Shown here: positions 1 to 64,000 of the stretch, in pieces | Numbering within the stretch: the stretch's first letter is position 1 | How the letters are laid out: every line of letters begins with the position of its first letter | Source: Gammaproteobacteria bacterium | Lineage (GTDB): Bacteria > Pseudomonadota > Gammaproteobacteria > Ga0077536 | Reading direction: 5' to 3' | Length of the DNA stretch: 64,000 bases | NCBI GenBank assembly: GCA_041984235.1 | Contig: JBHIYN010000001.1 | Coordinates: 164,985-228,984, forward strand | The notes under the pieces: model-generated | Told to the model about the DNA's origin: nothing | Seen by the model: only the letters and a program-made list of their open reading frames with translations | The model's database searches: none | Translations under genes and position numbers: made by a program

Positions 1-282
1 GAGCAGGGTCACGCCTGCGCAGGCCAGCGTCACACGGCTCAGATCCGCGCGCGCGGCTGCGTGCCTGGAGGGCGTCTCGGCGGCGGGGTTCACACGGATG
101 GCGGCGGCGTGGAAAGGGTCTGGGCCGCACACGATGGCAGCCGCCACCGACGCCGTCAACGTGACGGCGTCGGCGTTGCCGTACCTGGATGAGCTATCCG
201 CCCGGGATTGCGGAGACTGCCTCGTCCCCGCGCGCTTACCGGCCGGGCGACGGCGCCGGGGCGCGCGCTGCCCGGCGCGTCA

Positions 283-714
283 TCATTGCTGGATGGAACG
301 CAGGTAGATGATCATCTCGAGGATGCGCCCGCGTACCTCGGTTTCCGCACCGAGCTTGGACATCTGCTTCCACTCGCCGCCCCATACCGGCATTTCCTTG
401 GTGCCGTGGGCGCCGGGCATGGCGCGGCCGTCGATCATGTCGTAGACGTCGTTGAAGGGGAAATCGCCGTCATTGGCCTTGGCCAGCATGGTCAGATCGC
501 TGGGCGCCTTGTTCAGCACGTTGGCGACCGGGCCGCCGCCCTTGGCATTCGCGCCGTGGCACACGGCGCAGTACTGCATGAAGCGCTCCTTGCCCATGGC
601 GGCGACGTCGTCGTCGGCGGCGCCGGCCGGCGCCGCGAACATCGACGCGGCCATTGCGGCGGCCGCAAGCGTCGCCATGGACGGTTTTCCGTGGATGGTT
701 CGTCTGGTCATGTC
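283..714 (-). CDS. class I c-type cytochrome, secreted
   Basis: The translation carries a CxxCH heme-binding motif (CAVCH) after an Ala-rich signal peptide (MTRRTIHGKPSMATLAAAAMAASMFAAPAGA). The start is taken at the internal Met; the ORF-track ORF is 283..795. Confidence 0.75.
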   Translation of the reverse strand, partial: DMTRRTIHGKPSMATLAAAAMAASMFAAPAGAADDDVAAMGKERFMQYCAVCHGANAKGGGPVANVLNKAPSDLTMLAKANDGDFPFNDVYDMIDGRAMPGAHGTKEMPVWGGEWKQMSKLGAETEVRGRILEMIIYLRSIQQ

Positions 715-903
715 CTGCTCCCTCGCCGCAGATTCGAATGTGGCGGCGTTCCGAGTATCGGGCGCGTCCGGCCACCGGTTACTGATCGGGGTCATTTCCG
801 CGCCCTGCGGCGGACCCGGCGAAGGCGCGGTAGACTAGCGGCGGCGCGCCGCGCGGGCGGCCGCAGATCCGGACCATCGCCATCACCACCTGGGGGAGCA
901 CTC

Positions 904-1701
904 ATGGCAGTCGTCGACTATGCCGTCAACGGGCACATCGCCACCGTTACACTGAACCGGCCGGAGGCGCGCAACGCGGTCAATCCCGAAGTTGCGGTGC
1001 GCCTGGCCGACGCCTGGCGCGCGGTACGCGACGATGACACCGTGCGCGTGGCCATTCTCACCGGCACCGGCAGCGTATTCTGCGCTGGCGCCGACCTCGG
1101 CCAGCTCATCCCGCTGATCTCGGGCGCGCGCAAGGCGGAGAACGAGTGGGACGAGAAGGCGCTGGCCGACAAGGAGATCTTCGAGTGCGCCTTCCTGCGC
1201 AGCTTCGACGCGGTCAAGCCGGTGATTGCCGCGATCAACGGCCATGCCATTGCCGGCGGCATGGAGATGGTGCAGGGCACCGACATCCGCGTCTCCGCGC
1301 CGGCGGCGAAGTTCGGCGTACAGGAAGTGAAGTGGGCGATCTTCCCCGCCGGCGGCTCGACCGTGCGGCTGCCGCACCAGCTGCCTCACGCCAAGGCCAT
1401 GGAGCTGCTGCTGACCGGTGACCTGATCACCGCGGACGAGGCGCTCGGTTACGGCTTCCTCAATTATGTCGACGACGATCCGCTGGCTCGCGCCAACGCG
1501 ATCGCGGAGAAGATCGCCGCCAACGGTCCGATCGCGGTGCAGGCCATCCGCAAGTCGGCGCGCGCCTGTCTCGGCGTGCCCGAGCTCGAAGCGCTGCGGC
1601 TCGAAACCGAGATCTCGGCCCCGGTGTTCAAGACCGAGGACGCGCAGGAAGGCCCGCGCGCCTTCATGGAGAAGCGCGAGCCGGTTTACAAGGGGCGCTG
1701 A
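904..1701 (+). CDS. enoyl-CoA hydratase/isomerase (crotonase family)
   Basis: Crotonase-fold motifs are present: 'VAILTGTGSVFCAGADL' and 'AAINGHAIAGGMEMV'. The gene is the C-terminal part of track ORF 208..1701, with start at 'MAVVDYAVNGH'. Confidence 0.85.
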   Translation: MAVVDYAVNGHIATVTLNRPEARNAVNPEVAVRLADAWRAVRDDDTVRVAILTGTGSVFCAGADLGQLIPLISGARKAENEWDEKALADKEIFECAFLRSFDAVKPVIAAINGHAIAGGMEMVQGTDIRVSAPAAKFGVQEVKWAIFPAGGSTVRLPHQLPHAKAMELLLTGDLITADEALGYGFLNYVDDDPLARANAIAEKIAANGPIAVQAIRKSARACLGVPELEALRLETEISAPVFKTEDAQEGPRAFMEKREPVYKGR

Positions 1702-1706
1702 GCGGC

Positions 1707-2843
1707 ATGTCTTCGGCCCTGTGCGAAAAGCTCGGCATCGACTTCCCGCTGTTCGCCTTCAGCCACTGCCGTGACGTCGTCGCCGAGGTCTCGCGTGCCG
1801 GCGGCATGGGCGTGTTCGGCGCTGCCAGCATGCCGGCCGAGCGCCTCGAGGAAGAGCTCGCCTGGATCGATGCCCATGCCGACGGCAGGCCGTACGGTGT
1901 CGACCTGCTGATCCCGGACAAGGTCCTGGGCAAGGACCAGGCCTTCGATGCCGCCCGCCTGCTGGCCGGCATTCCGCAGGAACACAAGGATTTCGCCGCC
2001 GGCATCCTCGAGCGCGAAGGCATCGACACCGCGGATCTCGAACAGGCGCGAGAACGTACCCTGCACCTCGGCCGCAACCTGCATCCGTCCGGCGCGGCGA
2101 GCGCGATGGCGGTGGCGTTCCGCCATCCCATCCGGCTGATCGCCAACGCGCTGGGCGTGCCGCCGCCGGAGATGCTCGCACTGGGCCGCGAGCACGGGGT
2201 CGCGGTCGCGGCGCTGGTCGGCGCGCGCGAGCACGCGCTGCGCCAGGCCGCGGCCGGGGTCGATATCATCGTCGCCGCCGGCGGCGAAGCCGGCGGCCAC
2301 TGCGGCGAGGTCTCGACGATGGTGCTGGTGCCCGAGGTGGTCGAGGCGCTGCAGGGCGTGGCCGACATCCCGGTGCTCGCCGCCGGCGGCATCGTCACCG
2401 GCCGCCAGATGGCCGCGTGCATGGCGATGGGCGCGGCCGGGGCATGGACCGCCTCGGTGTGGCTGACCACGCCGGAGGCGGAGACCAACCCGATCGTGAA
2501 AGAGAAGATGCTCGCCGCCAGCTCGCGCGATACCGTGCGCGCGAAAAGCCGCACCGGCAAGCCGTCGCGGCAGTTGCGTTCGGGCTGGACGGTGGCCTGG
2601 GAGGCGCCCGATGCGCCCGAGCCGTTGCCGATGCCGCTGCAGTCACTGGTCTCCGAGCCGGCGCTGGGCAAGGTCGACAAGCTCGCCGAGGGCGGCCATG
2701 CCGGGGCGCGCGAGCTGGCCACCTACTGGGTCGGGCAGGGCGTCGGCCTGATGAACGAGGCGCGCCCGGTGCGCGCCGTCATGCAGGATTTCCGGGAGGA
2801 CTTCCTTGCCGCCTACGAACGACTCGGAGCCTTCCTCGACTAG
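1707..2843 (+). CDS. nitronate monooxygenase / 2-nitropropane dioxygenase family (NMO, FMN-dependent)
   Basis: Family-typical sequence: 'GIDFPLFAFSHCRDVVAEVSRAGGMGVFGA' and 'IIVAAGGEAGGHCGEVSTMVLVPEVV'. It starts 6 nt after the enoyl-CoA hydratase stop. Confidence 0.8.
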   Translation: MSSALCEKLGIDFPLFAFSHCRDVVAEVSRAGGMGVFGAASMPAERLEEELAWIDAHADGRPYGVDLLIPDKVLGKDQAFDAARLLAGIPQEHKDFAAGILEREGIDTADLEQARERTLHLGRNLHPSGAASAMAVAFRHPIRLIANALGVPPPEMLALGREHGVAVAALVGAREHALRQAAAGVDIIVAAGGEAGGHCGEVSTMVLVPEVVEALQGVADIPVLAAGGIVTGRQMAACMAMGAAGAWTASVWLTTPEAETNPIVKEKMLAASSRDTVRAKSRTGKPSRQLRSGWTVAWEAPDAPEPLPMPLQSLVSEPALGKVDKLAEGGHAGARELATYWVGQGVGLMNEARPVRAVMQDFREDFLAAYERLGAFLD

Positions 2844-4002
2844 GGTGTCGCCGTCGCAGGTGCCGGACCCGGCGGAGGACCCCTGGGCCACGCCCGATGA
2901 GGCGCTGGTCGAGGCAGCCGCCGGCGGCGAGCGTCTGGTCGCCAGCATTCGGCTCTACTACTACCTGGTGCTGTCGCTGGTTCCGGTGGCGCTGCTGCTG
3001 TCGCTGCCGGGTGCGCCGGGCTACGTGTGGATCTCGCTCACCGTCGCGCTCGTCTCGGTGGCGCTCAGCTTCGTGCTCAAGGGTGTCGCCGAGCGCGGCG
3101 TGCGCGTGCCCGGGATCGCCATCGCGACCACGCTCTACGACATCGTCGCGGTCAGCACCGTGCTGGTGCTGGTGGCGCTGACCGGGCGGCCGCTGGTCGC
3201 CGCCAACAGCCAGGTGCTGTGGGGCGTCTACCTGCTGCTGATCGCGATGACCAGCATTCGTTTCGACCTGCGCCTGTGCCTGCTGGCCGGGCTCGCGAGC
3301 AGTGTGACCTACGGCCTGGTGGTGGCCTGGATCGCGACCACCTGGGACCTCGTATCGCTCGGTGAGAGCGACCCGGGCTACGCGGGCTTCGGCTGGGCGA
3401 CCCAGTTCGGGCGCATCGTGCTGATGATGGTCGCGACCGCGCTCGCCGCCGGCATGATCGCGCGCTCGCGCCGTCTGATCGCCGCCTCCGGCACCGACCG
3501 CCTGACCGGGCTCGCCAATCGCGCGCTGTTCGAGCAGCGCCTGTTCGCGGAGATCGCGCGCGTCGAGCGGCGCGGTGGAATGCTCGCGCTCGCGTTCATC
3601 GATCTCGATCACTTCAAGGAGTTCAACGATCGTTACGGGCATGCTACGGGAGACGCCGCGCTGCGCGCCGTGGCCCACGCGTTTGCCGGCGAGGTCCGCG
3701 CTGAGGACGTGCTGGCGCGCTGGGGCGGCGAGGAGTTCGTGCTGGTCATGCCGGGCACGCGGGCGGCGCAGGCGGTCAGCCTGCTCGAGCGCGTACGGCG
3801 CACCCTGCGCGATACGCGTCTGGGCGCCGCCGACGCGCGCGGTCTCGGCTTCAGCGCCGGCCTCGCCGAGTATCCCGCCGACGGCCCCGGCGCGCACGCG
3901 CTGCTCGAGGCCGCGGACCGGCGCATGATCGAGGCCAAGCGCAGCGGGCGCGATCGCACGGTACTGCCGTCGTCGCCCGCTGCGCAGGACGGCGGCGCCT
4001 GA
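2806..4002 (+). CDS. membrane-anchored diguanylate cyclase (GGDEF domain)
   Basis: Multiple N-terminal transmembrane helices precede a C-terminal GGDEF domain ('RYGHATGDAALRAV', 'RWGGEEFVLVMPG'). The start is uncertain: the ATG at 2806 overlaps the NMO gene, and a GTG at about 2845 is an alternative. Confidence 0.7.
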   Translation: MPPTNDSEPSSTRVSPSQVPDPAEDPWATPDEALVEAAAGGERLVASIRLYYYLVLSLVPVALLLSLPGAPGYVWISLTVALVSVALSFVLKGVAERGVRVPGIAIATTLYDIVAVSTVLVLVALTGRPLVAANSQVLWGVYLLLIAMTSIRFDLRLCLLAGLASSVTYGLVVAWIATTWDLVSLGESDPGYAGFGWATQFGRIVLMMVATALAAGMIARSRRLIAASGTDRLTGLANRALFEQRLFAEIARVERRGGMLALAFIDLDHFKEFNDRYGHATGDAALRAVAHAFAGEVRAEDVLARWGGEEFVLVMPGTRAAQAVSLLERVRRTLRDTRLGAADARGLGFSAGLAEYPADGPGAHALLEAADRRMIEAKRSGRDRTVLPSSPAAQDGGA

Positions 4003-4092
4003 ACACCACAGGCCGGCGCCGGATGCTGGCTGCCGGTCGTGTGCTGCGCTAGATTGTCACACGGCTCGCTACGCTTCGGGGAGGGCGTGACC

Positions 4093-5538
4093 ATGGCCAG
4101 GCAGATCCACATGAACGCGTTCACGCAGTGCTCGATCTGCCACCATTCGAAGGGGCAGTGGAAGCATCCACTGGACGGCTCCAGCCACGGATACAAGGAC
4201 GTCGACTACTGGGTCGACTTAGCGCGCACCCTCGAGCGCGGCTGCTTCGACACCCTGTTCCTGGCCGACGTCCACGGCACTTACAACGTGTACAAGGGCG
4301 GGCGTGAGACCGCGGTGCGCCATGCCGTGCAGTTCCCGAGCAACGATCCCACGCTGGTCATCTCGGCGATGGCCTACGCCACGCGTCATCTCGGCTTCGC
4401 CTGCACCTACAGCACCACCTACTTTCCGCCCTACCAGGCGGCCAAGGTGTTCTCCACGCTGGACCACCTGACGCGCGGGCGCATCGCGTGGAACATCGTC
4501 ACCTCCTACCTCGCCGACGCCAACGCCAACTTCGGTCTCGACGACCAGATGGCGCACGACGAGCGCTACGAGCGCGCCGAGGAGTACATGGAGGTGGTCT
4601 ACCAGCTGTGGGAGCATTCGTGGGAAGAAGACGCGGTGGTGCGCGACGCCGTCAACGACGTCCACACCGATCCCGACCGGGTGCATCAGATCGACTACCA
4701 GGGACGCTGGTTCTCGGTGCCCGGGCCGCACATGTGCGAGCCGTCGCCGCAGCGCACGCCGGTGCTCTACCAGGCCGGGCAGTCGGGGCGCGGCGTGAAG
4801 TTCGCGGCGCGCCATGCCGAGGCCGTCTTCGCCATCTATCCGCACCTCGAGGCGGCGCGCAAGGGCGTCGCGCTGGTGCGCAAGGAGACGCGTGCGGCAA
4901 AACGTGAGCCGTCGCACGTCAAGGTGTTCCCCGGGATCACGGTGATCGTCGCGCCGAGTGACGAGGAGGCCCGGCTCAAGCTCGAGACCTGCAAGCGCTA
5001 CCGCAGTCCGGAGGGCGCCCTGGCACTGTTCTGCGGCTGGGTCGGCCTGGACCTCGCCGCGTTCGGTGACGACGTCAACATCCTCGACATGAAGACCGAC
5101 GCCATCCAGGGGCTGGTGAACTATTTCGCCGAGCTCGATCCGAATCGCCACTGGACCATCCATGACATCGGCGAGCTGATCTCGATCGGCAGCGTGATGC
5201 CGAAGATCGTCGGCAGCCCGCAGACCGTCGCCGACGAGCTCGAAGGCTGGGTCGAGGAGTCGGACTGCGATGGCTTCAACCTGGTCCCGGTCAACCAGCC
5301 GAGCGGCTTCCACGACTTCGTCGACCTCGTGGTGCCGGAGCTGCAGCGGCGCGGCCGCATGCGCACCGCCTACGAGGGCGAGACGTTGCGCGAGCTCTAC
5401 TTCGGCGTCGGCAACAAGCGCCTGTTCGACGAGCACGTCGCGCATCGCAGCCTGCCGCCCTGGAAGGCGAAGAAGAAGCGCGGCAAGGCCGGCGCTACCG
5501 CCCGGCGGCCGCGCAAGCGCGCCGCGGCGCGCAGCTGA
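4093..5538 (+). CDS. LLM-class FMN-dependent monooxygenase, NtaA/SnaA/DszA/SoxA family
   Basis: N-terminus 'MARQIHMNAFTQCSICHHSKGQWKHP...FLADVHGTYNVY' is typical of nitrilotriacetate/DszA-type luciferase-like monooxygenases. The start is the internal Met of track ORF 4039..5538. Confidence 0.8.
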   Translation: MARQIHMNAFTQCSICHHSKGQWKHPLDGSSHGYKDVDYWVDLARTLERGCFDTLFLADVHGTYNVYKGGRETAVRHAVQFPSNDPTLVISAMAYATRHLGFACTYSTTYFPPYQAAKVFSTLDHLTRGRIAWNIVTSYLADANANFGLDDQMAHDERYERAEEYMEVVYQLWEHSWEEDAVVRDAVNDVHTDPDRVHQIDYQGRWFSVPGPHMCEPSPQRTPVLYQAGQSGRGVKFAARHAEAVFAIYPHLEAARKGVALVRKETRAAKREPSHVKVFPGITVIVAPSDEEARLKLETCKRYRSPEGALALFCGWVGLDLAAFGDDVNILDMKTDAIQGLVNYFAELDPNRHWTIHDIGELISIGSVMPKIVGSPQTVADELEGWVEESDCDGFNLVPVNQPSGFHDFVDLVVPELQRRGRMRTAYEGETLRELYFGVGNKRLFDEHVAHRSLPPWKAKKKRGKAGATARRPRKRAAARS

Positions 5539-5540
5539 GT

Positions 5541-8500
5541 TCAGGGCACGGTGTCGCCGGTCGTGCCTTCGGCCGGCGCCCCGGCCGCGGCATCCGTGGC
5601 CGGGGCGTCGTCCTGGTAGGGGTGCGGATCGTCGCCCAGCCAGCGGTGCTTGATGTTGCCGATGAGGCCGGACAGCGGCCGCGTGACACCGCCCTTGACG
5701 GTGCCGTCGGCCGCGGCCTGCACGATCTCGGCGAAGTTCGACTCGGCGGCGGCCGGTGTGCCGCGGATACGGAACTGTGGACCCCTGTAGTAGCCGTACT
5801 CGTCCTGCGAGTCTTCCAGCAGGTCCATGCTGTAGAGGATGGCAGCACCCTTGCCGCTCATGTTGAGGCGCGCGTCGAGATTGAGCGGGCTGTCGAGAAT
5901 GTCCTTGCCGTCCGCGTAGTCGATCCCGCCATGGGCCGTGAGGCTGATGGTCGGGCTCTGCACCAGGAACTGCCGGATGACGATGTCGCGGCTGTCGTCG
6001 CGCACCACGTGGATGTCGATGCGGTCGTAGTCGATGACCTGGATGTAGTTGACCAGGCGTGACAGGGCGCCCGCGCCAAAGCCGCCGGTCGGCAGGTAGG
6101 AGAGCCCCTCGCCGACCACGCCGAGCACGTCGGAAGCGCCCGACATCAGCGCGCTGTCCGGCGGCAGCGGCCGGAACAGCCCGGCACGGCTGGCGAGCTT
6201 CATATCGAACAACAGCTCGTTGCGGTACTGGGCCATGTTCGGAGACTGTCCGTAGCCGTTCACGGCGACGCTGAACAGGCCCTCCACCCGCGGCTTGCTG
6301 CCCGGCACCAGCTCGGTGAAGAACTGGTTGAGGTCGAACTCCTTGATCGTGCCTGCAAGCTGCAGGTCATAGGGCGCGGCGCTGCCGGCATTGAAATCGA
6401 GTGCACCGTCGAAACGCATCGGGCTGTCGTGGAAGTCGGCGCCGAGCTCGGACAGGGTCAGGCGGGTCGGCGTGAGATCGATCTTGCCGGCCACGTCGTC
6501 GAAGATGACGTAATCGGTGTAGTAGAGGCTGTCGATACGGTAGTCGACCCGGGCCGCGTAGGGCAGCAGGTCCCAGAAGGCGCGCTGGTCGGGCTCGGTC
6601 GCTGCCGCCACCGGCCGCACCGTCGCCGGCTCGGCGTCCGCGTCCTGCTTGCGGTCTTTCTTGCCGCGTTTCATCGCCGTCTTGCCGCGCGGCGCGGCGA
6701 TCGCGTCCAGCGCCGCCAGCACGTCGTTCAGGTAGAAGCGCCCGGAGCGGAAATCCAGCTCGAGCAGCGCCTGCTCCGCGTCGCTCGGGTCGTAGGTCGC
6801 GCGCAGCAGGCCGTCCGTACGTCCGCTGCGGCCTTCGCCGCCAAGCGGCATCTCGAAACTGAAGCCCACCCCATCTGGCTGCATGGCGCCGTCGGCGCGG
6901 GCCTGCATGCGGCCCACCGCCAGCGGCGAGTCCGCGGCAAGGTCGGCCAGGGTCGCGGTCCCGCCGATGCTGCCGTCCTCGTCGACCGTGGCTTCGAGCT
7001 GCAGCGCGCCGCGCGCGAGGCGGTGGCCGGGCAACAGCGCCGGTTGCTCCAGCAACGCCGGCAGGTGGCCGACGAGGCCGGCGCGCATGTGGCGCAGCGG
7101 CACGCGGTGCTGGGGCTCCAGGGCGAAGCTCATGCTGCCGCTGAGCGCGGCGTCGGCGTCTCCGGCGAAGGCCAGCGCGACCGTTTCCAGCGCGGCCTCC
7201 AGGCGTTGTCCCCGTGCCTCTATCTCACCCGCGGCGGTGAACGAGAAGGGGCGCAGCAACGGGCCGTCCGCGCCGCTCACGCGCACGCCGTCCAGGCGCA
7301 GGGCCTCGCCGAGGTCGGCGTGCAGGCTGTCACCGTCGGAATCGAGGGTCGCGCGTGCGCTGAGCGCGTCGAAGGCCAGCGGACCCAGGTTCACGAGGTC
7401 GGCAAGCAGGGCCGAGGACAGGTCCTCGACCTCGGCCGAGAAAGTCCCGCTGAGATGCCGGGCGAGCGGTTCGTCGGCGTCGATGTGCGGGCGCACGATC
7501 AGCGGGGTCGCGTTGGCCAGGCTGAGGAGGGTCCGTTGGTCGGCGGACAGTGCCGCCGTCAGCCGGGAAACGTCGACCCGGTCAGGGGTGGCGGCGAGGT
7601 CGTAGTCGAGATCGAGCCGCCAGCGGTGCTGCGGGTCGATGTCGCCCAGCGCCGCCACTAGCGCGGCGACGCGGTGCAGGGCATTGAGCGATACGCGGGC
7701 CGTGCCGCGCGCGCTGAGCGGCCGTTCGGCGCTGCCCTCGCCCAGCGGCACGCCGACCTCGCCCGCGCCCTGCAGCAACTCGACGCCGCCGACGCGCGCA
7801 TCCAGCGCGGTATAGCGGAGCGCCGCGCGCTCCGGGTGATAGCTGAGCTCGGGACGCACACTGAGCGATAGGCGCTCGACCAGCGCGCCGTCCGCACCGC
7901 GTACGGCCACGTCGCGGAGCCGCAGCGCCTCGCGGCTGGCGAGGCTGAGCTGTGCGTCGTCACCCGCGCTCAGCGTGAAGCTGCCGGCCTCCAGCGTACC
8001 GCCGATAGCGAAGCCCGCGACGAAGGGATCCAGCCAGGCCAGGTCGAGCGCCTGCAACTGCACCAGGGCGAGTTCACCGGCCGGGTTGCGCAGCGCCGGC
8101 GCGCCTGCGCCGAGGCCGATGGCAAACGGCTGCAGTGCCGATACCTGTACCAGCGGCGCCGCGCCGTCGTGCGCGACGGAGAATTCGAGCTCGCTGATCC
8201 GGATGCGCTCCGGCGCGGGTGCCAGCGCCGCGCGGAAGGCGGCGGCCAGGCCGGCGGGCAGGGTGTAGGGCTCCAGCCGCTGCGCCAGCGGCGGCACACG
8301 GGCCACGGCATCGAGGTCGATCTCGCCGCTGACGGTAACGGCAGGCGCGGCCGCGCCGGTACTGCCGCGCGCCAGCGTGGCGCCGGCCTGCAGCGTGGCC
8401 AGGATCGAGTCGCCGAGCGCCAGGCTGAGCGCGTCGAGCCCGATCTCGATGCGTTTCGCGCCGATCCGGGCGCGCGGGCGCAACGACACGCGGACGTGCT

Positions 8501-10022
8501 GCTCGATGCCGAAGGCGGGGGTCAGCGTCGCGGCCTCCACCCCCAGCGGCTGCAGCGGCCGCACGGCGAGGGCGCCGCCGCCGGTGACCAGCTCGAAAGC
8601 ACCGCCCAGGGCACCCTCGGCTACGGCGGGCTCCGCCAGCAGGCCGTTGAGCCACGGCAGCGGCAGCGCGGTCAGGGTCAGCGTGGCACGCGTTGCTTCC
8701 TCGTCCATGACGGCCGCGGGCTGGTCCAGGGGGACTTCGAGCGGGGCGCTCAGCGAGAATTCGATCAGCGCCTGCTCCGGCCCCCGCGTCAGGCGTGCAC
8801 CGGCTTCGTGCAGCTCGGCCCGGCCGTCCGCTAGGTAGGCGCCGAGCCGCGTGCCGAGGTTGAGCACGGTCGGCAGCCCGGTGGCCGGACCGAGTACGCG
8901 CTCCAGCTCCTCGATGCGCATGTCGCCCGCGTAGTCGGCGCCGACTGCGCCGCTGCCGAGGTCGGCGAGAAAGGTGCCGTGCCCGCGCTCGCTGAAGCGC
9001 GGCACGCGCGCTTCCGGCGCGTAGGCGAGGACCAGGCCGTAGTCGAAGCCGAGCTCGAAGTCGCCGGCGGCGACGTGCGCGTCGGCGTCGTAGGTACCGG
9101 TAACGCCGAGGCGGACGAGATCGCCGTCACCGCCGGGCTTGGCCAGCACCAGCTCGAAGCGGTCGCCCGCGATGCGGGTCGCCTCCGCTGCGTCCGGGTC
9201 GCCGGCGGGCTCGCGCAGCGGTGTGGCGCTGAGCTCGATCGCCACGATTTCCTCGTCCGGCAATGCCTGCGCCGCCACCAGCGCGAGCAGGTCCGCGGCC
9301 ACGGCGCTGATCGTGCCCGCGTCGCCCTGGGTCAGGCTGACCGGGCCGGCGACCTCGATGCGGGCGCCGTCGCCGGCGCGTGTCGCCACCAGGTCGAGAT
9401 CCAGCGTGCCGGTCGCTTGCGGCGCCAGGCCGCCGCCGCCGAGACGGAACTCGACCACGAGATCGGCGGCCGGCAGCGCCTCGCCGCTGATCGCGACCCC
9501 GTCCAGTGCCACTCCCCAGCCGTGGTCGAGCAGCGTGAACAGGCCCGGAAACGGCGGCGCTGGATCGGCCGCCGGCGGCATCCCGCGGGTGTCGATCCCG
9601 AGGCCGGCGATGGCGAGGCGATTCACTGCGACGACCCGGAACAGCGCCTGCCACGGCGAGAAACCGAGCTCGGCATCGCGCAGGTGCAGCACCACGCCCT
9701 GGTGCGCCAGCTCGAGACCGCTCACCGACAGCGACCATGGCAGCAGATGCACACGCTCCACCTCGAAGCGGTCGACCCGCGCGCCCATCTGGTCGCGCAG
9801 CACGCGCGTCTGCAGCCGCGGATGGAACAGCGTGACGAGCACCGCGCACACCAGCAGCGCGGTTATCGCGAGCGGCCAGCGGCGGCGATGCAGCCACTGC
9901 CGCAGGCGCGACGCCGGGAGTTTGTCGGTGGAGGTCACGGGGATCGGGGTCGGCGCGCCCGCCGTGGCGTCCCGCGGATGGTCGGGTGCCCGCTGGCGCG
10001 AAGAAGCTTGTGGGAGCGGCAT
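5541..10022 (-). CDS. AsmA/YhdP-like giant envelope protein (1493 aa)
   Basis: A single N-terminal transmembrane helix (WPLAITALLVCAVLVTLF) is followed by a very long Ala/Gly/Leu-rich repetitive beta-rich region and an AsmA-like C-terminal region. The start is uncertain. Confidence 0.6.
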   Translation of the reverse strand: MPLPQASSRQRAPDHPRDATAGAPTPIPVTSTDKLPASRLRQWLHRRRWPLAITALLVCAVLVTLFHPRLQTRVLRDQMGARVDRFEVERVHLLPWSLSVSGLELAHQGVVLHLRDAELGFSPWQALFRVVAVNRLAIAGLGIDTRGMPPAADPAPPFPGLFTLLDHGWGVALDGVAISGEALPAADLVVEFRLGGGGLAPQATGTLDLDLVATRAGDGARIEVAGPVSLTQGDAGTISAVAADLLALVAAQALPDEEIVAIELSATPLREPAGDPDAAEATRIAGDRFELVLAKPGGDGDLVRLGVTGTYDADAHVAAGDFELGFDYGLVLAYAPEARVPRFSERGHGTFLADLGSGAVGADYAGDMRIEELERVLGPATGLPTVLNLGTRLGAYLADGRAELHEAGARLTRGPEQALIEFSLSAPLEVPLDQPAAVMDEEATRATLTLTALPLPWLNGLLAEPAVAEGALGGAFELVTGGGALAVRPLQPLGVEAATLTPAFGIEQHVRVSLRPRARIGAKRIEIGLDALSLALGDSILATLQAGATLARGSTGAAAPAVTVSGEIDLDAVARVPPLAQRLEPYTLPAGLAAAFRAALAPAPERIRISELEFSVAHDGAAPLVQVSALQPFAIGLGAGAPALRNPAGELALVQLQALDLAWLDPFVAGFAIGGTLEAGSFTLSAGDDAQLSLASREALRLRDVAVRGADGALVERLSLSVRPELSYHPERAALRYTALDARVGGVELLQGAGEVGVPLGEGSAERPLSARGTARVSLNALHRVAALVAALGDIDPQHRWRLDLDYDLAATPDRVDVSRLTAALSADQRTLLSLANATPLIVRPHIDADEPLARHLSGTFSAEVEDLSSALLADLVNLGPLAFDALSARATLDSDGDSLHADLGEALRLDGVRVSGADGPLLRPFSFTAAGEIEARGQRLEAALETVALAFAGDADAALSGSMSFALEPQHRVPLRHMRAGLVGHLPALLEQPALLPGHRLARGALQLEATVDEDGSIGGTATLADLAADSPLAVGRMQARADGAMQPDGVGFSFEMPLGGEGRSGRTDGLLRATYDPSDAEQALLELDFRSGRFYLNDVLAALDAIAAPRGKTAMKRGKKDRKQDADAEPATVRPVAAATEPDQRAFWDLLPYAARVDYRIDSLYYTDYVIFDDVAGKIDLTPTRLTLSELGADFHDSPMRFDGALDFNAGSAAPYDLQLAGTIKEFDLNQFFTELVPGSKPRVEGLFSVAVNGYGQSPNMAQYRNELLFDMKLASRAGLFRPLPPDSALMSGASDVLGVVGEGLSYLPTGGFGAGALSRLVNYIQVIDYDRIDIHVVRDDSRDIVIRQFLVQSPTISLTAHGGIDYADGKDILDSPLNLDARLNMSGKGAAILYSMDLLEDSQDEYGYYRGPQFRIRGTPAAAESNFAEIVQAAADGTVKGGVTRPLSGLIGNIKHRWLGDDPHPYQDDAPATDAAAGAPAEGTTGDTVP

Positions 10023-10166
10023 GATACCACCGGCGTGCCGGCGCGGGCGGCCGGCCGCAGCCGGCCGCGGGCGGTCGTGCGGGCAGTGGGCTGCATGCTA
10101 CGGTGGCACGCACCGTGGCCGCGCCGCGCCGGTGCACGGGGAGTGGTCAAAAAGAGGGGAGTCACC

Positions 10167-10808
10167 ATGGGCATACGTCCGTCGTTTCGTTTCTGGATCG
10201 CCGCGCTGGTCGGCGCCGTGCTGCTGGGGGGCTCGGCATCGTCGGGTGCTCGCGACCGCGGCGCCGGCCGCGACAACGCCGAGCAGGAGGTCGCGGAGCT
10301 GATCCATTGCTACGCACGCGGCACCGATGCCATCGGCGACGCCACCACGCAGTTCGACCCGCTCGCCGCAGGACTGGCCATATACCGTGACTGTTTCGTC
10401 GAGGAGGCCGTGTTCCGCGCCTGGTTCCCGCAACAGCCGTTCGATGCGCAGGCCTTTCCCGACTTCGAGGCGACGCCGCCGACTTCGACGGTCAACGGCG
10501 TGCAGGGCTGGGCGGAGTTCGTGGACGGCGTCTTTCGCGGCAACGGCTACGATTTCACGCAGCACGTGATCTCCAACGTCGACGTCGACGTGCGCGGCCG
10601 GCGCGCCACGCTGACTGCCTACCTCACGGCGTCACACGTGATCTCGGGCGAGGGCGTCGGCGGCCCCTCACGCTGCGTGGCGGTGGCCAACGGCACCTAT
10701 TCCGTCGCGGCCGAGAAGCTCGGCGGGCGCTGGCGCGCGACCAGCCTGGACCTCACCCTGATTACCTTCAACCCGGTGTTCGAGAGCGGCACGGGCTGTA
10801 CGCCGTGA
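10167..10808 (+). CDS. secreted SnoaL/NTF2-like fold protein
   Basis: A strong SD (aaagagggga) sits 6 nt before the ATG. The protein has a signal peptide ('MGIRPSFRFWIAALVGAVLLGGSASSGA') and is consistent with an NTF2-like fold. The rest of track ORF 8979..10808 is an antisense artefact. Confidence 0.65.
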   Translation: MGIRPSFRFWIAALVGAVLLGGSASSGARDRGAGRDNAEQEVAELIHCYARGTDAIGDATTQFDPLAAGLAIYRDCFVEEAVFRAWFPQQPFDAQAFPDFEATPPTSTVNGVQGWAEFVDGVFRGNGYDFTQHVISNVDVDVRGRRATLTAYLTASHVISGEGVGGPSRCVAVANGTYSVAAEKLGGRWRATSLDLTLITFNPVFESGTGCTP

Positions 10809-10881
10809 CGAGCGCCCCGCGTTGTCGTCGTCGGCGGCAGCGCGGGGCGCCCTCCGGCCGCCGCACGCGGCCGCGCGGCGC

Positions 10882-12018
10882 TCACAGCGAGCGCGCGATG
10901 ATCTCCTTCATGATCTCGCTGGAGCCTCCGGCGATGCGCGACACGCGCTGTCCGGCCCAGGCACGTGCGATCGGAAATTCCCACATGTAGCCATAGCCGC
11001 CGAACAGCTGCAGGCAGTCGTCGAGCACCTCGCACATGGTTTCGGTAGCATGCAACTTGGCCATGGCGGCATCGTCGGCGTCCAGCGCCCCTTCCATGTG
11101 CAGGGCGAGCAGGCGGTCGATGAAGGCACGCGTGACCGCGGCGCGGGTTTTCACCTCGGCCAGCTTGAAGCGCGTGTTCTGCAGCGCGAACAGCGGCTTG
11201 CCGAACGCCTCGCGTTCACGCGTGTAGCTCACGGTGGCCTCCAGTGCGGCTTCTATCGTCGCCGCGGCGCGCAGCGCGACCAGCAGGCGTTCCTGCGCCA
11301 GCTCGCGCATCAGGTAGCTGAAGCCGCGGTTCTCCTCGCCGAGCAGGCGCTCCACCGGCACGTGCACGTCGTTGAAGAAGAGCTCCGAGGTGTCCTGCGC
11401 CTTCCAGCCGATCTTCTCCAGGTTGCGCCCGCGCTCGAAGCCCGCGTCGCCACGGCGCAGCAGCAACAGGCTGATGCCCCTGGCACCGGCCTGCGGATCG
11501 GTCTTGCACGCGGTGATGACGACGTCGGCCAACTGGCCGTTGGAGATGAAGGTCTTCTGGCCGTTGACGCGGTAAGCGTCACCCTCGCGCCGCGCGCTGG
11601 TGCGGATCGCAGCGAGATCGCTGCCCGCGCCCGGTTCGGTCATGGCGATCGCGCCGATGATTTCACCGCTGCACATGCCCGGCAGCAGCTCGCGCTTCTG
11701 CGCCTCGCTGCCGAAGTGCAGGATGTAGGGCGCGACGATCCCGGAATGCAGGTGGAACGCCGGGCCGCTGGCCTCGACCCGCGCCAGCTCCTCGGTCACG
11801 ATCGCGGTGTGCAGGAAGTCGCCGCCCGGACCGCCGTAGTCCTCGGGCACGAAGCAGCACAGCAGGCCGTTCTCGCCGGCCGCGCGCCAGACCTCGCGGC
11901 TGACCATGCCGTCGCGCTCCCACTGCGCGTGGTGCGGCACCACCTCGCGTTCGATGAAGCGGCGTACGCTGTCGCGGAACATCTCGTGGTCGGGCGAGTA
12001 GACGGTGCGCGGGATCAT
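10882..12018 (-). CDS. acyl-CoA dehydrogenase
   Basis: ACAD motifs are present: 'GAIAMTEPGAGSDLAAI' and 'GGYGYMWEFPIARAWAGQRVSRIAGGSSEIM'. The start is taken at 'MIPRTVYSPDHEMF'. Confidence 0.85.
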   Translation of the reverse strand: MIPRTVYSPDHEMFRDSVRRFIEREVVPHHAQWERDGMVSREVWRAAGENGLLCCFVPEDYGGPGGDFLHTAIVTEELARVEASGPAFHLHSGIVAPYILHFGSEAQKRELLPGMCSGEIIGAIAMTEPGAGSDLAAIRTSARREGDAYRVNGQKTFISNGQLADVVITACKTDPQAGARGISLLLLRRGDAGFERGRNLEKIGWKAQDTSELFFNDVHVPVERLLGEENRGFSYLMRELAQERLLVALRAAATIEAALEATVSYTREREAFGKPLFALQNTRFKLAEVKTRAAVTRAFIDRLLALHMEGALDADDAAMAKLHATETMCEVLDDCLQLFGGYGYMWEFPIARAWAGQRVSRIAGGSSEIMKEIIARSL

Positions 12019-12650
12019 GCTGGCTTGTCCTCGTTCAGGTAGCGGGCGCGGAACTCCGCGGTGGCGTTGCCACGCGGAAAATCGATGGCGGGCAGCGGCC
12101 GGTCGAGAAAGTCGCACAGCGGCTGCCAGCCCTGGCGCACGTCGAACTCGAGCAGGCGGTCGGCGGGCACGCCGGCGTGCACCGCGCGGCGGTGGCGTTC
12201 GAAGAGATCGCGCATGAAAGACGCTTCATCGGCGCGGCCCTCGAACAGGCCGCCGACCAGGTCGCGCGCGACCAGGCGCCGGCGCCGCGCGGTATCCGGG
12301 TCGTCCCGCGGGATGTGGCGCACGACGGTGAGTATGGTGGCCTCGAGGCTGGCGTACCAGGCGCCGGGGTCGCGCACGGTCAGCACCACCTTAGCCGCGG
12401 GGTAGCGCTCGACCAGGGTGCGCCAGTGGTACATGGCCGGGAAGTCCACCGCCGCCCGGTAGCCCTCGAAGATGGTGTCGAAATCGGCCCCGGGATCGCC
12501 CGCGGCCGCTTCCCAGAACGCGGTGTCCTGCGGCCGCTCGACGACCTCGTTCATGTGGTAGCAGCGCCGGTAACCGAGATGCTCCAGCGCGTACTTCAGC
12601 GATTCGGTGCCGGTGCGCGGCAGCCCCGCACCGATGACCTCCAGCGCCAT
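12015..12650 (-). CDS. sulfotransferase family protein
   Basis: The N-terminal PAPS-binding P-loop 'GLPRTGTESLKYAL' is present. The stop overlaps the ACAD start by 4 nt (ATGA coupling). Confidence 0.65.
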   Translation of the reverse strand: MALEVIGAGLPRTGTESLKYALEHLGYRRCYHMNEVVERPQDTAFWEAAAGDPGADFDTIFEGYRAAVDFPAMYHWRTLVERYPAAKVVLTVRDPGAWYASLEATILTVVRHIPRDDPDTARRRRLVARDLVGGLFEGRADEASFMRDLFERHRRAVHAGVPADRLLEFDVRQGWQPLCDFLDRPLPAIDFPRGNATAEFRARYLNEDKPA

Positions 12651-12790
12651 GGGTTTTTCCCGTGTTTGTTTGCGCCGCAGGCTAGCCGGGTTTGCGCCCG
12701 TGGCACAAGCTGCGCCGGTGCCGCGTCCCGGGCCTGTTGCCGCATCGCGGGTGACGGTATGCTCTGCGCCTCTGCGACAGGAGGACGGCG

Positions 12791-13660
12791 ATGAAATTCG
12801 GACAGTACGGCGTGTTCACATTCACCGATGTACTCGATGCGGGGCAGCTCGCGGAGTGCGTGAAGCGGGTCGAAGCCCTGGGCTATTCCACCTTGTGGTA
12901 CCCCGAGGCGTTCCACTACGAAACCTTCGCGGTCGGTGCCTACATGCTCGCACACAGCTCCAAGCTGGTCGTCGCCAGCGGCATCGCCAACATCTACGCA
13001 CGCGATCCGGCCGCTTCGGCCATGGGTCACAACTCGCTCAACGAGCTCTACGACGGCCGCTTCGTGCTCGGGCTCGGCGTGTCGCATGCGCCGCTGGTTT
13101 CCGACGTGCGCGGACACGAGTACAAGCGTCCGCTGGCCACCATGCGCAAGTACCTCGACGACATGGACGGCGCCTGGGAAGCGCTGGGCGGGGCGCCGGC
13201 TGCGAAGCAGATCGCGCTGGCCGCGCTGGGCCCGAAGATGTCGGCCCTCTCGGCCGAGCGCACCCTGGGCGCCTTCCCCTACAACATCACCCCTGACCAG
13301 GTTGCGATGTCGCGCGACGCCATGGGCGCGGAGGGAGCGATCGTCTGCGAGCAGAAGGTCTGTCTGTGCAGCGATGCGAAGCAGGCCCGCGAGGTCGCGC
13401 GCGCGGCGCTCGCCCCGTACATGAACCTGCCGAACTACTACAAGAACTGGTTCCGACTCGGCTTCGAGCAAAGCGACCTCGAAAACGGCGGCAGTGATCG
13501 CCTGATGGACGCGATGGTGCTGTGGGGTGACGCCGCGACGATCAAGGCCGGGCTGGAGCGCTATCTCGCCGCGGGCGCCGACCAGGTCGTGATCCAGCCG
13601 CTGCGGGCGGACGGACAGCCGGGGCCGGACTACGCCGCCCTCGAAGCCCTCGCCCCCTGA
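12791..13660 (+). CDS. LLM-class (luciferase-like) flavin/F420-dependent oxidoreductase
   Basis: 'MKFGQYGVFTF...STLWYPEAFHYETF' is typical of LLM F420-dependent oxidoreductases. The ATG is preceded by 'caggaggacggcg'. Confidence 0.75.
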   Translation: MKFGQYGVFTFTDVLDAGQLAECVKRVEALGYSTLWYPEAFHYETFAVGAYMLAHSSKLVVASGIANIYARDPAASAMGHNSLNELYDGRFVLGLGVSHAPLVSDVRGHEYKRPLATMRKYLDDMDGAWEALGGAPAAKQIALAALGPKMSALSAERTLGAFPYNITPDQVAMSRDAMGAEGAIVCEQKVCLCSDAKQAREVARAALAPYMNLPNYYKNWFRLGFEQSDLENGGSDRLMDAMVLWGDAATIKAGLERYLAAGADQVVIQPLRADGQPGPDYAALEALAP

Positions 13661-13662
13661 CA

Positions 13663-13940
13663 GACCGGCGTGAAGCTACTGCGCTCGCCGGCTGGCGTCC
13701 TGGCGGTGCTCGCCCTCCTCACATAGGACCGACTATGCTGCGGGGGCTGCGCTCCGGCAGGACGCCACCCGGCTTCGCTCGCTACGCTTCACGCCGGCCT
13801 GTCCCGGCCCGAAAAGGCCTGCGCTTGCCGGCTGGCGGCCTGGCGGTGCTCGCCCTCCTCACATAGGAGCGACTATGCTGCGGGGGCTGCGCTCCGGCAG
13901 GACGCCACCCGGCTTCGCTCGCTATGCTTCACGCCGGCCG
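13663..13940. repeat. tandem direct repeat: two copies of a 119-bp unit, 140-bp period
   Basis: Unit 1 is 13681..13799 and unit 2 is 13821..13939, differing at 4 positions. A 12-nt sequence 'ccggcgtgaagc' at 13666..13677 is the exact reverse complement of the unit end 'gcttcacgccgg', which is present in both copies. Each unit carries an AGGAG/AGGAC motif followed by ATG. Confidence 0.85.
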
Positions 13941-13947
13941 GTTTGGC

Positions 13948-14415
13948 CTACCGGTAGCGCGCCGCGGTGATGAACTGTGCGAAGGATTCGCACCACACCA
14001 CCACCGTCGTCCACTGGCCGACGTCGAGGCCCGGCGGAACCGCGACGACGAAGTTCTCGAAGGTCTGCACCGGGCCGACGCGGATCGAGCGGGCCTTGAG
14101 CCGTTCGAATGCCGCACCGTCGTCGACCCACTCGGGGGCGAGGTAGAGCTGGTAGTCGGGGCCGGGGGCGAGCCGGCCCAGCAGGGCGACGCGGTCGTTG
14201 GCGACGAACACCTCGCCTTCGCCCCAATGCAGGAGGTCGCTGCCGGGCAGCCCTCGTTCGAAGCGGCCGCTGAAGCGTGCCTGGTCGCCGAGTGCCTGCA
14301 CCAGGTCGACGGGCGGCGCCGGCGGCGCGGTCAGGATTGGCAGGGCGTAGATGCCGAGCGCGAAGCCCGCGGCGAGCGCGAGCGCGTGGCTGGCGGCGAG
14401 CAGGAGGTAACGCAT
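13948..14415 (-). CDS. DM13-domain protein, secreted (putative electron-transfer domain)
   Basis: It has a signal peptide and DM13-like C-terminal motifs 'GPDYQLYLAPEW' and 'WTTVVVWCESFAQF'. It lies immediately downstream of copA on the same strand. Confidence 0.65.
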   Translation of the reverse strand: MRYLLLAASHALALAAGFALGIYALPILTAPPAPPVDLVQALGDQARFSGRFERGLPGSDLLHWGEGEVFVANDRVALLGRLAPGPDYQLYLAPEWVDDGAAFERLKARSIRVGPVQTFENFVVAVPPGLDVGQWTTVVVWCESFAQFITAARYR

Positions 14416-14464
14416 GACGCGAAGATAGCGCCCGTCGCGGCGCCGGACAATGCGGGCACGGCGT

Positions 14465-16903
14465 CTACAGCGTCAACCGGCGCAGTCGCAGTGCGTTGCC
14501 GATTACCGAGACCGAGCTCAGGCTCATGGCCGCGGCCGCGATCATCGGGCTCAGCACGATGCCGAAGAAGGGGTAGAGCACGCCGGCAGCGACGGGTACC
14601 CCGGCACTGTTGTAAGCGAAGGCGAAGAAGAGGTTCTGGCGGATGTTGGCAATCGTCGCCCGTGACAGGCGCCGCGCGCGCACGATGCCACGCAGGTCGC
14701 CGCGCACCAGGGTCACCGCGGCGCTCTCCATGGCGACATCGGTGCCGGTGCCCATCGCGATGCCGACGTCGGCGCGCGCCAGCGCCGGTGCGTCGTTGAT
14801 GCCGTCGCCGGCCATCGCCACCACCCGGCCTTCCCGCTGCAGCGCGCTGACGCGCTCGGCCTTGTCTTCCGGCAGGACACCGGCGTAGACCTCGTCGATA
14901 CCGAACTCGCGCGCTACCGCCGCGGCCGTGGTCGCATGATCGCCGGTCAGCATGACGATTTGCAGGCCCTCGGCACGCAACGCGGAGACCGCTTCGCGCG
15001 CGCCCTCGCGCAGCGGGTCGGCGACCGCGACCAGTCCCGCGACCTGCCCGTCCTCGGCCACGAACACGACCGTCTCGCCCGCTTCGCGCAGGGCCGCGGC
15101 GCGCGCCTCTAGGGCACCGGCGTCGAGACCGTCCGCGGCCATCAGCGCGGCATTGCCGAGCGCCACCGCGCGCCCTTCGATGCGGCCGCGCACGCCGAGA
15201 CCGGTGGCCGATTCGAACGCTTCGGGTGCGACCGTGGCAATGCCACGCCCGCTGGCGCCGCGCACGATCGCCGCGGCCAGCGGGTGCTCGCTGCCGCGCT
15301 CCAGCGAGGCGGCGATACGCAGCACGTGATCGGCCTCTCCGCCGTTCGCCGCCTCGACCGTGGTCAGGGCCGGCCGCCCCTCGGTCAGGGTGCCGGTCTT
15401 GTCGACCAGCAGGGTGTCGACGCTGCGCAGGACCTCGATCGCCTCGGCATCGCGAAACAGCACGCCGGCCGCCGCGCCCTTGCCGGTCGCGACCATGATC
15501 GACATGGGCGTGGCCAGCCCCAGCGCGCAGGGGCAGGCAATGATGAGTACCGCGACGCTGTTGACCAGTGCATGCGCCATCGCCGGCGGCGGACCGAACA
15601 GCGCCCACACGGCGAACGTCACGATGGCGATGCCGATCACCGTTGGCACGAACCAGCCGGCGACGACGTCGGCGAGACGCTGAATCGGCGCCCGGCTGCG
15701 CTGCGCTTCTGCGACCAGGGTAACGATGCGCGAGAGCAGGGTGTCGGCGCCGACCCGGCGCGCCTCCATGACCAGCCCGCCGCGGCCGTTGACGGTGGCA
15801 CCGGTGACGTCATCGCCGGGCCCTTTCTCGACCGGTACCGCCTCGCCCGTGATCATCGACTCGTCGACCGCACTGGTCCCATCCACGACGACACCGTCGA
15901 CCGGGATCTTCTCGCCCGGCCGCACGCGCAGCCGATCGCCGACCGCCACCGCGTCCAGTGCGACGTCGTGTTCGTCGCCCGCGGCGTCGATGCGGCGCGC
16001 GGTCGCCGGGGCCAGGTCCATCAGCTCGCGAATGGCGGTGCCGGTGTGGGCGCGCGCGCGCAGCTCGAGCACCTGGCCGACCAGGATCAGCGTAACGATG
16101 ACGGCGGCCGATTCGAAGTACACGGGGACGGCGCCATCCGCACCACGGAAGGCGGCCGGGAAGAGCTCCGGCGCCAGGGTGGCCACGGTGCTGTAGCCGA
16201 AAGCCACGCCGACCCCCAGACCGATCAGGGTGAACATGTTCGGGCTGCGATTCACGACCGAGCGCCAGGCACGCTGGTAGAACGGCCAGCCCGCCCACAG
16301 GCACACCGGCACCGCCAGCGCGAGCTCCAGCCAGGGGCGGACACCGTACCCGAGCGCGCTGGAAACCGGGTGTCCCGGCAGCATGTCGAACATCGTCAGC
16401 GCGACCAGCGGCACCGAGAGCAGGGCGGCGAGGACGAGGCGCCGGCTCATGTCGTCGAGCTCGGGATTGGCCTCGTCGACGGTGATCGTGGTCGGCTCCA
16501 GTGCCATGCCGCACAGCGGGCAGTCACCCGCTTCGTCGCGCACGATCTCGGGATGCATGGGGCAGGTCCACTGCGTGCGCCGCGCAGGCTGCGGCAGACC
16601 CTTGACCTCCAGCGCCATGCCGCACCTGGGGCAGTCGCCCGGACCGACCTGCTCGACCTCGGGGTCCATGGGGCAGGTGTAGACGGCGTCGGCCGGGCCG
16701 TCCTGCGCGGCTGCGCGCAGCGCGGGATCGAGGTAGCGTTGCGGGTCGGCCGCGAACTTCTCGCGGCAGCCGTTGCAGCAGAAGTGGTACACGGTGCCGG
16801 CGTGCTCGTGCCGGTGCGTGCTGTCGGTGCTGACCTGCATACCGCAGACCGGATCGCGGAGCTCCTCCGCGCCGGGCTGCAGCGGGCTCGTCGACTGGTT
16901 CAT
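14465..16903 (-). CDS. copA: copper-translocating P1B-type ATPase
   Basis: An N-terminal YHS-type domain ('DPVCGMQV...[12 protein letters not shown]') and two 'TCPM(D/H)PE...GDCP(R/L)CGMALE' metal-binding repeats are present. ATPase hallmarks include the transmembrane CPC motif '[13 protein letters not shown]', 'DKTGTLT' and '[10 protein letters not shown]'. The start is at 'MNQSTSPL' with a GAGGA SD. Confidence 0.9.
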
Positions 16904-16913
16904 GAGTGCGTCC

Positions 16914-17195
16914 TCAGCAGTTGCAGTTCTTGTCGAACACGCGCACGAGCTCGGCAATCTTCTCGGCGCGTTCGCCGGCGTCGCGGCTGTCGAAGGCGTC
17001 GGCCACACAGGTCTCGATGTGCGATGCGAGCAGCAGGCTGCCGGCCTTGCCGAGCGCCGCACGCGCCGCCGCGATCTGCAGCAGGATGTCGACGCAGTAT
17101 CGATCCTCGTCGACCATGCGCTGGATGCCGCCGACCTGTCCGGCTACGCGGCGCAGGCGGGTTTCGATCTGGCGTTTCACGTCGTTGCTGCGCAT
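16914..17195 (-). CDS. csoR: CsoR/RcnR-family metal-sensing transcriptional repressor
   Basis: A 93-aa protein with the DUF156 fold pattern, a conserved 'YCVD' motif and a C-terminal CNC. It is immediately upstream of copA on the same strand. Confidence 0.8.
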
Positions 17196-17215
17196 CGTTC
17201 TCGCTCCCTGTTCTG

Positions 17216-17232
17216 ATACCCCATGGGGGTAT
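17216..17232. promoter_or_regulatory. candidate CsoR operator: inverted repeat ATACCCC-ATG-GGGGTAT
   Basis: A 7-3-7 perfect inverted repeat lies 21 nt upstream of the csoR start codon in the csoR/ribA-paralog divergent region. It matches the GC-rich palindrome style of known CsoR operators. Confidence 0.6.
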
Positions 17233-17378
17233 TATAGCCGAAGCCTGAGGGCCCCTGGCTACACTCGGCGCACGCGATCGCCGACAATGCGGCCTGCATG
17301 TCACCACTGGGCCGTCGGCGTTGCCGGCGCGTACCCGATTCGTCACCCGCCGCAACGCCATCAGCAGGAAATTTCACC

Positions 17379-18173
17379 GTGTTCAGCTACGTCGACGTCT
17401 CCATCCGTGAAAAGCTCGAGGCCGGCGGCCTGCTCGTGACCCTGAACCGGTCCGCCGAGGTCGTTGCCGGCGACGATCGCGAGGCGTTCATCTCGGTGCT
17501 GGGGCCGGTGCCGATCCCGCGCCTGATCGGTGACACCGAGGTCATGCTCGAGTGGTACCCGTTCGTGCGCAGGACCGAGCTCTCGGCCGTGCTGGACGCC
17601 GCCCGCCAGGTCGACGACGGGCACTCCGAGGCTTTCCGGCAGCTCCTGCACAGCTCGATGTCGGTCAACTCGGTCTTCGCCCTGCCCGGTTTCCGGGCTG
17701 CCGACCGGCCCCTGGTGCGCCTGCATTCGTGCTGCCTGACGGGCGACGTCTTCGGCTCGCGGCGCTGCGATTGCGGGCCGCAGCTCGAGGCTGCGTTCGA
17801 GCAGATCTTCGACGTCGGTGCCGGTGCGGTGGTCTACATGAGCGGCCACGAGGGGCGCGGCATCGGCCTGTGGGCGAAAGCGGTGACCTACCTGCTGCAG
17901 GATGCCGGCCACAACACTTACGAAGCGAACACCGCGCTCGGCCTGCCCGAGGACTCGCGCGACTTCAGCGATGCCGCGGTGGTGCTGCGCTACCTGCTCG
18001 CCGGCCGGGGCCTGCGCCTGCTGTCGAACAACCCGGACAAGCGCGCCCAGCTCGAAGCCCACGGCCAGCCGGTGCTGGAGGCGGTGTCACTGGTGGCCGG
18101 CCTGTGTGAGCACAACCTGCGCTACATCCGCGCCAAGCGCAGCAAGGGCCACCTGATCTCCGACGACGTCTGA
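17379..18173 (+). CDS. ribA: GTP cyclohydrolase II (RibA-like paralog)
   Basis: The zinc-binding motif 'CLTGDVFGSRRCDCGPQLE' and 'GHEGRGIGLWAKAVTYLLQDAGHNTYEAN' are present. A GTG start with an AGGAA SD is chosen; track ORF 17298..18173 is an alternative. It is divergent from csoR. Confidence 0.7.
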   Translation: MFSYVDVSIREKLEAGGLLVTLNRSAEVVAGDDREAFISVLGPVPIPRLIGDTEVMLEWYPFVRRTELSAVLDAARQVDDGHSEAFRQLLHSSMSVNSVFALPGFRAADRPLVRLHSCCLTGDVFGSRRCDCGPQLEAAFEQIFDVGAGAVVYMSGHEGRGIGLWAKAVTYLLQDAGHNTYEANTALGLPEDSRDFSDAAVVLRYLLAGRGLRLLSNNPDKRAQLEAHGQPVLEAVSLVAGLCEHNLRYIRAKRSKGHLISDDV

Positions 18174-18293
18174 AGCCCGGCAAAGGGCGCCTGCGGTTCA
18201 GCAGGCGTTCACCTCGCCGGTCGTAGCCTGCGTGTCACGGCCGGCGCCCTGTCGGCGCCCGGCCGGTGAAGTCAAATCGCAAAGGAGACGACC

Positions 18294-18752
18294 ATGACTC
18301 GCAAGCTGGGTAAATCGCTGACGATCGCCGGGGCCGGCTTGTGCCTCGGCCTGTTCGCCGGTGTCGCCGGCGCGCACGAGACCGGGCACCGCGACTGCGA
18401 AAAGCAGGTGCACGAGCATCACCACACCCACTACTACGCGCCGCCGCCCGCGCCGGTAGCCTACGCGCCGGCGCCGCAGGCGCCTGCCTACGGCGGCGGC
18501 TACGCCCCCGGCTATGGCTACGCGCCCGCTCCGGCGCCGGCCTACGGCTACGGTCCGCGCCACGCCCCGGCACCGCGCTACGCGGCGGCCAGCTACAGCC
18601 CGTCACCCAATTTCGGCAATGCCGTGGGTGGTGCGCTGGGCGGCTTTGTCGGCTCCAAGATCGGCAAGGGCTCGGGCAACAGCGCGGCGACTGCCGCAGG
18701 TGCGGTGCTGGGCTACATGCTGGGCGGCCACGTCGGCACCAACTGGCGCTGA
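18294..18752 (+). CDS. secreted His-rich / Pro-Ala-Tyr-repeat protein with C-terminal glycine-zipper domain
   Basis: A strong SD 'aaaggagacgacc' precedes the ATG. The protein has a signal peptide, a His cluster 'HETGHRDCEKQVHEHHHTHYY', low-complexity 'YAPAPAPAYGYG' repeats, and a glycine-zipper (GxxxG run) C-terminus 'GGALGGFVGSKIGKGSGNSAATAAGAVLGYMLGG'. Confidence 0.7.
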   Translation: MTRKLGKSLTIAGAGLCLGLFAGVAGAHETGHRDCEKQVHEHHHTHYYAPPPAPVAYAPAPQAPAYGGGYAPGYGYAPAPAPAYGYGPRHAPAPRYAAASYSPSPNFGNAVGGALGGFVGSKIGKGSGNSAATAAGAVLGYMLGGHVGTNWR

Positions 18753-18780
18753 GCGCCGGCGGTCTCGCCCGGGGCGGTCA

Positions 18781-18804
18781 CGGGGCGGGCTCAGTCCCGC
18801 CCCG
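18781..18804. terminator. GC-rich hairpin in a convergent intergenic gap (bidirectional terminator candidate)
   Basis: 'cggggcggg-ctcagt-cccgccccg' forms a stem of 8 to 9 bp between the glycine-zipper gene end (18752) and the ABM gene end (18814). There is no T-tract, as is usual in high-GC genomes. Confidence 0.45.
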
Positions 18805-18813
18805 TGGCGGCGC

Positions 18814-19107
18814 TCAGCCGTCGAACTTGTCGTAGTAGAGGATTGTCGGCGGCGCGGTCAGCATGCTGCCGAGCGCCTCCATGACGCCGGTCTCGGTGCG
18901 CCACTGGATGTACTTTTCCTGGTGCTGGCGCGAATCCCAGATCTCGTAGAACAGCACGTGACCGGGCTTGTCCTGGTCGATCCAGATATCGAACAGCTGA
19001 CAGCCGTCGTAGGCGCGCGTGTCGGGCGCAGCACCCTTGACCGCAGCCAGGAAGTCGTCGAATTTCGCCGGGTCGACCTGCAGGTCGAGCGTGACGCATA
19101 CCGCCAT
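18814..19107 (-). CDS. antibiotic-biosynthesis-monooxygenase (ABM) domain protein / putative quinol monooxygenase
   Basis: A 97-aa protein from 'MAVCVTLDLQVDPAKFDDFLAAVK' consistent with the ferredoxin-like ABM fold. A GAGGGG SD precedes the start. Confidence 0.6.
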   Translation of the reverse strand: MAVCVTLDLQVDPAKFDDFLAAVKGAAPDTRAYDGCQLFDIWIDQDKPGHVLFYEIWDSRQHQEKYIQWRTETGVMEALGSMLTAPPTILYYDKFDG

Positions 19108-19240
19108 GGGAGTTCCCCTCGATTTGGTTGGATGATCGGATTGAGCGGGGCAAGATGACACACTTCGCGGGACGCGAACAGGGTGCGCAGCGGTGCGCGC
19201 CGCGCCGGCGCAAGGCCGTGGCGGGGCGGCGGGGTACCGC

Positions 19241-19504
19241 TCAGGCGATGTCCGGATGGGTGGCGATGAAGTGCTTCATCACGCTCGTCAGCTTCTCGAC
19301 CTCGGCGCTGTCGCCGCGGCTGGCGGCGGCCGCGATGTCGTCCAGGATCATGCGCTTGATCATGCGCTCTCCGGCTTCGCTCTCGCACAGGTAGGCGGCC
19401 AGCTCGGCGGCGATGATCGGCGGCACGTGCTCGTGCTCGGCAATGGCGTCGAGCTCGTCCTCGGTCAGGTGCAGGTACTCGATGCAGTCACGCAGACAAA
19501 TCAT
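19241..19504 (-). CDS. hypothetical small acidic protein (87 aa)
   Basis: An intact ORF with an acidic, helical-looking sequence ('LTEDELDAIAEHEHVPPIIAAELAAYLCESEAGE'). It lies between the alpha/beta hydrolase and ABM genes on the same strand. Family not recognised. Confidence 0.45.
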   Translation of the reverse strand: MICLRDCIEYLHLTEDELDAIAEHEHVPPIIAAELAAYLCESEAGERMIKRMILDDIAAAASRGDSAEVEKLTSVMKHFIATHPDIA

Positions 19505-19580
19505 GGCTCACTCCCCCGGGCCGCCCACGGGCCAGATGTAACCCGATTTTCACATTTTCGTCATGATCCATGTCATGCGT

Positions 19581-19614
19581 GGCGGGATGCATTGCATCGC
19601 AACAATGCATCCCG
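19581..19614. promoter_or_regulatory. perfect 13-bp inverted repeat hairpin 'gcgggatgcattg-catcgcaa-caatgcatcccgc'
   Basis: It starts 8 nt downstream of the hydrolase stop on the minus strand. It is followed on the minus strand by an AT-rich stretch (19530..19580) that is a likely promoter for the small-protein gene. Confidence 0.4.
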
Positions 19615-19621
19615 CCGCGGC

Positions 19622-20419
19622 TCAGGCGACGCGCGCGATGAAGGCCTCGAGATCGGCGTTGAACGCGGCCGGGTTCTCGAGCTGGCAGAAGTGCGCGATG
19701 TCCTTGTACATCTTGATCTCGGCGTCGGGGATGTTGTCGGCGAGGAAGCGGTTGTGCTCGGGCGTGGTCGCGCCGTCTTCTTCGCCGGCGATGATCAGCG
19801 TCGGCTGGGTGATGTCCTTGAGGCGAGCGGAGATGTTCCAGTTGAACACGCCGTTCGGATCGGCCGCGCTGGCCCAGAACACGCCCTCGGTGAAGTTGCT
19901 CTCGGTGCGGAAGCAGCCCTGCATGAAGGCCTGGATCTCCGGTCGCTCGGCCTTGGACTTCGCCGAGACCGCGCTGTCGAGCAGGCCGCTGAAGACCGCG
20001 CGCCAGTCCTTCTGCATCGCCTCGGCGACCTCCGGCGGGGTGTCGGCGCCGATGTTCGTGCCGCTGCTCAGAATCAGGTTGGCGATGACGCGCTCGGGTG
20101 CGTCGAGGCTGGTCTGCATGGCGATCATGCCGCCGATGGAGTTGCCGACCAGGATTGCGCGGTCGATGCCGGCGTCGTCCAGAATGGCGACGACGTCGGC
20201 GGCCATCTCGCTGATGGCATAGCCGTCGGCCGGCTTGTCGGACTGGCCGTGGCCGCGGTGATCGACCGCGATGCAGCGGTGCCGCTGCGCGAACACCGGC
20301 AGCTGGAAGGTCCACACAAAACGATTGGTGCTCCAGGGATGCAGGAACACCAGCGCGGGATCGCCCGCGCCGAAGCTTTCGTAGAACACCTTGACGCCGT
20401 TACGGTTGATATGGGGCAT
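19622..20419 (-). CDS. alpha/beta-fold hydrolase
   Basis: The nucleophile-elbow motif 'GNSIGG' and 'VFLHPWSTNRFVW...HRGHGQSD' are present. An AGGAGAGG SD precedes the ATG. Confidence 0.8.
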   Translation of the reverse strand: MPHINRNGVKVFYESFGAGDPALVFLHPWSTNRFVWTFQLPVFAQRHRCIAVDHRGHGQSDKPADGYAISEMAADVVAILDDAGIDRAILVGNSIGGMIAMQTSLDAPERVIANLILSSGTNIGADTPPEVAEAMQKDWRAVFSGLLDSAVSAKSKAERPEIQAFMQGCFRTESNFTEGVFWASAADPNGVFNWNISARLKDITQPTLIIAGEEDGATTPEHNRFLADNIPDAEIKMYKDIAHFCQLENPAAFNADLEAFIARVA

Positions 20420-20470
20420 GGGTCGTGACCTCTCCTGTGGTGAAGTGAGCGTTGTGCGGTCGCTGCACGC

Positions 20471-21346
20471 TCAGAGCTTGCCGACGACGCTGTCGCCGAG
20501 CTGGTTGACGTAGTCCAGGATCGCGCTGCGTTCCACGGTGAGCGAGAACAGCTCGTCCGGCGCGGCGGGGAACAGCACGATCAGGCGGTCGACGCCGAGC
20601 TCCGCGTAGCGCCGCGCGGTGTCGAGATCGACGTTGCCCTGCGGGGTCACGCTGATCTCCAGGCGCCCCAGCCCGGCGGGACGCTCGATCTCTTGCGCGG
20701 CCGCCTCCAGCCCGTCGAGACAGGCACGGGTCTGCTCGAGGTCGAGACCGAAGCCGTACCAGCCCTGGCCGTGGCTGACGCTGCGCCGGAACGCGCCGGG
20801 CACGTGGCCGCCGAACACGGCCGGCGGTCCCGGCTGCTGCAGCGGCCGCGGAAAGGCCTTCACGCCCTCGAAGGCGACGAAGCGTCCGTCGTAGGCCGGC
20901 GCGTCTTGGGACCAGATCGCACGCATCGCTTCCAGGTACTCGAGCGTGCGCTCAGCCTTGTGCGCGAAGGGTATGCCGAGCGCGTCGAACTCCGCTTTGA
21001 GGTAGCCGATGCCGATGCCGAACTCCAGGCGGCCGCCACAGAGTACGTCCAGGCTGGCCATTTCCTTGGCCAGCACCAGTGGGTTGCGCTGCGGCAGGAT
21101 GATGATGCCGGTGCCCAGGCGGATGCTGCGCGTCTGCCCGGCGAGCCAGGCAAAACAGATGTTGGGGTCGAGCATCGGGTAGTCGGCGGGCAGCGGCGAG
21201 GGCGGGCGCTGCGGCTCGGGCAGCACGACATGCTCACCAGCCCACAGCGACTCGAATCCCGCCGCCTCGGCTGCCTGTGCGACCTCGATCGAGGCCGCCG
21301 GATCGGCCAGCGGCCCCATGTTGATTCCAAACAGTCCGAGCTTCAT
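20471..21346 (-). CDS. LLM-class F420/flavin-dependent oxidoreductase
   Basis: 'MKLGLFGINMGPLADPAASIEVAQAAEAAGFESLWAGEHVV' is typical. The start is the internal Met of track ORF 20471..21769, with a 'ggggaggggg' SD. Confidence 0.75.
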   Translation of the reverse strand: MKLGLFGINMGPLADPAASIEVAQAAEAAGFESLWAGEHVVLPEPQRPPSPLPADYPMLDPNICFAWLAGQTRSIRLGTGIIILPQRNPLVLAKEMASLDVLCGGRLEFGIGIGYLKAEFDALGIPFAHKAERTLEYLEAMRAIWSQDAPAYDGRFVAFEGVKAFPRPLQQPGPPAVFGGHVPGAFRRSVSHGQGWYGFGLDLEQTRACLDGLEAAAQEIERPAGLGRLEISVTPQGNVDLDTARRYAELGVDRLIVLFPAAPDELFSLTVERSAILDYVNQLGDSVVGKL

Positions 21347-21441
21347 TGACCCCCTCCCCGGGACGACGCGGCGACCGTCAAGGATAGTGCGCAGGCCGCG
21401 CGGCGTCGATTGCCGGCGGGCGACGCGGGCGCGGCGGTGCC

Positions 21442-22080
21442 TCAGCGCCGCCGCCGGCGCCGTGGTTCGCTGCCCGCGACGTTGACCCTGACCCCGCCAC
21501 TGCCGCCACGCAGGCGTGGCAGGCAGAGCGCCACGGCGCAGGACGCGGCGAACCACAGCAGCGCGAGTGCGGCGAGGAAGGCGCGTTGTTTGAATTCCAC
21601 CGTGCGCCGCATCCGCTCGTAGTCCACCAGTCGCCCCGGGTGCGCGTCGAGCTGCACCACTTCGAAGCGCGGCCGCTCGGCGCCCGCGCCGCGCGGCAGG
21701 CGATGATCCTCGTAGCGGGCACGCGACCACAGCGGACTGAACAGCAGGGGTGGCTCGCGCCGCGCCCACACGCGAACGGTCTCGCCGGGCGCGATGACGC
21801 CGCTGCCGAGCGGCACGTGATCGCCGTTGACGACGAACTCCACCGGGCTGCCGGCCAGGCGCAGGCGCAGCTCCTCGTGGCCGAGGAAGCGCAGGTTCCG
21901 GCTGTTGCTGAGCGCGTTGCGGTGTTGCGCCACCGCGACCACCTTGCGCGTCAGTGGCGTGAGCTGGTCGAGGGCGGGGAAGCGCGGTGCCGCGAACAGG
22001 GCCGCGATGCCGAGGAAGACCACGGCGAGCGCGGCGGCGATGGCGAGCTCCCGGCGCCAGCTGCTGCGCCCTGCGTTCAT
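21442..22080 (-). CDS. hypothetical membrane protein (N- and C-terminal transmembrane helices)
   Basis: The last gene of the Mo-hydroxylase operon, starting 9 nt after the MoaD-like stop. Family not recognised. Confidence 0.5.
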   Translation of the reverse strand: MNAGRSSWRRELAIAAALAVVFLGIAALFAAPRFPALDQLTPLTRKVVAVAQHRNALSNSRNLRFLGHEELRLRLAGSPVEFVVNGDHVPLGSGVIAPGETVRVWARREPPLLFSPLWSRARYEDHRLPRGAGAERPRFEVVQLDAHPGRLVDYERMRRTVEFKQRAFLAALALLWFAASCAVALCLPRLRGGSGGVRVNVAGSEPRRRRRR

Positions 22081-22089
22081 CGCGGCGGC

Positions 22090-22338
22090 TCAGCCACCCT
22101 CGATGGCGGGCAGGAAATAGACTTCGCTGTCGCTGCCGACCGGCTGCACGAACCAGTCCTGGAAGATCTCGCCGTCGATGGCCACGGCGAGGCCGCGGCG
22201 CAGGCGCTCGCCGATACCGGGGAAGCGCGCGTCCAGCGCGCGCACCAGCTCGCGCACGTCACCGGCCTCGACCTCGTGTTCGGTCGAGCCGCCGGCGAAC
22301 GTGCGCGCCACTTCCAGGGGCAGGACGACTCGCGCCAT
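22090..22338 (-). CDS. MoaD/ThiS-family ubiquitin-like sulfur-carrier protein
   Basis: An 82-aa protein ending in the diagnostic C-terminal Gly-Gly ('...YFLPAIEGG' then stop). It is immediately downstream of the Mo-hydroxylase large subunit. Confidence 0.7.
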   Translation of the reverse strand: MARVVLPLEVARTFAGGSTEHEVEAGDVRELVRALDARFPGIGERLRRGLAVAIDGEIFQDWFVQPVGSDSEVYFLPAIEGG

Positions 22339-22353
22339 GGCGCGCCGCTGCGT

Positions 22354-24642
22354 TTACTTGCCGTCGAGCGCCTTGAGCAGCTTGGGCGGCGAGATCGGCA
22401 GGTCCGCCAGGCGCACGCCGGTGGCGCGTGACACGGCGTTGGCGACCGCCGCCAGCGGCGGAACGATGGGCACCTCGCCGACGCCGCGCACGCCATAGGG
22501 ATGGCCCGGGTTGGGCACCTCGACCAGCACGGTGTCGATCATCGGCAGGTCGGAAGCGACCGGCACGCGATAGTCGAGGAAGCCGGTGTTCTGCAGCCGC
22601 CCTTCGGCGTCGTAGACGTACTCCTCGTTCAGCGCCCAGCCGATGCCCTGCACGGCGCCGCCCTGCAACTGGCCTTCGACGTAGCTCGGGTGGATGGCCT
22701 TGCCGACGTCCTGGATCGCGGTGTAGCGCAGGATGGTGACGCGGCCGGTCTCCGGATCGACCTCGACGTCGCAGATGTGCGTGCCGAAGCCGGGACCGGC
22801 GCCGTGGGCGTTGATGTTGGCCTTGCCGGAAATCGCACCGCCGGTCTTGTCCGCCATCGCCGCGATGTCGGCGATCGAGAGCGGCTTGTGCTGCTCGGTC
22901 TCAATGCAGCGCGCCTCGCCGTTCTCCCATTCGACCTGGTCGAGGTCGACGTCCCAGATCTTGGCGGCGCGCCGGCGCATGTCGTTGACCGCGTCCTGCG
23001 CGGCCTCGATCACGGCCTTGCCGGTGGCGAAGGTGACGCGCGAGCCGCCGGTCAGCATGGAGAAGGGCACGGACTCGGTGTCCGCCACCAGCGGCTTGAT
23101 GCGGGCGACGTCGATACCGAGCACCTCGGCCGCCATCAGCGCCATGGAGGCACGCGAGCCGCCGATGTCCGGGTTGCCGGTGGCCACGATCACGGTGCCG
23201 TCCTCGTTGACCATGACCTCGGCGCTGGAGGTGCCGCCGATGTTGAACCAGAAACCCGAAGCGATGCCGCGACCCTGGTTCGGCCCCAGCGGCGCGCTCC
23301 AGTGCGGGTGGTCCTTCGCCGCTTCCAGCGTTTCCTTGTACCCGATGCGGCCGAACTTGACGCCGTAGGGCGCCTGCGTGCCTTCCACCGCGGCGTTCTT
23401 CATGCGCAGCTCCAGCGGGTCCATGCCGAGCTGCTGGGCGAGCTCGTCGAGCGCCGACTCGACCGCGAACGCGGCGACCGGCGCGCCGGGTGCACGGTAG
23501 GCGGCGGCCTTGGGCCGGTTGACGACCACGTCCCAGCCGACGCAGGAGACGTCGGTAAGGTTGTACGGCGCGAAGCCGGTCATGCAGCCAAGCGCGACCG
23601 GCGAGCCGGCGAAGGCGCCGGCCTCGTACTCCATCTCGAGCTCGCCCGCGACCAGGGTGCCGTCCTTCTTCGCGCCGATCCTGGCGCGTGCATGGCCGCC
23701 CGAGGTCGGCCCGGTAGCGCGCATGACCTCGTCGCGGGTCATTACCATCTTCACCGGGCGCCCCGCCTGCTTGGCGAGCATGACCGCCAACGGCTCCAGG
23801 TAAACGACGGTCTTGCCGCCGAAGCCGCCGCCGATCTCGGCCGGGATGACCTTGATCCGCGCGGTCTCCATGCCGCACATCTTGGCGACGTAGGCGCGCA
23901 CCATGAACTGGCCCTGGCTGGAGCACCAGATGGTGACCTGGCCGTCGGCCGCGATCGAGGCGACGCAGGCGTGCGGCTCGATGTAGCCCTGGTGCACGGT
24001 CTGGGTGGTGAAGTCGCGCTCGACGATGACGTCGGCCTTGGCGAAGGCCTTGTCCGGGTCGCCGAGGCGGAACTCGGCGCGGTTGGCCACGTTGGAAGCC
24101 TTTTTCGGTTTCGGCTCCACGCCGCCGGTGAACATGTCCTTGTGCAGCACGGGCGCGTTCTTCTTCATCGCCTCGGCCGCGGTCATGACCGGCTTGAGCA
24201 CTTCGTACTCGACCTCGATCAGTTCGGCGGCGCGCTCCGCGATCTGCGGCGAGGTGGCGGCGACGGCCGCGACCGCGTGCCCGTCGTAGAGCACCTTGTC
24301 ACGCGCGATGGTGTTGCGCGACATGTCGTAGAAGCTGACCACCACTTCGCCGACCGCCTTGTCGGACGGGTCGAGCTGCGGCAGGTCCTGCCCGGTGATG
24401 ACGGCTTTCACGCCCTTGAGGCGCAGGGCCTTGTCGATGTTGATCTTCTTGATCTTCGCGTGCGCATGCGGGCTGCGCACGACCTTGCCCCAGATCATGC
24501 CGTTGACTTCGAAATCGGCACCGAAGTTGGCGCGGCCGGTGACCTTGTCGGCGCCGTCCGGTCGCACCGGGCGGGTACCGATGTGGCGGAACTCGCGGCC
24601 GCTGTAATCGATGATCTTCTGGATGTCTTCTTCGTTACCCAT
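22354..24642 (-). CDS. xanthine dehydrogenase / aldehyde oxidase family molybdopterin-binding large subunit (CoxL-like)
   Basis: A 762-aa protein with a typical a/b-hammerhead N-terminus ('VRPDGADKVTGRANFGADF'). The active-site-loop region reads 'AAYRAPGAP', not the 'VAYRCSFR' of form I CO dehydrogenase. Confidence 0.85.
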   Translation of the reverse strand: MGNEEDIQKIIDYSGREFRHIGTRPVRPDGADKVTGRANFGADFEVNGMIWGKVVRSPHAHAKIKKINIDKALRLKGVKAVITGQDLPQLDPSDKAVGEVVVSFYDMSRNTIARDKVLYDGHAVAAVAATSPQIAERAAELIEVEYEVLKPVMTAAEAMKKNAPVLHKDMFTGGVEPKPKKASNVANRAEFRLGDPDKAFAKADVIVERDFTTQTVHQGYIEPHACVASIAADGQVTIWCSSQGQFMVRAYVAKMCGMETARIKVIPAEIGGGFGGKTVVYLEPLAVMLAKQAGRPVKMVMTRDEVMRATGPTSGGHARARIGAKKDGTLVAGELEMEYEAGAFAGSPVALGCMTGFAPYNLTDVSCVGWDVVVNRPKAAAYRAPGAPVAAFAVESALDELAQQLGMDPLELRMKNAAVEGTQAPYGVKFGRIGYKETLEAAKDHPHWSAPLGPNQGRGIASGFWFNIGGTSSAEVMVNEDGTVIVATGNPDIGGSRASMALMAAEVLGIDVARIKPLVADTESVPFSMLTGGSRVTFATGKAVIEAAQDAVNDMRRRAAKIWDVDLDQVEWENGEARCIETEQHKPLSIADIAAMADKTGGAISGKANINAHGAGPGFGTHICDVEVDPETGRVTILRYTAIQDVGKAIHPSYVEGQLQGGAVQGIGWALNEEYVYDAEGRLQNTGFLDYRVPVASDLPMIDTVLVEVPNPGHPYGVRGVGEVPIVPPLAAVANAVSRATGVRLADLPISPPKLLKALDGK

Positions 24643-24645
24643 CGC

Positions 24646-25122
24646 TCATGCTCCTCGCATTTCAGCCGCGGCGTTCATGACCGCGCGAATGATCTTGTCG
24701 TAGCCGGTGCAGCGGCACAGGTTGCCGGCGAGCCAGTAGCGCGCCTCGGTCTCGGTCGGGTCCGGGTTCGCCTCGAGCAGCGCCTTGGCGGCGACGATGA
24801 AGCCCGGCGTGCAGATACCGCACTGCAGGCCGGCTTCCTCGAGGAAGTGACGCTGCACCGGGTGCAGCTCCTCGCCCTCGGCGACGCCTTCGATGGTCTC
24901 GATGCTGGCGCCCTCGGCCTCGGCACCGAGCACCAGGCAGGAACAGACCAGGCGTCCGTTCATCATGATGCTGCACGCGCCGCAGTCGCCCGAAGCGCAG
25001 CCCTCCTTGCTGCCGGTCAGGCCGAGTTCGTCACGCAGGCAGTCGAGCAGGGTCTGCTCGGTGTCGCACAGGAACTCGGCCGGGTCGCCGTTGATGGTCG
25101 TGGTGACGTGATGTTTGGCCAT
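24646..25122 (-). CDS. (2Fe-2S)-binding small subunit of a Mo hydroxylase (CoxS-like)
   Basis: Two [2Fe-2S] cysteine clusters are present: 'CASGDCGACSIMMNGRLVCSC' and 'CGICTPG...CRCTGY'. Confidence 0.9.
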   Translation of the reverse strand: MAKHHVTTTINGDPAEFLCDTEQTLLDCLRDELGLTGSKEGCASGDCGACSIMMNGRLVCSCLVLGAEAEGASIETIEGVAEGEELHPVQRHFLEEAGLQCGICTPGFIVAAKALLEANPDPTETEARYWLAGNLCRCTGYDKIIRAVMNAAAEMRGA

Positions 25123-25137
25123 GTCTCGGGATGCTCC

Positions 25138-26007
25138 TTATGCGCCGCGCGCGCGTTCGAGTGCAATCAGCGCCGCGCGGCGCGCCAGCACGCCGGCGAC
25201 GCGGGTGCGGTACTCGGCAGTGCCGCGCTTGTCGTCGATCGGCTTGCACGCGGCGCTGGCCGCGGCGGCCAGGGCGGCCAGCGCGTCGTCGTCCAGCGTG
25301 GTGCCGATGATGGCCTTCGCCGCTTCCTTGACCAGCAGCGGGCGCGGCGCGACCGCGCCCAGGGCGACGCGTGCGTCGGACACCACGCCCTTGGCGTCCA
25401 GGGTCAGGCTGACCGCGGCGCCGACCACGGCGATGTCCATCTCGGTGCGCGGGATGAAGCGCAGGTAGGCATCGCCCGAGCGCCGCGGGCGCTTGGGCAG
25501 GAAGAAGCTGACCACGAACTCGCCTTTCTTCAGCGAGGTCTTGCCCGGGCCGGTGACGATGTCCTCGACCTTGGCGGTGCGCGTGCCCTTGGCGCCGGCG
25601 ATCTTGCAGGTCGCGCCGGCCGCGATCAGGCCCGGTACGCTGTCGGCGGCGGGTGAGCCATTGCACAGGTTGCCGCCGAGCGAGGCGCGGCCCTGGATCT
25701 GGGTCGAGCCGATCAGCTCGAGTCCCTCGACCACGCCGGGCCAGGCCTTGCGCACCGCCTTGTTGGCGCCGAGCTCGGCACCCGACACGGCAGCGCCGAT
25801 ACGGAAGCCGTTCTTCTCGCGTTTGACCTCGCGCAGCTCGGGTATGTGCTTGATGTCGACGATGAGGCCGGGGCGGGTACGCCCGGCGCGCAATTGCACG
25901 AGGAGGTCGGTCCCTCCCGCGAGCACCTTGGCCTTGCCCTTGGCGCCGGACAGCGTGCGTACGGCTTCACGCACGGTCTGCGGCGCAGCGAATTGAATTT
26001 CTGCCAC
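25138..26007 (-). CDS. FAD-binding medium subunit of a Mo hydroxylase (CoxM-like)
   Basis: FAD-binding PCMH-type motifs 'VLAGGTDLLVQL' and 'ASLGGNLCNGSPAADS' are present. Confidence 0.85.
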   Translation of the reverse strand: MAEIQFAAPQTVREAVRTLSGAKGKAKVLAGGTDLLVQLRAGRTRPGLIVDIKHIPELREVKREKNGFRIGAAVSGAELGANKAVRKAWPGVVEGLELIGSTQIQGRASLGGNLCNGSPAADSVPGLIAAGATCKIAGAKGTRTAKVEDIVTGPGKTSLKKGEFVVSFFLPKRPRRSGDAYLRFIPRTEMDIAVVGAAVSLTLDAKGVVSDARVALGAVAPRPLLVKEAAKAIIGTTLDDDALAALAAAASAACKPIDDKRGTAEYRTRVAGVLARRAALIALERARGA

Positions 26008-26114
26008 GTTCCCCTCGATCCAGACGATTGACGAAGCCTCCTATCTTACACACCTTCGATGACGGCGACAGATGCAAAGCCGTGCATATCCGCGGCCGTT
26101 CGGCGGGCCTGCGC

Positions 26115-28442
26115 TCAGCCCGGCAGGCCGAGCACGCCCTTGGCGATGATGTTGCGCTGGATCTCGTTCGAGCCGCCGTAGATCGTCGCCGGCCGTGCGT
26201 TGTAGAACTGGCTGAGGACGTCCACCGTCTCGTGACCGAAGGCGAGCGCGCCGGGCGTCGCGCCGTCGGCGGCGGCCGCCTCGACCATCAGCTCGGACAG
26301 CCGCGCGAAGGTCTCGGTGCCCCAGATCTTGAGCAGCGACACGTCCGGACCCAGCGTGTCGCCGCGGCGCACGATGTCGGCGAACACCTGGTAGGTCGAC
26401 TCCAGGTCCAGCACGTCGAGCTTGAGCCGCACGAGGCGATCGCGGAAGGCGCCGTCGTCGAGCATCCCGGCGCCGGCGGCGAGCGCTTCGAGGCGCATCA
26501 GGGCGTACTGCGACTGCTTGGGGCTGCCGATGAAGATACGCTCGAAACCGAGCAGGGCCTTGGCGATGGTCCAGCCCTGGTTGATCTCGCCGACCAGGCA
26601 ATCCGCCGGCACGCGCACGTCGTCGAGGAACACCTCGCAGAACTCCTCGTGTCCGGCGATGTTGCGAATCGGGCGTATGGTCACCCCCGGCTGGTCGAAG
26701 TCGATGAGGAAGAAGCTGATGCCGGCCTGCGGCTTGCCTTCCCTGGAAGTGCGCGCGAGGCAGAACATGTGGGTCGCGTCCTGCGCCAGCGTGGTCCAGG
26801 TCTTCTGCCCGTTGATCACGAACTCGTCGCCATCGGCAACGGCCTCGGTCTTGAGGCTGGCGAGGTCGGAGCCGGCATTCGGTTCCGAGTAGCCCTGGCA
26901 CCACACGGCGTCGCCGGACAGGATCTGCGGCAGGTATCTCGCGCGCTGCTCGGCGGTACCGTGGCGTATGAGCAGCGGGCCGACCATCTGGATACCCATG
27001 TCGGGTGCGCGGCCGACGCCCCAGCGCTCCTGCTCCTCGATGAAGATGAGCAGCTTCGACGGCGACAGGCCCATGCCGCCATGCTCCGCCGGCCACGCCG
27101 GCGCCACCCAGCCCTTCGCCGAGAGCTTCAGGTACCACGGCTTGATGTCGGACCAGCGCAGGCGTTCCGAGGGATAGCGCAGCTCGGGCGGGTACTCGGA
27201 CTCGAAGAAGCGGCGCACCAGCATGCGAAAGGTCTCGTCGTCGATGCTGTCCCACTCGCCGTTGGCGGGCTCCGCGGTAGTGGTGAGCGTAGCCGGCGCG
27301 CGCTCGCCGCTCTCCGCGCCGAGCAGGCTGGCCAGGCGGGTCGCGTGGAAGCTCGCGTTGCCGTGGCGTGCGGCCAGCACCAGCGCGCGGTTGAGATACA
27401 GGCCGACGTCGCACTCGTCGGTGTAACCGATGCCGCCGTGCAGCTGCACGGCCTGGCGGGTCAGCAGCAGCGCCGTCTCGCTGGCGCGGTACTTGGCGCG
27501 GCTCGCGGCCCGCGCGCGCGCCTCGGCCGAGACCGCGGCGTCGTAGTCGGCGAGTGCCTCGTCGAGCACTGCGCCGGCGATGGTCTTGTGGATGAAGAGG
27601 TCGACCGCGCGGTGCTGCAGGGCCTGGAAGCTGCCGATCGGGCGGCCGAACTGCTCGCGGGTCTTGAGGTAGTCCAGGGTGATGTCGAAGATGCGCTCGC
27701 TCAGGCCGACCAGGTAGGCGGCGCTGCCGAGGCGTGCCAGCGCGCGTGCGTCGGCCAGCGCGTCGGCCGCGGCGTCGCCGCGCGCGAGCAGGGCGCCGGC
27801 GTCGACCGCGGCCTGCTCCAGGATCAGCGTGGCGCTGCTGGTGCCGTCACTCTGGGTGCGGGATTCGACGCGCACGCGCGCGTGGTCGGTGGCGACCAGG
27901 AACAGGGCGGGAGCCGTGTCGAGCACGGCTTCGACCACGACGTGGTCCAGCGCCTCGGCCAGGGCCACGCCGCGCACTCGCCCGTCGAGCAGGTAGCCGT
28001 CGCGCTGCGGCGTTGCCAGCAGGGGCGGAATGCCGCCGGCGAACTCACCGGCCTCGGCCAGCGCGGCGCCGATCAGGGTCTCGCCGTGAAAGAGGTCACG
28101 CAGCAGCACGCCGTCGCGGTCCAGCGCCGCGAGCAGGCCGCAGGCGGCGACACCGCATTCGAGCATCGGCTCGGGCGCTACCACGCGGCCCAGCTCGCGG
28201 CACACCGCGCCCGCCGCCTGGGCGCCGAGATCGAGCCCGCCGGCGGTCTCCGGTGCGAGGATGCCGGCCCAGCCGAGCTCGCACATCTCGCGCCACGCAC
28301 CGCGGTCGAACGGCGGCGCCGCGCCGCGCAGTGCACGCAGGCGTTCCACGCCGAGACTGCGTGCGCAGAAGTCGGCGGCGCTGTCACGCAGCATGTCGAT
28401 GGTCTCGAGGTCCACCGCGGGGCGGCGCAGGGCTTCGCTCAT
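26115..28442 (-). CDS. fused two-domain acyl-CoA dehydrogenase (776 aa)
   Basis: Two consecutive ACAD-like units are present. The second has canonical 'QGYSEPNAGSDLASL' and 'TIYGGSNEIQRNIIAK'. The start is at 'MSEALRRPAV' with a GGAGAC SD. The remainder of track ORF 26115..29822 is antisense to the hydratase gene. Confidence 0.75.
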   Translation of the reverse strand: MSEALRRPAVDLETIDMLRDSAADFCARSLGVERLRALRGAAPPFDRGAWREMCELGWAGILAPETAGGLDLGAQAAGAVCRELGRVVAPEPMLECGVAACGLLAALDRDGVLLRDLFHGETLIGAALAEAGEFAGGIPPLLATPQRDGYLLDGRVRGVALAEALDHVVVEAVLDTAPALFLVATDHARVRVESRTQSDGTSSATLILEQAAVDAGALLARGDAAADALADARALARLGSAAYLVGLSERIFDITLDYLKTREQFGRPIGSFQALQHRAVDLFIHKTIAGAVLDEALADYDAAVSAEARARAASRAKYRASETALLLTRQAVQLHGGIGYTDECDVGLYLNRALVLAARHGNASFHATRLASLLGAESGERAPATLTTTAEPANGEWDSIDDETFRMLVRRFFESEYPPELRYPSERLRWSDIKPWYLKLSAKGWVAPAWPAEHGGMGLSPSKLLIFIEEQERWGVGRAPDMGIQMVGPLLIRHGTAEQRARYLPQILSGDAVWCQGYSEPNAGSDLASLKTEAVADGDEFVINGQKTWTTLAQDATHMFCLARTSREGKPQAGISFFLIDFDQPGVTIRPIRNIAGHEEFCEVFLDDVRVPADCLVGEINQGWTIAKALLGFERIFIGSPKQSQYALMRLEALAAGAGMLDDGAFRDRLVRLKLDVLDLESTYQVFADIVRRGDTLGPDVSLLKIWGTETFARLSELMVEAAAADGATPGALAFGHETVDVLSQFYNARPATIYGGSNEIQRNIIAKGVLGLPG

Positions 28443-28574
28443 GGTCGGGTCTCCGAAGTCGCGGTAAGGCGTGCGATGATAAATCGTTATCGAGCCGCTG
28501 TCGGGCAGCGCCCGCCGCCGGCCGGTCCGATCAACGGCGTGGCACGGCGTCGCGCCGCACAGCGAGGGGAGACG

Positions 28575-29351
28575 ATGAAGCCTGAACTGGTCAAGCTCGA
28601 CGTGGTCGAGGATTTCGTGGCGGTGGTGACGCTGGACAACCCGCCGGTCAACGCGCACAGCCAGCGCCTGCTCGAAGAGGTGGCCTGGACCTTCGACACC
28701 GTCAGCGACCGCGAGGACATCCGCGCCGCGGTGCTGACCGGTGCCGGCAAGTGCTTCTGTGCCGGCGCCGACATCAAGGAACGCGTCGGGCGCACGCCGC
28801 AGCCGGGCGACCACTGGCAGAACAGTCGCCGCGCCCGCGAGGCTTACCACAGCATCATGGAGTGCCGTAAGCCGGTCATCGCCGCGATCAACGGCCCGGC
28901 GCTGGGCGGCGGGCTGGCGCTCGCGGCCTCCTGCGACATCCTGCTGGCGAGCGAGGACGGCTGCCTGGGTCTGCCCGAGATCAACGTCGGCCTGCTGGGC
29001 GGCGGCCGCCACAGCCAGCGCCTGTTCGGGCATTCGCGCCTGCGCCGCATGATGCTCACCGGCATGCGCCTGTTCGGACCCGAGCTGTACCGCCTGGGCG
29101 TGGTCGAGGCGTGCACCGCGCCGGACGCGCTGATGGACGAGGCGCTCGCGATCGCCCGCGAGATCGCGGCCAAGAGCCCCGTCGCAAGCGTGCTCGCCAA
29201 GCACGCGCTCAACCAGATCGAGGAGATGACGCTGCGCGACGGCTACCGCTTCGAGCAGACCATGACCGGCGAGCTCGGCAAGACCGAGGACTCGAAGGAA
29301 GCGATGCGCGCGTTCGTGGAGAAACGCACGCCGCAATTCAAGGGCCGCTGA
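28575..29351 (+). CDS. enoyl-CoA hydratase/isomerase
   Basis: 'VLTGAGKCFCAGADIKE' and 'AAINGPALGGGLALAASCDILLAS' are present. A GAGGGGA SD precedes the ATG. It is divergent from the fused ACAD. Confidence 0.85.
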   Translation: MKPELVKLDVVEDFVAVVTLDNPPVNAHSQRLLEEVAWTFDTVSDREDIRAAVLTGAGKCFCAGADIKERVGRTPQPGDHWQNSRRAREAYHSIMECRKPVIAAINGPALGGGLALAASCDILLASEDGCLGLPEINVGLLGGGRHSQRLFGHSRLRRMMLTGMRLFGPELYRLGVVEACTAPDALMDEALAIAREIAAKSPVASVLAKHALNQIEEMTLRDGYRFEQTMTGELGKTEDSKEAMRAFVEKRTPQFKGR

Positions 29352-29381
29352 GCAGGCCGTACCCCTCCGGGAGAACCGTCC

Positions 29382-29909
29382 ATGAGTATCGAATTCGTCG
29401 ACCCACGTGGCGAGACACGGCGCGCCGCGCAAGCCTATGAACATGTCCTCGACGTCACCGTGCCGGCGACCATCGGCCTGCTGGCCAACGGCTTTCCCGA
29501 CTCGGTCGCGTTCCTGGACGCGGTCGAGGTCGCTCTGGGCGAGGCGCTGCCGCAGGCGAGCTTCCGCCGCTACGCCAAGCCGGGCGCCTCGGCGCCGGCC
29601 GACAGCGCGCTGGTCGCCCGCATCGCGGCCGAGTGCGATGCGCTGGTGACCGCCTACGGGCACTGAGGCAGCTGCACATCCGGCACCGTGCGTGACGGCA
29701 TTGCACTGGCCCGCGAGGGGCGCCCGGCGGTGGCCTTCGTGACCACCAAGTTCGAGCCGCAGGGCGACTTCGTCGCCCGCGCCGAGGGCATGCCCGACGT
29801 GCCTCGCGTGATCGTGCCGCACCCGGTGGCCGGCATCGGTGCTGCCGCCATGGCCGCGCTGGCGCGCGACATCGCCGTCACCGTGGTCGAACGGCTGCGC
29901 GCCGGATGA
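29382..29909 (+). CDS. UGSC-motif selenoprotein; TGA at 29664..29666 read as selenocysteine
   Basis: Track ORFs 29382..29666 and 29688..29909 are in the same frame, separated only by one TGA. Read-through gives '...AYGH-U-GSC-TSGTVRDGIALAREG...'. There is a GGAGAA SD before 29382. The gene is co-oriented with selA and selB downstream, and tRNA-Sec is present in the window. Confidence 0.75.
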
Positions 29910-30973
29910 GCGCGCTGCTCAGCGCGGCCGATGCCGATGCCGCACTCGAGCGACTGCACGCCCTGCGCTGCACGGACGGCCTGCCGGTGGTCATTCCGAC
30001 CCCCGAGCGCGTCTCGCGGCTGGTGCTCGCGAGCGGGCTGGACGCCGACATCGAGCTCGGCGTGATGGGGCCGGGTTATGGCGTCGCCACCGTGGAGAAG
30101 GTTGCCGCCTGCGCGGTCATGGCCGGCTGCCTGCCCGACCACATGCCGGTGGTCGCGGCCGCCGTGCGCGCGGTGTGCCGGCCCGAGTTCGATCTCACCG
30201 AGATGCAGTGCACCACGCATGCCATCGCACCGCTGGTCGTGGTCAACGGTCCGGCGCGCGCGGCCGGCGGCTTCGCCTCCGGCTTCGGGCTGATGGGGCC
30301 CGGCCACCGCGCCAACGCCAGCGTCGGCCGCGCCCTGCGCCTGGCCATGATCAACATCGGCGGCGCGCGCCCGGGCGAATCCGACATGGCCATCCACGGC
30401 TCGCCGGCCAAGTTCTCGCTGTGCTTTGCCGAGGACGAGGCGGCCTCGCCCTTCGCGCCGCTGCACACGACCTTCGGCTACGCGCCCGGCGACAGCGCGG
30501 TCATGGTGCTCGGCGTCGAGGGCCCGCACTCGGTGCTGTTCAGCGGCGATGCCGGCGATAGCGCGTCGGCCGAGGCCCTGCTCGACACCCTGGCCGCGGT
30601 GATCGCCAATCGCGGCAGCAACAACTCCTACCTCGGCGGCCGCGCCGCGGTCGCGCTGGTGCTCAATCCCGAGCATGCCGCGATCCTGGCCGGGGCCGGT
30701 CATGGCCGCGAGTCCGTGCAGCAGGAGCTCGCCGCGCGCGCGGTGACCCCGCGCGAAATCCTGCAGCGCCTCAATCCGAAGATGCTGCAGGGCGAGGAAG
30801 CCCTGATCCCGGCAGTGCGCGATCCGGCCCGGGTGCACCTGATGGTGGCCGGCGCGCCCGGCCTGTACTCGGTCGTGATGCCGTCGTGGTGTGCCGGGCC
30901 ACACGGCAACGTCGCGGTGCACGCGGCGGTCGAGCTGGACCCGTACTGCGAATTACCCACGGCCTCCCGCTGA
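29906..30973 (+). CDS. conserved hypothetical protein (355 aa), translationally coupled to the UGSC selenoprotein
   Basis: A long intact ORF whose start overlaps the upstream stop by 4 nt (ATGA). Family not recognised from sequence; it is not SelD-like. Confidence 0.55.
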   Translation: MSALLSAADADAALERLHALRCTDGLPVVIPTPERVSRLVLASGLDADIELGVMGPGYGVATVEKVAACAVMAGCLPDHMPVVAAAVRAVCRPEFDLTEMQCTTHAIAPLVVVNGPARAAGGFASGFGLMGPGHRANASVGRALRLAMINIGGARPGESDMAIHGSPAKFSLCFAEDEAASPFAPLHTTFGYAPGDSAVMVLGVEGPHSVLFSGDAGDSASAEALLDTLAAVIANRGSNNSYLGGRAAVALVLNPEHAAILAGAGHGRESVQQELAARAVTPREILQRLNPKMLQGEEALIPAVRDPARVHLMVAGAPGLYSVVMPSWCAGPHGNVAVHAAVELDPYCELPTASR

Positions 30974-31040
30974 GCGCCGCGCCGCCGCGATCTGCTAGGC
31001 TGTGACGCTGCCGGGTGCAACGGCCCGGGGGGAGAATGTC

Positions 31041-32129
31041 ATGTCCGATCTGTATGCCGACGCCGCGGTCACGGTACGCGAGGATCTCGCCGCCGCGCAC
31101 GCGCGCAGCCTGGCCAGTTTTAGCGCGCCGGGAACCTGGTTCGACGGCGCGACCCGCGCCGGCCTGGCCGGCGAGGCGCGGCAGGCCCGCGCAGAGGCCG
31201 GCCTGCAGCCGGGCACGCCGCCGACGGAGGGGGGCGGCGCGGTGCCCGCGGCCGCCGCGCGCGTGGTCCGGCGGATTGCCGCCGACCCGACCGACCTCGA
31301 TCGCAGCCTGTTCGACGATGCCTGCGCCGAGGGTCTGAGCGAGGAAGAGTACGTCGAATGCGTCGGCATTGCCGCGCGCATCAGTAACCTCGACATGTTC
31401 GCGCGCGGCCTCGGCGTCGCACCGCGGCCGCTGCCGCCGGTCAGCGCCGGCGAGCCGAGCCGACGGCGTCCGGCCGCGGCGGTCGCGGAGGGCGCCTGGG
31501 TGGCGACGATCCCCAACGGTGAGGCCGGCGGCGCCGAGGGTGCCGCGCTCTACGGCGGGCAGTGGGCGGCCAACATCCTGCGCGCGCTCAGCCTGGTGCC
31601 CGCCGAAGCCGCGGACCTGATTGCCTTGGGCGACGTGCAGTACGTCTCGGTGGCCAACTTCATGGACTTCGGCTACTCGCACGACCCGGCCATCTCGCGG
31701 CAGCAGGTCGAACTGGTGGCGGCGCGCATCTCCGCGCTCAACGCCTGCTTCTACTGAACCTCCTGGCATGTGCAGCTGCTCCGTGCGAGCGGCCAGTCGG
31801 GACAGAAGACTTACGAACTGAAAGGGGTTACCGATCGTGCGCTCGCTATCGGCGTGGACGACGAGGACGTCTTGCTGGCCTTCGCCGACGCGGTCTTCGG
31901 CGGGCCGCAGGCTGCGCTCGACGCGGCGCGCAGCGCGCTGCGCCATCGCCTGGGTGACGGCGGCCTGGTCGAGGCCGCGATCACCGCGGCGAATTTCAGC
32001 CTGGTCGATCGCGTCGCCAACAGCATCGGTATTCCGCTCGATGGCATGGCCATCGAGCAGACGGCCGATTTTCGCGAACCGCTCGGCATCAACCGCTTCC
32101 CTTCGGCGCGCAATACGCTCGGCGGCTGA
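31041..32129 (+). CDS. AhpD/carboxymuconolactone-decarboxylase-like selenoprotein (CxxUxxxH); TGA at 31755..31757 read as selenocysteine
   Basis: Track ORFs 31002..31757 and 31770..32129 share a frame and are separated by one TGA. Read-through gives 'NA-C-F-Y-U-T-S-W-H', matching the AhpD core CxxCxxxH motif with Sec in place of the second Cys. A 'ggggggagaa' SD precedes the ATG at 31041. selA lies immediately downstream. Confidence 0.75.
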
Positions 32130-32159
32130 ACCGCCGCCGGGCACACGGACGGCGGCGCC

Positions 32160-33584
32160 GTGAGCGACGGCGCCGAGGCCAACGCGGCGCTGCGGGCGGT
32201 GCCGTCGATCGACGAGTTGCTGCGCGGTGCCGATGCCGCCCGCCTGGTCGATGCCTGGGGCCGCGAAGCGGTCGTCGCGGCCTTGCGCGAAGCGGCCGAC
32301 GCGGCGCGCGCGGCACTCGCCGGGGGCGCTGCGGCGGCGCGTGCGCAGGCGTCGGCGGAGGCCCTGGTCGCGGACGCGGCCGCCCGCCTCGCGGCGCTGA
32401 TGGCGCCGGCGCTGAAGCCGGTGTTCAACCTCACCGGCACGGTGCTGCACACCAATCTCGGACGCGCGCCGCTGCCGGCCGAGGCGATCGCGGCGATGAG
32501 CGCGGCGGCCGGTGCCAGCAACCTCGAGTACGACCTCTCGACGGGACGCCGCGGCGATCGCGATGCGCTGGTCGAGGACTGGATCTGCCGCCTCACCGGG
32601 GCCGAGGCGGCGACCGTGGTCAACAACAACGCCGCCGCCGTGCTGCTGCTGCTGAACACGCTCGCGCGGCGCCGCGAGGTGCCCGTGTCGCGCGGCGAGC
32701 TGGTCGAGATCGGCGGCGCCTTCCGTATTCCCGACGTCATGGCGCGGGCCGGCAGCAAGCTGGTCGAGGTCGGTACGACCAACCGTACCCATGCGCGTGA
32801 TTTCGAGGACGCGCTCGGTGCGCGCAGCGCGCTGCTCATGAAGGTGCATACCAGTAACTACGTGGTCGAGGGTTTCACCGCCGCGGTCGCCGAGCCCGAG
32901 CTGGCGCGCATCGCGCATGCAGCCGGTGTGCCGTTCGTGGTCGATCTCGGCAGTGGCACGCTGACCGACCTGTCGCGCTTCGGCCTGCCGCGCGAGCAGA
33001 CCGTCGCCGAGACCCTGGCCAATGGCGCCGACCTGGTGACCTTCAGCGGTGACAAGCTGCTCGGCGGCCCGCAGTGCGGCATCATCGCGGGGCGCGCCGA
33101 TCTCGTGCGCCGCATCAAGAAGAACCCGATGAAGCGCGCCCTGCGCGTGGACAAGATCACGCTCGCCGCGCTGGGCGCGGTGCTGCGCCTGTACGGCGAT
33201 CCCGCACGCCTGCCCGAACGCCTGCCGGCGCTGCGCCTGCTGACCCGCGACGAGGCCGACATCCGCGCCGCTGCCGAGCGGCTGCTGCAGCCGCTGCGTG
33301 CGGCACTGGGCGCTGCCGCGACGGTCGACGTCGTCGCCTGTCGCAGCCAGATCGGCAGCGGCGCCCTGCCGGTCGACCTGTTGCCGAGCGCCGCGCTGCG
33401 CATCACGCCGCCGGGCCGGCGCGGGCGGGCACCGGAGCGGCTGGCCGCACGCCTGCGCGCGCTGCCGCTGCCGGTCATCGGTCGCATCGCGGACGGCGCC
33501 GTGCTGCTCGACCTGCGCTGCCTGGACGACGAGGCCGGATTCGTCGACCAGCTGGCGCTGCTGGGCGAGGGTGAAGCGCCGTGA
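32160..33584 (+). CDS. selA: L-seryl-tRNA(Sec) selenium transferase
   Basis: The PLP-lysine region '[20 protein letters not shown]', '[15 protein letters not shown]' and the N-terminal 'VPSIDELLR' are present. The start is GTG. Confidence 0.9.
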
Positions 33585-35494
33585 TCGTCGCCACCGCCGG
33601 CCACGTCGATCATGGCAAGACGCTGCTGGTGCGGGCGCTCACCGGTGTGGACACCGACCGCCTGCCGGAGGAGAAGCAGCGCGGACTGACCATAGAGCTC
33701 GGCTTCGCCTACCACGATCTCGGCGACGGCGAGATCACCGGCTTCATCGACGTGCCCGGCCACGAGCGCTTCATTCGTACCATGATCGCCGGTGCCAGCG
33801 GCATCGACGTGGTGCTGTTCATCGTCGCCGCGGACGACGGCCCGATGCCGCAGACCGCGGAGCATCTCGCGATCCTCGACCTGCTGGGGGTGCAGCGCGG
33901 GGTGGTCGCATTGACCAAGGTCGACCGGGTCGACGACGCGCGCCTGCAGGCGGTTACCGTCGAGTGCCGCCGCCTGTTCGAACCGACGCCGCTGGCGATG
34001 GCTCCGATCGTACCCGTTTCGGCGCTCGAAGGCCGCGGCATCGATCTGCTGCGCGAGGTGCTGCTGAAGCTCTCCGCCGAGGTGCCGCCGCGTGTGGTCG
34101 CAGGCAATTTCCGCCTCGCCATCGATCGCAGCTTCCTGCTCAAGGGCGCCGGACGGGTGGTGACCGGCACCGTCTTCTCCGGGCAGGTCGGCGTCGGCGA
34201 GGCGGTGTGTCACGTCCCGGGCGGCGAGAGCGTGCGGGTGCGCGGCATCCACGCCCAGAACCACGAGGCGGAGTCGGCCGGCGCCGGCCTGCGCACCGCG
34301 CTCAACCTGGCCGGCAGCGGGCTGCGCGACGGCGATCTGCATCGCGGTGACTGGATCGTCGCTGACGGCGCCGCGTTCTCCACCCGCCGGCTCGACGCCA
34401 TGCTGCGCGTGCTGCCGGGGGAGAGCCGGGCGCTGCGCAATCGCACCCCGGTGCACGTGCACGTCGGCGCCGCCGACGTCACCGGCCGCGTCGTGACCTT
34501 CGACGGCAAGGCCATAGAGCCCGGCGCGGAGGCGCCGGTGCAGTTGCTGCTCGACCGCGAGCTGCACGCGGTCCACGGCGACCGCATCGTGCTGCGCGAC
34601 CAGTCGGCGCGGCGTACCCTGGGCGGCGGCACGGTCATCGATCCGGTGCCCGACGTCCGCGGCCGCTCGCGCAGCGAGCGCGTACGTTACCGTGAAGCGA
34701 TGTCGTGTGACGACCCGGCCGCGGCCCTGGACGCGGCCCTGGCGGCGCTCCCCGACGGCATCGAGCTCGATCGCTTCAGTCGCTGCTGGAATCTTACCGC
34801 CGCGGAGGCCGAGGCACTGTTCGCGCGCAGCGCGATGGTGCGCGTCGACCGCGGCGACGTGCGGCTCGGTTTCGAGCCGGCGCGCTGGCAGGCCCTGCAG
34901 GACATGCTGCCGCCGGCGGTGGCGGCGGTTCATGCCGAGGCGCCCGACCGCCCCGGTGCCAGCGAGGCCGAGATCAACCGCAAGCTGCCCGAGCGCCTGC
35001 GTCCCGCACTGCTCGCGCTGCTCGTCGAACAGCTCGTCGCGGCCGGTACCCTGGAACGCAACGGCGCCGTGGTGCGCGTGCCCGGTCACGCTGTGCAGCG
35101 CTCGCCGGCCGACGAGAAGCTGTGGCGGCGGGTCGGGCCGATCCTCGAAAAGGCCGCGTTGAAGGCGCCGGTGGTGCATGACCTGCACGAGGCGCTGCAC
35201 ATCGACCTCAAGCTGCTGGAGGGTTTCCTCGGGCGCTCTGCGCAGCAGGGTTACCTGGTGCGCGTGAGCGCCAAGCGTTACTTCCTGCCGGACAGCATGC
35301 GCACTTTCGAGACCATCGTGCTGGAGCTTGCGCGCACCCAGCCGGATGGCGTATTCACCGTTGCCGATTTTCGTAACCGCGCCGGCATCGGCCGCAATGC
35401 GGTGGTCGAGATCCTGGAATACTTCGACCGCGTCGGCCTGACCCGGCGCCACGGCCAGGTGCGCCGGGTCGTCGGCACGCCCACCCATCTCTGA
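33581..35494 (+). CDS. selB: selenocysteine-specific translation elongation factor
   Basis: The GTPase G1 motif '[16 protein letters not shown]', 'DVPGHERFI' and the long C-terminal winged-helix extension are present. It overlaps selA by 4 nt (GTGA). Confidence 0.9.
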
Positions 35495-35508
35495 ACGGAG
35501 CCAATCAC

Positions 35509-36747
35509 ATGAGTACGAGTATCAGCGTGGACACCGCCGCCGGACGTGTCGAGGGGCATTGCGATACGCGCTTCGCCGCCGTCGCCGACGCCTTCGTCGC
35601 CAATTTCGAACAACGCGACGAAGTCGGCGCGAGCTGCGCGATCACGCTCGAGGGTGAGACCGTGGTCGACCTGTGGGGCGGACGTATCACGCGTGGCGGC
35701 GAGGCCTGGCAGCGCGACACGCTGTGCACCGTGTTCTCCTCGACCAAGGGTGCGATGGCGCTCTGCGCGCACATGCTCGCCGATCGCGGCAAGCTCGATC
35801 TCGATGCCCTGGTGACCGATTACTGGCCCGAGTTCGGGACCGGCGGCAAGGAAGGCGCGCGGGTGAAGATGACGCTGGACCACAGCGTCGGCGTGCCTCA
35901 CGTGCGCGACGCGGTGCCGCCCGGCGGCTTCTACGATTACGACGCCATGGTTGCGCGGATTGCCGCCGAGCCGGCTTTCTGGGAGCCCGGCACGCGCGGT
36001 GGCTACCACGCCATCAGCATGGCCTGGACGGTCGGCGAGCTGGTGCACCGCGCGGCCGGCCAGCGTCTCGGTGCGTTCTTCGACGCGCAGGTGGCGAAGC
36101 CGCTCGGCATCGACTTCTGGATCGGGGCGCCGGCGACGGTCGAGGATCGTATCTCGCCGATGATCCCGGCCGAGCCCGACGAGCCCTGGCTCGCGACCCG
36201 CTTCATCCAGGCCGCGCTCGGCGCCGAGCAGAACCCGACGCAGCTCTTCATGCGCGACTTCCTGCTGGTCGACGCCAACGACCCGGCCTGTCACCAGGCC
36301 GAGATCGGCTCGGCCAACGGCGTCACCAACGCGCGCGGCCTGGCCGGCATGTACGCGCCGCTGGCCAACGGCGGGGCGCTCGGCGGCACGCACCTGGTCG
36401 GCGCGGACACGCTGGCACGCATGGGCCGGGTCAGCATGGCTTCGCACGACGACGCCACGCTGCTGATCCCGACCCGCTTCGCGCTCGGCTACATGAAGAG
36501 CACGGACAATCGCCGCGTGCCGAACACGGTCAACGCCAGCCTGCTCGCCGGCGAGTCAGCCTTCGGCCACGTCGGCGCCGGCGGCTCGCTCGGGCTCGCC
36601 GACCCGGAATGCGCGATGAGCTTCGGTTACGCCATGAACCGCATGGGCACCGGGCTGCTGATGAACGAGCGCGGGCAGTCGCTGCTCGACGCCGCTTACC
36701 GTGCGCTCGGCTATCGCTCTGACGCCAGCGGGGCGTGGCGCACCTGA
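35509..36747 (+). CDS. serine hydrolase, class C beta-lactamase/esterase family
   Basis: The S-x-x-K motif 'FSSTKG' and a fold-typical sequence are present. It starts 14 nt after selB. Confidence 0.75.
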   Translation: MSTSISVDTAAGRVEGHCDTRFAAVADAFVANFEQRDEVGASCAITLEGETVVDLWGGRITRGGEAWQRDTLCTVFSSTKGAMALCAHMLADRGKLDLDALVTDYWPEFGTGGKEGARVKMTLDHSVGVPHVRDAVPPGGFYDYDAMVARIAAEPAFWEPGTRGGYHAISMAWTVGELVHRAAGQRLGAFFDAQVAKPLGIDFWIGAPATVEDRISPMIPAEPDEPWLATRFIQAALGAEQNPTQLFMRDFLLVDANDPACHQAEIGSANGVTNARGLAGMYAPLANGGALGGTHLVGADTLARMGRVSMASHDDATLLIPTRFALGYMKSTDNRRVPNTVNASLLAGESAFGHVGAGGSLGLADPECAMSFGYAMNRMGTGLLMNERGQSLLDAAYRALGYRSDASGAWRT

Positions 36748-36829
36748 GCAGGACTAGCGCACGTGGGTCAGAATTAAATTCTGACCCCTTCCGAACCCCG
36801 TCCCCTGCGACCCTGATAGCATAGGCGGC

Positions 36830-36925
36830 GGAAGAGCATCGCCACCCGGTGGGGCGCCCGGTCTTCAAAACCGGTGAGACGGCCGCAGGGTCGTCTGGCA
36901 GGTTCGACTCCTGCCTCTTTCGCCA
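36830..36925 (+). tRNA. selC: tRNA-Sec (anticodon UCA)
   Basis: The 96-nt sequence is 'GGAAGAGC...GGTCTTCAAAACC...GCAGGTTCGACTCCTGC...CTCTTTCGCCA'. The anticodon loop is 'CUUCAAA' with anticodon UCA. It has a long variable arm and an extended acceptor, and the T-arm is identical to E. coli selC from memory. Confidence 0.85.
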
Positions 36926-36986
36926 CTTCATCCGCCGGCGGGGCCAGGCTCGGCCCCGCCGGCGATTCTCCGGGGGGAGGAGCAAC

Positions 36987-37475
36987 ATGCAGTTCCATCA
37001 CATGGCCGTGTTCGTCAGCGACATGGCGGAGGCGGTGCGCCTGTGGCGTGACGTGCTCGGTTTCAAGGTCGCGGTCGAAACCACCATTCCGGATGGCCCC
37101 GAACCGGGACCCAGGACCTACATGTACCCGGCGCTGCTCGACGACATCTTCAAAGTCGAGGGCGCAAAATCAAAAATGGTCCTGCTGATGTCCGACGAGG
37201 GCGCGCTGATTGAGCTGCAGGAATGCGAGAACCCCGCCATCCAGCGCACGCCGAAGGAGAACCTGCGCTACGGCCACACCGGCTTCCACGAGCTCGGCCT
37301 GCTGGTGGACGATATCGACGGTTGGTTCGAGAAGGTGCGCGCGGCCGGTTACGAGACCCAGACCGACTACGTCTGGACCTGCGCCAGCATCGGCCGCTCG
37401 TTCCTGTTCTACGATGCCGACGGCAACATGATCCAGCTCTGGGAGCACACCGCGGAGCCGACCTGGGAGACCTGA
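36987..37475 (+). CDS. VOC-family (glyoxalase/bleomycin-resistance/dioxygenase fold) protein
   Basis: 'MQFHHMAVFVSDMAEAVRLWRDVLGF' is typical of the VOC fold. A 'ggggggaggag' SD is present. Confidence 0.7.
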   Translation: MQFHHMAVFVSDMAEAVRLWRDVLGFKVAVETTIPDGPEPGPRTYMYPALLDDIFKVEGAKSKMVLLMSDEGALIELQECENPAIQRTPKENLRYGHTGFHELGLLVDDIDGWFEKVRAAGYETQTDYVWTCASIGRSFLFYDADGNMIQLWEHTAEPTWET

Positions 37476-37485
37476 GCGGGGGCGC

Positions 37486-38088
37486 TCAGCCGTCCGTCTC
37501 GCTGACCTCGATACCGCTGGTAAGGTCCGCCGCGGCGCTCGCCGCGGGCGTCGCCTTGAGCATGATGTGCAGCACGTTGCCGAGCTTCGCCTGCAGCGCT
37601 TCGTCGGCGATCTTCGGCAGGATCACGGGGAAGCTGACCAGCTCGATGTAGCTGTCGTCGATCAGCACCAGGGGCACGCGCCGCTTGACCTCCATGATGG
37701 TGCGGAACACGGCCGCGAACTCGCCGACCAGGGCGTACTGGTCGTCGCGCCGGATCTGCTCCAGCAGGCGCTGCTCGGAGATCGAGGAGATCCCCTTGCG
37801 CAGGTGGTAGCCGGCATCGGTCTCGCCGATGTCGTCGAACCACTTGCCGTAGAAGGGCATGCTGCCGTGCCAGTCGACGCCGAGCTGAGGGTCGGGCAGG
37901 CCGACGCGGCCGATGACGGGCACCTCGCTCGCGCTGAAGCTGCCTTCGTCCTCGATCTCGACATTGTCGCCAATGCTGCGTATGCGGCTGACCGCGTAGC
38001 CGCTCGGCTTGGCGACGGCAATGAGGGTGCGGCGCAGGCCGAGACCTGCGAGCTTCTTCGCCACCGCCATGCGCTTCGAGCCGGGCAT
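37486..38088 (-). CDS. hypothetical protein (200 aa)
   Basis: An intact ORF immediately downstream of the Trx-fold selenoprotein on the same strand. Family not recognised. Confidence 0.5.
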   Translation of the reverse strand: MPGSKRMAVAKKLAGLGLRRTLIAVAKPSGYAVSRIRSIGDNVEIEDEGSFSASEVPVIGRVGLPDPQLGVDWHGSMPFYGKWFDDIGETDAGYHLRKGISSISEQRLLEQIRRDDQYALVGEFAAVFRTIMEVKRRVPLVLIDDSYIELVSFPVILPKIADEALQAKLGNVLHIMLKATPAASAAADLTSGIEVSETDG

Positions 38089-38209
38089 GAGCCAAGCCTA
38101 GTACAGCGCGACCGCCAGCGGGCGGCGTCTCATCGAAAACGGGGAGAAACAGGCGGGACCGGTGACAAACGTTAACGATTGACGTTCGTCACCGGCCCCT
38201 GAGCGGCGA

Positions 38210-39388
38210 TCAGCGTACCGGCGTCAGGTCCGGTGCCGGGTAGTAGGGCGTATCGCCGAGCGCGTCGACCGCGGCCCAGAACTCGGGTGCGGTGTTGAGC
38301 TCACCGACCAGCTCGGGGTCCAGCATCATGCTCTGGCGGCGGTAGTTCCAGCTCTCCGGGCACAGCCGGGAGGCCTCGCTGAAGTGTTGCTTGGCCGCGT
38401 CCAGCGCGCCGCTGACGTAGAGCTGGCGGCCGAGGCGCACGTGCGCAGCCGCGCGCACCGCGTTCTCGTCCGGCCCGCGCAGACGGCGCCTGACCTCGTC
38501 CGGCGGCAGCACGTAGGGGCTGTCGGCACCGTTCTTCACCCAGTCACGCAGCGCGTCGATGTAGGCACAGCGCACGCTGGCGCCTTCGTTCGCGGCGGCG
38601 TCCGGGATCTCCATGGTCTCGCGGTTGAGGTGCCGCACCATGTCGATGGTGCCGGCGGATTCGGCCGGGCGCACGATGCGGCCCTGCTCGTCGATCCATA
38701 CGCTCTGCGGCACGTTGACCATGCCGTAGAGCTCGGCGACGAGGTGGTTCTCGTCGATCAGGCAGGGGTAGGTCGGCGGCTTCTGGTTCTGCCACAGCTC
38801 CGGTGCCCAGCCCATCAGGCGGGCCAGCATTTCCGGCCGCTCGGCGATGTCCAGGGCGCGGATGCTCTTTTCGACCGCGGCCTTGCCGGCGGTGTCGAAT
38901 GCGATGGCGAGGATTTCAAGTCCGTCGCCGTGCAGCTCTTCGTAGATTGCCTGCCACACGGGCAGGTCAAAGCTGCAGCCTCAGTAGGAGCCCCACGAGA
39001 ACATGAACACTTTCTGCCCGCGGTAGTCGGACAGGGAGTGCAGCCTGCCGTCGAGATCGGGCAGCGTGAAGTCGGGCGCCTCCAGCGACATCATCTGGTC
39101 GCGCAGACTGCTGACCGACTCGCCGAACGACCACGCGTCGTGCGTCTCGTCGCGCACCAGCGGCTGGTGCATGTGCTCGGCGAAGGCGGCGAGATCGACA
39201 CGGCCCTGGTCGTCGCGCCAGGCGTCGTCGGCGCGCACGCAGGCGTCGCCGCGGCACAGGCCCTCGGGTTGCAGTTTCCAGCCGGTTGCGGCGGCCAGGT
39301 CGTCCGGGCTGAGCCACAGATGCCCGCCGTCGGCAACCGCGTCCGCCACTTCGGTGACGCGGTCGTCGTAGAGAATCGTTGCGCTCAT
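38210..39388 (-). CDS. thioredoxin-fold (TlpA/peroxiredoxin-like) selenoprotein; TGA at 38981..38983 (minus strand) read as selenocysteine
   Basis: Track ORFs 38981..39388 and 38210..38959 share a frame and are separated by one TGA. Read-through gives 'APDFTLPDLDGRLHSLSDYRGQKVFMFSWGSY-U-GCSFDLPVWQAIYEELHGDGLEILAIAFD', with Sec at the position of the redox-active Cys after the beta-strand. A GAGGAGC SD precedes 39388. Confidence 0.75.
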
Positions 39389-39463
39389 GAATGCGCTCCT
39401 CGCTGTGCAAAAGGGACGCTGCGTACTCTAGCGTCCCGGCGCACGGGTGCAAAGGCGCGCGGC

Positions 39464-40462
39464 TCAGGCTTGCGGCGTTTCGCCCAGGAAGGCGCGGGCG
39501 GCGGCGTTGGCGCGCGCCGCCGGGCAGGCGCGGCTGGCGCCGATGAAGCCCGCGAGGTCGGTCTGCTCGATGGCATAGGGGTAGTCGCTGCCGGCGAACA
39601 CGCGACCCGGCGCGACGTGGCCGGCGAGGTAGTCGAGGTAGCCGTGGTCGTAGACCAGGCTGTCGTAGAAGAAGCTGCCGGCCTGCGCCAGCGGTGCGCG
39701 GGTCAGCGCCCCGTCGAAGCCCGCGCTGAGGCGGAAGCCCTGGCCGAGCCGTGCGGCGAGCGGTGCCGTGGCGCCGCCGCCGTGACTGAGGCCTATCCTC
39801 AGACGTGGATGACGCTCGGCGATGCCGCCGCGGATCAGGGTCATGGCGCTGAGGCCGGTGTCGACGGCGAAGGCCGCGAAGGGCACGAGATCGGGGAACG
39901 TCTGCAGACGATCGGCCGCGGCCGGGTGCAGGGCGTGTACGAACACCGCCAGGTCGAGCCGCTCGGCCTCGGCGAAGAACTCGCCGAAGCGCGGCTCGCC
40001 AAGGTAGGCGCCGTTGACGTTGCTGCCGAGCTCCACCCCGCTGAAGCCGTCGGCCTTCAGTCGCGCCAGCTCGCGCGCGGCCAGGGCGGGGTCCTGCAGC
40101 GGCACCATGCCGAGCGCGCGGAAGCGATCCGGCCGCGCCGCGACCAGCCCGGCGAGGAAGCCGTTGACGTGGCGCGCCATGGCGATCGTGTCGCCGGCCT
40201 CGAACCAGTAGGAGAGCAGCTCCGGCATCGGCGAGAGCACCTGCACGGCAATGCCGTCGCGGTCCATGTCGGCGATGCGCCGCGCGGCGTGCCAGGAGCG
40301 CGCGTCCAGCTCGCGGAAGGCCTTGCCCGCGATCTCGATCACGGCGTGTTCGTCGCCGTGCAAGCACAGGCACGGCCAGCGCGGGTTGCTCGCCGGCGAC
40401 GGATTGGCCGGGAAGCCGTCCGGGACGACGTGCGTGTGCACGTCGATGAGGCCTTCGGGCAT
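39464..40462 (-). CDS. amidohydrolase-2 family (ACMSD-like metal-dependent hydrolase/decarboxylase)
   Basis: The N-terminus 'MPEGLIDVHTHVVPDGFP' has the HxH metal motif. It is the real gene inside track ORF 39464..40888. Confidence 0.75.
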   Translation of the reverse strand: MPEGLIDVHTHVVPDGFPANPSPASNPRWPCLCLHGDEHAVIEIAGKAFRELDARSWHAARRIADMDRDGIAVQVLSPMPELLSYWFEAGDTIAMARHVNGFLAGLVAARPDRFRALGMVPLQDPALAARELARLKADGFSGVELGSNVNGAYLGEPRFGEFFAEAERLDLAVFVHALHPAAADRLQTFPDLVPFAAFAVDTGLSAMTLIRGGIAERHPRLRIGLSHGGGATAPLAARLGQGFRLSAGFDGALTRAPLAQAGSFFYDSLVYDHGYLDYLAGHVAPGRVFAGSDYPYAIEQTDLAGFIGASRACPAARANAAARAFLGETPQA

Positions 40463-40476
40463 GCGGTGCGCGCCCG

Positions 40477-41226
40477 TCACAGCATCGTGCTGCCGCCGTT
40501 GACGCTGATCACCTGCCCGGTGACGAAGCTCGCCTCGTCGCGCGCGAGGTAGGCGACCATGGAGGCGACCTCGTCCATGGTGCCCGGTCGTCCCATCGGG
40601 ATCACGTCGTTGAACTGCTTCACCCAGGGATCGTCTTTCGCCATCAGCTCGGCGACCATCGGCGTCGCCACCATGCACGGGGCGACGGTGTTGACGGTGA
40701 TGTTCTGCTGTGCGACTTCGCGCGCGACCCCGGTGGTGAGCGCATGCATGCCGCCCTTGGCAGCGTTGTAGGCGGCGTGCTCGGGCAGCCCGTTGCGCAC
40801 CGAGTCCGCACCGATCATGATGATGCGCCCGCCGCCCTGTTCGATCATCAGCGGCAGCGCCAGCCAGGTACACCACAGCGCGGTCCACAGGTTGCGGTCG
40901 ACGGTCTGGCGCAGGGTCTCCGGGGTGTGTTCCAGGAACGGGCGTATGACCCCGCCGCCGGCGTTGTTGACCAGGATGTCGAGGCGCCCGAAGGCAGCCT
41001 GCGTGTTCCCGATCAGCGCGCGCGCGGTGGCCTCCTCGCTGAGGTCGCCGCGGAAGGCGAAGCTGTCGGCGCCGAGCTCGGTGGCGACCGTCTCCACGTT
41101 GTCGGCGAGGTCGGCGATGGCGATCCGCGCGCCCTCGGCCCTGAGCCGCCGCGCGATGGCGAGACCGATACCGCCAGCGGCGCCGGTGACCAGCGCGGTC
41201 TTGCCGTCGAGACTGCCGCTGCCCAT
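40477..41226 (-). CDS. SDR-family oxidoreductase
   Basis: The Rossmann motif 'TALVTGAAGGIGLAIARRL', the catalytic 'YNAAKGG' and 'NNAG' are present. Confidence 0.85.
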   Translation of the reverse strand: MGSGSLDGKTALVTGAAGGIGLAIARRLRAEGARIAIADLADNVETVATELGADSFAFRGDLSEEATARALIGNTQAAFGRLDILVNNAGGGVIRPFLEHTPETLRQTVDRNLWTALWCTWLALPLMIEQGGGRIIMIGADSVRNGLPEHAAYNAAKGGMHALTTGVAREVAQQNITVNTVAPCMVATPMVAELMAKDDPWVKQFNDVIPMGRPGTMDEVASMVAYLARDEASFVTGQVISVNGGSTML

Positions 41227-41227
41227 C

Positions 41228-42133
41228 TCAGGCCGCCAGTGCTTCGATCGCACCGGTGGCGCCGAAGCGCGCCTCGGGCACCGCGCCCCAGTAGTCGATC
41301 GACTCCAGTGCCATCGGCAGGCGCCGCGGTTCGCGCGGGTCGCGCTCCGGGAACTCCTCCATGCCGAAGCTGAACTCCAGCGTCATGCCGTCCGGGTCGA
41401 GGAAGTAGAGGAAGATCGACTCCGACGGCGGATGCCGGCCCGGACCGAATACCACCGGCACGTCGAGCTTCTTCGCGCGGTAGATGGCACGGCCGATGTC
41501 GTCGATGTCGGTGACCATGAAGTTGACGTGGTGCAGACGCTTGGCATCCGCCTTGCTCAGGCCGAAGGAGTGGTGCAACGGATTGGGGAAGCAGCGCATG
41601 AAGGTCACCGCGCCGTCGATGCGATCGGAGACGCGGTAGTTGAGCTGCTCGATGAAGAAGCGCTCGGCGGCGGCATGCTCGGCGACCCCGAGCACGACGT
41701 GACCGAGGCGCGCGATGCGGGTCAGGGTCGGCGCGAACGGGATCGCGGCGTCGGCCATGCGGTCGAAGTACTCGAAGGTTGCGCCGGAGTGGGGCTCGGT
41801 GATGCGGAACGCGCGGCCGACGCCGAGTGCGGCGCATTCCTCGGCCGCCACCGCGTGGGTGGTGATGCCGAGCGCGCCGAGGTGGTGGTGCAGGCGGTCG
41901 AGGTCGTCCGCCGTTTCCATCTCCCACGCCACGCGGCGCAGGCCGGGCGTGGCGCCCTGGTGCAGGATCACGTCGTGGTGGTGATCGGTGCAGCGGTAGA
42001 GGCGCTCGCCGTCGAGACCGTCGCCGGCCGGTGCGAGGCCGACCATGGCCTGGTGGAAGTCGTGTGCGCGGGCCAGGTCGCTGACGTTCAGCGCGACATA
42101 GCCCAGGCGGCGGTAGCGGAAATCGGGAGTCAT
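41228..42133 (-). CDS. extradiol ring-cleavage dioxygenase (VOC superfamily, catechol 2,3-dioxygenase-like)
   Basis: A two-domain VOC pattern is present ('LGYVALNVSDLARAHDFH', 'LGHVVLGVAEHAAAERFF', 'HHVNFMV'). The start is taken at 'MTPDFRYRRL'. Confidence 0.75.
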   Translation of the reverse strand: MTPDFRYRRLGYVALNVSDLARAHDFHQAMVGLAPAGDGLDGERLYRCTDHHHDVILHQGATPGLRRVAWEMETADDLDRLHHHLGALGITTHAVAAEECAALGVGRAFRITEPHSGATFEYFDRMADAAIPFAPTLTRIARLGHVVLGVAEHAAAERFFIEQLNYRVSDRIDGAVTFMRCFPNPLHHSFGLSKADAKRLHHVNFMVTDIDDIGRAIYRAKKLDVPVVFGPGRHPPSESIFLYFLDPDGMTLEFSFGMEEFPERDPREPRRLPMALESIDYWGAVPEARFGATGAIEALAA

Positions 42134-42146
42134 GGGCGGCGGTTCC

Positions 42147-42652
42147 TCAGACGATGATGCTGACCTTGCCCTGGTCGCGGATGTCGTCGGCATCGATGAA
42201 GCTGGTCTTGCAGCGGATGCGCAGGCCCTCGGTGGTGTTGGCGAGCTCGTAGAGGTGGTGACCGAAGAAGGTGTCGGTGCGCCCCATCTTGCTGCGCCAG
42301 GTGACGAAGTTGGCGCAGGCGCGGAAGCTGTCGTCACTGCCGCCGAGCACGCGCACGTTGCTGATCATGCGACGGCAGCGCGAATGCGGGAACTCGGCAT
42401 GCGCGGTGCGCTTGCCGAGGCGCTTAACGCGCTCGCACAGGCGGTGGTAGTCGTCGGCGACGTAGAACAGCGTGGTCGCCGGGTCGGCGTCGTCGTCGGC
42501 GCCGGCCGGCGGCACCAGGTAACGCGCGCCTTCGACGAACAGCGCCAGCCAATCCTCGAGCCGCCAGGCGTCGAGCAGGGCGGCTTCGTGGTAGAGGAAA
42601 TCCTCGAGCTCGGCGCGCGAGACCGCGGGCATGGCGTCGGCCGCGGCGCTCA
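42147..42652 (-). CDS. aromatic-ring-hydroxylating dioxygenase beta subunit
   Basis: A 168-aa SnoaL-like small subunit ('LEDFLYHEAALLDAWRLEDWLALF'). Its start overlaps the alpha-subunit stop (ATGA). Confidence 0.75.
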
Positions 42653-43933
42653 TGCCGCAGCCCCCGCGATGCGGCGCTGCCATTCGCGCCAGAAGGCGCG
42701 CATCTGCGCTTCGTCGTCGACGTTGGGCGCATCGCTGGCATAGCCCTTGGAGATGTCGTTCCAGCCGGCCTCGGCGAGGTTGCTGTAGCCACGCTGGCAC
42801 AGCGCCAGCGCCTCGCAGTCGTCGGGCGTGGCGAAGCCACCGGGCCCGAGGAACTCGAGGAAGTTGAACAGGCGCAGCTCGCGCATCTGCCGCGACTCGT
42901 CGCGCGGAGCCAGCGTCCAGGCGTTGACGCTTTGCCGGTCGGGCGCATCGGGGAAGAAGGTGCGCACGGTGATCGCCATGATGTCGTTGATGACGAGGTT
43001 GGGGAAGATCAGCATGTTGCGGTTGGTGGTCGCGATGCGTTCCGCGCGTGCCGCACCGAAGCGCTCGACCAGGCGGGCGCGCGTGGCCTCGACCTCGCGT
43101 GCGGCGTCCTCGCCCCAGGCCGGCACGGCCTGGGCGATGGGCCGGCCCCACGGCGCGCTGTACTGAACGACCGCGTGGCCGTTGCCAAGATCGTGGGCCT
43201 TGCCCTCGATGGCGACGTTGACCAGGGTGCCGGGCTTGGATTTCACGTAGTCGAGGTAGCTGGCGTGCGTCGGCACCGCGTGGTAGCCGTCGATGCTGTT
43301 CTCGCACAGCAGTTTCCAGTTGGCCTCGAAGCCGTACTCCTGGGTGCCGCCGACGATCTCCATACCGGCCTCGCTCTGGTCGAAGACGAGGTCGAGGTAT
43401 TCCTTCGCACCGGCGAGGTAGGTCTCGAGATCCTCGCCCTCGCGTTGAAAGTGTACGAAGTACAGACCGCGGTACTGCGCCAGGCGCGGTACCTGCACGA
43501 GGTCGTGCAGGCCGCAGCCGCGTGTGCCTTCGGCGTAGGCCTCGTCGCCGGGACGGTTGACCAGCTTACCCTCCAGGTCGAAGGCCCAGGAGTGGTAGAA
43601 GCAGCGGAAGAGGGCGGCATTGCCGGTTTTCTCGCGGCACACCATGGCACCGCGGTGCGGGCAGGTGTTGAAGAAGCAGCGCACCGTGCCGTCCTTGCCG
43701 CGGGTGAAGATCAGCTCGCGCCCGCCGACGTTGCGGGCGACGAAATCGCCCGGCTTCGCGATCTCCGACGCGTGTCCCAGATAGAGCCAGCACTGGTCGA
43801 AGATCAGTGCGCGTTCGCGTTCGAGGACGTCGGCATCGGTGAAGGCGCGGCGCGCGACACGGAACACGCCGCGCGCGCGATCGTCCTCCACGAAGGTCGC
43901 CGCGGGGCTTGGGTCGAGGGCTGCGTGTACCAT
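42650..43933 (-). CDS. Rieske non-heme iron aromatic-ring-hydroxylating oxygenase alpha subunit
   Basis: The Rieske motif 'CPHRGAMVC...CFYHSWAF' and catalytic-domain iron ligands ('DGYHAVPTH') are present. Confidence 0.85.
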   Translation of the reverse strand: MVHAALDPSPAATFVEDDRARGVFRVARRAFTDADVLERERALIFDQCWLYLGHASEIAKPGDFVARNVGGRELIFTRGKDGTVRCFFNTCPHRGAMVCREKTGNAALFRCFYHSWAFDLEGKLVNRPGDEAYAEGTRGCGLHDLVQVPRLAQYRGLYFVHFQREGEDLETYLAGAKEYLDLVFDQSEAGMEIVGGTQEYGFEANWKLLCENSIDGYHAVPTHASYLDYVKSKPGTLVNVAIEGKAHDLGNGHAVVQYSAPWGRPIAQAVPAWGEDAAREVEATRARLVERFGAARAERIATTNRNMLIFPNLVINDIMAITVRTFFPDAPDRQSVNAWTLAPRDESRQMRELRLFNFLEFLGPGGFATPDDCEALALCQRGYSNLAEAGWNDISKGYASDAPNVDDEAQMRAFWREWQRRIAGAAA

Positions 43934-44113
43934 TTAAGAAACCGTCTGACTGGTTTGTAAATTGGACTCTAGCGCGGGCCGGACGGGAAGTAAACGTTTA
44001 TTTCGCCCATTTGCCTGGTGATGGCGAGGTCAATAACATGGCGGCTGCCTTGTTTGTTTTAAGGCGACCCGCATGTCTCCGACGAGACCCATGACCACGG
44101 CGGCAGCGTTGCC
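43934..44113. promoter_or_regulatory. AT-rich divergent promoter/operator region between the Rieske operon and the TetR gene
   Basis: A locally AT-rich island in a GC-rich window. It contains the near-palindrome 'aaaccgtctgactggttt' and the perfect 10-bp palindrome 'taaacgttta'. Confidence 0.4.
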
Positions 44114-44731
44114 ATGAGTGTCACCGCCAGCCCGCGGCGCTCGCAGGCCGAGCGCTCGGCGCGCATGCGCCGGCGCCTCGCGCGCGCCGCCTTCGAGGTC
44201 ATCCGCGACGGCGGCTACGTCAATTTCCGCACCGCCGCGGTGGCGCGCGCCGCCGGCGTTTCGCAGGGCGCGCAGCTGCATCACTACCCGACCAAGAACA
44301 GCCTCGCCGAGGCGGCCATCGAGTACGCCTGGCAGGCCGCCGGCGACGAGGCCGAGGCGCGCCTGGCCGCCTTCGACGGCGGGGACGTGGTCGCCGCCCT
44401 GATCGAGGACAGCAAGGCTTTCTTCTTCTCCGACTACTTTCGCGTCGCGCTCGACATCCTCATGGCCGGCGGCGGCGACGCCGCGCTGCGCGAGGCGCTG
44501 GTCGCGAGCACGCTGGCCCACCGCCAGCGTATCGAGCGGCTGTGGCTGGAGAAGCTGCTCGCGCAGGGCTACGCGCTGGCCGACGCCGAGGACGTGCTGG
44601 CGCTGACCATGAGCCTGGTGCGCGGCTTCGCGGTGCGCGCCCTGGTCGAGCCGGACATGGCCGGCTTCGAGCGTCTGTGCGAACGCTGGCACGCACTGAT
44701 CGGAGCGGCCGGGTTGACCCCGGCGCGCTGA
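44114..44731 (+). CDS. TetR/AcrR-family transcriptional regulator
   Basis: An N-terminal HTH 'FRTAAVARAAGVSQGAQLHHYPTKNSL' is present. Confidence 0.8.
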   Translation: MSVTASPRRSQAERSARMRRRLARAAFEVIRDGGYVNFRTAAVARAAGVSQGAQLHHYPTKNSLAEAAIEYAWQAAGDEAEARLAAFDGGDVVAALIEDSKAFFFSDYFRVALDILMAGGGDAALREALVASTLAHRQRIERLWLEKLLAQGYALADAEDVLALTMSLVRGFAVRALVEPDMAGFERLCERWHALIGAAGLTPAR

Positions 44732-44744
44732 GGTCGGCGCGCCG

Positions 44745-45626
44745 TCAGCCGCCGCGCGGCGCGCGCATCGCGTTCAGGCTGAGCACCAGCAGCGCCAGCA
44801 CGATCAGCGCCATGCCGAGCGCCTCCAGGACGTTCGGGCGCTCGCCGAACTGCAGTGCCGAGGCGGCCATGGCGATCGGCGGTGCGGCCAGCGTCGCCAT
44901 GCCGGCGGTACCGGCTTCGAGCTTGTCGAGCGCGTACATCCACAGCATCCAGCCGCCGGCCGTGATGACCACGGTCACCAGCAGCAGCACGGCGACGAAG
45001 CGCGGCGACCATACGATCGGCGCCTCGTCGATCGACAGCGCCAGCGCGAGCAGCGGCAGCGAGCCGAACACCATCTGCCAGGCGGTCATCGACAACAAAT
45101 CCATCGGTGCGCGACGCTGCAGGCGCTTGACCATGACCGCCCCGGCCGCCCACGCCGTCGCCGCGCCCAGCGCCAGCCCGTTGCTGGTCATGCTGCCGTG
45201 CATGCGCCAGGGCTGGATGATGGCGGCGAGGCCGGCGGCAGCGAGCGCGATCGCGAGCCACTGGCGTCCAGGTACCCGTTCGCCCAGCCACACCCGCGCG
45301 AACAGCAGGGTGAAGAAGGGCATGGTGTAGACCAGGAAGGCGACCCGGCCGGGGTTACCCCTGGCCACGGCCCAGGTCGAGAGCGTGAACAGCGCCGCGG
45401 TCTGGACCATGCCCAGCGTCACCAACTCCGGTACGCGGCGAGGCAGGACCGGGCGCTTGGTCAGCCGCAGCATCAGCAGCAGGCATACCGCGCTCAGGCT
45501 CATGCGCAGCGCGGTGAAGGTGAAGGGCTCGGCGTCGAGCAGGCCGAGCTTGAGGGCGACCCAGCCGTAGCCCCACAGCACCGACATGGTCAGCAGCGCC
45601 AGCAGCGGGCGGGCGGGGAGGTTCAA
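44745..45626 (-). CDS. DMT-superfamily (EamA-like) transporter
   Basis: About ten predicted transmembrane segments and duplicated EamA-like halves. Confidence 0.7.
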   Translation of the reverse strand: MNLPARPLLALLTMSVLWGYGWVALKLGLLDAEPFTFTALRMSLSAVCLLLMLRLTKRPVLPRRVPELVTLGMVQTAALFTLSTWAVARGNPGRVAFLVYTMPFFTLLFARVWLGERVPGRQWLAIALAAAGLAAIIQPWRMHGSMTSNGLALGAATAWAAGAVMVKRLQRRAPMDLLSMTAWQMVFGSLPLLALALSIDEAPIVWSPRFVAVLLLVTVVITAGGWMLWMYALDKLEAGTAGMATLAAPPIAMAASALQFGERPNVLEALGMALIVLALLVLSLNAMRAPRGG

Positions 45627-45762
45627 GGGCGCAGGCGATCTCGGGGAGGTAGCGCCTCATGATAGCGCCGTCGCCGCGACCCCGGTGCGTCCGTCGACAA
45701 GCGCGTCAGGTAATCGCGCCCGGCAATCGCGCCTGGCGACTGCGCCGGGCGGCCGTGCGGTC

Positions 45763-46131
45763 TCAGGCCGCGCCGCGGGTGGCCAGCGCGCGCTCGCGGT
45801 TGAACAGGAACAGCGGGAAGGCGAAGCAGTTGCCGATGGTGCACGCGGCGGCGATGTAGCCCCAGCCGAAGCGCATGCCGAGGCGGCGCGCCTCGGGCAG
45901 CACGAACACCATGAACGCGAACCACGAGCCGACGAGATCGATGGTGATGAAGCCGGCCGCGTGGTTGGCGCGGTAGGCATCGCGGAAGAAGTCGCGGAAG
46001 AAGGCGACCTGGTCGAGCAGGCTGCCGCCGTCCTCCAGCCATTGCAGCGTCCAGGCGACGCCGTGACTCCAGGCCCACAGCGCCGCGCCGATGGCGAGCA
46101 GCAGGTAGATTCCCTGGCGCAGTGCGCGCAT
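45763..46131 (-). CDS. hypothetical small membrane protein
   Basis: A 122-aa protein with 3 to 4 hydrophobic helices. Confidence 0.45.
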   Translation of the reverse strand: MRALRQGIYLLLAIGAALWAWSHGVAWTLQWLEDGGSLLDQVAFFRDFFRDAYRANHAAGFITIDLVGSWFAFMVFVLPEARRLGMRFGWGYIAAACTIGNCFAFPLFLFNRERALATRGAA

Positions 46132-46176
46132 GTCGTGTCTCCCCCTGGTGAAAGATTTCGTCGCGGCCGTTGCCGC

Positions 46177-47013
46177 TCAGGCATCGTCCTCGGCGAGAAA
46201 GTCGAGCAGCAGGCGCGAGAAGCGCGCCGCGTGCTCGATCTGGGTCCAGTGCCCGCAGCAGCCGAACACGTGTAGCTGCGAGCGTTCGATGAGTTCGTTG
46301 AAGCGCAGCGAGTTGGCCAGCGGCACCACGCGGTCGTCGCGGCCATGGACGATGAGGGTCTCCTGGCGGATCGCCGCGATGTCCCGCTCGTCGCTGGCCA
46401 GCGCTTCGATCCAGCGCTGGCGCGGGGCCGGGAACATCGCGCTGTAGGCCTCCTGGATGCCGGGGCGTATCGAGGCTTCGTAGCGCATGCGCGCGAGGTC
46501 GTCGCTGACCAGGTCGCGGTTCCAGGCGAAGGTGTCCATCATCGCGCGCATGTTCGCGACCGAGGGCGTGTAGCCCCACACCGCGTCCAGCGCCGGGGTC
46601 AGCTCGAAATGCACGCCGGCCGCGCCCATCAGCACCAGCCGGCGCACGCGTGCGGGGTGGCGGATGGCGAGCGCGAGCGAGAGCGCGCCGCCGAAGGAAT
46701 TGCCGACCAGGTCGATCCGCTCGAGCTCGAGGGCGTCGAGGAAGTCGAGTGCGTGGCGCACCCAGGTGTCGAGGTCGTAGGCGATGCCGTCGGGCCGCGC
46801 GGTGTAGCCGAAGCCGACCATGTCCGGCGCCAGCACGCGGTGATGGCGCGCCAGCTCGGGCAGGGTCAGGCGCCAGTTGGCCCAGCCGGTGACGCCGGGG
46901 CCGGAGCCGTGGATCAGCACCACCGGTGAGCCCGTGCCCAGGTCGTGGTAGTTGGTGGCGATGCCGCCGGCATCGATGGAACGTCCGATTTCGGGATTGT
47001 CGGTCTGGCTCAT
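46177..47013 (-). CDS. meta-cleavage-product hydrolase (alpha/beta hydrolase, BphD/TodF-like)
   Basis: 'VVLIHGSGPGVTGWANW' and the nucleophile motif 'GNSFGG' are present. Confidence 0.8.
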   Translation of the reverse strand: MSQTDNPEIGRSIDAGGIATNYHDLGTGSPVVLIHGSGPGVTGWANWRLTLPELARHHRVLAPDMVGFGYTARPDGIAYDLDTWVRHALDFLDALELERIDLVGNSFGGALSLALAIRHPARVRRLVLMGAAGVHFELTPALDAVWGYTPSVANMRAMMDTFAWNRDLVSDDLARMRYEASIRPGIQEAYSAMFPAPRQRWIEALASDERDIAAIRQETLIVHGRDDRVVPLANSLRFNELIERSQLHVFGCCGHWTQIEHAARFSRLLLDFLAEDDA

Positions 47014-47113
47014 GGCAGGGGTCTTCGTGGCGGGCGCGAGGGCGCCGGAAAAGTGGTTTGCAGGCGTATGGTACGCAAGATTACATTAGCCGCTCTGCCA
47101 CGACCAACGCGGC

Positions 47114-48580
47114 GTGGCGCCGCGGTGCCCGCAACGTCCCATGCCAGCCATCGAACTGACCCGCATTCTCGACTATCACGCCGGCCGCCATGACGGCATT
47201 GCCTACCGGCTCGGTGAGGACGCCCTGACCTGGGCCGAGCTCGGGCGCCGCGCCGCGGCGCGCGCGGCGCTGCTCGCGCGCCACGGCGTGGTGCACGACG
47301 ACCTGGTCGCGCTGAGCCTGCCCAACGGGCCCGCATTCTTCGAGACGGCCTTCGCGATCTGGCAGTGCGGCGCCACGCCGCTGCCGCTGTCACCGCGGCT
47401 GGCCGAGCAGGAACGCCGCGCGATCCTCGAGCTGGCACGGGCGCGGGTGTACGTCGCCGAGAACGACTGCACGGGCAGCGGCGTGCCCTGGCTGGCGCCG
47501 GACGCGCCGACCGGCGCGGCGGATTTCGTTGCTGCCGCCACGACCTCGCACTGGAAGGCGTGTACCAGCGGCGGCAGCACCGGGCGGCCCAAGATCATCG
47601 TCGACCACCGGCCCGGTGCGTTCGACCCCGAGGCCGAGTTCGTCGCCCTGCCGCGCGACGGCGTAGTGCTGAACACCGCGCCGCTCTATCACAACGGTCC
47701 GTTCAGCGCGATGGCGATGGCGCTGTTCAAGGGCTCGACGGTGATCGACATGGCCCGCTTCGACGCCGAGCGGGTCCTCGCCCTCATCGAGGCCCACCGC
47801 GTGCAGTGGGTCTACATGGTGCCGACCATGATGCATCGCATCTGGCGCCTCGGTGAGGACGTGCGTGCGCGCTACGACCTGTCCTCGCTGCAGATGGTGT
47901 TCCACACCGCCGGACCGATCCCGCGCTGGCTCAAGCAGGCCTGGATCGAGTGGCTGGGGCCGGCGCGCGTCGGCGAGGTCTACGGCGCGACCGAGGGGCT
48001 CGCCCGCATCTGGATATCCGGCGAGGAGTGGCTGCAGCGGCCAGGCGCGGTCGGCCGGGTCGCGGGTGGCGCGCGCGTGCGCATCCTGGATGCGGACGGG
48101 CGCGACTGTGCGACCGGCGAGGTCGGCGAGGTCTACCTGATGCCGCCCGGCGGTCCCGGGTCGACCTACCATTACATTGGCGCCGAATCGCGCCGCACCG
48201 CCGACGGCTGGGAATCGGTCGGCGATCTCGGCTGGCTGGACGCGGACGGCTATCTCTACCTCAGCGACCGCCGCGACGACATGATCGTCAGCGGTGGCGT
48301 CAACGTCTACCCGGCCGAGGTCGAAGGCGCGCTGCTCGGGCATCCGGACGTCGCCTCGGTTGCGGTGATCGGCCTGGCCGACGACGAGTTCGGTCATACC
48401 GTGCACGCCGTGGTCCAGCCGCGCGGGACGGCGCCGGCTGCCGCGGACCTGAAGGCCTGGCTGGGTGAGCACCTGGTGCCGGCCAAGATCCCGCGCAGCT
48501 TCGAGTTCGTCGATCACCCGGTGCGCGATGACGCCGGCAAGGTGCGGCGCAGCGCGCTGCGCGCCGCGCGGCAGGGCTGA
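47114..48580 (+). CDS. AMP-dependent synthetase/ligase (acyl-CoA ligase)
   Basis: The AMP-binding motif 'TSGGSTGRPKIIV' is present. Confidence 0.8.
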   Translation: MAPRCPQRPMPAIELTRILDYHAGRHDGIAYRLGEDALTWAELGRRAAARAALLARHGVVHDDLVALSLPNGPAFFETAFAIWQCGATPLPLSPRLAEQERRAILELARARVYVAENDCTGSGVPWLAPDAPTGAADFVAAATTSHWKACTSGGSTGRPKIIVDHRPGAFDPEAEFVALPRDGVVLNTAPLYHNGPFSAMAMALFKGSTVIDMARFDAERVLALIEAHRVQWVYMVPTMMHRIWRLGEDVRARYDLSSLQMVFHTAGPIPRWLKQAWIEWLGPARVGEVYGATEGLARIWISGEEWLQRPGAVGRVAGGARVRILDADGRDCATGEVGEVYLMPPGGPGSTYHYIGAESRRTADGWESVGDLGWLDADGYLYLSDRRDDMIVSGGVNVYPAEVEGALLGHPDVASVAVIGLADDEFGHTVHAVVQPRGTAPAAADLKAWLGEHLVPAKIPRSFEFVDHPVRDDAGKVRRSALRAARQG

Positions 48581-48645
48581 AGGCGGTGCCGGCATGCGGT
48601 CACTGCCAATGACGGAGCGGCGCCTGTGCGTGACCGTTCACGACC

Positions 48646-49689
48646 GTGCCGGACGCGCAGGACCGTAGCCGGGCGTTTCTCTTCGGTGGTGCGCTGGCCA
48701 CGCCGGCGCGCCTCGCTTATGGGCTCGCGCCGCTGATCCAGGTGCTGGAGGATCGCGGCGCGGCGGTCGAGCCGCTGCTGGCGGCATCCGAGATCCCGCG
48801 CTTCGCGCTGGAGGAGCCGAGCTACCGCATCACCATCGAGCAGGAGTTGGACTTCACTCGGCGTGCGCTGACCGTGCTCGACGAGCCGCACGTCGCGCTG
48901 GACGTCGGCGGGTATTTCCATCTTTCAATGTTCGGTCTGCTCGGGCTCGCCGCCGCGTGTGCGCCCAGCGTGCGCGAGCTGTTCCACATCATCCTGTCCT
49001 ACCCGCCGCTGGCCTGGGGCCTGATCGAGGTCAGCGTGTGGCGGCGCGGCACGGCGACGTACGTCGTCTACGAGCCGGGAGCGACGGTCGGCGACCTGGG
49101 CGAGTATTACGTCGCGCGCGACATGGCGGCCACGCTGACCCTGTTTCGCGACACGCTGGGTCCGCGGCTGCGGCCGCAGGCGGTGCGCCTGCGCGATGCG
49201 GACCGTGCGCGTGCGGAGGCGATTGCCGCGCGTTTCGGCTGTCGCGTAACGCGTGACGCGAGCGCCGACGAGCTGCATTTCGCATCCGCGGTGTGGGAGG
49301 CCGTGCCGCCGCAGGCGAACGGCATGTCGCGGCGCTTCTTCGAGAACCAGTGCCGGCGCCTGGCCGAATCGATGCAGGGACCGTTCAGCTTCACCGACAT
49401 CGTGCGCGGCCGCCTGCGCACGGCGACGCCGATGCCGTCGCTGGACGAGCTGGCCGGCGCACTGCACCTCACCACGCGCACCCTGCAGCGGCGCCTGGCG
49501 GCCGAGGATGCCGGCTTCTCCCGGGTGCTGCGTGAAGTCCGCGAGGAGCGCGCACGCGACCTGCTGCGGCGTCGCGCGCTGCACGTCGAGGAGGTGGCGT
49601 ACCGTCTGGGCTTCCGCGATCCGGACGCCTTCTCGCGCGCCTTCCGTGGCTGGACCGGTTGCTCGCCGAGCGAATACCGGCGCGGCTGA
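48646..49689 (+). CDS. AraC-family transcriptional regulator
   Basis: A C-terminal AraC HTH ('LDELAGALHLTTRTLQRRL...VAYRLGFRDPDAFSRAFRGWTGCSPSEYR') is present. The N-terminal start is uncertain. Confidence 0.75.
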   Translation: MPDAQDRSRAFLFGGALATPARLAYGLAPLIQVLEDRGAAVEPLLAASEIPRFALEEPSYRITIEQELDFTRRALTVLDEPHVALDVGGYFHLSMFGLLGLAAACAPSVRELFHIILSYPPLAWGLIEVSVWRRGTATYVVYEPGATVGDLGEYYVARDMAATLTLFRDTLGPRLRPQAVRLRDADRARAEAIAARFGCRVTRDASADELHFASAVWEAVPPQANGMSRRFFENQCRRLAESMQGPFSFTDIVRGRLRTATPMPSLDELAGALHLTTRTLQRRLAAEDAGFSRVLREVREERARDLLRRRALHVEEVAYRLGFRDPDAFSRAFRGWTGCSPSEYRRG

Positions 49690-49930
49690 GGCCCGGTGCC
49701 CCGGGGCAAGGGCTGTCGTAAAATGTCGGGTGTATTTCGTGATTGGCGCTTCCCGTACGCGGACCATGTGGCGACCATTGGCAGATGGCGGCTGCCGACC
49801 GCCGGTGCCCGGGCGTGCGCCCGTCGGCGCGGGCCGGTCCGGCTGCCGGAGGGTGCACGGCACGCGAGGGGAGGTCGCAGCATGCACGATGCAGCAAGGG
49901 GTTCGCTCCGGGGGCGCCGGGCAGCGCGGG

Positions 49931-51152
49931 GCAACGGCTCATGACCGGCACTGAAGCCGTTGTACGTGCGGGGCCGGACTTCGACCCGACGCGGCCCGAA
50001 GTGCAGCGCGATCCCTACCCGTGGTACCGCCGCCTGCGCGACGAGGCGCCGGTCTGTCACATCCCTGCGCTCAATGCCTGGGGCCTGTTCCGCTACGACG
50101 ACTGCAAGCACACCTTCCTGCATCCGGAGGACTACTCGGCACGCGACTTCATCGCGCAGGCCTTCGGCGATCTCGACCCGGTGCCGGAGACGCCGTCGCT
50201 GATCGCGCTCGATCCGCCGGCGCACACGCCGCTGCGCAAGCTCACCGCGACCGCCTTCGTGCCTTCGGTGACCCGCCGCATGGAGCCCAAGGTGCGCGCC
50301 ATCGTCGACGGCCTGCTCGACGAGATCGAAGCGCGCGGGCGGCGCTTCGATTTCGTCAACGACTTTGCCGCCTACGTCCCGGTCAGCGTCACCGCGGAAC
50401 TCATCGGGGTCGATCCGAGCCAGCGCGAGAACTTCAAGATCTGGACCGCCGACCTGCTCAACGCCGCCAACCGCGCCAACCTGACTGATGCCGACGTGCG
50501 TCGCATCCGCGCCAGCGTGGCCGAGCTGCGTGCGTATCTGGAACAGGCCATCGAGGAGCGCCGGGCGGCGCCGCGCGAGGATTTCATCTCCATGCTGCTG
50601 GCGGCCGAGGTCGACGGCGACGTGTTGTCGGAGATCCAGGTCCTGAGCACCACCATCCTGACCCATTTCGGCGGCTCGGAGACGCCGTCGCACCTGATCT
50701 CCAGCGCACTGATCGCGATGTTCGACAACCCGCACGTGCACCAGGCGGTACTCGCCGACCACGCGCTGGCCGGTCCGCTGGTCGACGAGACGCTGCGCTA
50801 CTGGTCACCGGTCAACCTCGTGTTCCAGACCGCGACGCGCGACCTCGAGCTGCATGACGTCACCATCCCCGGCGGGTCCTACGTGCTGTCCTACATCAGC
50901 TCGGCCAACCGCGACGAGCGGCGTTTCGAGGATCCGGACCGCTTCGACCTCGGCCGCGATCCGCACGGCCACCTGTCCTTCGCGCACGGTCCGCACTACT
51001 GCCCGGGCGGCTCGCTGGGCCGGCGCATGGGCGCGATCGCGCTGGAGGCGGTGCTCGAACGCATGCCGGAAATCCGGCGCCTCGACGACACTACCGACTG
51101 GCTGCCGTCGCTGTGGGTGCGGGGGGCGAAGACCCTGCCGGTCGCCTACTGA
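49931..51152 (+). CDS. cytochrome P450
   Basis: The heme-binding loop 'FAHGPHYCPGGSLGRRMG' and the ExxR motif 'DETLRYW' are present. The start is at 'MTGTEAVV'. Confidence 0.85.
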
Positions 51153-51175
51153 CGGGCACGGCCGGGCACCGGATC

Positions 51176-52558
51176 ATGAGCGAAGTCCCCTTGCCGACGC
51201 TGGTCGTCCACGGCGGGCACGTGGTCGACGGGCTCGGTCACGCGCCGGTCGCCGCGGACGTCGTCGTCGCGGGCACGCGTATCGTCACCGTCGCGGCGGG
51301 TGCGGCGGCGCAGGTCACGACGCCCGGCGTGACCCGCATCGATGCCGGTGGCATGACCGTCATGCCCGGCCTGATCGATGCCCACTGTCACATCAGCTTC
51401 GACGAGCCGAATTCGAACGACGAGCTCTTCTTCCACCGCCGCGAAGGGCTGGCGGCGATCATCGCGGCGGCCAACGTCGGCAAGCTGCTGGGCGCCGGCG
51501 TGACCGGCTTTCTCGACGCCGACTCCCTGTACGAAATCGGCGTCGACCTGCGCGATGCGATCGAGGCCGGCATCGTGAGCGGGCCGCGCATGTCGACCGG
51601 CGGTAACGCGCTGCTGACCTCGGTCGGCGGCACCGCCGGCCGCCTGATCCCCGACGAGGGCCGGCGCGGCTACGGCAAGGTGGTCAACACGCGTGACGAG
51701 ATCGTGCAGGAGGTGCGGCGCCAGATCAAAATCGGCGTCGACTGGATCAAGGTCCACGTCACCGGTCTCACGCCGCGCCAGAAGGTACGCGGCGAGGTGC
51801 AGGGCTGGAGCTTCGACGAGCTCCGGCTGGTGTGCGATACCGCGCACGAACTCGGTATTCCGGTGGTCGGCCACTGCCGCGGCGCGTCGAGCACGCGCGA
51901 CGCGGCGCGCGCCGGTTTCGACATGCTGTTGCACGCGACCTACATGGACGAGGAGGCGCTGGCCGCCGTGGTCGAGGCGCGCGTGCCGGTCGTGCCGACC
52001 TTCACCTTCCAGGCCAACCTCGCTGACTACGGCGCCGCGATCGGCGCATCGCCGGAGATCCGGCGCGTGTTCCAGCAAGAGATCACCGAGAGCGCGGCCA
52101 TGCTGCGGCGCGCCTACGACGCCGGGGTGCCGCTGCTGTGCGGCAGTGAGAGCGGCTTCTCGCTCACCCCTTACGGCGACTGGCATTACCGCGAGCTCGA
52201 AGTGTTCGTGCGCGAGCTCGGCTTCACCCCGCTGGAGGCGGTGCGCGCGGCGACCAGCGCGAATGCCGTGGCGCTGGGGCTGGACGGCGAGACCGGCGCC
52301 ATCGAGCCCGGAAGGCTGGCCGATCTGATCGTCGTCGACGGCGACGTCGCGCAAGACGTCAGCGTGCTGGGTGAACGTCAGCGCATTCGTCACGTGGTGC
52401 TGGACGGGCGCGAGGTTGCGCCGGCGCCGCGCGCCGAGCGTGGTGATCCACCGGGCTGGCGCCCGACCCATTACGGCGCGCGTACCCTGACCCGCGCGGT
52501 GGTCGATGCGCTCGGCGCCGATGCCGCAGGCAGCGACGAGGCCAAGTCCGCCGGATGA
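51176..52558 (+). CDS. amidohydrolase-family metal-dependent hydrolase
   Basis: The metal-binding motifs 'VMPGLIDAHCHISFD' and 'VVGHCRG' are present. Confidence 0.75.
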   Translation: MSEVPLPTLVVHGGHVVDGLGHAPVAADVVVAGTRIVTVAAGAAAQVTTPGVTRIDAGGMTVMPGLIDAHCHISFDEPNSNDELFFHRREGLAAIIAAANVGKLLGAGVTGFLDADSLYEIGVDLRDAIEAGIVSGPRMSTGGNALLTSVGGTAGRLIPDEGRRGYGKVVNTRDEIVQEVRRQIKIGVDWIKVHVTGLTPRQKVRGEVQGWSFDELRLVCDTAHELGIPVVGHCRGASSTRDAARAGFDMLLHATYMDEEALAAVVEARVPVVPTFTFQANLADYGAAIGASPEIRRVFQQEITESAAMLRRAYDAGVPLLCGSESGFSLTPYGDWHYRELEVFVRELGFTPLEAVRAATSANAVALGLDGETGAIEPGRLADLIVVDGDVAQDVSVLGERQRIRHVVLDGREVAPAPRAERGDPPGWRPTHYGARTLTRAVVDALGADAAGSDEAKSAG

Positions 52559-53589
52559 GCCTGGCCGACGCCGAGACCATCGACGTCCACGCCCACGCGG
52601 TGCTGGAGCAGACCCTGGGCGCGGCCGGCGCGTACGGCCCCGAGCTCGGGCACGAGGCGGCACCGCGCTTCCGCGTCGGCGACTATGTGCTGCATGGCGT
52701 GCGCTACCGCGGCAGCCCGTTCATGGACGTCGAGCTGCGCCTGCAGGCCATGGACCGCGCCGGTCTCGATTTCCAGGTCCTTTCCCCCAACCCGCTGACT
52801 TATTTTCACTTCATCGAAGCCGCTACCGCACGCGACTTCTGCCGCGTGCACAACGACGCGCTGGCCGCCGCGGTCGCGCCGCATCCCGAGCGGCTGGCGG
52901 CGTTCGCCGCGGTGCCGATGCAGGACGTCGGCTGCGCGGTCGAGGAGACGCGCCGCGCGGTCGGCGAGCTCGACATGCTGGGACCCTACATCGGCACCGA
53001 CATCGGCCGGCCACTGAACGACGCCGCGCTGGACCCCTTCTACGCTGCGCTCTGCGAGCTCGACGTGCCGCTCATGATCCACCCGGCGCCAGCCGGCATC
53101 GACGGCCCGGCCGGCGACGCCAACCTGCGCCAGTTCGACCTCGACATCATCATCGGTTTCGCCGCGCAGGAGACCATCGCGGTCGCCAGCCTGATCTACG
53201 GCGGCGTGCTCGAGCGCCATCCGACCCTCGACGTCTGCATCAGCCACGGTGGCGGCGCGACCGGTTATCTTTATGGCCGGCTGGCCAGCGCCGCACGCAA
53301 GCGGCCGTGGGCGAGCGCGGCGCTGCGCGCCGACGGCGCGTTCGAGGCCCTCATGGACCGCCTGTGGTTCGACGTGCACGTGCATGCCGCCGATTCGCTG
53401 GCCTTGCTCGAGCAGCGCGTGAACCGTGAGCACCTGGTGTTCGGGACCAACTTCGCCGGCTGGGATCAGCAGCCGGGGGATCTGCGCGCGGAGGCACGGC
53501 CCTGGGCCGACAACGCGCGGCACCTGCTGCGCGCCGCGCGCGGCGCCGGACAGCTTGCGAGCACCGGCGAACGGGCCGGGCGAGGCTGA
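52555..53589 (+). CDS. amidohydrolase-2 family (ACMSD-like) protein
   Basis: 'IDVHAHAV' and fold-typical downstream motifs are present. It overlaps the previous gene by 4 nt. Confidence 0.75.
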   Translation: MSLADAETIDVHAHAVLEQTLGAAGAYGPELGHEAAPRFRVGDYVLHGVRYRGSPFMDVELRLQAMDRAGLDFQVLSPNPLTYFHFIEAATARDFCRVHNDALAAAVAPHPERLAAFAAVPMQDVGCAVEETRRAVGELDMLGPYIGTDIGRPLNDAALDPFYAALCELDVPLMIHPAPAGIDGPAGDANLRQFDLDIIIGFAAQETIAVASLIYGGVLERHPTLDVCISHGGGATGYLYGRLASAARKRPWASAALRADGAFEALMDRLWFDVHVHAADSLALLEQRVNREHLVFGTNFAGWDQQPGDLRAEARPWADNARHLLRAARGAGQLASTGERAGRG

Positions 53590-53807
53590 CCCGGTGGACG
53601 TTATTGCAGTGCGTTTCAGGGGGACGCCGGAGGGCTGCGGGAGCGGCTTCGAGCGCAAGCGGGCCAGGGATGGTTCAGCGTGGCGCAAGAGCAGAGAGGC
53701 CGGCCATGGAAGGCCGGCCGAACGTGAGCGGACGCAGCTCTCCGGCGGCCGCCCCGGCACCGTTTCCCCGAGTCACCGACCATCACCAACCCCCAGCGAG
53801 TAACTGC

Positions 53808-54377
53808 ATGACCGATCTCCAATCCCTGGAAGCCCGCATCGATCGCATCGAGTCACGCGCCGCCATCGGCGAGTTGGTGACGGCTTACGCCATCGCCTGC
53901 GACGAGCACGACATGCCGCGCCTGACCGACCTGTTTACCACCGACGCCTGCTTCGATTCGCCCAGCGGGGCGATGGTGGCCAACGGCCGTGAGGCCATCG
54001 CCGCGATGTTCGTCGAGTTGTTCAAGGTGCGTGGCCCGGCCTTCCACTGGACCCACGATCGCGTCGTCACCTTCGACGACCGCGATCCCGATCGGGCCAC
54101 CGGACTGGTGCTGAGCCATGCCGAGACCTGCCCCAACGACACCGTCAGTCTCGCCGCCATGCGTTACCACGACGACTACCGGCGCGAGCACGGGCGCTGG
54201 CGTTTCGCCCGGCGCGTGATCAGCTTTCTCTACTACGTACCGGTGACCGAGTTCGCCGGCGCGCTGAAGGACCGCAACCGGCTCAGCATCGGCGGCCAGC
54301 GGCTGCCGGCCGACTACCCCGAGACGCTCGCAGCGTGGCAGGCCTTCCACCGCGAGCACGTCGCCACGGGGACCTGA
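53808..54377 (+). CDS. SnoaL/NTF2-like fold protein
   Basis: A 189-aa protein from 'MTDLQSLEARIDRIESRAAIGELVTAYAIACDEHD', a typical SnoaL-like N-terminus. Confidence 0.6.
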   Translation: MTDLQSLEARIDRIESRAAIGELVTAYAIACDEHDMPRLTDLFTTDACFDSPSGAMVANGREAIAAMFVELFKVRGPAFHWTHDRVVTFDDRDPDRATGLVLSHAETCPNDTVSLAAMRYHDDYRREHGRWRFARRVISFLYYVPVTEFAGALKDRNRLSIGGQRLPADYPETLAAWQAFHREHVATGT

Positions 54378-54395
54378 AGCCGGCGCGGCGCAGTT

Positions 54396-55565
54396 ATGAC
54401 GAGGACGACGATGGACAGGCAGGAAGAGATGCGCGCCCTGACGCGGCGCGCGCTGGCCCACTTCGAACAGGGCACCACCGACCAGGCCGACAGCACCATG
54501 GCCATCCCGGTCGCGGCCTACGTCGACCCGGAACGCTATCAACGCGAGGTCGAGCGCATCTTCAAGCACCTGCCGCTGGCGCTCGCGCTCAGCATCGAGC
54601 TGCCCGCGCCCGGTGACTACCGTGCGATGCAGGTGCTGGACGTGCCCGTGATCGTGGTGCGCGGCAAGGACGGTACCGTGCGCGCCTTTCTCAATGCCTG
54701 CCGCCACCGCGGCGCACGGGTGTGCGAGCCGGGTCAGGGGCGGGCGCGCGTGTTCACCTGCCCCTACCATGCCTGGGCCTACGACGTGCACGGCCGGCTG
54801 ATCAGCCGCTACGCGGCCGAGACCTTCGGCGAGGTCGACCATGCCACGCTAGGCCTCACCGAGCTCGCCTGTGCCGAGCGTGCCGGGCTGGTCTACGTCA
54901 TGCTGACCCCGGGCGAGAGTTTCGACATCGACGACTGGCTGGGCGATTTCGCCGCCGAGCTGGAAACGCTGAAGCTCGACACCTGGAGCATCTTCGAGAC
55001 GCGCGAGCTGCCAGGACCTGGATGGAAGGTGGCGCTGGACGGCTACCTGGAGGCCTACCACCACAACTCCCTGCACGGCAAGACGGTCGGCAAGCTCACC
55101 GTCGGCAACCTGCTGGTACTCGACACCTGGGGGCCGCACCAGCGCCTGACCTTCGGCCGCAAGTCGCTCGGTACGCTGGTCGGCGTGCCGGAGTCGGAGT
55201 GGGACGTCAACGCGCACATCCGGCTCATACACAACTGCTTCCCCAACCTCTCGATCTCGGGGATCCTCGGCGACCACTGCCTGGTCAGCCAGATCTTCCC
55301 GGGGCCGACGCCGGCTTCGACCACCACCCGCCAGGTGGTGTTGGTGGCCGAGCCACCCCAGGACGCGGCGGCGCGCGCGGCCTCGGAGCTGTTCAGCGCG
55401 ATGGTGCTGCAGGCGGTGCGCGACGAGGACTACGCGGTCGGCGCCACCATCCAGGACGGCCTGAACTCGGGAGCGAACACCGAGTTCCTGCTCGGCCGCA
55501 ACGAGCCGGCGGTGCAGAACTATCATCGTGCGGTCGCCCGCTTCATGGCCGACGCGTCCCGCTGA
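54396..55565 (+). CDS. Rieske non-heme iron oxygenase alpha subunit, stand-alone (KshA/monooxygenase-like)
   Basis: The Rieske motif 'CRHRGARVC...CPYHAWAY' and iron site 'EAYHHNSLH' are present. No beta subunit is adjacent. An alternative ATG at 54411 has a GAGGA SD. Confidence 0.8.
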   Translation: MTRTTMDRQEEMRALTRRALAHFEQGTTDQADSTMAIPVAAYVDPERYQREVERIFKHLPLALALSIELPAPGDYRAMQVLDVPVIVVRGKDGTVRAFLNACRHRGARVCEPGQGRARVFTCPYHAWAYDVHGRLISRYAAETFGEVDHATLGLTELACAERAGLVYVMLTPGESFDIDDWLGDFAAELETLKLDTWSIFETRELPGPGWKVALDGYLEAYHHNSLHGKTVGKLTVGNLLVLDTWGPHQRLTFGRKSLGTLVGVPESEWDVNAHIRLIHNCFPNLSISGILGDHCLVSQIFPGPTPASTTTRQVVLVAEPPQDAAARAASELFSAMVLQAVRDEDYAVGATIQDGLNSGANTEFLLGRNEPAVQNYHRAVARFMADASR

Positions 55566-57178
55566 TGCCGCTCGAGCGGTCGCACAGCCCGCCGAGCGCG
55601 GACATTCCGCTGCTCGAGACCACCTGCGGCGGGGTGCTGGTCGAGGCCGCCGCCGCGGCGCCCGACACGATTGCCCTAGTCGAGGCCGATGGTCCGGCCG
55701 CGGCGCGCCGCCGCTGGACCTATGCCGAGCTGCTCCAAGACGCCCGGCGCCTCGCGCGGGCACTGGCGACACGTTTCGCGCCCGGCAGCCATGTTGCGGT
55801 GTGGGCGGGCAATTGCCCGGAGTGGGTCGTGCTGCAGTACGCCCTGGCGCTCGCCGGCCTGGTGATGGTTACGATCAATCCGGCCGTGCAGGCCGGTGAG
55901 CTCGGCTACATGCTGCGCCAGTCGCGTGCGCGCGGCGTCTTCCACCAGTCCGGCTACCGCGGCCAGGACATGGACGCCCTGCTCGCCACGGCGTGCCGCG
56001 AGGCGGATCTCGACCTCGAGTTCCGCTGGCGCCTGGAAGCGCTGGCCGCACTCGCCGGCGAGGCCGACCGGGGCACGCCGCTACCGGACGTGTCGGCGCG
56101 CGACGCGGCCATGATCCAGTACACCTCGGGTACCACGGGCCGGCCCAAGGGCGCGATGCTGAATCATTACAGCATCACCAACAACGCGCGCATGATGGCC
56201 CTGCTGAAGGCGCTGGACGCCAACACGGTCAACCTCGCCGTGGCGCCCCTGTTCCATACCGCGGGCTGCGTGGGCAACGTGCTGGGCACGGTGCAGACCG
56301 GCGGCACGCTGCTGCTGCCGTCGGCGTTCGATGCCGCGTCCATGCTCGATCTCATCGAGCAGGAAAGGGTCACCTATACCTTCGGCGTGCCGACCATGCT
56401 GATCGCGCTGCTCGCCGAGCAGGCCGCGCGGCCGCGCGACCTGTCGAGCCTGGAGACCGTGTTCTCGGGCGCCGCGACGGTACCGGTCGAGGTCGTGCGG
56501 CGGGTCGAGGCCGAGTTCGGCGCCCGCCTCATCATCGGCTACGGACAGACCGAGACCTCTCCGGCGATCACGCACACGCGCCTGGACGACGACCCGCGCG
56601 ACAAGAGCGAGACCATCGGCTGCGCGCTGCCGCAGGTCGAGATCAGAATCGTCGACCCGGACAGCGGCGCGACCCTGCCGCTGGACACCCCGGGTGAGCT
56701 GTGCACGCGCGGCTTCCTCGTCATGATGGGCTACTACGACATGCCCGAGGCGACCGCGGCGACCATCGACGCCGACGGCTGGCTGCATACCGGTGACCTG
56801 TGCTCGATGGACGCCCGCGGTTACTGCCGCATCACCGGGCGGCTCAAGGATCTGATCATCCGTGGCGGTGAGAACATCTACCCGCGCGAGATCGAGGAGA
56901 TCCTGTACGCCCACCCCGCGATTGCCGAGGTCGCGGTGATTGGCCTGCCCGATGACTACTGGGGCGAGACCGTCGCCGCGGTGCTGACCCGTGCGGTTGG
57001 CGGCACCCTGGATGCGGACGCCCTGCAGGCGTACGTGGCGGGGCGCCTGGCGCGGCACAAGGTGCCGCAGGACTGGTTCGCGGTGGATGCCATTCCGGCC
57101 ACCGCGTCCGGCAAGTTACAGAAGTTCCGCCTCGTCGAGATGGCGCGCGCGGGTGAACTCGAGCCCTTTCGCCTGTGA
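55565..57178 (+). CDS. AMP-dependent acyl-CoA synthetase
   Basis: 'YTSGTTGRPKGAM' and 'GYGQTETS' are present. The start 'MPLERSH' overlaps the previous stop by 1 nt. Confidence 0.85.
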   Translation: MPLERSHSPPSADIPLLETTCGGVLVEAAAAAPDTIALVEADGPAAARRRWTYAELLQDARRLARALATRFAPGSHVAVWAGNCPEWVVLQYALALAGLVMVTINPAVQAGELGYMLRQSRARGVFHQSGYRGQDMDALLATACREADLDLEFRWRLEALAALAGEADRGTPLPDVSARDAAMIQYTSGTTGRPKGAMLNHYSITNNARMMALLKALDANTVNLAVAPLFHTAGCVGNVLGTVQTGGTLLLPSAFDAASMLDLIEQERVTYTFGVPTMLIALLAEQAARPRDLSSLETVFSGAATVPVEVVRRVEAEFGARLIIGYGQTETSPAITHTRLDDDPRDKSETIGCALPQVEIRIVDPDSGATLPLDTPGELCTRGFLVMMGYYDMPEATAATIDADGWLHTGDLCSMDARGYCRITGRLKDLIIRGGENIYPREIEEILYAHPAIAEVAVIGLPDDYWGETVAAVLTRAVGGTLDADALQAYVAGRLARHKVPQDWFAVDAIPATASGKLQKFRLVEMARAGELEPFRL

Positions 57179-57241
57179 GGGCTGCGACCTTGCGCGCGGC
57201 GGCGCCCCGCTACCGAGTGACACCACGGAGAAACTGAGCCC

Positions 57242-58003
57242 ATGGAACCCGTATTGAAAGACAAGGTCGCGGTGATCACCGGCGGCGCCAGCGGCATCGG
57301 CCGCGCGACCGCGCTGGCGATGAGCGCCGCCGGTGCCCGCGTGGCGATCGCCGACGTCACGCCGGACAGCGGTGCGGCGCTGGCGGCCGAGATCGAAGAA
57401 ACCGACGGCGAGGCGCTGTTCATACGTACCGACGTGCTCTCGGCGGACTCGGTCGACGCCCTGTTCGACGCCGTCATCGAGCGCTGGGGGCGGGTCGACT
57501 GCGCCTTCAACAACGCTGGTGTGGCATGCGAGAACGCCCTCGTGGGCGACGCCAGCGAAGCCGACTTCGACCGCGTCGTCGGCATCAACCTCAAGGGCGT
57601 GTGGCTGTGCCTGCGCCGCGAGATCAACGAAATGCTGAAGACCGGCGGCGGCGCGATCGTCAATACCGCCTCGGTCGCGGGCCTGGTCGGCTGGCGCGCG
57701 GCGGCATCCTACGCGGCGAGCAAGCACGGCGTGATCGGACTGACCAAGAGCGCGGCCCTGGACTACGGCCGGCACGGGATCCGCGTCAACGCGGTGTGCC
57801 CGGGCGTGATCGACACGCCGATGGCGGCGCCCGCGACGCGCAGCGCGGGCAAGGTGCACGACCTCATGCTGGCCAAGCATCCGGTCGGGCGCTTCGGCGC
57901 GCCGGAGGAAGTGGCCGGTGCGGTGCTGTGGCTGTGCTCGGACGCGGCCTCGTTCACCACCGGTCACGCCCTCACCGTCGACGGCGGCTTCGTCGCACGC
58001 TGA
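57242..58003 (+). CDS. SDR-family oxidoreductase
   Basis: '[16 protein letters not shown]', 'NNAG' and 'YAASKHG' are present. Confidence 0.85.
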
Positions 58004-58071
58004 TCCGAAGCGTTCCGCGGCGCGACGCCGCGGGCCGTGACCACGCACACCAACCGGGGGGGGGAAGTCCA

Positions 58072-59697
58072 TTGGCCGAAGTACAGGAACGCGCTCACAG
58101 CGGCGCGCAGCAGGCGGTCGAGGAGCTCGACGCGCTGATCATCGGTGCCGGCGTGTCCGGCCTCTACCAGCTCTATTGCCTGCGCAAGCTCGGCATGAAC
58201 GTGCGCACCTACGAGGCCGGCGGCGGGGTCGGCGGCACCTGGTACTGGAATCGTTACCCGGGCGCGCGGTTCGATTCGGAATCGTATTCCTACATCTACA
58301 GCTTTTCGAAGGAGCTGCTGGAGGAGTGGGACTGGAGCGAGCACTACTCGGCCCAGCCCGAGAACGAACGCTACCTCAACTTCGTCGCCGACAAGTTCGA
58401 CCTGAAGAAGGACATCCGCTTCGACGCCCGCATCCGCTCCGCCGCATGGGACGGGGATCGCGGCCGCTGGAACGTCGAGACCGAGGACGGGCGGCGCGCG
58501 TGCACGCAGTTCCTGATCTCCGCGGTCGGTATCCTGTCCGCGCCCTTCATGCCCGATATTCCCGGTATCGAGAGCTTTGCCGGTCCGTGGTGGCATACCG
58601 CGCGCTGGCCCAAGGAGCCACCCGCGCTGGCCGGCAAGCGGGTCGGCGTGATCGGTACCGGCGCCACCGCGGTGCAGCTGATTCCGAGGATCGCGCCCGA
58701 GGTCGGCCACCTGACCGTGTTCCAGCGCACCCCGAATTACTGCTGTCCGCTGCGTAACTCGGCGATCACGCCCGAGGAGCAGGCGCGCATCAAGGCCGGC
58801 TACGACGAGACCTTCGCCCGCTGCAACGCGACTTTCGCCAGTTTCATGCAGGACTTCGACCCGCGGCGTACCTTCGACGTGCCAGAAGACGAACGGCTCG
58901 CGTTCTATGAACAGATCTGGTCGCAGCCCGGTTTCACCAAGTGGTTCGGCTGTTTCCACGACATCATGACCGACCCCGCGGCGAACGAGGACTACGCCGA
59001 GTTCGTGCGCAACAAGATCCGCGCACGGGTCGACGATCCCGAGGTGGCGGAGCTGCTGGTGCCCAAGGATCACCCGTTCGGCTCCAAGCGCATCCCGCTG
59101 GAGACCGGTTACTACGAGGTCTTCAACCGCGACAACGTGCGCCTGGTGGACGTCAAGTCCGATCCCATCCGCGCGATTACCCCGGCCGGCGTGGAAACAG
59201 GCAAGGAAAGCTTCGATCTGGACATCCTGATTTGGGCCACCGGCTTCGATGCCATCACCGGTGAGCTCACGCGCATGGACATCCGCGGCGAGAACGGCGT
59301 CGCGCTGAAGGACAAGTGGCAGGACGGTCCGAGCACCTACCTGACCCTGCAGACCGCCGGTTTCCCCAACCTCTTCGTGGTCAATGGCGCCGTGTTCTGC
59401 AACTTCACGCGCTGCGCCGAGGTCGTCGCCGAGTGGGTCAGCGGTTGTCTCGGCTACATGCGCGACAAGGGCTACCAGCGCATCGAGGCCGACCCGCGGG
59501 CGGAGGAAGCGTGGACCGAGCACGCCGAGTCGCTGACCGAGGGCATGCTCTTCACGCGCACGGATTCCTGGTTCATGGGCAGCAACGTGCCGGGCAAGAA
59601 GCGCACCTTCCTGTTCTACGCCGGTGGCGCACCGGTCTTCCGCGAGAAGATTGCCGAAGTCGCCGCCCGTGACTACCAGGGCTTCGTGATGCGCTGA
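58072..59697 (+). CDS. Baeyer-Villiger (flavin-containing) monooxygenase
   Basis: A Rossmann 'DALIIGAGVSG' motif, the BVMO fingerprint 'FAGPWWHTARW' and a second 'GVIGTGATAVQ' are present. A TTG start is chosen after a poly-G/GGAAG SD. Confidence 0.8.
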   Translation: MAEVQERAHSGAQQAVEELDALIIGAGVSGLYQLYCLRKLGMNVRTYEAGGGVGGTWYWNRYPGARFDSESYSYIYSFSKELLEEWDWSEHYSAQPENERYLNFVADKFDLKKDIRFDARIRSAAWDGDRGRWNVETEDGRRACTQFLISAVGILSAPFMPDIPGIESFAGPWWHTARWPKEPPALAGKRVGVIGTGATAVQLIPRIAPEVGHLTVFQRTPNYCCPLRNSAITPEEQARIKAGYDETFARCNATFASFMQDFDPRRTFDVPEDERLAFYEQIWSQPGFTKWFGCFHDIMTDPAANEDYAEFVRNKIRARVDDPEVAELLVPKDHPFGSKRIPLETGYYEVFNRDNVRLVDVKSDPIRAITPAGVETGKESFDLDILIWATGFDAITGELTRMDIRGENGVALKDKWQDGPSTYLTLQTAGFPNLFVVNGAVFCNFTRCAEVVAEWVSGCLGYMRDKGYQRIEADPRAEEAWTEHAESLTEGMLFTRTDSWFMGSNVPGKKRTFLFYAGGAPVFREKIAEVAARDYQGFVMR

Positions 59698-59733
59698 CGC
59701 GCGCACTGCTGACCGACAGAGAACGAGAGATCC

Positions 59734-60948
59734 ATGAGCGACGACAACGACTACGGCCGCCTGCACGCGCAGTTCGACATCGACGACCCGATCTTCGCCG
59801 AGGACTTCGAAGGCGCCCTCGGCCACCTGGTGGCGCAGTGCCCGGTGGCGCGCAGCGAGCGCGGGCCGGGCTACCATGCGTTCAACCGTTACCAGGACGT
59901 GCGCCGCTGCGCGCAGGACTGGCGGACGTTCTCCAGCGCCGACGGCTGGATGCTGGACCCGCCCGAGGGCAACATCCACATCCTGCCCGAGGACTCCGAT
60001 CCGCCCTACCACACGGCCTGGCGGCGCGCGCTCAACCCGTTCTTCACCGCCGCGGCGGTGGCACGACTGGAGCAGGTCTCACGCGGCTACGCGGCCGAGC
60101 TGATCGAGCCGCTGGTCGCACGCGGCGCGTGCGAGTTCGTCGCCGATTTCGCCGCCCGCCTGCCCGGCATCATCCTGTTCCGCCACATCCTGCCGGTGCC
60201 GGTCGACGACCTGCCGCAACTGTTTGCCGACATCGACGTCTATTCCTTCGGCCCCGTGGACGAGCGTGCCGCGGCGTTCGGCCGCGTCTACGCCTACCTG
60301 CAGGAATTCCTCGAGGCGCGCCGCGACCGGCCGGTACAGGACGACCTCGTCGACGTCATCCTCGCCGGGGTCGAGCGCGACGGTGAACCGTGCCCGTGGG
60401 AGGACAAGGTGCATATCGCGCTCGATGTCGTCTTCGGCGGCCTGGCGACGACCACGCACGCAATGTCGGGCGCGATTTACGAGCTGGCGCGCGCGCCGGA
60501 GGTGCGGCGCCGCCTGCTCGACCATCCCGACCAGGTCACGACCGCGGTCGAGGAGACCGTGCGCTTGCACGCGCCGGTCGTACTGGTCGGTCGCACGGTG
60601 AAGGCGGACGTCGAGGTCGCGGGGCATGCGTTCCGCGCCGGCCAGCGCGTTGGCCTCAACTACGCCGCCGCCTCACGCGACCCGGAGGTGTGCGCCGACC
60701 CGCACCGCTTCGACGTCACCCGTGAGGAGGTCGTGCATACGGCCTTCGGCGTCGGCCCGCACCGCTGCATCGGTGAATACCTGGCGCGGCTCGAGATCCG
60801 GCTCGCCATCGAGGAGTTCCTGAAACGGATCCCCGAGTTCCGGCTTGCGCCGGGGACGCAACCGCAGTTCGAGAGCGGCCAGCTGCGCACCATGAAGCAC
60901 CTGCACCTGGTTTGGGACGCGAGGCACGGCAGCGGGTCGCAACGCTGA
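59734..60948 (+). CDS. cytochrome P450
   Basis: The heme loop 'FGVGPHRCIGEYLA' and ExxR 'EETVRLH' are present. Confidence 0.85.
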   Translation: MSDDNDYGRLHAQFDIDDPIFAEDFEGALGHLVAQCPVARSERGPGYHAFNRYQDVRRCAQDWRTFSSADGWMLDPPEGNIHILPEDSDPPYHTAWRRALNPFFTAAAVARLEQVSRGYAAELIEPLVARGACEFVADFAARLPGIILFRHILPVPVDDLPQLFADIDVYSFGPVDERAAAFGRVYAYLQEFLEARRDRPVQDDLVDVILAGVERDGEPCPWEDKVHIALDVVFGGLATTTHAMSGAIYELARAPEVRRRLLDHPDQVTTAVEETVRLHAPVVLVGRTVKADVEVAGHAFRAGQRVGLNYAAASRDPEVCADPHRFDVTREEVVHTAFGVGPHRCIGEYLARLEIRLAIEEFLKRIPEFRLAPGTQPQFESGQLRTMKHLHLVWDARHGSGSQR

Positions 60949-61070
60949 ATCCGTTGCGGGGCGGATCCCGGTCACGCGGCCTGCTTGTCAAACCGGCCGG
61001 CCGGTGCCGTACCGGCACGTGGCAACGGTGGCCGGGCGTCGCGCTGTCGCCGGCGCGATTGATCGGCGAT

Positions 61071-61346
61071 CTACACGGCGCGCCAGTAGAGCAGCAGGAG
61101 GATGGCGCAAACGACCAGCGTCCAGCCTTCGAACGCCAGACGCAGCGCACGCGGCGCGCCGCGCAGCTCCATGAAGTCGAGGAACACGAAGCGCGCCTTG
61201 ACGAACGCGATCAGGATTACCGCGACCGAGGCGTAGTGGTAGGCCTCGCCGAAGCCCAGGCCGTGGCCGAATTCCCAGGAAAGCCAGGTCGCCGCAATGA
61301 GGGCGACCCAGATCGGTGTCGCGCGGTGGCGAAGGATGAGGTCCAT
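61071..61346 (-). CDS. cytochrome c oxidase subunit IV-like small membrane protein
   Basis: A 92-aa protein with two transmembrane helices from 'MDLILRHRATPIWVALIAATWLSWEF'. Confidence 0.5.
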   Translation of the reverse strand: MDLILRHRATPIWVALIAATWLSWEFGHGLGFGEAYHYASVAVILIAFVKARFVFLDFMELRGAPRALRLAFEGWTLVVCAILLLLYWRAV

Positions 61347-61350
61347 CGGT

Positions 61351-61938
61351 TCAGCGCACCAGGTAGAGCAGGGCGAACAACACGATCCAGAGGATGTCGA
61401 CCATATGCCAGAAGCTGGCACCGCTCGCGAGGGTATTGACGGTGGCGGGATCGGGCGGCCGTGCCGCGGTTACCCGCCACAGGAACAGCAGCACCCCGGT
61501 GCCGATGACCACGTGCAGCATGTGGATGCCGGTCAGCATGTAGTAGTACATGAAGAAATCGTTGCTGGTAAGCCCGTAGCCGGCGGCAATCTTCTCGCTC
61601 CACTCGAAGTACTTGACGGTCACGAAAGCCACACCGCAAGTCATGGCCAGCGCCAGCAGGCCGCGACACAGCGTTTGGCGCCGGGCGCGCGCGGCGTCCA
61701 CCGCGGTGACCACGAACCACGAGCTGGTCAGCATGATCAGCGTGTTGAGCATGCCGTAGCCCTGGCTGAGCAGGCGCTGTGATGCGCTGAAGAGTTCGAG
61801 ATCGTTGCCCCGGTACCAGAGGAACACTGCGAAAAAGAGGGCGAACATGAGCATGTCACCGAGGATGAACATCCACACCCCGGGTTCACCCGGCAGGTGG
61901 CCCGTGTCGCGCGGTTGCGCCTCGATGTGGCTCGACAC
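61351..61938 (-). CDS. heme-copper oxidase subunit III-family membrane protein (NorE/CoxIII-like)
   Basis: A subunit-III-like helical pattern ('WMFILGDMLMFALFFAVF', 'YYYMLTGIHMLHVVIG'). Confidence 0.65.
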   Translation of the reverse strand: MSSHIEAQPRDTGHLPGEPGVWMFILGDMLMFALFFAVFLWYRGNDLELFSASQRLLSQGYGMLNTLIMLTSSWFVVTAVDAARARRQTLCRGLLALAMTCGVAFVTVKYFEWSEKIAAGYGLTSNDFFMYYYMLTGIHMLHVVIGTGVLLFLWRVTAARPPDPATVNTLASGASFWHMVDILWIVLFALLYLVR

Positions 61939-61954
61939 CAGCGCTGGCCGGGGC

Positions 61955-62659
61955 TCAGGGGGCGGGGGCGGCGGCCCCGGCGAGAATGGCGCGCCGCAGG
62001 AACCAGACCACCACCAGGTACCAGGCGAAGAACACGACCAGTGGCACCCAGAATGCGAACAGGCCGTCCCAGGCGAAGGGGCCGGTCTTGAAGAAGGTCA
62101 GCAGCCCGCCGGGGATCAGCAGCACCGCCACCCACAGCGTGAAGAACGCGACCCAGCGCGGGAACAGGGTTGGCGAACCGCGATCGCCCAGGATCGCGAG
62201 CCCGATGGCGATGTTCTGCACGACGAAGGTGCCGAACGGCATCAGGAAGGTCAGCCAGCCGAGGTCGTTCAGTAGCAGCACCAGTTGCGCATCGCGATCC
62301 GGACGAAAAGCGGCAGCTGTCCAGGCCAGTGCCGGCAGGATGAAGAACGCGATGCCGATCGTTCCGCAGGCGAGCTGGGTATGCGCGAGGATTGGCGGGG
62401 TGCCTTCCATGCGCCTGATCTGGATGCAGATGACGGCCACGAAGGGGCCGATGAAGCCGGCGCTGATCATCATCAGCAGGGCGCCGAAGCGGATCCCCGC
62501 AGTGGCTTCGCGGTAGCGGGCCGCGACCTCGGCGGCTACCGCGTTGGGCGAGGGCGGCGGCACGAACTGCGCCAGCAGCGCGAAGCCGAGCATGAAGATC
62601 AGGGCGAATGCGAGTCCGCTCCACGCGCACAACAACTGGATTCTCGTGTTCATGGCCAT
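61955..62659 (-). CDS. hypothetical polytopic membrane protein
   Basis: A 234-aa protein with about six transmembrane helices, upstream of and co-oriented with the CoxIII/IV-like pair. Confidence 0.5.
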   Translation of the reverse strand: MAMNTRIQLLCAWSGLAFALIFMLGFALLAQFVPPPSPNAVAAEVAARYREATAGIRFGALLMMISAGFIGPFVAVICIQIRRMEGTPPILAHTQLACGTIGIAFFILPALAWTAAAFRPDRDAQLVLLLNDLGWLTFLMPFGTFVVQNIAIGLAILGDRGSPTLFPRWVAFFTLWVAVLLIPGGLLTFFKTGPFAWDGLFAFWVPLVVFFAWYLVVVWFLRRAILAGAAAPAP

Positions 62660-62788
62660 GCCTCCCCGTGGCGTGCACGCCGGTTCCTTATGGCGTGCAG
62701 ATATTGTGCTTGCGTATTATACGAATTATTACGGAATTGCCGGACCTGCTGTCCCTGTGGCGCAGGGCCGGTGCAACAGGAGCATGCC

Positions 62789-63541
62789 ATGAAGACCATA
62801 GCCGTGCTTGGTGCCAGCGGCGGCCTCGGTGAAGCCATCGCCACCGACATCGCGCACCGCGGCCCGTTGTGCCTGGGTTATGCACGCGGCCGCGACAAGG
62901 CCGAGGCGCTGGCTGCAGGGATCCGCACCGCGGGTGGCGAAGCCATCACCTGCCAGGTCGACATCAGTGACAGTGACTCGGTCGCTGCCTTCGTCGAGAC
63001 GGCGGCCGCGGTTGGCGAGGGGCTCGGCGCGATCGTTTCTGCAACCGGACCGGCGCTGCCACTGATGCCGCTCGGGGACGTCTCCGCGGAAGATTTCGAG
63101 CGAGTCTACGCGACTGACGTACGCGGAGGCTTCAACGTGCTGAAGCACGGCGCGCGTGCACTCAGGGATGCCGGCGGCGGCAGCATCGTGATGCTCCTCA
63201 CCACGGCAGTCCTGCGCACGCTCGAGAACGACGGCATGTCGGGTTGCCCGAAAGCGGCCGTTGCCGCGCTGTTGCGCCAGACGGCACGCGAAATGGGGCC
63301 GTACAACGTGCGCTGTAACGGGGTGGCGCCGGCCGTGATCGACGCCGGCATCGTGCACGCTCCGGAATTCGAAGGCAACGCACTGGCGCAGGGCGTTATC
63401 GAGGCCATGGTCGCAGGGACCCCGCTGGGACGCATGGGACGGCCGCAGGAGGTCAGCGCGGTGGTCGACTTCCTGCTCTCCCGTGGCGCGGGGTATATCA
63501 ACGGGCAGGTCATCGGCGTCGATGGCGGCTTCAGTGCCTGA
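62789..63541 (+). CDS. SDR-family oxidoreductase
   Basis: 'MKTIAVLGASGGLGEAIA' and 'YNVRCNGVAPAVID' are present. It is the real gene inside track ORF 62285..63541. Confidence 0.75.
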   Translation: MKTIAVLGASGGLGEAIATDIAHRGPLCLGYARGRDKAEALAAGIRTAGGEAITCQVDISDSDSVAAFVETAAAVGEGLGAIVSATGPALPLMPLGDVSAEDFERVYATDVRGGFNVLKHGARALRDAGGGSIVMLLTTAVLRTLENDGMSGCPKAAVAALLRQTAREMGPYNVRCNGVAPAVIDAGIVHAPEFEGNALAQGVIEAMVAGTPLGRMGRPQEVSAVVDFLLSRGAGYINGQVIGVDGGFSA

Positions 63542-63702
63542 GTGGTATGAGCTGCATCGCGATCCCGGCCGGGCCGAAAAATGGTACGATAGCGTACTAT
63601 TCGCTTTAGAACGACCTGCGCACCGGCGTGCCGGACAGGACCGCCTCCAGTGGTGCTGACCTAGCTAAGAGCGCACTTGTAAACCCACGGGGAGATGCTT
63701 TC

Positions 63703-64000
63703 ATGGCGATCGCGTTCGACGAGATCAAGCGCCGTTTCGAGGCCGAGCAGGCCAATCCGATCACACCCATGACCGCGGCCGACATGCCGCCGACCTACGA
63801 GTCGATCACGCCGGAGTGGCTGACCGACGTGCTCGGCCGTGACGTACCCGGGGCCAGGGTGCTCTCGCACACGCTGGGACCGGTTGACGACGGTACCTCC
63901 AATCGCCGCCGCATCGCGGTCGAGTGGAACCAGGCCGGGCGGGACGCGGGCCTGGTCGGGAAGATCTTCTGCAAGGGCACGCAGAGCCTGGAGTCGCGAT
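63703..64000 (+). CDS. partial (5' end) phosphotransferase/APH-like kinase family protein
   Basis: An open frame from the ATG at 63703 runs to the window end, with a 'cacggggag' SD. 'PEWLTDVLGRD...GTSNRRRIAVEWN' resembles the N-terminus of aminoglycoside-phosphotransferase-like enzymes. Confidence 0.5.
   Translation, partial: MAIAFDEIKRRFEAEQANPITPMTAADMPPTYESITPEWLTDVLGRDVPGARVLSHTLGPVDDGTSNRRRIAVEWNQAGRDAGLVGKIFCKGTQSLESR

Follow-up and report, generated by a model that had tools for sequence, protein, structure and literature searches.

The window (the whole 64-kb stretch of DNA that was analysed) carries on its forward strand a string of genes in which a predicted UGSC-family selenoprotein gene is followed by a 355-aa gene, a second gene of selenoprotein type and three components of the selenocysteine (Sec) decoding machinery. 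The features of this string are as follows:

29369..29374, + strand: GGGAGA, a Shine-Dalgarno-like sequence 8 nt before the ATG, read from the sequence
29382..29909, + strand: single coding sequence for a predicted 175-residue UGSC-family selenoprotein (Sec95, Cys98), one frame broken only by an internal TGA
29664..29666, + strand: in-frame UGA, the predicted Sec codon, aligned to the invariant Cys column C95
29669..29708, + strand: full predicted hairpin, lower stem CAG.UGCA / UGCA.CUG plus the apical element, from the minimum-energy fold
29680..29698, + strand: conserved apical hairpin CCG-G-CAC[CGUGC]GUG-A-CGG, loop at 29687-29691, from codon freeze, pairing and a covariance model
29906..30973, + strand: partner gene, 355 aa, its ATG overlapping the UGSC stop (ATGA)
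31041..32129, + strand: AhpD-related selenoprotein gene, CFY-U-T, in-frame TGA at 31755-31757, from NCBIfam NF041238 and translation
32160..33584, + strand: selA, selenocysteine synthase (Pfam SelA, 512.6 bits, and Se-cys_synth_N)
33581..35494, + strand: selB, Sec-specific elongation factor with SECIS-binding winged-helix domains (GTP_EFTU, Beta-barrel_SelB, SelB-wing_2, SelB-wing_3)
36830..36925, + strand: tRNA-Sec, anticodon UCA (ARAGORN; Rfam RF01852, 62.6 bits, gathering score 47)

The first gene of the string is represented by two open reading frames. ORF 29382..29666 starts with ATG, encodes 94 aa and closes at the TGA 29664-29666, and ORF 29688..29909 continues that frame (29688 - 29382 = 306 nt, or 102 codons), with no stop codon in the 21 nt between the two (29667..29687). 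Translation of 29382..29909 gives 175 residues followed by the terminal stop (TGA 29907-29909), with one internal stop between ...VTAYGH and GSCTSGTVRDG..., and the read-through product reads ...ALVTAYGH*GSCTSGTVRDGIALAREG... An earlier note on this DNA had attributed the split to an in-frame UGA, and the frame, the coordinates and the ...AYGH-U-GSCTSGTVRD... junction that it described are all borne out by the translation. In the shared frame, GC content at third codon positions amounts to 0.87 for the first half and 0.89 for the second half, and the N-terminus, MSIEFVDP, aligns with the N-termini of homologues. In the public gene calls for the same contig (GCA_041987945.1, JBHIVR010000002.1) two genes of 94 and 73 aa are reported, both of which match Pfam PF24696, the UGSC family. 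The identical N-terminal product is recorded on 11 contigs, and the four places listed are four different samples, so that a sequencing error is unlikely.

The family-model search that the earlier note had proposed, with U changed to C in the translation, places the product firmly among the UGSC proteins. PF24696 is matched at 159.2 bits (gathering cut-off 25), with residues 5-172 aligned to profile positions 2-170 of 172, and the NCBIfam model NF041046, ‘UGSC family (seleno)protein’, is matched at 114.4 bits with E = 4e-33. The latter score lies below the listed cut-off of 125 for that model, which we regard as uninformative here, because three members that carry this very name at NCBI (P0025, P0048 and P0052) score 102.7, 89.8 and 104.9 bits. 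The statement in the earlier note that UGSC-containing proteins are a known bacterial selenoprotein family agrees with the literature, in which they are recognised as such (PMC2398784, PMC13188914, PMC9312934). The family was first reported in the Sargasso Sea and GOS selenoproteomes (GOS: PMC2398784); the GOS survey placed it, with its UxxC motif, among the five most abundant selenoprotein families and counted 255 Sec against 21 Cys forms, the Sec forms prevailing in aquatic metagenomes (PMC2398784). Reviews from 2022 and 2026 list UGSC with NF041046 and the reference sequence ABI76733.1, and describe the functions of families such as UGSC as still uncharacterised (PMC9312934, PMC13188914). 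The window gene shares with this family a full-length profile match, U-G-S-C at the invariant column and the existence of both Sec and Cys homologues; it differs in residing in a 70% GC, probably gammaproteobacterial genome and in forming one string with selA, selB and tRNA-Sec, but nothing essential differs.

A protein search over 5.8 billion sequences returned 141 UGSC relatives, whose classes were counted in the best 120 of the 141. Approximately 90 of these 120 are full-length proteins of 168-224 aa, all with G-H-C-G-S-C at the Sec site, and approximately 25 are fragments of 96-122 aa whose last residues are precisely ...AYGH. When 30 full-length homologues are aligned, G93, C95, G96, S97 and C98 show no variation, and the TGA of the window corresponds to column 95. 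Sec forms were collected by scanning metagenome contigs with the TGA-containing DNA pattern TAYGGNCAYTGAGGNWSNTGYAC, which occurs in at least 120 stretches; among the matches listed, 118 of 120 are UGSC genes as judged by hmmsearch with the alignment profile, and in these 118 about 80 open, conserved codons follow the TGA wherever the contig is long enough. The Sec forms listed are diverse, since they are only 41-71% identical to the window protein. A scan of genome contigs with a pattern built on the Cys codon (AxGHCGSCT) returned Cys forms only and served as a negative control. Codon-by-codon alignment brings 111 distinct TGA forms (among the matches listed) and 22 TGY forms together at the same codon. 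The alternation of UGA with TGC or TGT that the earlier note had suggested looking for in orthologues is therefore a property of the family, and it rules out both a pair of separate genes and a nonsense mutation private to this genome.

The first of these, a 94-aa protein followed by an independent 73-aa protein starting at GTG 29688, is what the ORF lists and the public gene calls report, and both pieces match PF24696. The 21 nt left uncalled between the ORFs nevertheless encode, in frame, the invariant GSCTSGT, the most conserved motif of the family, and the Cys homologues are all continuous single chains of 175-200 aa. Orthologues that end at this position with an independent gene downstream, or homologues of the second half with a conserved N-terminus of their own, had been named in the earlier note as grounds for abandoning a single gene, and neither kind was found. 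Moreover, the predicted fold of a Cys homologue (pLDDT 95.9) is one compact domain that spans both halves. We attach almost no probability to two independent small genes, and the analysis continues with 29382..29909 as a single gene.

As a hairpin downstream of the UGA had also been anticipated, the segment 29664..29712 was folded, giving a minimum free energy of -16.3 kcal/mol. Against shuffled sequence in this 70% GC context the hairpin is no better than the shuffles (z = +0.3 to +0.6), and because these scores are not significant the folding energy was dropped as evidence and comparative analysis was used instead. A stem-loop is present at 29680..29698, and its conservation at the nucleotide level is confined to the TGA forms. 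The codons +5 to +10 past the TGA (aCC GGC ACC GTG CGT GAC, encoding T/S-G-T-V-R-D; 29679..29696) have a synonymous entropy of ∼0 in the 111 Sec forms listed, with GGC in 110/111, ACC in 109/111, GTG in 110/111, CGT in 110/110 and GAC in 111/111 of these matches, whereas the flanking codons of the same Sec forms show 1-2 bits. Codons +5 to +10 vary freely among the 22 Cys forms, Arg being encoded by CGC in 13 of 14 cases. The amino acids differ as well (e.g. SSATRD, AGTVKD and SGVVHD): the residues G-T-V-R-D at +6 to +10 are fixed in 110-111 of the 111 Sec forms listed, whereas G, T, V and R at +6 to +9 each occur in 11-14 of the 22 Cys forms and only D is invariant. This stretch is frozen only where the codon is UGA, and the constraint therefore acts on the RNA. 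To judge from these alignments, the RNA element seems to limit how the UGSC protein itself can evolve, with the six amino acids T/S-G-T-V-R-D locked.

The apical stem is paired in 99.2% of cells across 109 sequences among the matches listed, and a compensatory change from C-G to U-A is seen at one stem pair in eight of them. The conserved stem comprises only six pairs around a G.A mismatch and is almost invariant, so that the covariation rests on this single pair. The lower stem is reported as specific to this genome, because only 37.5% of cells pair in the register of the window across the family. An alternative from RNAalifold, a 5-bp pairing of alignment columns 13-17 with 28-32, was rejected because it leaves the invariant columns 33-38 unexplained and shows no compensatory change, the rival hairpin being 99% paired. 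A covariance model of the SECIS built from 41 Sec forms, with the window excluded, assigns 70.1 bits to the window site (E = 1.7e-19) and 67.6-70.0 bits to three further Sec forms that had not entered it, whereas the 22 homologous Cys-form sites receive 10-42 bits.

These comparisons bear directly on whether the gene might be a decaying pseudogene, i.e. a Cys-type UGSC gene that has suffered a TGC to TGA nonsense mutation. A single base change suffices to turn TGC into TGA, many named genomes have Cys-type homologues and public gene callers report the gene in two pieces, all of which would fit such an origin. Against it, the window has the codon-locked SECIS block found in TGA forms only, including CGT for Arg where Cys forms have CGC, and the SECIS model gives 70 bits where Cys forms reach at most 42. 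The second half retains an open frame, family conservation and a GC3 of 0.89, no frameshifts or further stops are seen in the second half of close relatives, more than 110 distinct relatives carry the same TGA, and the Sec machinery lies adjacent. A pseudogene is in our judgement very improbable, and we retain a functional Sec-type gene as the reading of the locus.

The hairpin was further compared with the bSECIS consensus, which specifies an apical loop of 3-9 nt and an upper stem of 4-16 bp, a G in the first two loop positions that is usually followed by G or U, a distance of 16-37 nt from the UGA to the apical loop, and a minimum free energy no higher than -7.5 kcal/mol (PMC13188914). The UGSC element has a loop of 5 nt (CGUGC) on an upper stem of 3 + 3 bp around the G.A mismatch. 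Within the loop, C-G-U-G-C, the G (column 28) and the U (column 29) are invariant in the 109 sequences among the matches listed. The loop starts at 29687, 20 nt after the UGA (29667..29686), and the energy of -16.3 kcal/mol lies below the limit, though it is no better than that of shuffled controls. The element thus resembles the SECIS of Escherichia coli fdhF and the bSECIS type in forming a hairpin within the coding sequence shortly after the UGA, in its small apical loop with G-U, and in a spacing, stem and energy within the bSECIS limits; the SelB encoded in the window likewise carries winged-helix domains. It differs in being unusually frozen across a whole protein family and in locking six amino acids at which Cys forms allow variation. 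To our knowledge, the primary sequence of the UGSC hairpin is unrelated to that of the fdhF element.

The AhpD-related gene downstream is split by gene callers in the same manner. ORFs 31041..31757 (238 aa) and 31770..32129 (119 aa) share one frame, read-through gives ...NACFY-U-TSW..., and the halves match NF041238, ‘alkylhydroperoxidase-related (seleno)protein, CFYUT’, at profile positions 1-238 and 245-356, respectively. Past its UGA lies the hairpin GCUGCUC[CGUGC]GAGCGGC (31775..31793). This hairpin and that of the UGSC gene have an identical 5-nt loop, CGUGC, closed by C-G (29684..29694 in the latter), which is positioned 24 nt past the UGA in the AhpD-related gene and 20 nt past it in UGSC. 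The shared loop may represent the recognition motif of the host SelB. A third candidate Sec codon, TGA 1772, has a CGTGC loop 22 nt downstream but was rejected, the translation being an Arg/Pro/Ala-rich wrong-frame sequence. In another genome (L155, 3276..3791, - strand) adjacent AhpC-TSA/Redoxin calls of 86 and 62 aa look like a peroxiredoxin-type selenoprotein split by a UGA.

That selA, selB and tRNA-Sec occupy the same gene string as the UGSC gene had been claimed from the sequence, and all three were located by Pfam, ARAGORN and Rfam, 2-7 kb downstream of it. The order UGSC(TGA), 355-aa gene, an optional gene, selA, selB, tRNA-Sec recurs in four further genomes (L153, L154, L155 and L087), the surroundings of these strings being otherwise different. 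Among loci with enough sequence, selA adjoins UGSC in 4 of 36 Sec-form loci and in none of 17 Cys-form loci, and the linkage is for this reason regarded as specific to one clade. The Sec machinery thus appears to travel with its UGSC client gene in five genomes of a single clade.

The efficiency of Sec insertion in bacteria depends on selenium supply. A third account of the locus would accept a Sec-type gene, with the UGA mostly terminating translation or being read by another tRNA and the main product then being truncated or lacking Sec; the proposed causes are a missing selenophosphate synthetase or limiting selenium. In favour of it, selD was not found: the SelD signature G-[C/U]-G-[C/A]-K is absent from a six-frame motif search of the window. 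That search, however, covered 64 kb of the genome, and selA, selB and tRNA-Sec are intact and have been kept beside the gene in five genomes. The maintenance in one cluster of two selenoprotein genes with matching SECIS loops also argues against a predominantly failed recoding event. We consider this account improbable, though less so than a pseudogene or separate genes.

The earlier note had proposed one 175-aa selenoprotein, and this is supported by the family match, the Sec/Cys alternation, the hairpin specific to TGA forms and the nearby Sec machinery. We are highly confident that 29382..29909 is one UGSC-family selenoprotein gene decoded through the SECIS described above, and from the same evidence we infer actual Sec insertion at UGA 29664-29666. 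By analogy with the standard bacterial pathway, a ribosome would arrive at UGA 29664-29666 while the predicted SECIS hairpin a few nucleotides downstream tethers SelB, loaded with Sec-tRNA(Sec), to the mRNA; SelB would insert selenocysteine in place of termination, and translation would proceed to the real stop at 29907-29909. The product would be a small alpha/beta protein with Sec95-Gly-Ser-Cys98 at a strand-helix junction, as modelled below. The window gene is a previously mis-split member of the known UGSC family, and the recoding mechanism is the standard bacterial one.

The fold was read from the AlphaFold model of the Cys homologue P0001, which is 55% identical to the window protein and equally long. 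Its single domain consists of five beta-alpha units in sequence, with residue 95 situated between the strand 87-93 and the helix 96-111. The model predicts a flavodoxin/Rossmann-like rather than a thioredoxin fold; a thioredoxin-like fold had been suggested for UGSC in the GOS paper (PMC2398784). Searches for remote relatives, by Pfam scan at E up to 10 and by PDB profile searches, returned nothing consistent, DUF1638 giving weak matches in 9 of 35 UGSC sequences with a best E of 0.027. Redox-active UxxC pairs typically have Sec where a helix begins and Cys a turn further along. Because residue 95 takes this position in the model, with Cys98 a turn later, the Sec95-Gly-Ser-Cys98 pair probably cycles between selenol/thiol and selenenylsulfide states.

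Other selenoproteins with UxxC or CxxU motifs, namely the Trx-like, Prx-like, PrdB and AhpD-like families listed in Table 2 of the GOS paper (PMC2398784), resemble UGSC in that Sec is paired with a Cys at a distance of two residues, that Cys-containing homologues exist and that a redox role is presumed. UGSC differs from them in having no detected sequence relationship (Pfam matches at E up to 10 being weak and inconsistent), in its predicted fold and in its obligate neighbour, the 355-aa partner gene.

Wherever the locus is long enough, in Sec and Cys forms alike, the partner gene follows immediately after UGSC. Its family has more than 4,600 database matches, column identity averages 75%, numerous His and Cys positions are invariant, and the best named relatives are Gammaproteobacteria MAGs. 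Searches of Pfam, NCBIfam and the PDB gave no sequence match for it and no solved structural relative. A passage of the GOS paper mentions UGSC fusions with a domain termed ‘Unknown_1’ (PMC2398784). UGSC and the 355-aa protein are most likely partners, the favoured working model being a two-protein redox system. A bolder proposal, which we advance tentatively and hold to be somewhat doubtful, is that the two form an obligate two-protein redox enzyme and that this pair is a main reason for which the clade keeps Sec decoding; it is prompted by the self-contained island with selA, selB and tRNA-Sec in one gammaproteobacterial clade.

For the window contig and many relatives, public calls give two ‘hypothetical’ fragments, and the AhpD-related gene is treated likewise. 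Merging such split calls would yield correct proteins and correct selenoproteome counts. The family-wide SECIS signature, the strictly linked partner gene and the predicted flavodoxin/Rossmann-like fold offer handles on UGSC function, and knowledge of selenocysteine decoding itself is unchanged by these results.

Several further genes surround the cluster. Upstream of it, 22354..28442 (- strand) encodes a three-subunit molybdoenzyme of the xanthine-dehydrogenase/CO-dehydrogenase type (MoCo subunit 762 aa, 2Fe-2S 158 aa, FAD 289 aa) as well as a 775-aa double acyl-CoA dehydrogenase, and an enoyl-CoA hydratase gene (28575..29351, + strand) lies between this region and UGSC. A similar molybdoenzyme and hydratase neighbourhood occurs near a distant Sec-form UGSC gene (L030), and L153 has the whole upstream synteny in common with the window but is without the AhpD-related gene. 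Between selB and tRNA-Sec, 35509..36747 (+ strand) encodes a 412-aa LipL-like esterase of beta-lactamase fold (207 bits), and a LipL-like esterase holds the same position in L153.

Follow-up and report, generated by a model that had tools for sequence, protein, structure and literature searches.

The bSECIS model of Zhang and Gladyshev (bSECISearch), as summarized in PMC13188914, describes a bacterial hairpin with an apical loop of 3 to 9 nt on an upper stem of 4 to 16 bp, a G at loop position 1 or 2, usually with G or U next to it on the 3′ side, a distance of 16 to 37 nt from the UGA to the apical loop, and a minimum free energy (MFE) of −7.5 kcal/mol or lower. The E. coli fdhF/fdnG SECIS is a 17-nt mini-hairpin with a bulged U17 and the loop dinucleotide G23-U24 (PMC8659212). 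UGSC-containing and AhpD-like (CxxU) as well as UGC-containing Prx-like proteins are known selenoprotein families of the GOS selenoproteome (PMC2398784).

We analyzed a 64,000-nt stretch of a gammaproteobacterial contig, hereafter the window, in which three in-frame UGA codons are found at 29664 (plus strand; site 1), 31755 (plus strand; site 2) and 38983 (minus strand; site 3). It is very likely that the three sites are bacterial SECIS in unrelated, already catalogued genes, that they share the apical end C-CGUG(C/U)-G, and that the GC(A/T)GC(A/T)GC (GCWGCWGC) palindromes found near them are not the recognition element. The kind of element is already known, and the locus is an instance of a well-understood mechanism.

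Three in-frame UGA codons encode selenocysteine in known selenoprotein families

The first gene (29382–29909, plus strand) is of the UGSC family and carries its UGA at 29664–29666 within the motif H-U-G-S-C-T. Read-through products were matched to family profiles with Cys substituted for the stop. The UGSC product scores 159 bits with Pfam PF24696 (UGSC; cut-off 25) and 114 bits with NCBIfam NF041046, which is under the cut-off of 125, and its HUGSCT motif is aligned with the CGSC of the Cys forms. The second gene (31041–32129, plus strand; UGA at 31755–31757) encodes an AhpD-related CFYUT selenoprotein (motif C-F-Y-U-T, in the context NACFYUTSWH) that scores 359.5 bits with NF041238, where the cut-off is 175. 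The third gene (38210–39388, minus strand; UGA at 38983–38981) encodes a ResA-like WAxxUGC selenoprotein with 319.1 bits for NF041054 (cut-off 300); its motif, W-G-S-Y-U-G-C, has G at the position where the family name has A. The Sec motifs UGSC, CFYU-T (= CxxU) and W-x-x-x-UGC are the same as those of the known families (PMC2398784; NF041046, NF041238 and NF041054), the profiles match, and Cys-form homologs exist for the known families. A distinguishing feature here is that the three genes are all located within 10 kb of selA, selB and tRNA-Sec.

If the UGAs were true stops, sequencing errors or pseudogene lesions, the downstream hairpins would be irrelevant, and gene callers do cut all three genes at the UGA, producing for example P0172 (249 aa) and P0121 (238 aa), the latter 100% identical to the N-terminal fragment of the AhpD-related protein. 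We give this explanation practically no weight, because TGA is kept at the same codon across hundreds of independent assemblies: in 79 of 80 homologous genomic loci for the UGSC family, in 80 of 80 metagenomic homologs for the AhpD-related family, and in every WAxxUGC homolog retrieved as a split ORF (7 distinct sequences). The TGA also lines up with the catalytic Cys of the Cys-form homologs, the coding signal persists in frame on either side of each UGA (GC3 of 0.82–0.94), and the genes for the Sec machinery lie among the three. When the entire window was scanned for in-frame TGA codons flanked on both sides by coding signal, these three sites came up along with five ordinary junctions between a stop and the next gene. 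The candidate Sec codons proposed in the initial annotation are thus borne out by family profiles, by TGA conservation and by selA, selB and tRNA-Sec in the window, and are genuine Sec codons in three known selenoprotein families.

The closest UGSC relatives are from uncultured gammaproteobacterial MAGs. The regions within 10 kb on either side of the UGSC homologs were searched for the AhpD-related and WAxxUGC families and neither came along, so each family was retrieved separately.

Sec machinery and gene neighborhood

Located between the three selenoprotein genes are selA (selenocysteine synthase; 32160–33584, plus strand), which matches TIGR00474 with 575.7 bits and Pfam SelA; selB (Sec-specific elongation factor; 33581–35494, plus strand; TIGR00475, 410.7 bits), whose product has C-terminal winged-helix domains matching PF09107 (SelB-wing_3) and PF09106 (SelB-wing_2); and a tRNA-Sec with anticodon UCA (36830–36925, plus strand), detected by ARAGORN and by Rfam RF01852 with 62.6 bits. 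The ORFs from 22.3 to 43.9 kb were scanned, and selD was not seen among them. A β-lactamase-family gene (35509–36747, plus strand) lies between selB and tRNA-Sec. The glyoxalase-family ORF as listed (36849–37475, plus strand) overlaps the 3′ part of tRNA-Sec, and its true start is therefore probably further downstream. One flank of the region (22354–29351, minus strand) holds a molybdenum hydroxylase set, consisting of a MoCo-binding large subunit and an FAD subunit, together with a large acyl-CoA dehydrogenase-like gene. The other flank (39464–43933, minus strand) holds aromatic degradation genes encoding an amidohydrolase_2, an SDR, an extradiol dioxygenase and a Rieske oxygenase.

Downstream of the UGSC gene is a 355-aa ORF (29906–30973, plus strand) without Pfam or NCBIfam match, the start of which overlaps the UGSC stop (ATGA). 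All 80 UGSC loci (L001–L080) have a homolog of this ORF (51–82% identity) immediately downstream in the same orientation, and it is present after Cys-form UGSC genes as well (L179–L183). The UGSC gene and the 355-aa ORF seem to form a conserved two-gene unit, and the ORF may correspond to the "Unknown_1" domain reported fused to UGSC in PMC2398784. The arrangement of the window, with selA and selB a few kb away from the UGSC gene pair, recurs in 13 gammaproteobacterial loci (L001, L003, L007, L008, L010–L012, L014, L017, L019, L021, L023 and L025). In L001, selA directly follows the UGSC partner gene, which makes the AhpD-related gene look like an insertion peculiar to the window's lineage.

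A hairpin with a CGUG(C/U) apical loop follows each Sec codon

All three hairpins lie inside the ORF, immediately 3′ of the in-frame Sec-UGA, as the bSECIS model describes. The apical hairpin of the UGSC gene, CCG.CAC[CGUGC]GUG.CGG (29680–29698, plus strand), has its loop at 29687–29691 and contains a G.A 1×1 internal loop. The AhpD-related hairpin, GCUGCUC[CGUGC]GAGCGGC (31775–31793, plus strand), has its loop at 31782–31786 and may extend over 31761–31802. The WAxxUGC hairpin, CCUGCC[CGUGU]GGCAGG (38950–38966, minus strand), has its loop at 38960–38956. Common to the three sites are a 5-nt loop, CGUG(C/U), and a C-G closing pair, which together form the word C-CGUG-Y-G, whereas the stems below the loop differ in sequence between sites. 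The initial annotation had noticed that the first two sites share ccgtgcg; this heptamer is present at 29686–29692 and 31781–31787, 22 and 26 nt downstream of the first base of the respective UGA, and corresponds exactly to the apical loop plus its closing pair. Site 3 carries CCGTGTG, with the first C at 38961 on the minus strand.

Counted from the U of the UGA as position 1, the loops occupy nt 24–28, 28–32 and 24–28 at sites 1, 2 and 3, and the loop G-U dinucleotide falls at nt 25–26, 29–30 and 25–26. The hairpins begin 13, 17 and 14 nt after the UGA, and the gaps between UGA and loop, 20, 24 and 20 nt, are inside the 16–37-nt range of the bSECIS model. This spacing is fixed within each family, since the alignments contain no indels. 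The 5-nt loops, whose second and third positions are G and U, also agree with the model. The upper stem comprises 7 bp in the AhpD-related hairpin (site 2) and 6 bp in the WAxxUGC hairpin (site 3); at site 1 the stem is broken by the invariant G.A internal loop into 3 + 3 bp and reaches the 4-bp minimum only when both halves are taken together as a single helix. Similarly, the MFE limit is reached at site 1 only with the lower helix (−15.5 kcal/mol), the apical hairpin alone having an MFE of only −4.9 kcal/mol. The MFE of the site 2 hairpin is −10.2 kcal/mol, a value of −19.7 kcal/mol also being given for site 2, and that of the site 3 hairpin is −9.3 kcal/mol, or −10.5 kcal/mol with two extra pairs. 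Two expectations of the initial annotation, a stable hairpin 10 to 40 nt downstream of the UGA and a G/U feature in the apical loop, are therefore realized at all three sites, by folding and by the G-U at loop positions 2–3. The word C-CGUG-N-G specifies the loop more sharply than the generic model does; we see no essential difference from that model.

The comparison with E. coli fdhF is less close. The position class is the same, although the hairpins begin 13–17 nt after the UGA rather than 11 nt, and both have an exposed apical G-U and a presumed SelB winged-helix reader. The loop is CGUGY here and GGUC there, so that the fdhF-type loop is not found at these sites; the three hairpins are without a bulged U on the 5′ arm, and the distance from UGA to G-U exceeds that in fdhF by 2 nt at sites 1 and 3 and by 6 nt at site 2. 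Rfam covariance models placed no family at any of the three sites, even at E ≤ 10, and found only the tRNA-Sec.

If the E. coli and Moorella systems are a guide, the three loops would be bound by the SelB of the window (33581–35494) through its C-terminal winged-helix domains. SelB bound to a loop would be expected to tether the SelB.GTP.Sec-tRNA(Sec) complex to the ribosome as the UGA enters the A site, and the tethered complex, if it acts as in those systems, would allow Sec to be inserted in place of termination.

Evidence for RNA-level selection on the loop and stem

We considered the possibility that there is no RNA signal at all, and that the shared words, including CCGUGYG, simply follow from the amino acids encoded and from the codon bias of G+C-rich DNA. 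Several observations are compatible with this: only one codon exists for Trp, GUG and CCC are used commonly, and the MFE z-scores are not significant, because the 61–67-nt segments after the UGAs fold no better than dinucleotide shuffles (z = +1.5, −0.35 and −1.05). As there is no excess stability in this 70% G+C DNA, stability alone neither proves nor refutes a SECIS. The position and frame of the loop word speak against a coding by-product. CCGTG[CT]G occurs 40 times in the window on both strands, and the chance that it starts in the 22-nt SECIS-allowed range after a given UGA is ~0.007, or ~3e-7 for all three. The word sits in different reading frames, with GUG as a Val codon at sites 1 and 3, whereas site 2 reads CGU/GCG (Arg-Ala), and it therefore cannot be a shared peptide motif. 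Among Sec-form homologs, CCGTGNG is kept in 75/75 UGSC, 64/70 AhpD-related and 7/7 WAxxUGC sequences.

The clearest evidence comes from the UGSC family, for which the Sec-form set comprised 80 sequences from Gammaproteobacteria, Acidimicrobiia, Planctomycetota, Thermoanaerobaculia and Syntrophales. The 15-nt block GGCACCGUGCGUGAC (29682–29696; alignment columns 19–33) is invariant in all 80, five synonymous positions included. Codons +6 to +10 (GGC ACC GUG CGU GAC) are codon-invariant in 78 distinct sequences, whereas the equally invariant residues alongside (G, H, G, S, C, T, A and P) are encoded by 2–4 codons apiece. The Arg codon is always CGU in the Sec forms and supplies the base for pairing with A22. 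In the four distinct UGSC Cys forms the Arg codon is CGC in every case, and the Thr, Val and Asp codons vary too; these Cys-form controls, with codons relaxed in 4 distinct forms, are decisive. The RNAalifold consensus of the 80 sequences is the apical hairpin alone. The apical helix is 99.1% paired, and compensatory changes are found at two pairs: pair 17–35 changes from C-G to G-C in 17 sequences, and pair 18–34 from C-G to U-A in 2.

The AhpD-related hairpin is 85% paired in 69 distinct sequences, compared with 36–56% for slid controls, and shows compensatory changes at 4 pairs; one subgroup has a bulged U in the 3′ arm. Within the hairpin, Leu is encoded by CTC in 71 of 72 sequences and Arg by CGT in 67 of 71, but the Arg ten codons upstream of the hairpin is CGT in only 7 of 72. 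Although CGU is fixed for Arg at the hairpin (78/78 UGSC, 67/71 AhpD-related), it accounts for only a minority of the Arg codons in the rest of these genes. A covariance model built from AhpD-related hairpins of other organisms only (R1) had a single significant hit in the window, at 31773–31795 (E = 9e-8), which is site 2. It gave no hit on sites 1 and 3 at E ≤ 10, and the three hairpins are accordingly not homologous beyond the 7-nt loop and closing pair.

For WAxxUGC, the loop CGUGU is invariant in 7 distinct homologs, and the stem is kept or lengthened through wobble and amino-acid changes; no double compensatory change was found among the 7 distinct Sec sequences. These data are consistent with a SECIS and are weaker than those for the UGSC and AhpD-related families. 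With respect to the conserved, covarying structure of the bSECIS model, we therefore find covariation at 2 pairs for UGSC and 4 for AhpD-related, and wobble changes only for WAxxUGC. In the AhpD-related and WAxxUGC families there is, in addition, one Cys form each (L188 and L184, respectively) that still has most of the hairpin, which speaks for a coding by-product; relaxation in the absence of Sec is thus seen for UGSC alone. L188 keeps CUC[CGUGG]GAG, and the WAxxUGC Cys forms L184–L187 (Cryobacterium) keep CUGCC[CGUGU]GGCAA. The hairpins in L188 and L184–L187 may be SECIS fossils of a recent replacement of Sec by Cys, or may reflect coding constraint alone. Set against the CGC codons of all four UGSC Cys forms, the compensatory changes at stem pairs, the fixed CGU codons and the different reading frames of the loop word, an origin of the shared words in amino acids and codon bias alone is highly improbable, and we favor selection on an RNA signal.

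Two further sequences resembling the three sites were seen. In L008 (minus strand, offset 12943 of the reverse complement), an additional in-frame TGA in the context …FTGG-U-TAECVSLRESA… is followed at SECIS distance by GCGCUC[CGUGA]GAGCGC; the gene probably encodes another AhpD-like selenoprotein with the same loop word. Within the window, a hairpin with an 8-bp stem, GCUGACC[CGUGC]GGUUGGC, is located at approximately 56982–57002 (plus strand) inside an AMP-dependent (acyl-CoA) synthetase gene. A fourth Sec site near 56989 was rejected, the only upstream TGA being out of frame (GTG ATT). The hairpin is a chance look-alike, and the specificity of the motif is limited in 70% G+C DNA.

The GCWGCWGC palindrome is not the SECIS core

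The initial annotation had drawn attention to a palindrome downstream of the three UGAs and had read it as a recurrent, stem-forming SECIS core. All the strings that it quoted downstream of the UGAs are in the sequence as described. GCAGCTGC is present at 29668–29675 (site 1) and 31772–31779 (site 2), and GCTGCAGC at 38972–38979 (site 3; the same coordinates on the minus strand). The inverted arrangement described for sites 1 and 2 is also real: GCAGCTGCACAT (29668–29679) is the exact reverse complement of ATGTGCAGCTGC (31768–31779), on the same strand and 2.1 kb away. We rejected this 12-nt inverted repeat as meaningful, as it is lost in relatives (L001, for example, has GCAGCTGTACTT); self-complementarity accounts for 8 of its 12 nt, relatives do not conserve the remaining four, and we therefore judged it a coincidence.

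GCWGCWGC is a fairly common word in the 70% G+C window, with 28 occurrences against 17.8 ± 4.5 in dinucleotide shuffles, 4 of 100 of which reach 28. That it follows each of the three UGAs departs from chance only through the two sites that encode the redox motif Gly-Ser-Cys or Gly-Cys-Ser directly after Sec: the palindrome is formed by the codons GGC-AGC-UGC (U-G-S-C) at site 1 and GGC-UGC-AGC (U-G-C-S) at site 3. At site 2 it is formed by CAG CTG C (Gln-Leu-Leu) and is a lineage-specific accident. The annotation had itself raised the alternative that the shared motifs are explained by the encoded amino acids alone, and this is true of the palindrome at sites 1 and 3 but not of the loop motif.

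A role for the palindrome as SECIS core could be argued from its position, within 24 nt of all three UGAs, and from the structures: in the MFE folds of this genome it is a member of the lower helix at sites 1 and 3, and its 3′ half forms the 5′ arm of the site 2 stem. The site 1 lower helix (29667–29711, plus strand), which is optional and lineage-specific, includes GCAGCTGC (29668–29675) paired with UGCACUG downstream; the site 2 stem includes only the 3′ half, GCUGC. Conservation is poor, with the palindrome present in 27/75 UGSC, 1/70 AhpD-related and 3/7 WAxxUGC Sec-form homologs. Its synonymous positions vary freely (in UGSC, the codons are GGC in 68%, AGC in 72% and TGC in 78%), and it is found in L182, a Cys-form UGSC gene without UGA (TGC GGC AGC TGC). 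The UGSC lower helix that contains it is only 66% paired across 73 distinct sequences and lies outside the RNAalifold consensus, and self-folding is impossible for an 8-nt perfect palindrome. The reading of the palindromes as SECIS stems is therefore not borne out; we regard it as largely refuted and a palindromic core as very unlikely. The palindromes at most add to optional lower helices in this genome. Of the SECIS proposal as a whole, the presence of SECIS and the recurrence of ccgtgcg stand, and the palindrome as the core does not.

Discussion

The apical hairpin and its C-CGUG-Y-G loop, rather than the palindrome, are the features shared by SECIS in three otherwise unrelated genes. We suggest only tentatively, and regard it as somewhat doubtful, that C-CGUG-N-G on a short G+C-rich stem constitutes a distinct SECIS subclass, found across phyla in at least three unrelated families and in different reading frames. 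Were this so, the extreme case would be the universally invariant 15-nt GGCACCGUGCGUGAC of UGSC mRNAs, the SelB recognition code would be unlike that for the E. coli GGUC loop and bulged U, and sequence-level detection of Sec-UGA codons in these lineages would be possible.

Recognition of the SECIS restores three full-length redox selenoproteins that gene callers truncate at the UGA, leaving database fragments of 238 and 249 aa, and identifies their surroundings as a selenium-utilization cluster. The useful marker of a Sec-UGA in this lineage is the C-CGUG-N-G loop 20–24 nt downstream and not the palindrome. In UGSC mRNAs, the 15 nt that stay unchanged across phyla illustrate cleanly how an RNA signal can override synonymous drift.

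Follow-up and report, generated by a model that had tools for sequence, protein, structure and literature searches.

A tRNA-Sec gene with a 12-bp acceptor/T helix in a selA-selB-selC module among selenoprotein genes of a gammaproteobacterium

The gene at positions 36830-36925 (plus strand) of the window, meaning the whole 64-kb stretch of DNA analysed here, is a real tRNA-Sec gene according to two independent detectors, ARAGORN and Rfam. We are highly confident of the overall reading, namely that this selC is functional, that it belongs with selA and selB to one module, that its product is a tRNA-Sec of the 7/5 class, that the genes it serves carry in-frame UGA codons followed by SECIS hairpins, and that selD lies elsewhere. 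The module, which comes from an uncultured gammaproteobacterium, is a standard bacterial selenocysteine (Sec)-decoding system; the tRNA variant has already been published and the selenoprotein families already have NCBIfam models.

An earlier note on this DNA had proposed the gene from a 96-nt sequence and had named ARAGORN as a check. ARAGORN returned exactly one tRNA in the window, a tRNA-SeC with anticodon tca at 36830-36925 (+). The Rfam tRNA-Sec model RF01852 matched 36830-36921 over its full length (model positions 1-91) with 62.6 bits (E = 2.3e-10; gathering score 47), and no other Rfam family had a match in the window. The quoted sequence was found as written, with the UCA anticodon inside the 7-nt loop CUUCAAA (tRNA positions 34-40) and with a long variable arm. 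The discriminator G73 (G93 of the sequence) precedes an encoded CCA, and the two SerRS identity elements, G73 and the long variable arm, are thus both found in selC.

The window has a G+C content of approximately 70%, so that spurious frames abound among its raw ORFs. Real genes were picked by third-position G+C and family scans, and the contig gene calls gave the same set. The genes of the cluster are the following:

28575-29351, plus: enoyl-CoA hydratase, left border of the cluster (NF005073, 401 bits, cutoff 296)
29382-29909, plus: UGSC-family selenoprotein gene (PF24696), in-frame TGA at 29664-29666 within H-U-G-S-C
29906-30973, plus: uncharacterised UGSC partner, 355 aa, its start overlapping the UGSC stop codon
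31041-32129, plus: AhpD-related CFYUT selenoprotein gene (NF041238, 359.5 bits, cutoff 175), TGA at 31755-31757 within C-F-Y-U-T
32160-33584, plus: selA, L-seryl-tRNA(Sec) selenium transferase, 474 aa (TIGR00474, 575.7 bits, cutoff 267.9; Pfam SelA, E = 7.8e-154)
33581-35494, plus: selB, Sec-specific elongation factor, 637 aa (TIGR00475, 410.7 bits, cutoff 242.25)
35509-36747, plus: esterase of the beta-lactamase fold, 412 aa (PF00144, E = 4.7e-51; LipL-like NCBIfam match below cutoff)
36830-36925, plus: selC, tRNA-Sec (ARAGORN and RF01852; cloverleaf defined by hand and compared with eight relatives)
36987-37475, plus: VOC/glyoxalase protein
37486-38088, minus: unknown 200-aa gene
38210-39388, minus: ResA-like WAxxUGC selenoprotein gene, thioredoxin fold, TGA at 38981-38983 within W-G-S-Y-U-G-C

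The plus-strand order is therefore enoyl-CoA hydratase, UGSC gene, unknown partner, AhpD-related CFYUT gene, selA, selB, esterase, selC and VOC/glyoxalase gene. The order given in the earlier note was correct, as judged by family scans, translations and the contig gene calls, and its description of a selA-selB-selC module flanked by selenoprotein genes is upheld by selA and selB scores above their cutoffs and by three genes with an in-frame TGA. The third selenoprotein gene, which the note had placed just beyond selC, is present; to this we add its minus-strand orientation and the two genes that separate it from selC. The stop codon of selA and the start of selB overlap by 4 nt, and Pfam recognised the GTPase domain (GTP_EFTU), domain 2, the SelB beta-barrel and winged-helix domains 2 and 3 in SelB.

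The closest loci by SelA identity came from uncultured Pseudomonadota and Gammaproteobacteria MAGs. A same-strand tRNA-Sec gene was found near selA in 44 of 80 selA loci from other species, downstream of selB in nearly all of them, and proteobacterial selA-selB-selC clusters have the same order and strand as the window. In most such loci selC directly follows selB, whereas in the clade of the window an esterase gene is conserved between the two (L002, L003, L004, L006, L010 and L207). The backbone of this clade is enoyl-CoA hydratase, selA, selB, esterase and selC, and hydratase orthologues with 75-87% identity stand upstream of selA in L002-L007 and L010. The interval between hydratase and selA holds no genes in L005, L006 and L007, the AhpD-related gene alone in L002, L003 and L010, UGSC and its partner in L207, and UGSC, partner and AhpD-related gene in the window. 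Judged from these gene orders, the interval seems to collect selenoprotein genes.

All three selenoprotein genes are broken at the UGA in the MAG gene calls. The UGSC protein scored 159 bits against PF24696 (cutoff 25) and 114.4 bits against NF041046, which is below the cutoff of 125 of that model; its TGA is kept in two of two homologues (L050 and L081). In the AhpD-related gene the TGA is kept at the same residue in all eight homologues in related loci. The third protein, taken at full length with U replaced by C, scored 319.1 bits against WAxxUGC_long (NF041054, cutoff 300). The motifs of UGSC_fam (NF041046) and AhpD_rel_CFYUT (NF041238), UGSC and CFYUT, are exact in the window, while the A of the WAxxUGC_long motif is G (WGSYUGC). 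The predicted Sec residues are U95 (UGSC), U239 (AhpD-related) and U136 (WAxxUGC).

A hairpin with a CGUG[C/U] pentaloop is shared by the three genes, each time 3' of the UGA codon (loop positions are counted from the U of UGA):

29680-29698, plus: candidate SECIS apical hairpin of the UGSC gene, CGUGC loop at +24 to +28
31775-31793, plus: SECIS apical hairpin of the AhpD-related gene, 7-bp stem, CGUGC loop at +28 to +32
38950-38966, minus: candidate SECIS apical hairpin of the WAxxUGC gene, 6-bp stem, CGUGU loop at +24 to +28

Bacterial SECIS elements are hairpins just 3' of the UGA with a G/U in the apical loop approximately 16-37 nt away (bSECISearch, E. coli fdhF). The three hairpins fit this position and loop content. 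Folded individually, the three were no better than shuffles (z = +1.7, -0.5 and -1.4, in sequence with 70% G+C), and in such G+C-rich DNA it is consequently the comparison of homologues that carries weight. The hairpin of the AhpD-related gene was found at the same position in eight orthologues with compensatory changes in its stem (GCUGCUC/GAGCGGC, GCUACUU/AAGUGGC and GAUGCUC/GAGCGUC), and in both UGSC homologues, too, a hairpin follows the TGA, at approximately +14 to +35. A scan of all in-frame TGAs with high third-position G+C on both sides gave no further candidate with a redox motif. Three other TGA-joined ORF pairs, at 24646 (CoxS/CoxL-type), 46177 (hydrolase/membrane protein) and 4000 (GGDEF/luciferase-like), were rejected as ordinary adjacent genes.

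The acceptor stem of the tRNA has seven contiguous pairs, from G1-C92 to G7-C86, of which G2.U91 is a wobble. On the 5' side GGAAGAGC is retained and AU comes next, and only 7 nt (CUCUUUC) separate the 5-bp T stem (G69-C85 to G73-C81 in sequence numbering) from the discriminator G73 and CCA. Since C85 is already paired with G69 in the T stem, C8 has no partner and is an unpaired base of the 3-nt linker C8-A9-U10 between acceptor and D stems, not a mismatch in an 8-bp stem. The earlier reading of the acceptor stem as 7 bp plus one mismatch was accurate, apart from this placing of C8 in the linker, and the conserved short stem is the gene's most distinctive feature. The acceptor/T helix is 12 bp long, in place of the 13 bp (8/5) of classical tRNA-Sec; the 13-bp helix marks the classical form and not the tRNA-Sec isotype.

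The D stem has six positions (pairs 11:27 to 16:22) and a 5-nt loop. Its 15:23 position is A.G in the window and U.G in six of eight relatives, and Rfam draws this arm differently, with a bulged A15 and a 4-nt loop. The anticodon stem has 5 bp, with a C.U mismatch at the sixth position, and the variable stem has 8 bp and a 4-nt loop, with multiple compensatory changes among relatives. In the eight close relatives compensatory changes were found at 12:26, 33:41, 48:67, 49:66, 52:63, 53:62, 54:61, 70:84 and 71:83, and they span the D, anticodon, variable and T stems. When the tRNA was folded by free energy, the minimum was a 6/6 arrangement and not the cloverleaf (z = -2.3; cloverleaf within 1.2-2.6 kcal/mol of the minimum free energy), and the comparative analysis was used for this reason. 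An 8/4 or 6/6 acceptor/T helix was rejected: C8 has no possible partner and G69-C85 is invariant.

The reference sequence used for comparison with E. coli selC was 100% identical to the annotated tRNA-Sec in 5,425 E. coli genomes. Over the whole tRNA 75 of 99 alignment columns agree (approximately 76%); blastn of the window tRNA against E. coli genomes gave no match at E = 1e-5. The T arm, said in the earlier note to be identical to that of E. coli, is so at 16 of 17 positions (window GCAGGUUCGACUCCUGC, E. coli GCAGGUUCGACUCCUGU): the loop and four stem pairs are the same, while the closing pair is G-C in the window and G.U in E. coli. Both tRNAs have the UCA anticodon, G73-CCA, a 5' end beginning GGAAGA, a 6-pair D stem and a long variable arm. 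They differ in that E. coli has eight acceptor pairs, a 2-nt linker and a 13-bp helix, against seven pairs, a 3-nt linker and 12 bp in the window. Moreover, E. coli selC stands alone, unlinked to selAB, and has a TATAAT box 31 nt upstream, whereas the window selC follows selB by 1.3 kb and has a -10-like box that ends 7 nt upstream.

The short acceptor strand was examined in tRNA-Sec genes near selAB in other proteobacterial genomes. A 7-nt 3' acceptor strand is common to L002, L004, L006 and L010, whose SelA is 59-73% identical to that of the window, and it is also found in L207. By contrast, 34 dereplicated proteobacterial selC genes outside the clade have an 8-nt strand and the 13-bp helix of the 8/5 form. 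Metagenome contigs were pattern-scanned for the 3' end of a 7/5-type tRNA, and the counts given here and below are among the matches listed. At least 65 distinct metagenomic tRNA-Sec sequences of the 7/5 shape were found, in at least 26 clusters at 90% identity, so the variant is common in the environment. G73 followed by CCA was present in all 70 dereplicated 7/5-type sequences among the matches listed. A 12-bp 7/5 tRNA-Sec is on record from 47 bacterial genomes (Santesmasses, Mariotti and Guigo, 2017, PMC5330540); in Gamma- and Alphaproteobacteria this tRNA has an extra linker nucleotide, 7a, and its genes stand mostly in selABC clusters with selenoprotein genes alongside (PMC5330540). Species with a 12-bp tRNA-Sec are also mentioned by Mukai et al. 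(PMC5389517). The window tRNA belongs to this 12-bp 7/5 class with the extra linker nucleotide (C8, position 7a), and not to the 8/5 class.

The length of the helix bears on how SelB recognises the tRNA. In E. coli, cutting the acceptor stem to 7 bp reportedly shifts binding from SelB to EF-Tu (a finding ascribed to Baron and Bock, 1991), and by this stem-length rule alone the window tRNA should fail with an E. coli-type SelB. Conservation of the short shape across many lineages, together with intact selA and selB, the TGA codons and the SECIS hairpins, speaks for acceptance of a 12-bp helix by the cognate SelB.

A different answer to the same problem would be that the mature tRNA keeps C-1 and pairs it with G73, in the manner of G-1:C73 in tRNA-His, which would give a hidden eighth pair. 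At -1 the window has C, as have L002, L004, L006 and L207, whereas L010 has U. Among the matches listed, 64 of the 70 dereplicated 7/5-type genes have a pyrimidine there (C in 46 and T in 18), and either base can pair with G73. However, the 8/5 controls mostly have a pyrimidine there as well (27 of 34, 79%, with no G), and E. coli selC, a true 8/5 tRNA, has C at -1; we give the pair low weight for these reasons. G73 is also invariant, so that covariation with -1 cannot show, and the Y-1/R+1 rule for transcription starts predicts a -1 pyrimidine just as well for a start at G+1. We therefore regard a retained C-1 as improbable and prefer the 12-bp helix without it.

The surroundings of selC contain three elements that bear on its transcription:

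36765-36787, unstranded: perfect inverted repeat of 11 nt, after the esterase stop codon and before selC, no T run
36814-36822, plus: putative extended -10-like element, TG-a-TAGCAT (positional conservation)
36933-36964, unstranded: perfect inverted repeat of 13 nt, GC-rich, beginning 8 nt past the selC CCA

The first repeat may be a terminator or a processing hairpin, and the second may be a terminator or a 3'-processing hairpin. The last T of TG-a-TAGCAT lies 7 nt before G+1 of the tRNA. Among the matches listed, 29 of 63 unique 7/5-type selC genes have a TAnnnT hexamer with its last base exactly at -8, compared to 0-3 of 63 at the other offsets from -4 to -19 (chance approximately 1.4% per position); the hexamer occurs at -8 in 12 of the 26 sequence clusters among these matches, usually with an upstream TG. 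In 31 unique 8/5-type selC genes there was no TAnnnT peak at any offset. Strict sigma-70 two-hexamer and terminator consensus scans around selC gave no match. With its two perfect flanking hairpins and the extended -10-like box upstream, selC looks like a separate transcription unit. The simplest reading of the box, though a tentative one with the balance on the negative side, is that selC genes of the 7/5 type might each have an extended -10 promoter (TGnTAnnnT) whose last T is fixed 7 nt before the mature 5' end. Transcription would then begin at G+1 or C-1, and the transcript would be leaderless or have a 1-nt leader and would need little or no RNase P. If this were true, a start at C-1 would leave a 5' nucleotide able to pair with G73, which could bring back the 13-bp helix presumably measured by SelB. 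Eukaryotic tRNA-Sec is made without a 5' leader. A search of the available literature found no paper on a near-leaderless selC or a fixed -10 box, and the fixed position of the box in about half of the 7/5-type lineages may be new. If confirmed, so strictly placed a -10 box would imply that a bacterial tRNA is made in an unusual way, with almost no leader.

The gene might also encode a look-alike of tRNA-Sec that would insert Cys or Ser at UGA via EF-Tu, be it a tRNA-Cys of the selC* type or an opal suppressor of the allo-tRNA type. A 12-bp acceptor branch is indeed the length that EF-Tu recognises, and bacterial tRNA-Sec-like suppressors with 12-bp branches exist (PMC5389517). However, selC* tRNA-Cys has U73 and an 8/4 helix, while the window tRNA has G73 and 7/5; intact selA and selB stand alongside, far above their cutoffs; and the clients have SECIS hairpins, a feature required only for delivery by SelB. 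Furthermore, selenoprotein genes, selA, selB and selD are found in genomes with the 7/5 tRNA type (Santesmasses et al., PMC5330540). A look-alike is thus very unlikely, and tRNA-Sec is retained as the identity of the gene.

It is just as hard to believe that selC is decaying, in which case the loss of the nucleotide opposite C8 would have disabled the tRNA and the lineage would be losing the Sec trait. Compared to L030 (GGAAGAGC / GCUCUUCC) the clade does look as if the G opposite C8 had been deleted, a change of 1 nt, and in the relative L003 selC is reduced to a truncated remnant and the esterase gene is frameshifted. However, the 7-nt strand is kept in the relatives with SelA 59-73% identical to that of the window and across the metagenomic clusters, compensatory changes occur elsewhere in the tRNA, the clients maintain their TGA codons and SECIS hairpins, and selA and selB are intact. 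The way in which the rest of the cloverleaf has been kept by compensatory changes in the eight relatives indicates that the short-stem cloverleaf is a selected structure and not a product of decay.

In E. coli, SerRS charges tRNA-Sec with serine, SelA converts Ser to Sec, and SelB·GTP binds both Sec-tRNA and the SECIS and delivers the former at UGA. By analogy, SerRS would charge the window tRNA with serine, as the presence of G73 and the long variable arm suggests, and SelA, encoded 3.2 kb upstream of selC, would convert Ser-tRNA to Sec-tRNA. SelB, encoded beside selA, would then deliver Sec-tRNA to the in-frame UGA codons, recruited by the hairpin 20-30 nt downstream of each UGA that all three local mRNAs carry. 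Expression of selA and selB is predicted to be translationally coupled, and the two are probably co-transcribed with the esterase gene.

No selD was detected in the 64-kb window by tblastn with E. coli SelD (best E = 3), in agreement with the earlier note, and the genes called in its flanks, over approximately 8 kb on the upstream side and 7 kb on the downstream side, included none with an AIRS domain (approximately 79 kb in total). In E. coli, selD is unlinked to selAB and selC, so its absence from this region says little. SelD, the selenium donor enzyme, would have to be encoded elsewhere in the genome. In L208, a Pyr_redox_2-AIRS-AIRS_C fusion is encoded next to the sel genes.

For annotation, the three UGA-split selenoprotein genes should be joined and marked as Sec-containing, and the tRNA-Sec call is correct despite the 12-bp helix. 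The locus is one more natural case of a 7/5 tRNA-Sec with intact selA and selB and SECIS-bearing clients, and it bears on how SelB tells tRNA-Sec from elongator tRNAs and on the engineering of Sec insertion.

The UGSC partner had no Pfam or NCBIfam match. It has at least 4,660 homologues, and among the matches listed all are unnamed or 'hypothetical' and without a Pfam domain. Seven residues are invariant (C75, H105, C173, H187, H208, H257 and H333). The AlphaFold2 model of the protein was confident (pLDDT 85.6, pTM 0.88), and its comparison with solved structures gave no credible relative. The partner gene adjoins UGSC, in either order, in five other loci (L050, L081, L207, L208 and L209), and for the function of the UGSC selenoproteins it offers the obvious way in.

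The mature 5' end of the window selC gene is preceded at a short distance by a promoter-like element:

36814-36822 (+), extended -10-like box TGnTAnnnT, ending 7 nt upstream of the mature selC 5' end

The same box was present in the comparison loci L002, L004, L006, L010, L207 and L208 and in many of L086-L205. Among the matches listed, it stood at the 7-nt offset in 29 of the 63 unique selC genes of the 7/5-type (12-bp acceptor/T helix, as in the window selC), and in 12 of the 26 clusters formed by sequence; at any other offset it was found in 0-3 of the 63. The same offset peak was looked for in the 8/5-type selC genes (classical 13-bp helix) and none was seen. This fixed spacing suggests that transcription of the 7/5-type genes would start at -1 or +1, making the tRNA nearly leaderless.

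The gene immediately upstream of selC is also conserved in position:

35509-36747 (+), beta-lactamase-fold esterase gene between selB and selC

The esterase is kept at this position in all of the clade members examined (L002, L003, L004, L006, L010 and L207). Its start lies 2-15 nt downstream of the selB stop codon in clade members, a spacing that makes co-transcription with selAB probable. This esterase is not known to have any tie to selenium metabolism. The copy in L003, a 2.6-Mb gammaproteobacterial contig related to the window, is frameshifted and adjoins a damaged selC:

L003 14683-14755, degenerate selC remnant ending before the T arm

The neighbouring AhpD-related gene in L003 keeps its TGA. 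The remnant may mark a disrupted site, or that genome may carry another selC at a different place.

The stretch from the enoyl-CoA hydratase gene to selA (29352-32159) differs in its set of selenoprotein genes among relatives (compared with L002-L007, L010 and L207). It contains none, the AhpD-related gene alone, UGSC with its uncharacterised partner gene, or, in the window, the full set of three. The pattern resembles a site upstream of selA into which Sec-containing genes are repeatedly inserted.

All three selenoprotein genes of the window (29382-29909, 31041-32129 and 38210-39388) are mis-annotated in the source record, because the public MAG gene calls break each of them into two ORFs at the UGA. 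Their mRNAs carry the following elements:

29680-29698 (+), putative SECIS hairpin
31775-31793 (+), putative SECIS hairpin
38950-38966 (-), putative SECIS hairpin

A CGUG[C/U] apical pentaloop is common to these hairpins; the three selenoproteins belong to unrelated families. The pentaloop may serve SelB as a recognition motif specific to this lineage.

A SelD joined to an NADH-dehydrogenase-like domain is encoded in the locus of a relative, adjoining selC, selB, selA, UGSC and the partner gene:

L208 1-1020, SelD fusion of 725 aa (Pyr_redox_2 + AIRS + AIRS_C)

This fusion is a guide to the type of selD to seek in the window's genome.

The window also harbours a long reading frame:

5541-10022 (-), 1,493-aa ORF, listed among the gene calls of the source contig

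This ORF has no Pfam match on record and shows a strong coding signal (GC3 0.90).

Follow-up and report, generated by a model that had tools for sequence, protein, structure and literature searches.

A predicted UGC-containing, ResA/TlpA-like selenoprotein split at an in-frame UGA beside selA, selB and selC

Two adjacent open reading frames on the minus strand of the window, by which we mean the whole 64,000-nucleotide stretch of DNA that was analysed, very probably form a single gene (38210..39388) for a cytoplasmic selenoprotein of 392 residues belonging to the known UGC-containing ResA/TlpA-like family NF041054. On comparative evidence the gene is real and of an already known kind of predicted selenoprotein, split in two by gene callers. 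Its biochemical function we infer only, from sequence.

One reading frame across a UGA codon

The gene (38210..39388, minus strand) has 392 codons, one of them a predicted Sec codon, as delimited by the NF041054 score and by full-length alignment to Cys homologues. Its ATG at 39388-39386 follows a Shine-Dalgarno sequence read from the DNA (AGGAG, 39396..39400, minus strand) at a spacer of 7 nt and opens the minus-strand ORF 38981..39388, which runs for 135 codons to ...DYRGQKVFMFSWGSY and reaches a TGA at 38981-38983 that is followed in frame by GCSFDLP. The second ORF of the mechanical listing starts at GTG 38959-38957 and continues for 249 codons to the TGA stop at 38210-38212. Re-reading the sequence returned the layout given by the initial annotation, namely two ORFs in one frame with a 392-aa read-through product, the first of them stopping, as had been pointed out, at the active site, one residue before the active-site position itself. 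The in-frame UGA (38981..38983, minus strand) aligns with the Cys of full-length homologues and is predicted to encode selenocysteine as residue 136. Both halves are colinear end to end with homologues of approximately 400 aa (397-419 aa, 47-56% identity). The product begins with MSATILYDDRVTEV and has no hydrophobic segment, the highest 19-residue Kyte-Doolittle mean being 0.86.

With U written as C, the joined product scores 319.1 bits against NCBIfam NF041054 (cut-off 300, E = 4e-95) in a match that begins at residue 26, the profile length being 354; the Cys homologue P0002 also scores 319.1 bits. NF041054, the "ResA-like WAxxUGC motif-containing protein" (WAxxUGC_long), is a curated equivalog model that accepts the Gly variant. 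The window protein shares with this family a U-G-C with TGA-encoded U, a thioredoxin-fold core and a long three-domain architecture, and differs from it in having Gly rather than Ala after the Trp and Tyr rather than Trp before the Sec. Its motif is W-G-S-Y-U-G-C, that is, W-G-x-x-UGC and not W-A-x-x-UGC. Across 129 family sequences G137 and C138 never vary; the residue after Trp is Ala in 89, Gly in 39 and Ser in 1, and the Gly variant marks the gammaproteobacterial clade and the Cys-type homologues. "Prx-like (UGC-containing)" selenoproteins were described by Zhang and Gladyshev 2008 (PMC2398784), who found them more abundant in non-marine samples (PMC2398784). Reviews of 2022 and 2026 include the UGC-containing Prx-like or TlpA disulfide reductase family protein and give experimental selenium incorporation for no member of the family (PMC9312934, PMC13188914); a literature search on the name "WAxxUGC" returned no match.

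Of 164 related loci in which the motif is visible, TGA occupies the Sec column in 157 and TGC in 7. The TGA loci span Gammaproteobacteria, Betaproteobacteria, Binataceae, Methylomirabilota/Rokuibacteriota, Myxococcota, Acidobacteriota and Actinomycetota, among others. In a metagenome scan seeded with Cys forms, run to gather Cys controls, a single TGC locus turned up beside 75 with TGA; six more Cys loci were retrieved singly. Unique full-length sequences sampled (n = 129) divide into 122 predicted Sec forms and 7 Cys forms, and from this sample the family appears overwhelmingly Sec-dependent as well as abundant. Full-length relatives with Cys at the U position, a comparison that the initial annotation had called for, do exist: homologues P0002-P0111 carry WGSY-C-GC at the UGA column and are single polypeptides. 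The pattern that it had named as speaking against read-through was not found, since no relative has a complete thioredoxin fold minus the upstream part.

The downstream hairpin and the selenium island

A hairpin after the UGA, for which a scan had likewise been suggested, lies at 38947..38970 on the minus strand. This putative bacterial SECIS element, UUG-A-CCUGCC-[CGUGU]-GGCAGG-CAA, was identified by folding energy, stem conservation and the constraints of the bSECIS model. Its core of a 6-bp stem and loop occupies 38950-38966 (minus strand), with the loop beginning 20 nt past the UGA and the stem extended by a further 2-3 bp; the minimum free energy is -11.5 kcal/mol for the 24-mer (z = -2.5) and -9.3 for the 17-mer (z = -3.1). 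The bSECIS model describes a loop of 3-9 nt with G in its first two positions, a stem of 4-16 bp, a UGA-to-loop distance of 16-37 nt and a minimum free energy of -7.5 kcal/mol or lower (PMC13188914). The hairpin falls within all of these limits, with a 5-nt CGUGU loop (G at position 2, then U), a 6-bp stem and a 20-nt spacing.

All six stem pairs can form in 128 of 138 unique Sec sequences. Pair counting in the manner of RNAalifold over 79 genome sequences gave no covariation above shuffles, the peptide DL(P/S)(V/G)WQ, which the hairpin overlaps, being highly conserved; synonymous-codon tests on 149 sequences were therefore used instead. At the Leu codon of the stem all 149 sequences use CTG or TTG, whereas a control Leu ten codons downstream has one of these in 82 of 135. 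Similarly, Gln CAA occurs solely alongside Leu TTG (10/25 versus 0/124; Fisher 3e-9, n = 149, in codon statistics that ignore phylogenetic relatedness), a co-occurrence by which a U-A pair would be formed; the outermost pair of the hairpin changes from C-G to U-A. Six control pairings of AT-rich codons gave p values from 0.05 to 1. A perfect hairpin is also kept in four of seven Cys-type genes, which suggests that it arises in part from the peptide sequence and from a preference for GC-rich codons. A search of the whole window with Rfam at gathering thresholds returned the tRNA-Sec as sole match and no SECIS family, which is no surprise given the poor coverage of bacterial SECIS elements. The RNA-level signal of the predicted hairpin rests on the synonymous-site statistics.

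The genes for selenocysteine synthase, selA (32160..33584, plus strand; Pfam SelA, 512.6 bits, and Se-cys_synth_N), for the Sec-specific elongation factor, selB (33581..35494, plus strand; Pfam GTP_EFTU, Beta-barrel_SelB, SelB-wing_2 and SelB-wing_3), and for the tRNA-Sec with anticodon UCA, selC (36830..36925, plus strand; ARAGORN, and Rfam RF01852 at 62.6 bits versus a gathering score of 47), lie 1.3-6.8 kb from the selenoprotein gene, beside two more split selenoprotein genes. The distance of 1.3 kb to selC given earlier holds, the tRNA-Sec being 1285 nt from the 3' end of the gene. The island comprises a UGSC gene, an AhpD-related selenoprotein gene, selA, selB, selC and the UGC-containing gene, and downstream of the window's two other in-frame UGAs there are also hairpins, whose CGUGC loops lie at distances of 20 and 24 nt. 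An alternative genetic code was rejected, as the window has 70% G+C and carries selA, selB and selC. By established bacterial Sec insertion, the tRNA-Sec encoded by selC would read UGA 38981-38983 as selenocysteine, brought by SelB after binding the hairpin with its CGUGU loop downstream.

The proximity of selC is particular to the present genome: of 58 other genome loci, not one has a tRNA-Sec within 3 kb. When the flank ORFs were clustered all against all, no neighbour proved common to more than 9 of 79 loci, and there is therefore no operon partner for inferring function. The ORF of 200 aa immediately downstream (37486..38088) has neither a family match nor a homologue in the flanks of the other loci, and no cytochrome-maturation genes were found near the selenoprotein gene.

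Two readings would do without selenocysteine. A pseudogene, in which the TGC of a former Cys codon became a TGA stop and left a truncated, non-functional N-terminal fragment, would need a change of only one base, and public records do hold the locus as two proteins, P0001 (249 aa) and P0121 (135 aa). We regard this as extremely improbable, and the reading appears effectively refuted by the comparative data: TGA recurs at exactly the same column in 157 loci from many phyla with both flanks conserved as protein, the downstream hairpin shows synonymous-site constraints, the Sec machinery is adjacent, and Sec forms outnumber Cys forms. Hardly any credence can be given either to two independent genes with products of 135 aa and, from GTG 38959, of 249 aa, even though the mechanical listing shows two ORFs and fragments of approximately 249 aa occur by the hundreds in public protein sets. 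The second protein would be devoid of strands beta1-beta3 and of the active site of the thioredoxin fold, and Cys homologues are single polypeptides. The GTG encodes the conserved Val of DLPVWQ inside the hairpin loop, is replaced by a Gly codon (GGN), which is no start codon, in 25 of 149 sequences, and on inspection of the sequence is preceded by no Shine-Dalgarno comparable to the AGGAG site.

Fold, active site and chemistry of the predicted selenoprotein

The single read-through product is predicted to have three domains. An N-terminal alpha/beta domain (approximately residues 1-100; 39089..39388, minus strand) carries the invariant Cys45-x4-Cys50 pair and has no clear fold relative. The thioredoxin-fold (ResA/TlpA-like) domain (38639..39082, minus strand), recognized by Pfam, Foldseek and HMMER, contains W-G-S-Y-U136-G-C138 and the acid D141; Redoxin and AhpC-TSA, the Pfam families that the initial annotation had proposed searching, both match residues 103-239 (AhpC-TSA 54.5 bits versus a gathering score of 26, 1.4e-14). 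The C-terminal all-helical, TPR-like domain (38213..38605, minus strand), with invariant R351 and near-invariant Q352, was delimited from a homologue model, TPR_2 and conservation; TPR_2 (residues 313-345) and GSHPx are weak Pfam matches. The AlphaFold model is that of the closest Cys homologue, P0002, which is 56% identical to the window protein (pLDDT 92, pTM 0.90), the N-terminal ORF of the window, P0121, having been modelled separately. The P0002 model has a three-domain architecture with helices at 265-377, and it contains both parts anticipated earlier, an N-terminal domain of some 100 aa and a helical extension at the C-terminus. Foldseek ranks ResA, DsbE and TlpA highest for this model, at a probability of 1.00 and a TM-target of at most 0.75 (ResA 1st9/2f9s, TM-target 0.74, E ~2e-9).

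In HMMER alignments to the solved ResA-type structures 3kcm and 4nmu, the UGA falls on the leading Cys of WCxxC and a gap of one residue precedes the other Cys. Pfam, this register and the P0002 model agree with the earlier assignment of a TlpA/ResA-type fold with the UGA at the redox-active residue. As judged from the alignment, the U-G-C centre is a CxxC one residue short, in which Sec is the attacking residue. The unusual Sec redox centre that had been suspected is upheld to that extent and not as a new kind, the family being already catalogued. In the proposed mechanism Sec136, located where helix alpha-1 starts, would stand in for the N-terminal attacking Cys and Cys138, one residue closer, for the resolving Cys; the Se-S bond formed in the catalytic cycle would therefore close a small ring and be strained. 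Asp141, three residues past the second Cys, would stand at the acid position of ResA-type proteins (Glu in 3kcm and 4nmu). CXC redox motifs are found in a CGC peptide studied as a mimic of protein disulfide isomerase and in the CGC tail of Erv2. Like U-G-C they have one Gly between two redox-active chalcogen residues; unlike it they are all-sulfur and lie outside a ResA-like fold, and they are a lead only.

Compared with ResA/TlpA/CcmG (DsbE) proteins (cd02966; PDB 1st9, 1su9, 1jfu, 3gl3), the window protein has the same thioredoxin fold with insertion (TM-target 0.69-0.75), an aromatic residue before the attacking one, an acid three after the second Cys and, as P227, the conserved Pro in the loop opposite the active site. 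Those proteins carry WCxxC, whereas Y-U-G-C is gapped by HMMER against WCPPC and WCKPC, and they are extracytoplasmic, whereas the window protein is without a signal peptide or membrane anchor and has in addition the N-terminal Cys-pair domain and the C-terminal helical domain. The cut-offs of the curated models are far from reached (PRK03147 ResA, 67.1 versus 170; TlpA, 28.4 versus 230). Sec peroxiredoxins and Prx-like thiol:disulfide oxidoreductases (PF00578) likewise have an AhpC-TSA match, a family that also takes in non-Prx redoxins, and Sec at the first redox position, but carry TxxU or UxxC/UxxU in place of UGC. The reviews keep the UGC and TxxU/UxxC selenoproteins as separate subfamilies because motif and spacing differ (PMC9312934).

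The chemistry could nevertheless be of another kind than thiol-disulfide exchange. We consider it possible, though unlikely, that this real selenoprotein is a Prx/GPx-like peroxidase, in which Sec136 would reduce hydroperoxides by way of a selenenic acid that Cys138 resolves. Sec is typical of peroxidase active sites, AhpC-TSA is the best Pfam match with GSHPx as a weak one, and an AhpD-related selenoprotein belongs to the same island. The family was, moreover, first named "Prx-like" (PMC2398784). However, the peroxidatic motif PxxxTxxC/U (PMC13188914) is absent, M129-F-S-W-G133-S-Y-U136 having Met at -7 and Gly at -3, and the aromatic residue at -1 and the WCxxC register fit ResA/TlpA. The closest solved structures are those of ResA, DsbE and TlpA rather than Prx, and the NCBIfam PrxQ and BCP models score 19-21 bits. 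It seems to us quite improbable that Sec136/Cys138 and Cys45/Cys50 make up, in place of a catalytic redox centre, a four-ligand site that binds a metal or metalloid for sensing, storage or detoxification. In favour, none of C45, C50, U/C136 and C138 varies across the 129 members, metal sites are known with CxC and Cx4C spacings, and the pTM of 0.90 would indicate a compact multi-domain arrangement. On the other hand, no metal-related neighbours are conserved, and the acid of the thioredoxin fold and the overall ResA-like site are retained.

Implications for the family

In public records this locus and hundreds alike are stored as 135-aa and 249-aa fragments; one public copy of the gene has been translated with UGA as Trp. 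Joining the fragments restores a complete predicted enzyme, the third selenoprotein of a compact selenium island. Knowledge of selenoprotein families is unchanged by the present gene, and its U-G-C centre and invariant N-terminal Cys pair offer concrete handles for a first biochemical study. Speculatively, the Cys45/Cys50 pair would be the likeliest partner for recycling the U-G-C centre, or a co-ligand with it. Rather doubtfully, Cys45-x4-Cys50 and U136-G-C138 may together form a self-contained unit of three sulfurs and one selenium, acting as an intramolecular redox relay or as a metal or metalloid site. If true, this would be a chemistry unlike that of both thioredoxin-like reductases and peroxiredoxins, and it would belong to a widespread, mostly soil and freshwater selenoprotein family.

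One gene, probably read through an in-frame UGA

On the minus strand, an ORF of 135 codons opens with an ATG at 39388, preceded by AGGAG at 39400-39396, and ends ...DYRGQKVFMFSWGSY before a TGA at 38981-38983. Past this codon the same frame reads GCSFDLPVWQAIYEEL... and continues for another 256 codons to a TGA at 38210-38212; if the internal UGA is taken as a residue, the whole frame encodes 392. The GTG at 38959 that a mechanical ORF list takes as the start of a 'second ORF' is the Val of a conserved peptide, DLPVWQ, and no ribosome-binding site was found before it. The initial annotation had described a thioredoxin-fold selenoprotein split in this way near selC, and its coordinates, frame and distance to selC are confirmed here.

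Public protein sets hold the two halves separately (P0121, 135 aa, and P0001, 249 aa), and a protein search returned two classes of relatives. The first consists of full-length proteins of 380-419 aa (47-56% identity, 93-100% query coverage), including those of Cryobacterium and Baekduia soli; they carry W-G-S-Y-C-G-C, with Cys exactly at the window's UGA, and are the Cys-containing orthologues for which the initial annotation had proposed to look. The second comprises fragments, numbering in the hundreds and close to 249 aa long, that match the C-terminal 64% only, at 67-76% identity, and that are the downstream halves of Sec-type orthologues (with TGA at this column, as opposed to the TGC of Cys-type genes) cut by gene callers. 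The comparison strongly supports one gene, not two, in which the UGA aligns with the homologues' Cys, TGA is kept across loci, a SECIS-like hairpin stands at canonical spacing and the decoding genes are present; the selenoprotein reading is likewise supported.

A known family with a conserved UGA

Family searches with the joined product of this UGC gene, U written as C, matched Pfam AhpC-TSA (1.4e-14) and Redoxin at residues 103-239, the two families named in the initial annotation, and gave a weak Pfam match to TPR_2 at 313-345. The NCBIfam equivalog NF041054 ('ResA-like WAxxUGC motif-containing protein', WAxxUGC_long) scored it at 319.1 bits (curated cut-off 300), and the ResA, TlpA, StoA and PrxQ models scored it far under each cut-off. 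The window gene differs from the NF041054 family only by a W-G-x-x signature instead of W-A-x-x.

This family is already known. Zhang and Gladyshev (2008) described 'Prx-like (UGC-containing)' selenoproteins (pfam00578, motif UGC), with 46 Sec sequences in Global Ocean Sampling data and a commoner occurrence in non-marine samples (PMC2398784). A 2022 review treats the 'UGC-containing Prx-like protein' as a subfamily apart from UxxC/UxxU Prx-like proteins (PMC9312934), and reviews describe most such predicted selenoproteins as without known function (PMC9312934, PMC13188914). The family being catalogued in the 2008 paper, the 2022 review and an NCBI curated HMM (NF041054), the UGC gene has been rightly identified as belonging to a selenoprotein family that is known, though uncharacterised. 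The U-G-C arrangement that the initial annotation had flagged as a possibly unusual Sec-based centre is thus real but not new.

A genome scan with one genome per species yielded 80 loci, and a metagenome-contig scan seeded with Cys-type proteins yielded 80 more. TGA occupies the same column in every genome locus where the region is present (82 loci including the window's own copies); the metagenome set has TGA in 75 and TGC in 1, and six further Cys-type genes were retrieved individually, outside the scans. Hosts span Gammaproteobacteria, Betaproteobacteria, Binataceae, Methylomirabilota/Rokuibacteriota, Myxococcota, Acidobacteriota, Actinomycetota, Dehalococcoidia and others. The motif takes two forms: W-A-S-W-U-G-C, the source of the family name, and W-G-S-Y-U-G-C, which the gammaproteobacterial clade of the window shares with the Cys forms.

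Several database records require care. An apparent full-length 'Trp' form (P0109, WASW-W-GC) arose from reading a TGA with genetic code 4. The orthologue on JGI contig Ga0672927_0277620 (gene 235-1377) is deposited as 380 aa with Trp at the Sec position (codon 126), since that contig was translated with UGA as Trp. Its codon 310 is a second in-frame TGA, at a column that is Gly (G327) in every other homologue aligned; with 56% G+C, the contig is unlikely to use an alternative genetic code, and sequencing error or decay is the more likely explanation. Four metagenome-assembled contigs titled 'Klebsiella pneumoniae' (L019, L020, L025 and L028; CAMCQE01, CAMATU01, CAMAXW01) carry Sec-type orthologues with 68-71% identity to the window and nearest relatives in uncultured Gammaproteobacteria, and the label looks wrong.

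Selenium genes and the SECIS-like hairpin

All of selA, selB and selC lie in the window: selA at 32160..33584 (Pfam SelA, 512.6 bits), selB at 33581..35494 (EF-Tu GTPase, SelB beta-barrel and two SelB winged-helix domains) and, beyond a beta-lactamase-family gene, the tRNA-Sec gene at 36830..36925 on the plus strand (ARAGORN; Rfam RF01852, 62.6 bits). The initial annotation rightly placed selC close by, 1285 nt past the 3' end of the UGC gene, but no tRNA-Sec lies within 3 kb of the gene in 58 other genome loci, and this linkage is specific to the window's genome. No neighbour is common to more than 9 of 79 loci. Directly upstream on the minus strand is an aromatic-compound degradation cluster (approximately 39464..44000; 5027-9496 in the equivalent record L001), a context not kept in other genomes. 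It encodes both subunits (alpha and beta) of a Rieske ring-hydroxylating dioxygenase, together with a glyoxalase-fold dioxygenase, a short-chain dehydrogenase and an Amidohydro_2 enzyme, and its last gene ends 76 nt short of the ATG. On the same strand, 121 nt downstream of the UGC gene, a 200-aa ORF (37486..38088) matched no family, and the flanks of 79 related loci contain no homologue of it; this is perhaps an orphan gene, perhaps not a gene.

Two further selenoprotein genes lie on the plus strand. A UGSC-family gene (29382..29909; in-frame TGA 29664-29666; ...ALVTAYGH-U-GSCTSGT...) gives a joined product scoring 159 bits against Pfam PF24696 and 114 bits against NCBIfam NF041046, slightly below the 125-bit cut-off; gene callers split it into proteins of 94 and 73 aa. 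Directly upstream of selA is an AhpD-related 'CFYUT' gene (approximately 31002..32129; in-frame TGA 31755-31757; ...ISALNACFY-U-TSWHVQ...), of which the upstream part alone scores 222.8 bits against NF041238 (cut-off 175) and the downstream part 105.8 bits. A 355-aa plus-strand ORF (29906..30973) without Pfam or NCBIfam matches is probably co-translated with the UGSC gene, since its start overlaps that gene's stop by 4 nt (ATGA). In Baekduia soli, too, a UGSC gene precedes an unannotated gene of 345 aa, close to the Cys-type homologue.

Within 38925..38980 on the minus strand, where the initial annotation had suggested scanning for a SECIS, folding identified a hairpin at 38947-38970 (CCUGCC-CGUGU-GGCAGG, with a UUG/CAA extension across a bulged A). 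Its 6-bp stem begins 14 nt past the UGA, and its 5-nt loop, in which the G at position 2 precedes a U, lies at 20 nt. Folding energies are -9.3 kcal/mol for the 17-mer (z = -3.1) and -11.5 kcal/mol for the 24-mer (z = -2.5), and all four consensus bacterial SECIS constraints (loop, stem, spacing and energy) are satisfied (model as quoted in PMC13188914).

As the stem lies over the codons of D-L-(P/S)-(V/G)-W-Q, plain conservation is uninformative. Pair-count covariation across 79 genome sequences gave no excess over shuffles, even though the six inner pairs were formed in essentially all cells. Synonymous choice is more telling: for the stem Leu, 149 of 149 unique Sec-type sequences use CTG or TTG, against 82 of 135 for a control Leu ten codons downstream. 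Furthermore, Gln CAA, which needs an opposite U, accompanies TTG in 10 of 25 of these sequences and CTG in 0 of 124 (Fisher 3e-9), whereas six controls, in which TTG was paired with a different AT-rich synonymous codon, gave p of 0.05-1. At the outermost pair, sequences with GAU have A after the Gln codon 12 times and G 9 times; those with GAC have A twice only. Because these tests ignore phylogenetic relatedness, we regard RNA-level selection as likely, not proven. All six stem pairs form in 128 of 138 unique Sec-type sequences scored and five in the other 10; among seven Cys-type genes (L097, L164-L169) six form in 4, five in 2 and four in 1, a partial retention that could reflect recent Sec-to-Cys conversion or DLPVWQ codon preference in GC-rich genomes.

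Past each of the window's three in-frame UGAs stands a hairpin whose apical loop of 5 nt reads CGUG(U/C): CGUGU at 38956-38960 (minus strand) in the UGC gene and CGUGC at 29687-29691 (plus strand) in the UGSC gene, both 20 nt past the UGA, and CGUGC at 31782-31786 (plus strand) in the CFYUT gene, 24 nt past it. The common loop would fit recognition of all three hairpins by a single SelB and may be a genome-specific signature.

Fold and predicted chemistry

The closest Cys homologue (P0002, 56% identity) was modelled with a 31-sequence alignment (mean pLDDT 92.1, pTM 0.90). In the model three parts pack together, namely an N-terminal domain of alpha/beta type (about residues 1-100), a thioredoxin-fold domain and a helical C-terminal domain (helices about 265-377), which bears out the terminal additions and TlpA/ResA topology described in the initial annotation. 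Foldseek against the PDB ranked ResA, DsbE, TlpA and related thiol-disulfide oxidoreductases first (probability 1.00, TM-target 0.69-0.75); these matches span the middle domain only, and a ResA E80Q variant is one of the structures matched.

HMMER alignment to ResA-type structures (3kcm, 4nmu, 4evm) sets 'SWGSY-C-G-.-C-SFDLP' over 'FWATW-C-P-P-C-REEIP', placing Sec at the N-terminal attacking Cys, the redox-active position to which the initial annotation had assigned the UGA, and, with one residue deleted between them, Cys138 at the resolving Cys. The counterpart of Asp141 is the Glu three residues past the second Cys of 3kcm and 4nmu, equivalent to Glu80 in the ResA of B. subtilis. These predictions strongly support a ResA-like fold in which Sec occupies the attacking position. 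Residues that never vary across 129 unique full-length members (122 Sec and 7 Cys) include W25, C45, C50, W132, U/C136, G137, C138, D141, W145, D212, R240 and R351; only 90 members have C209, and C343 lacks conservation. As no hydrophobic segment was found (maximum 19-residue Kyte-Doolittle mean 0.86), a cytoplasmic location is expected, in contrast to ResA and TlpA.

By analogy with thioredoxin-fold chemistry, Sec136 would attack a disulfide or other oxidised substrate, Cys138 would resolve the adduct through a selenenylsulfide across one Gly, and the centre would then be re-reduced. A peroxidase is also possible, although the peroxiredoxin PxxxTxxC/U motif was sought in this protein and is missing. 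Possibly the U-G-C centre is instead part of a metal site; speculatively, the invariant C45/C50 pair might recycle that centre or co-ligate something with it. The value of the finding lies in a corrected split annotation, and the gene points to an abundant, predicted selenoprotein that combines an unusual U-G-C centre with an extra invariant Cys pair.
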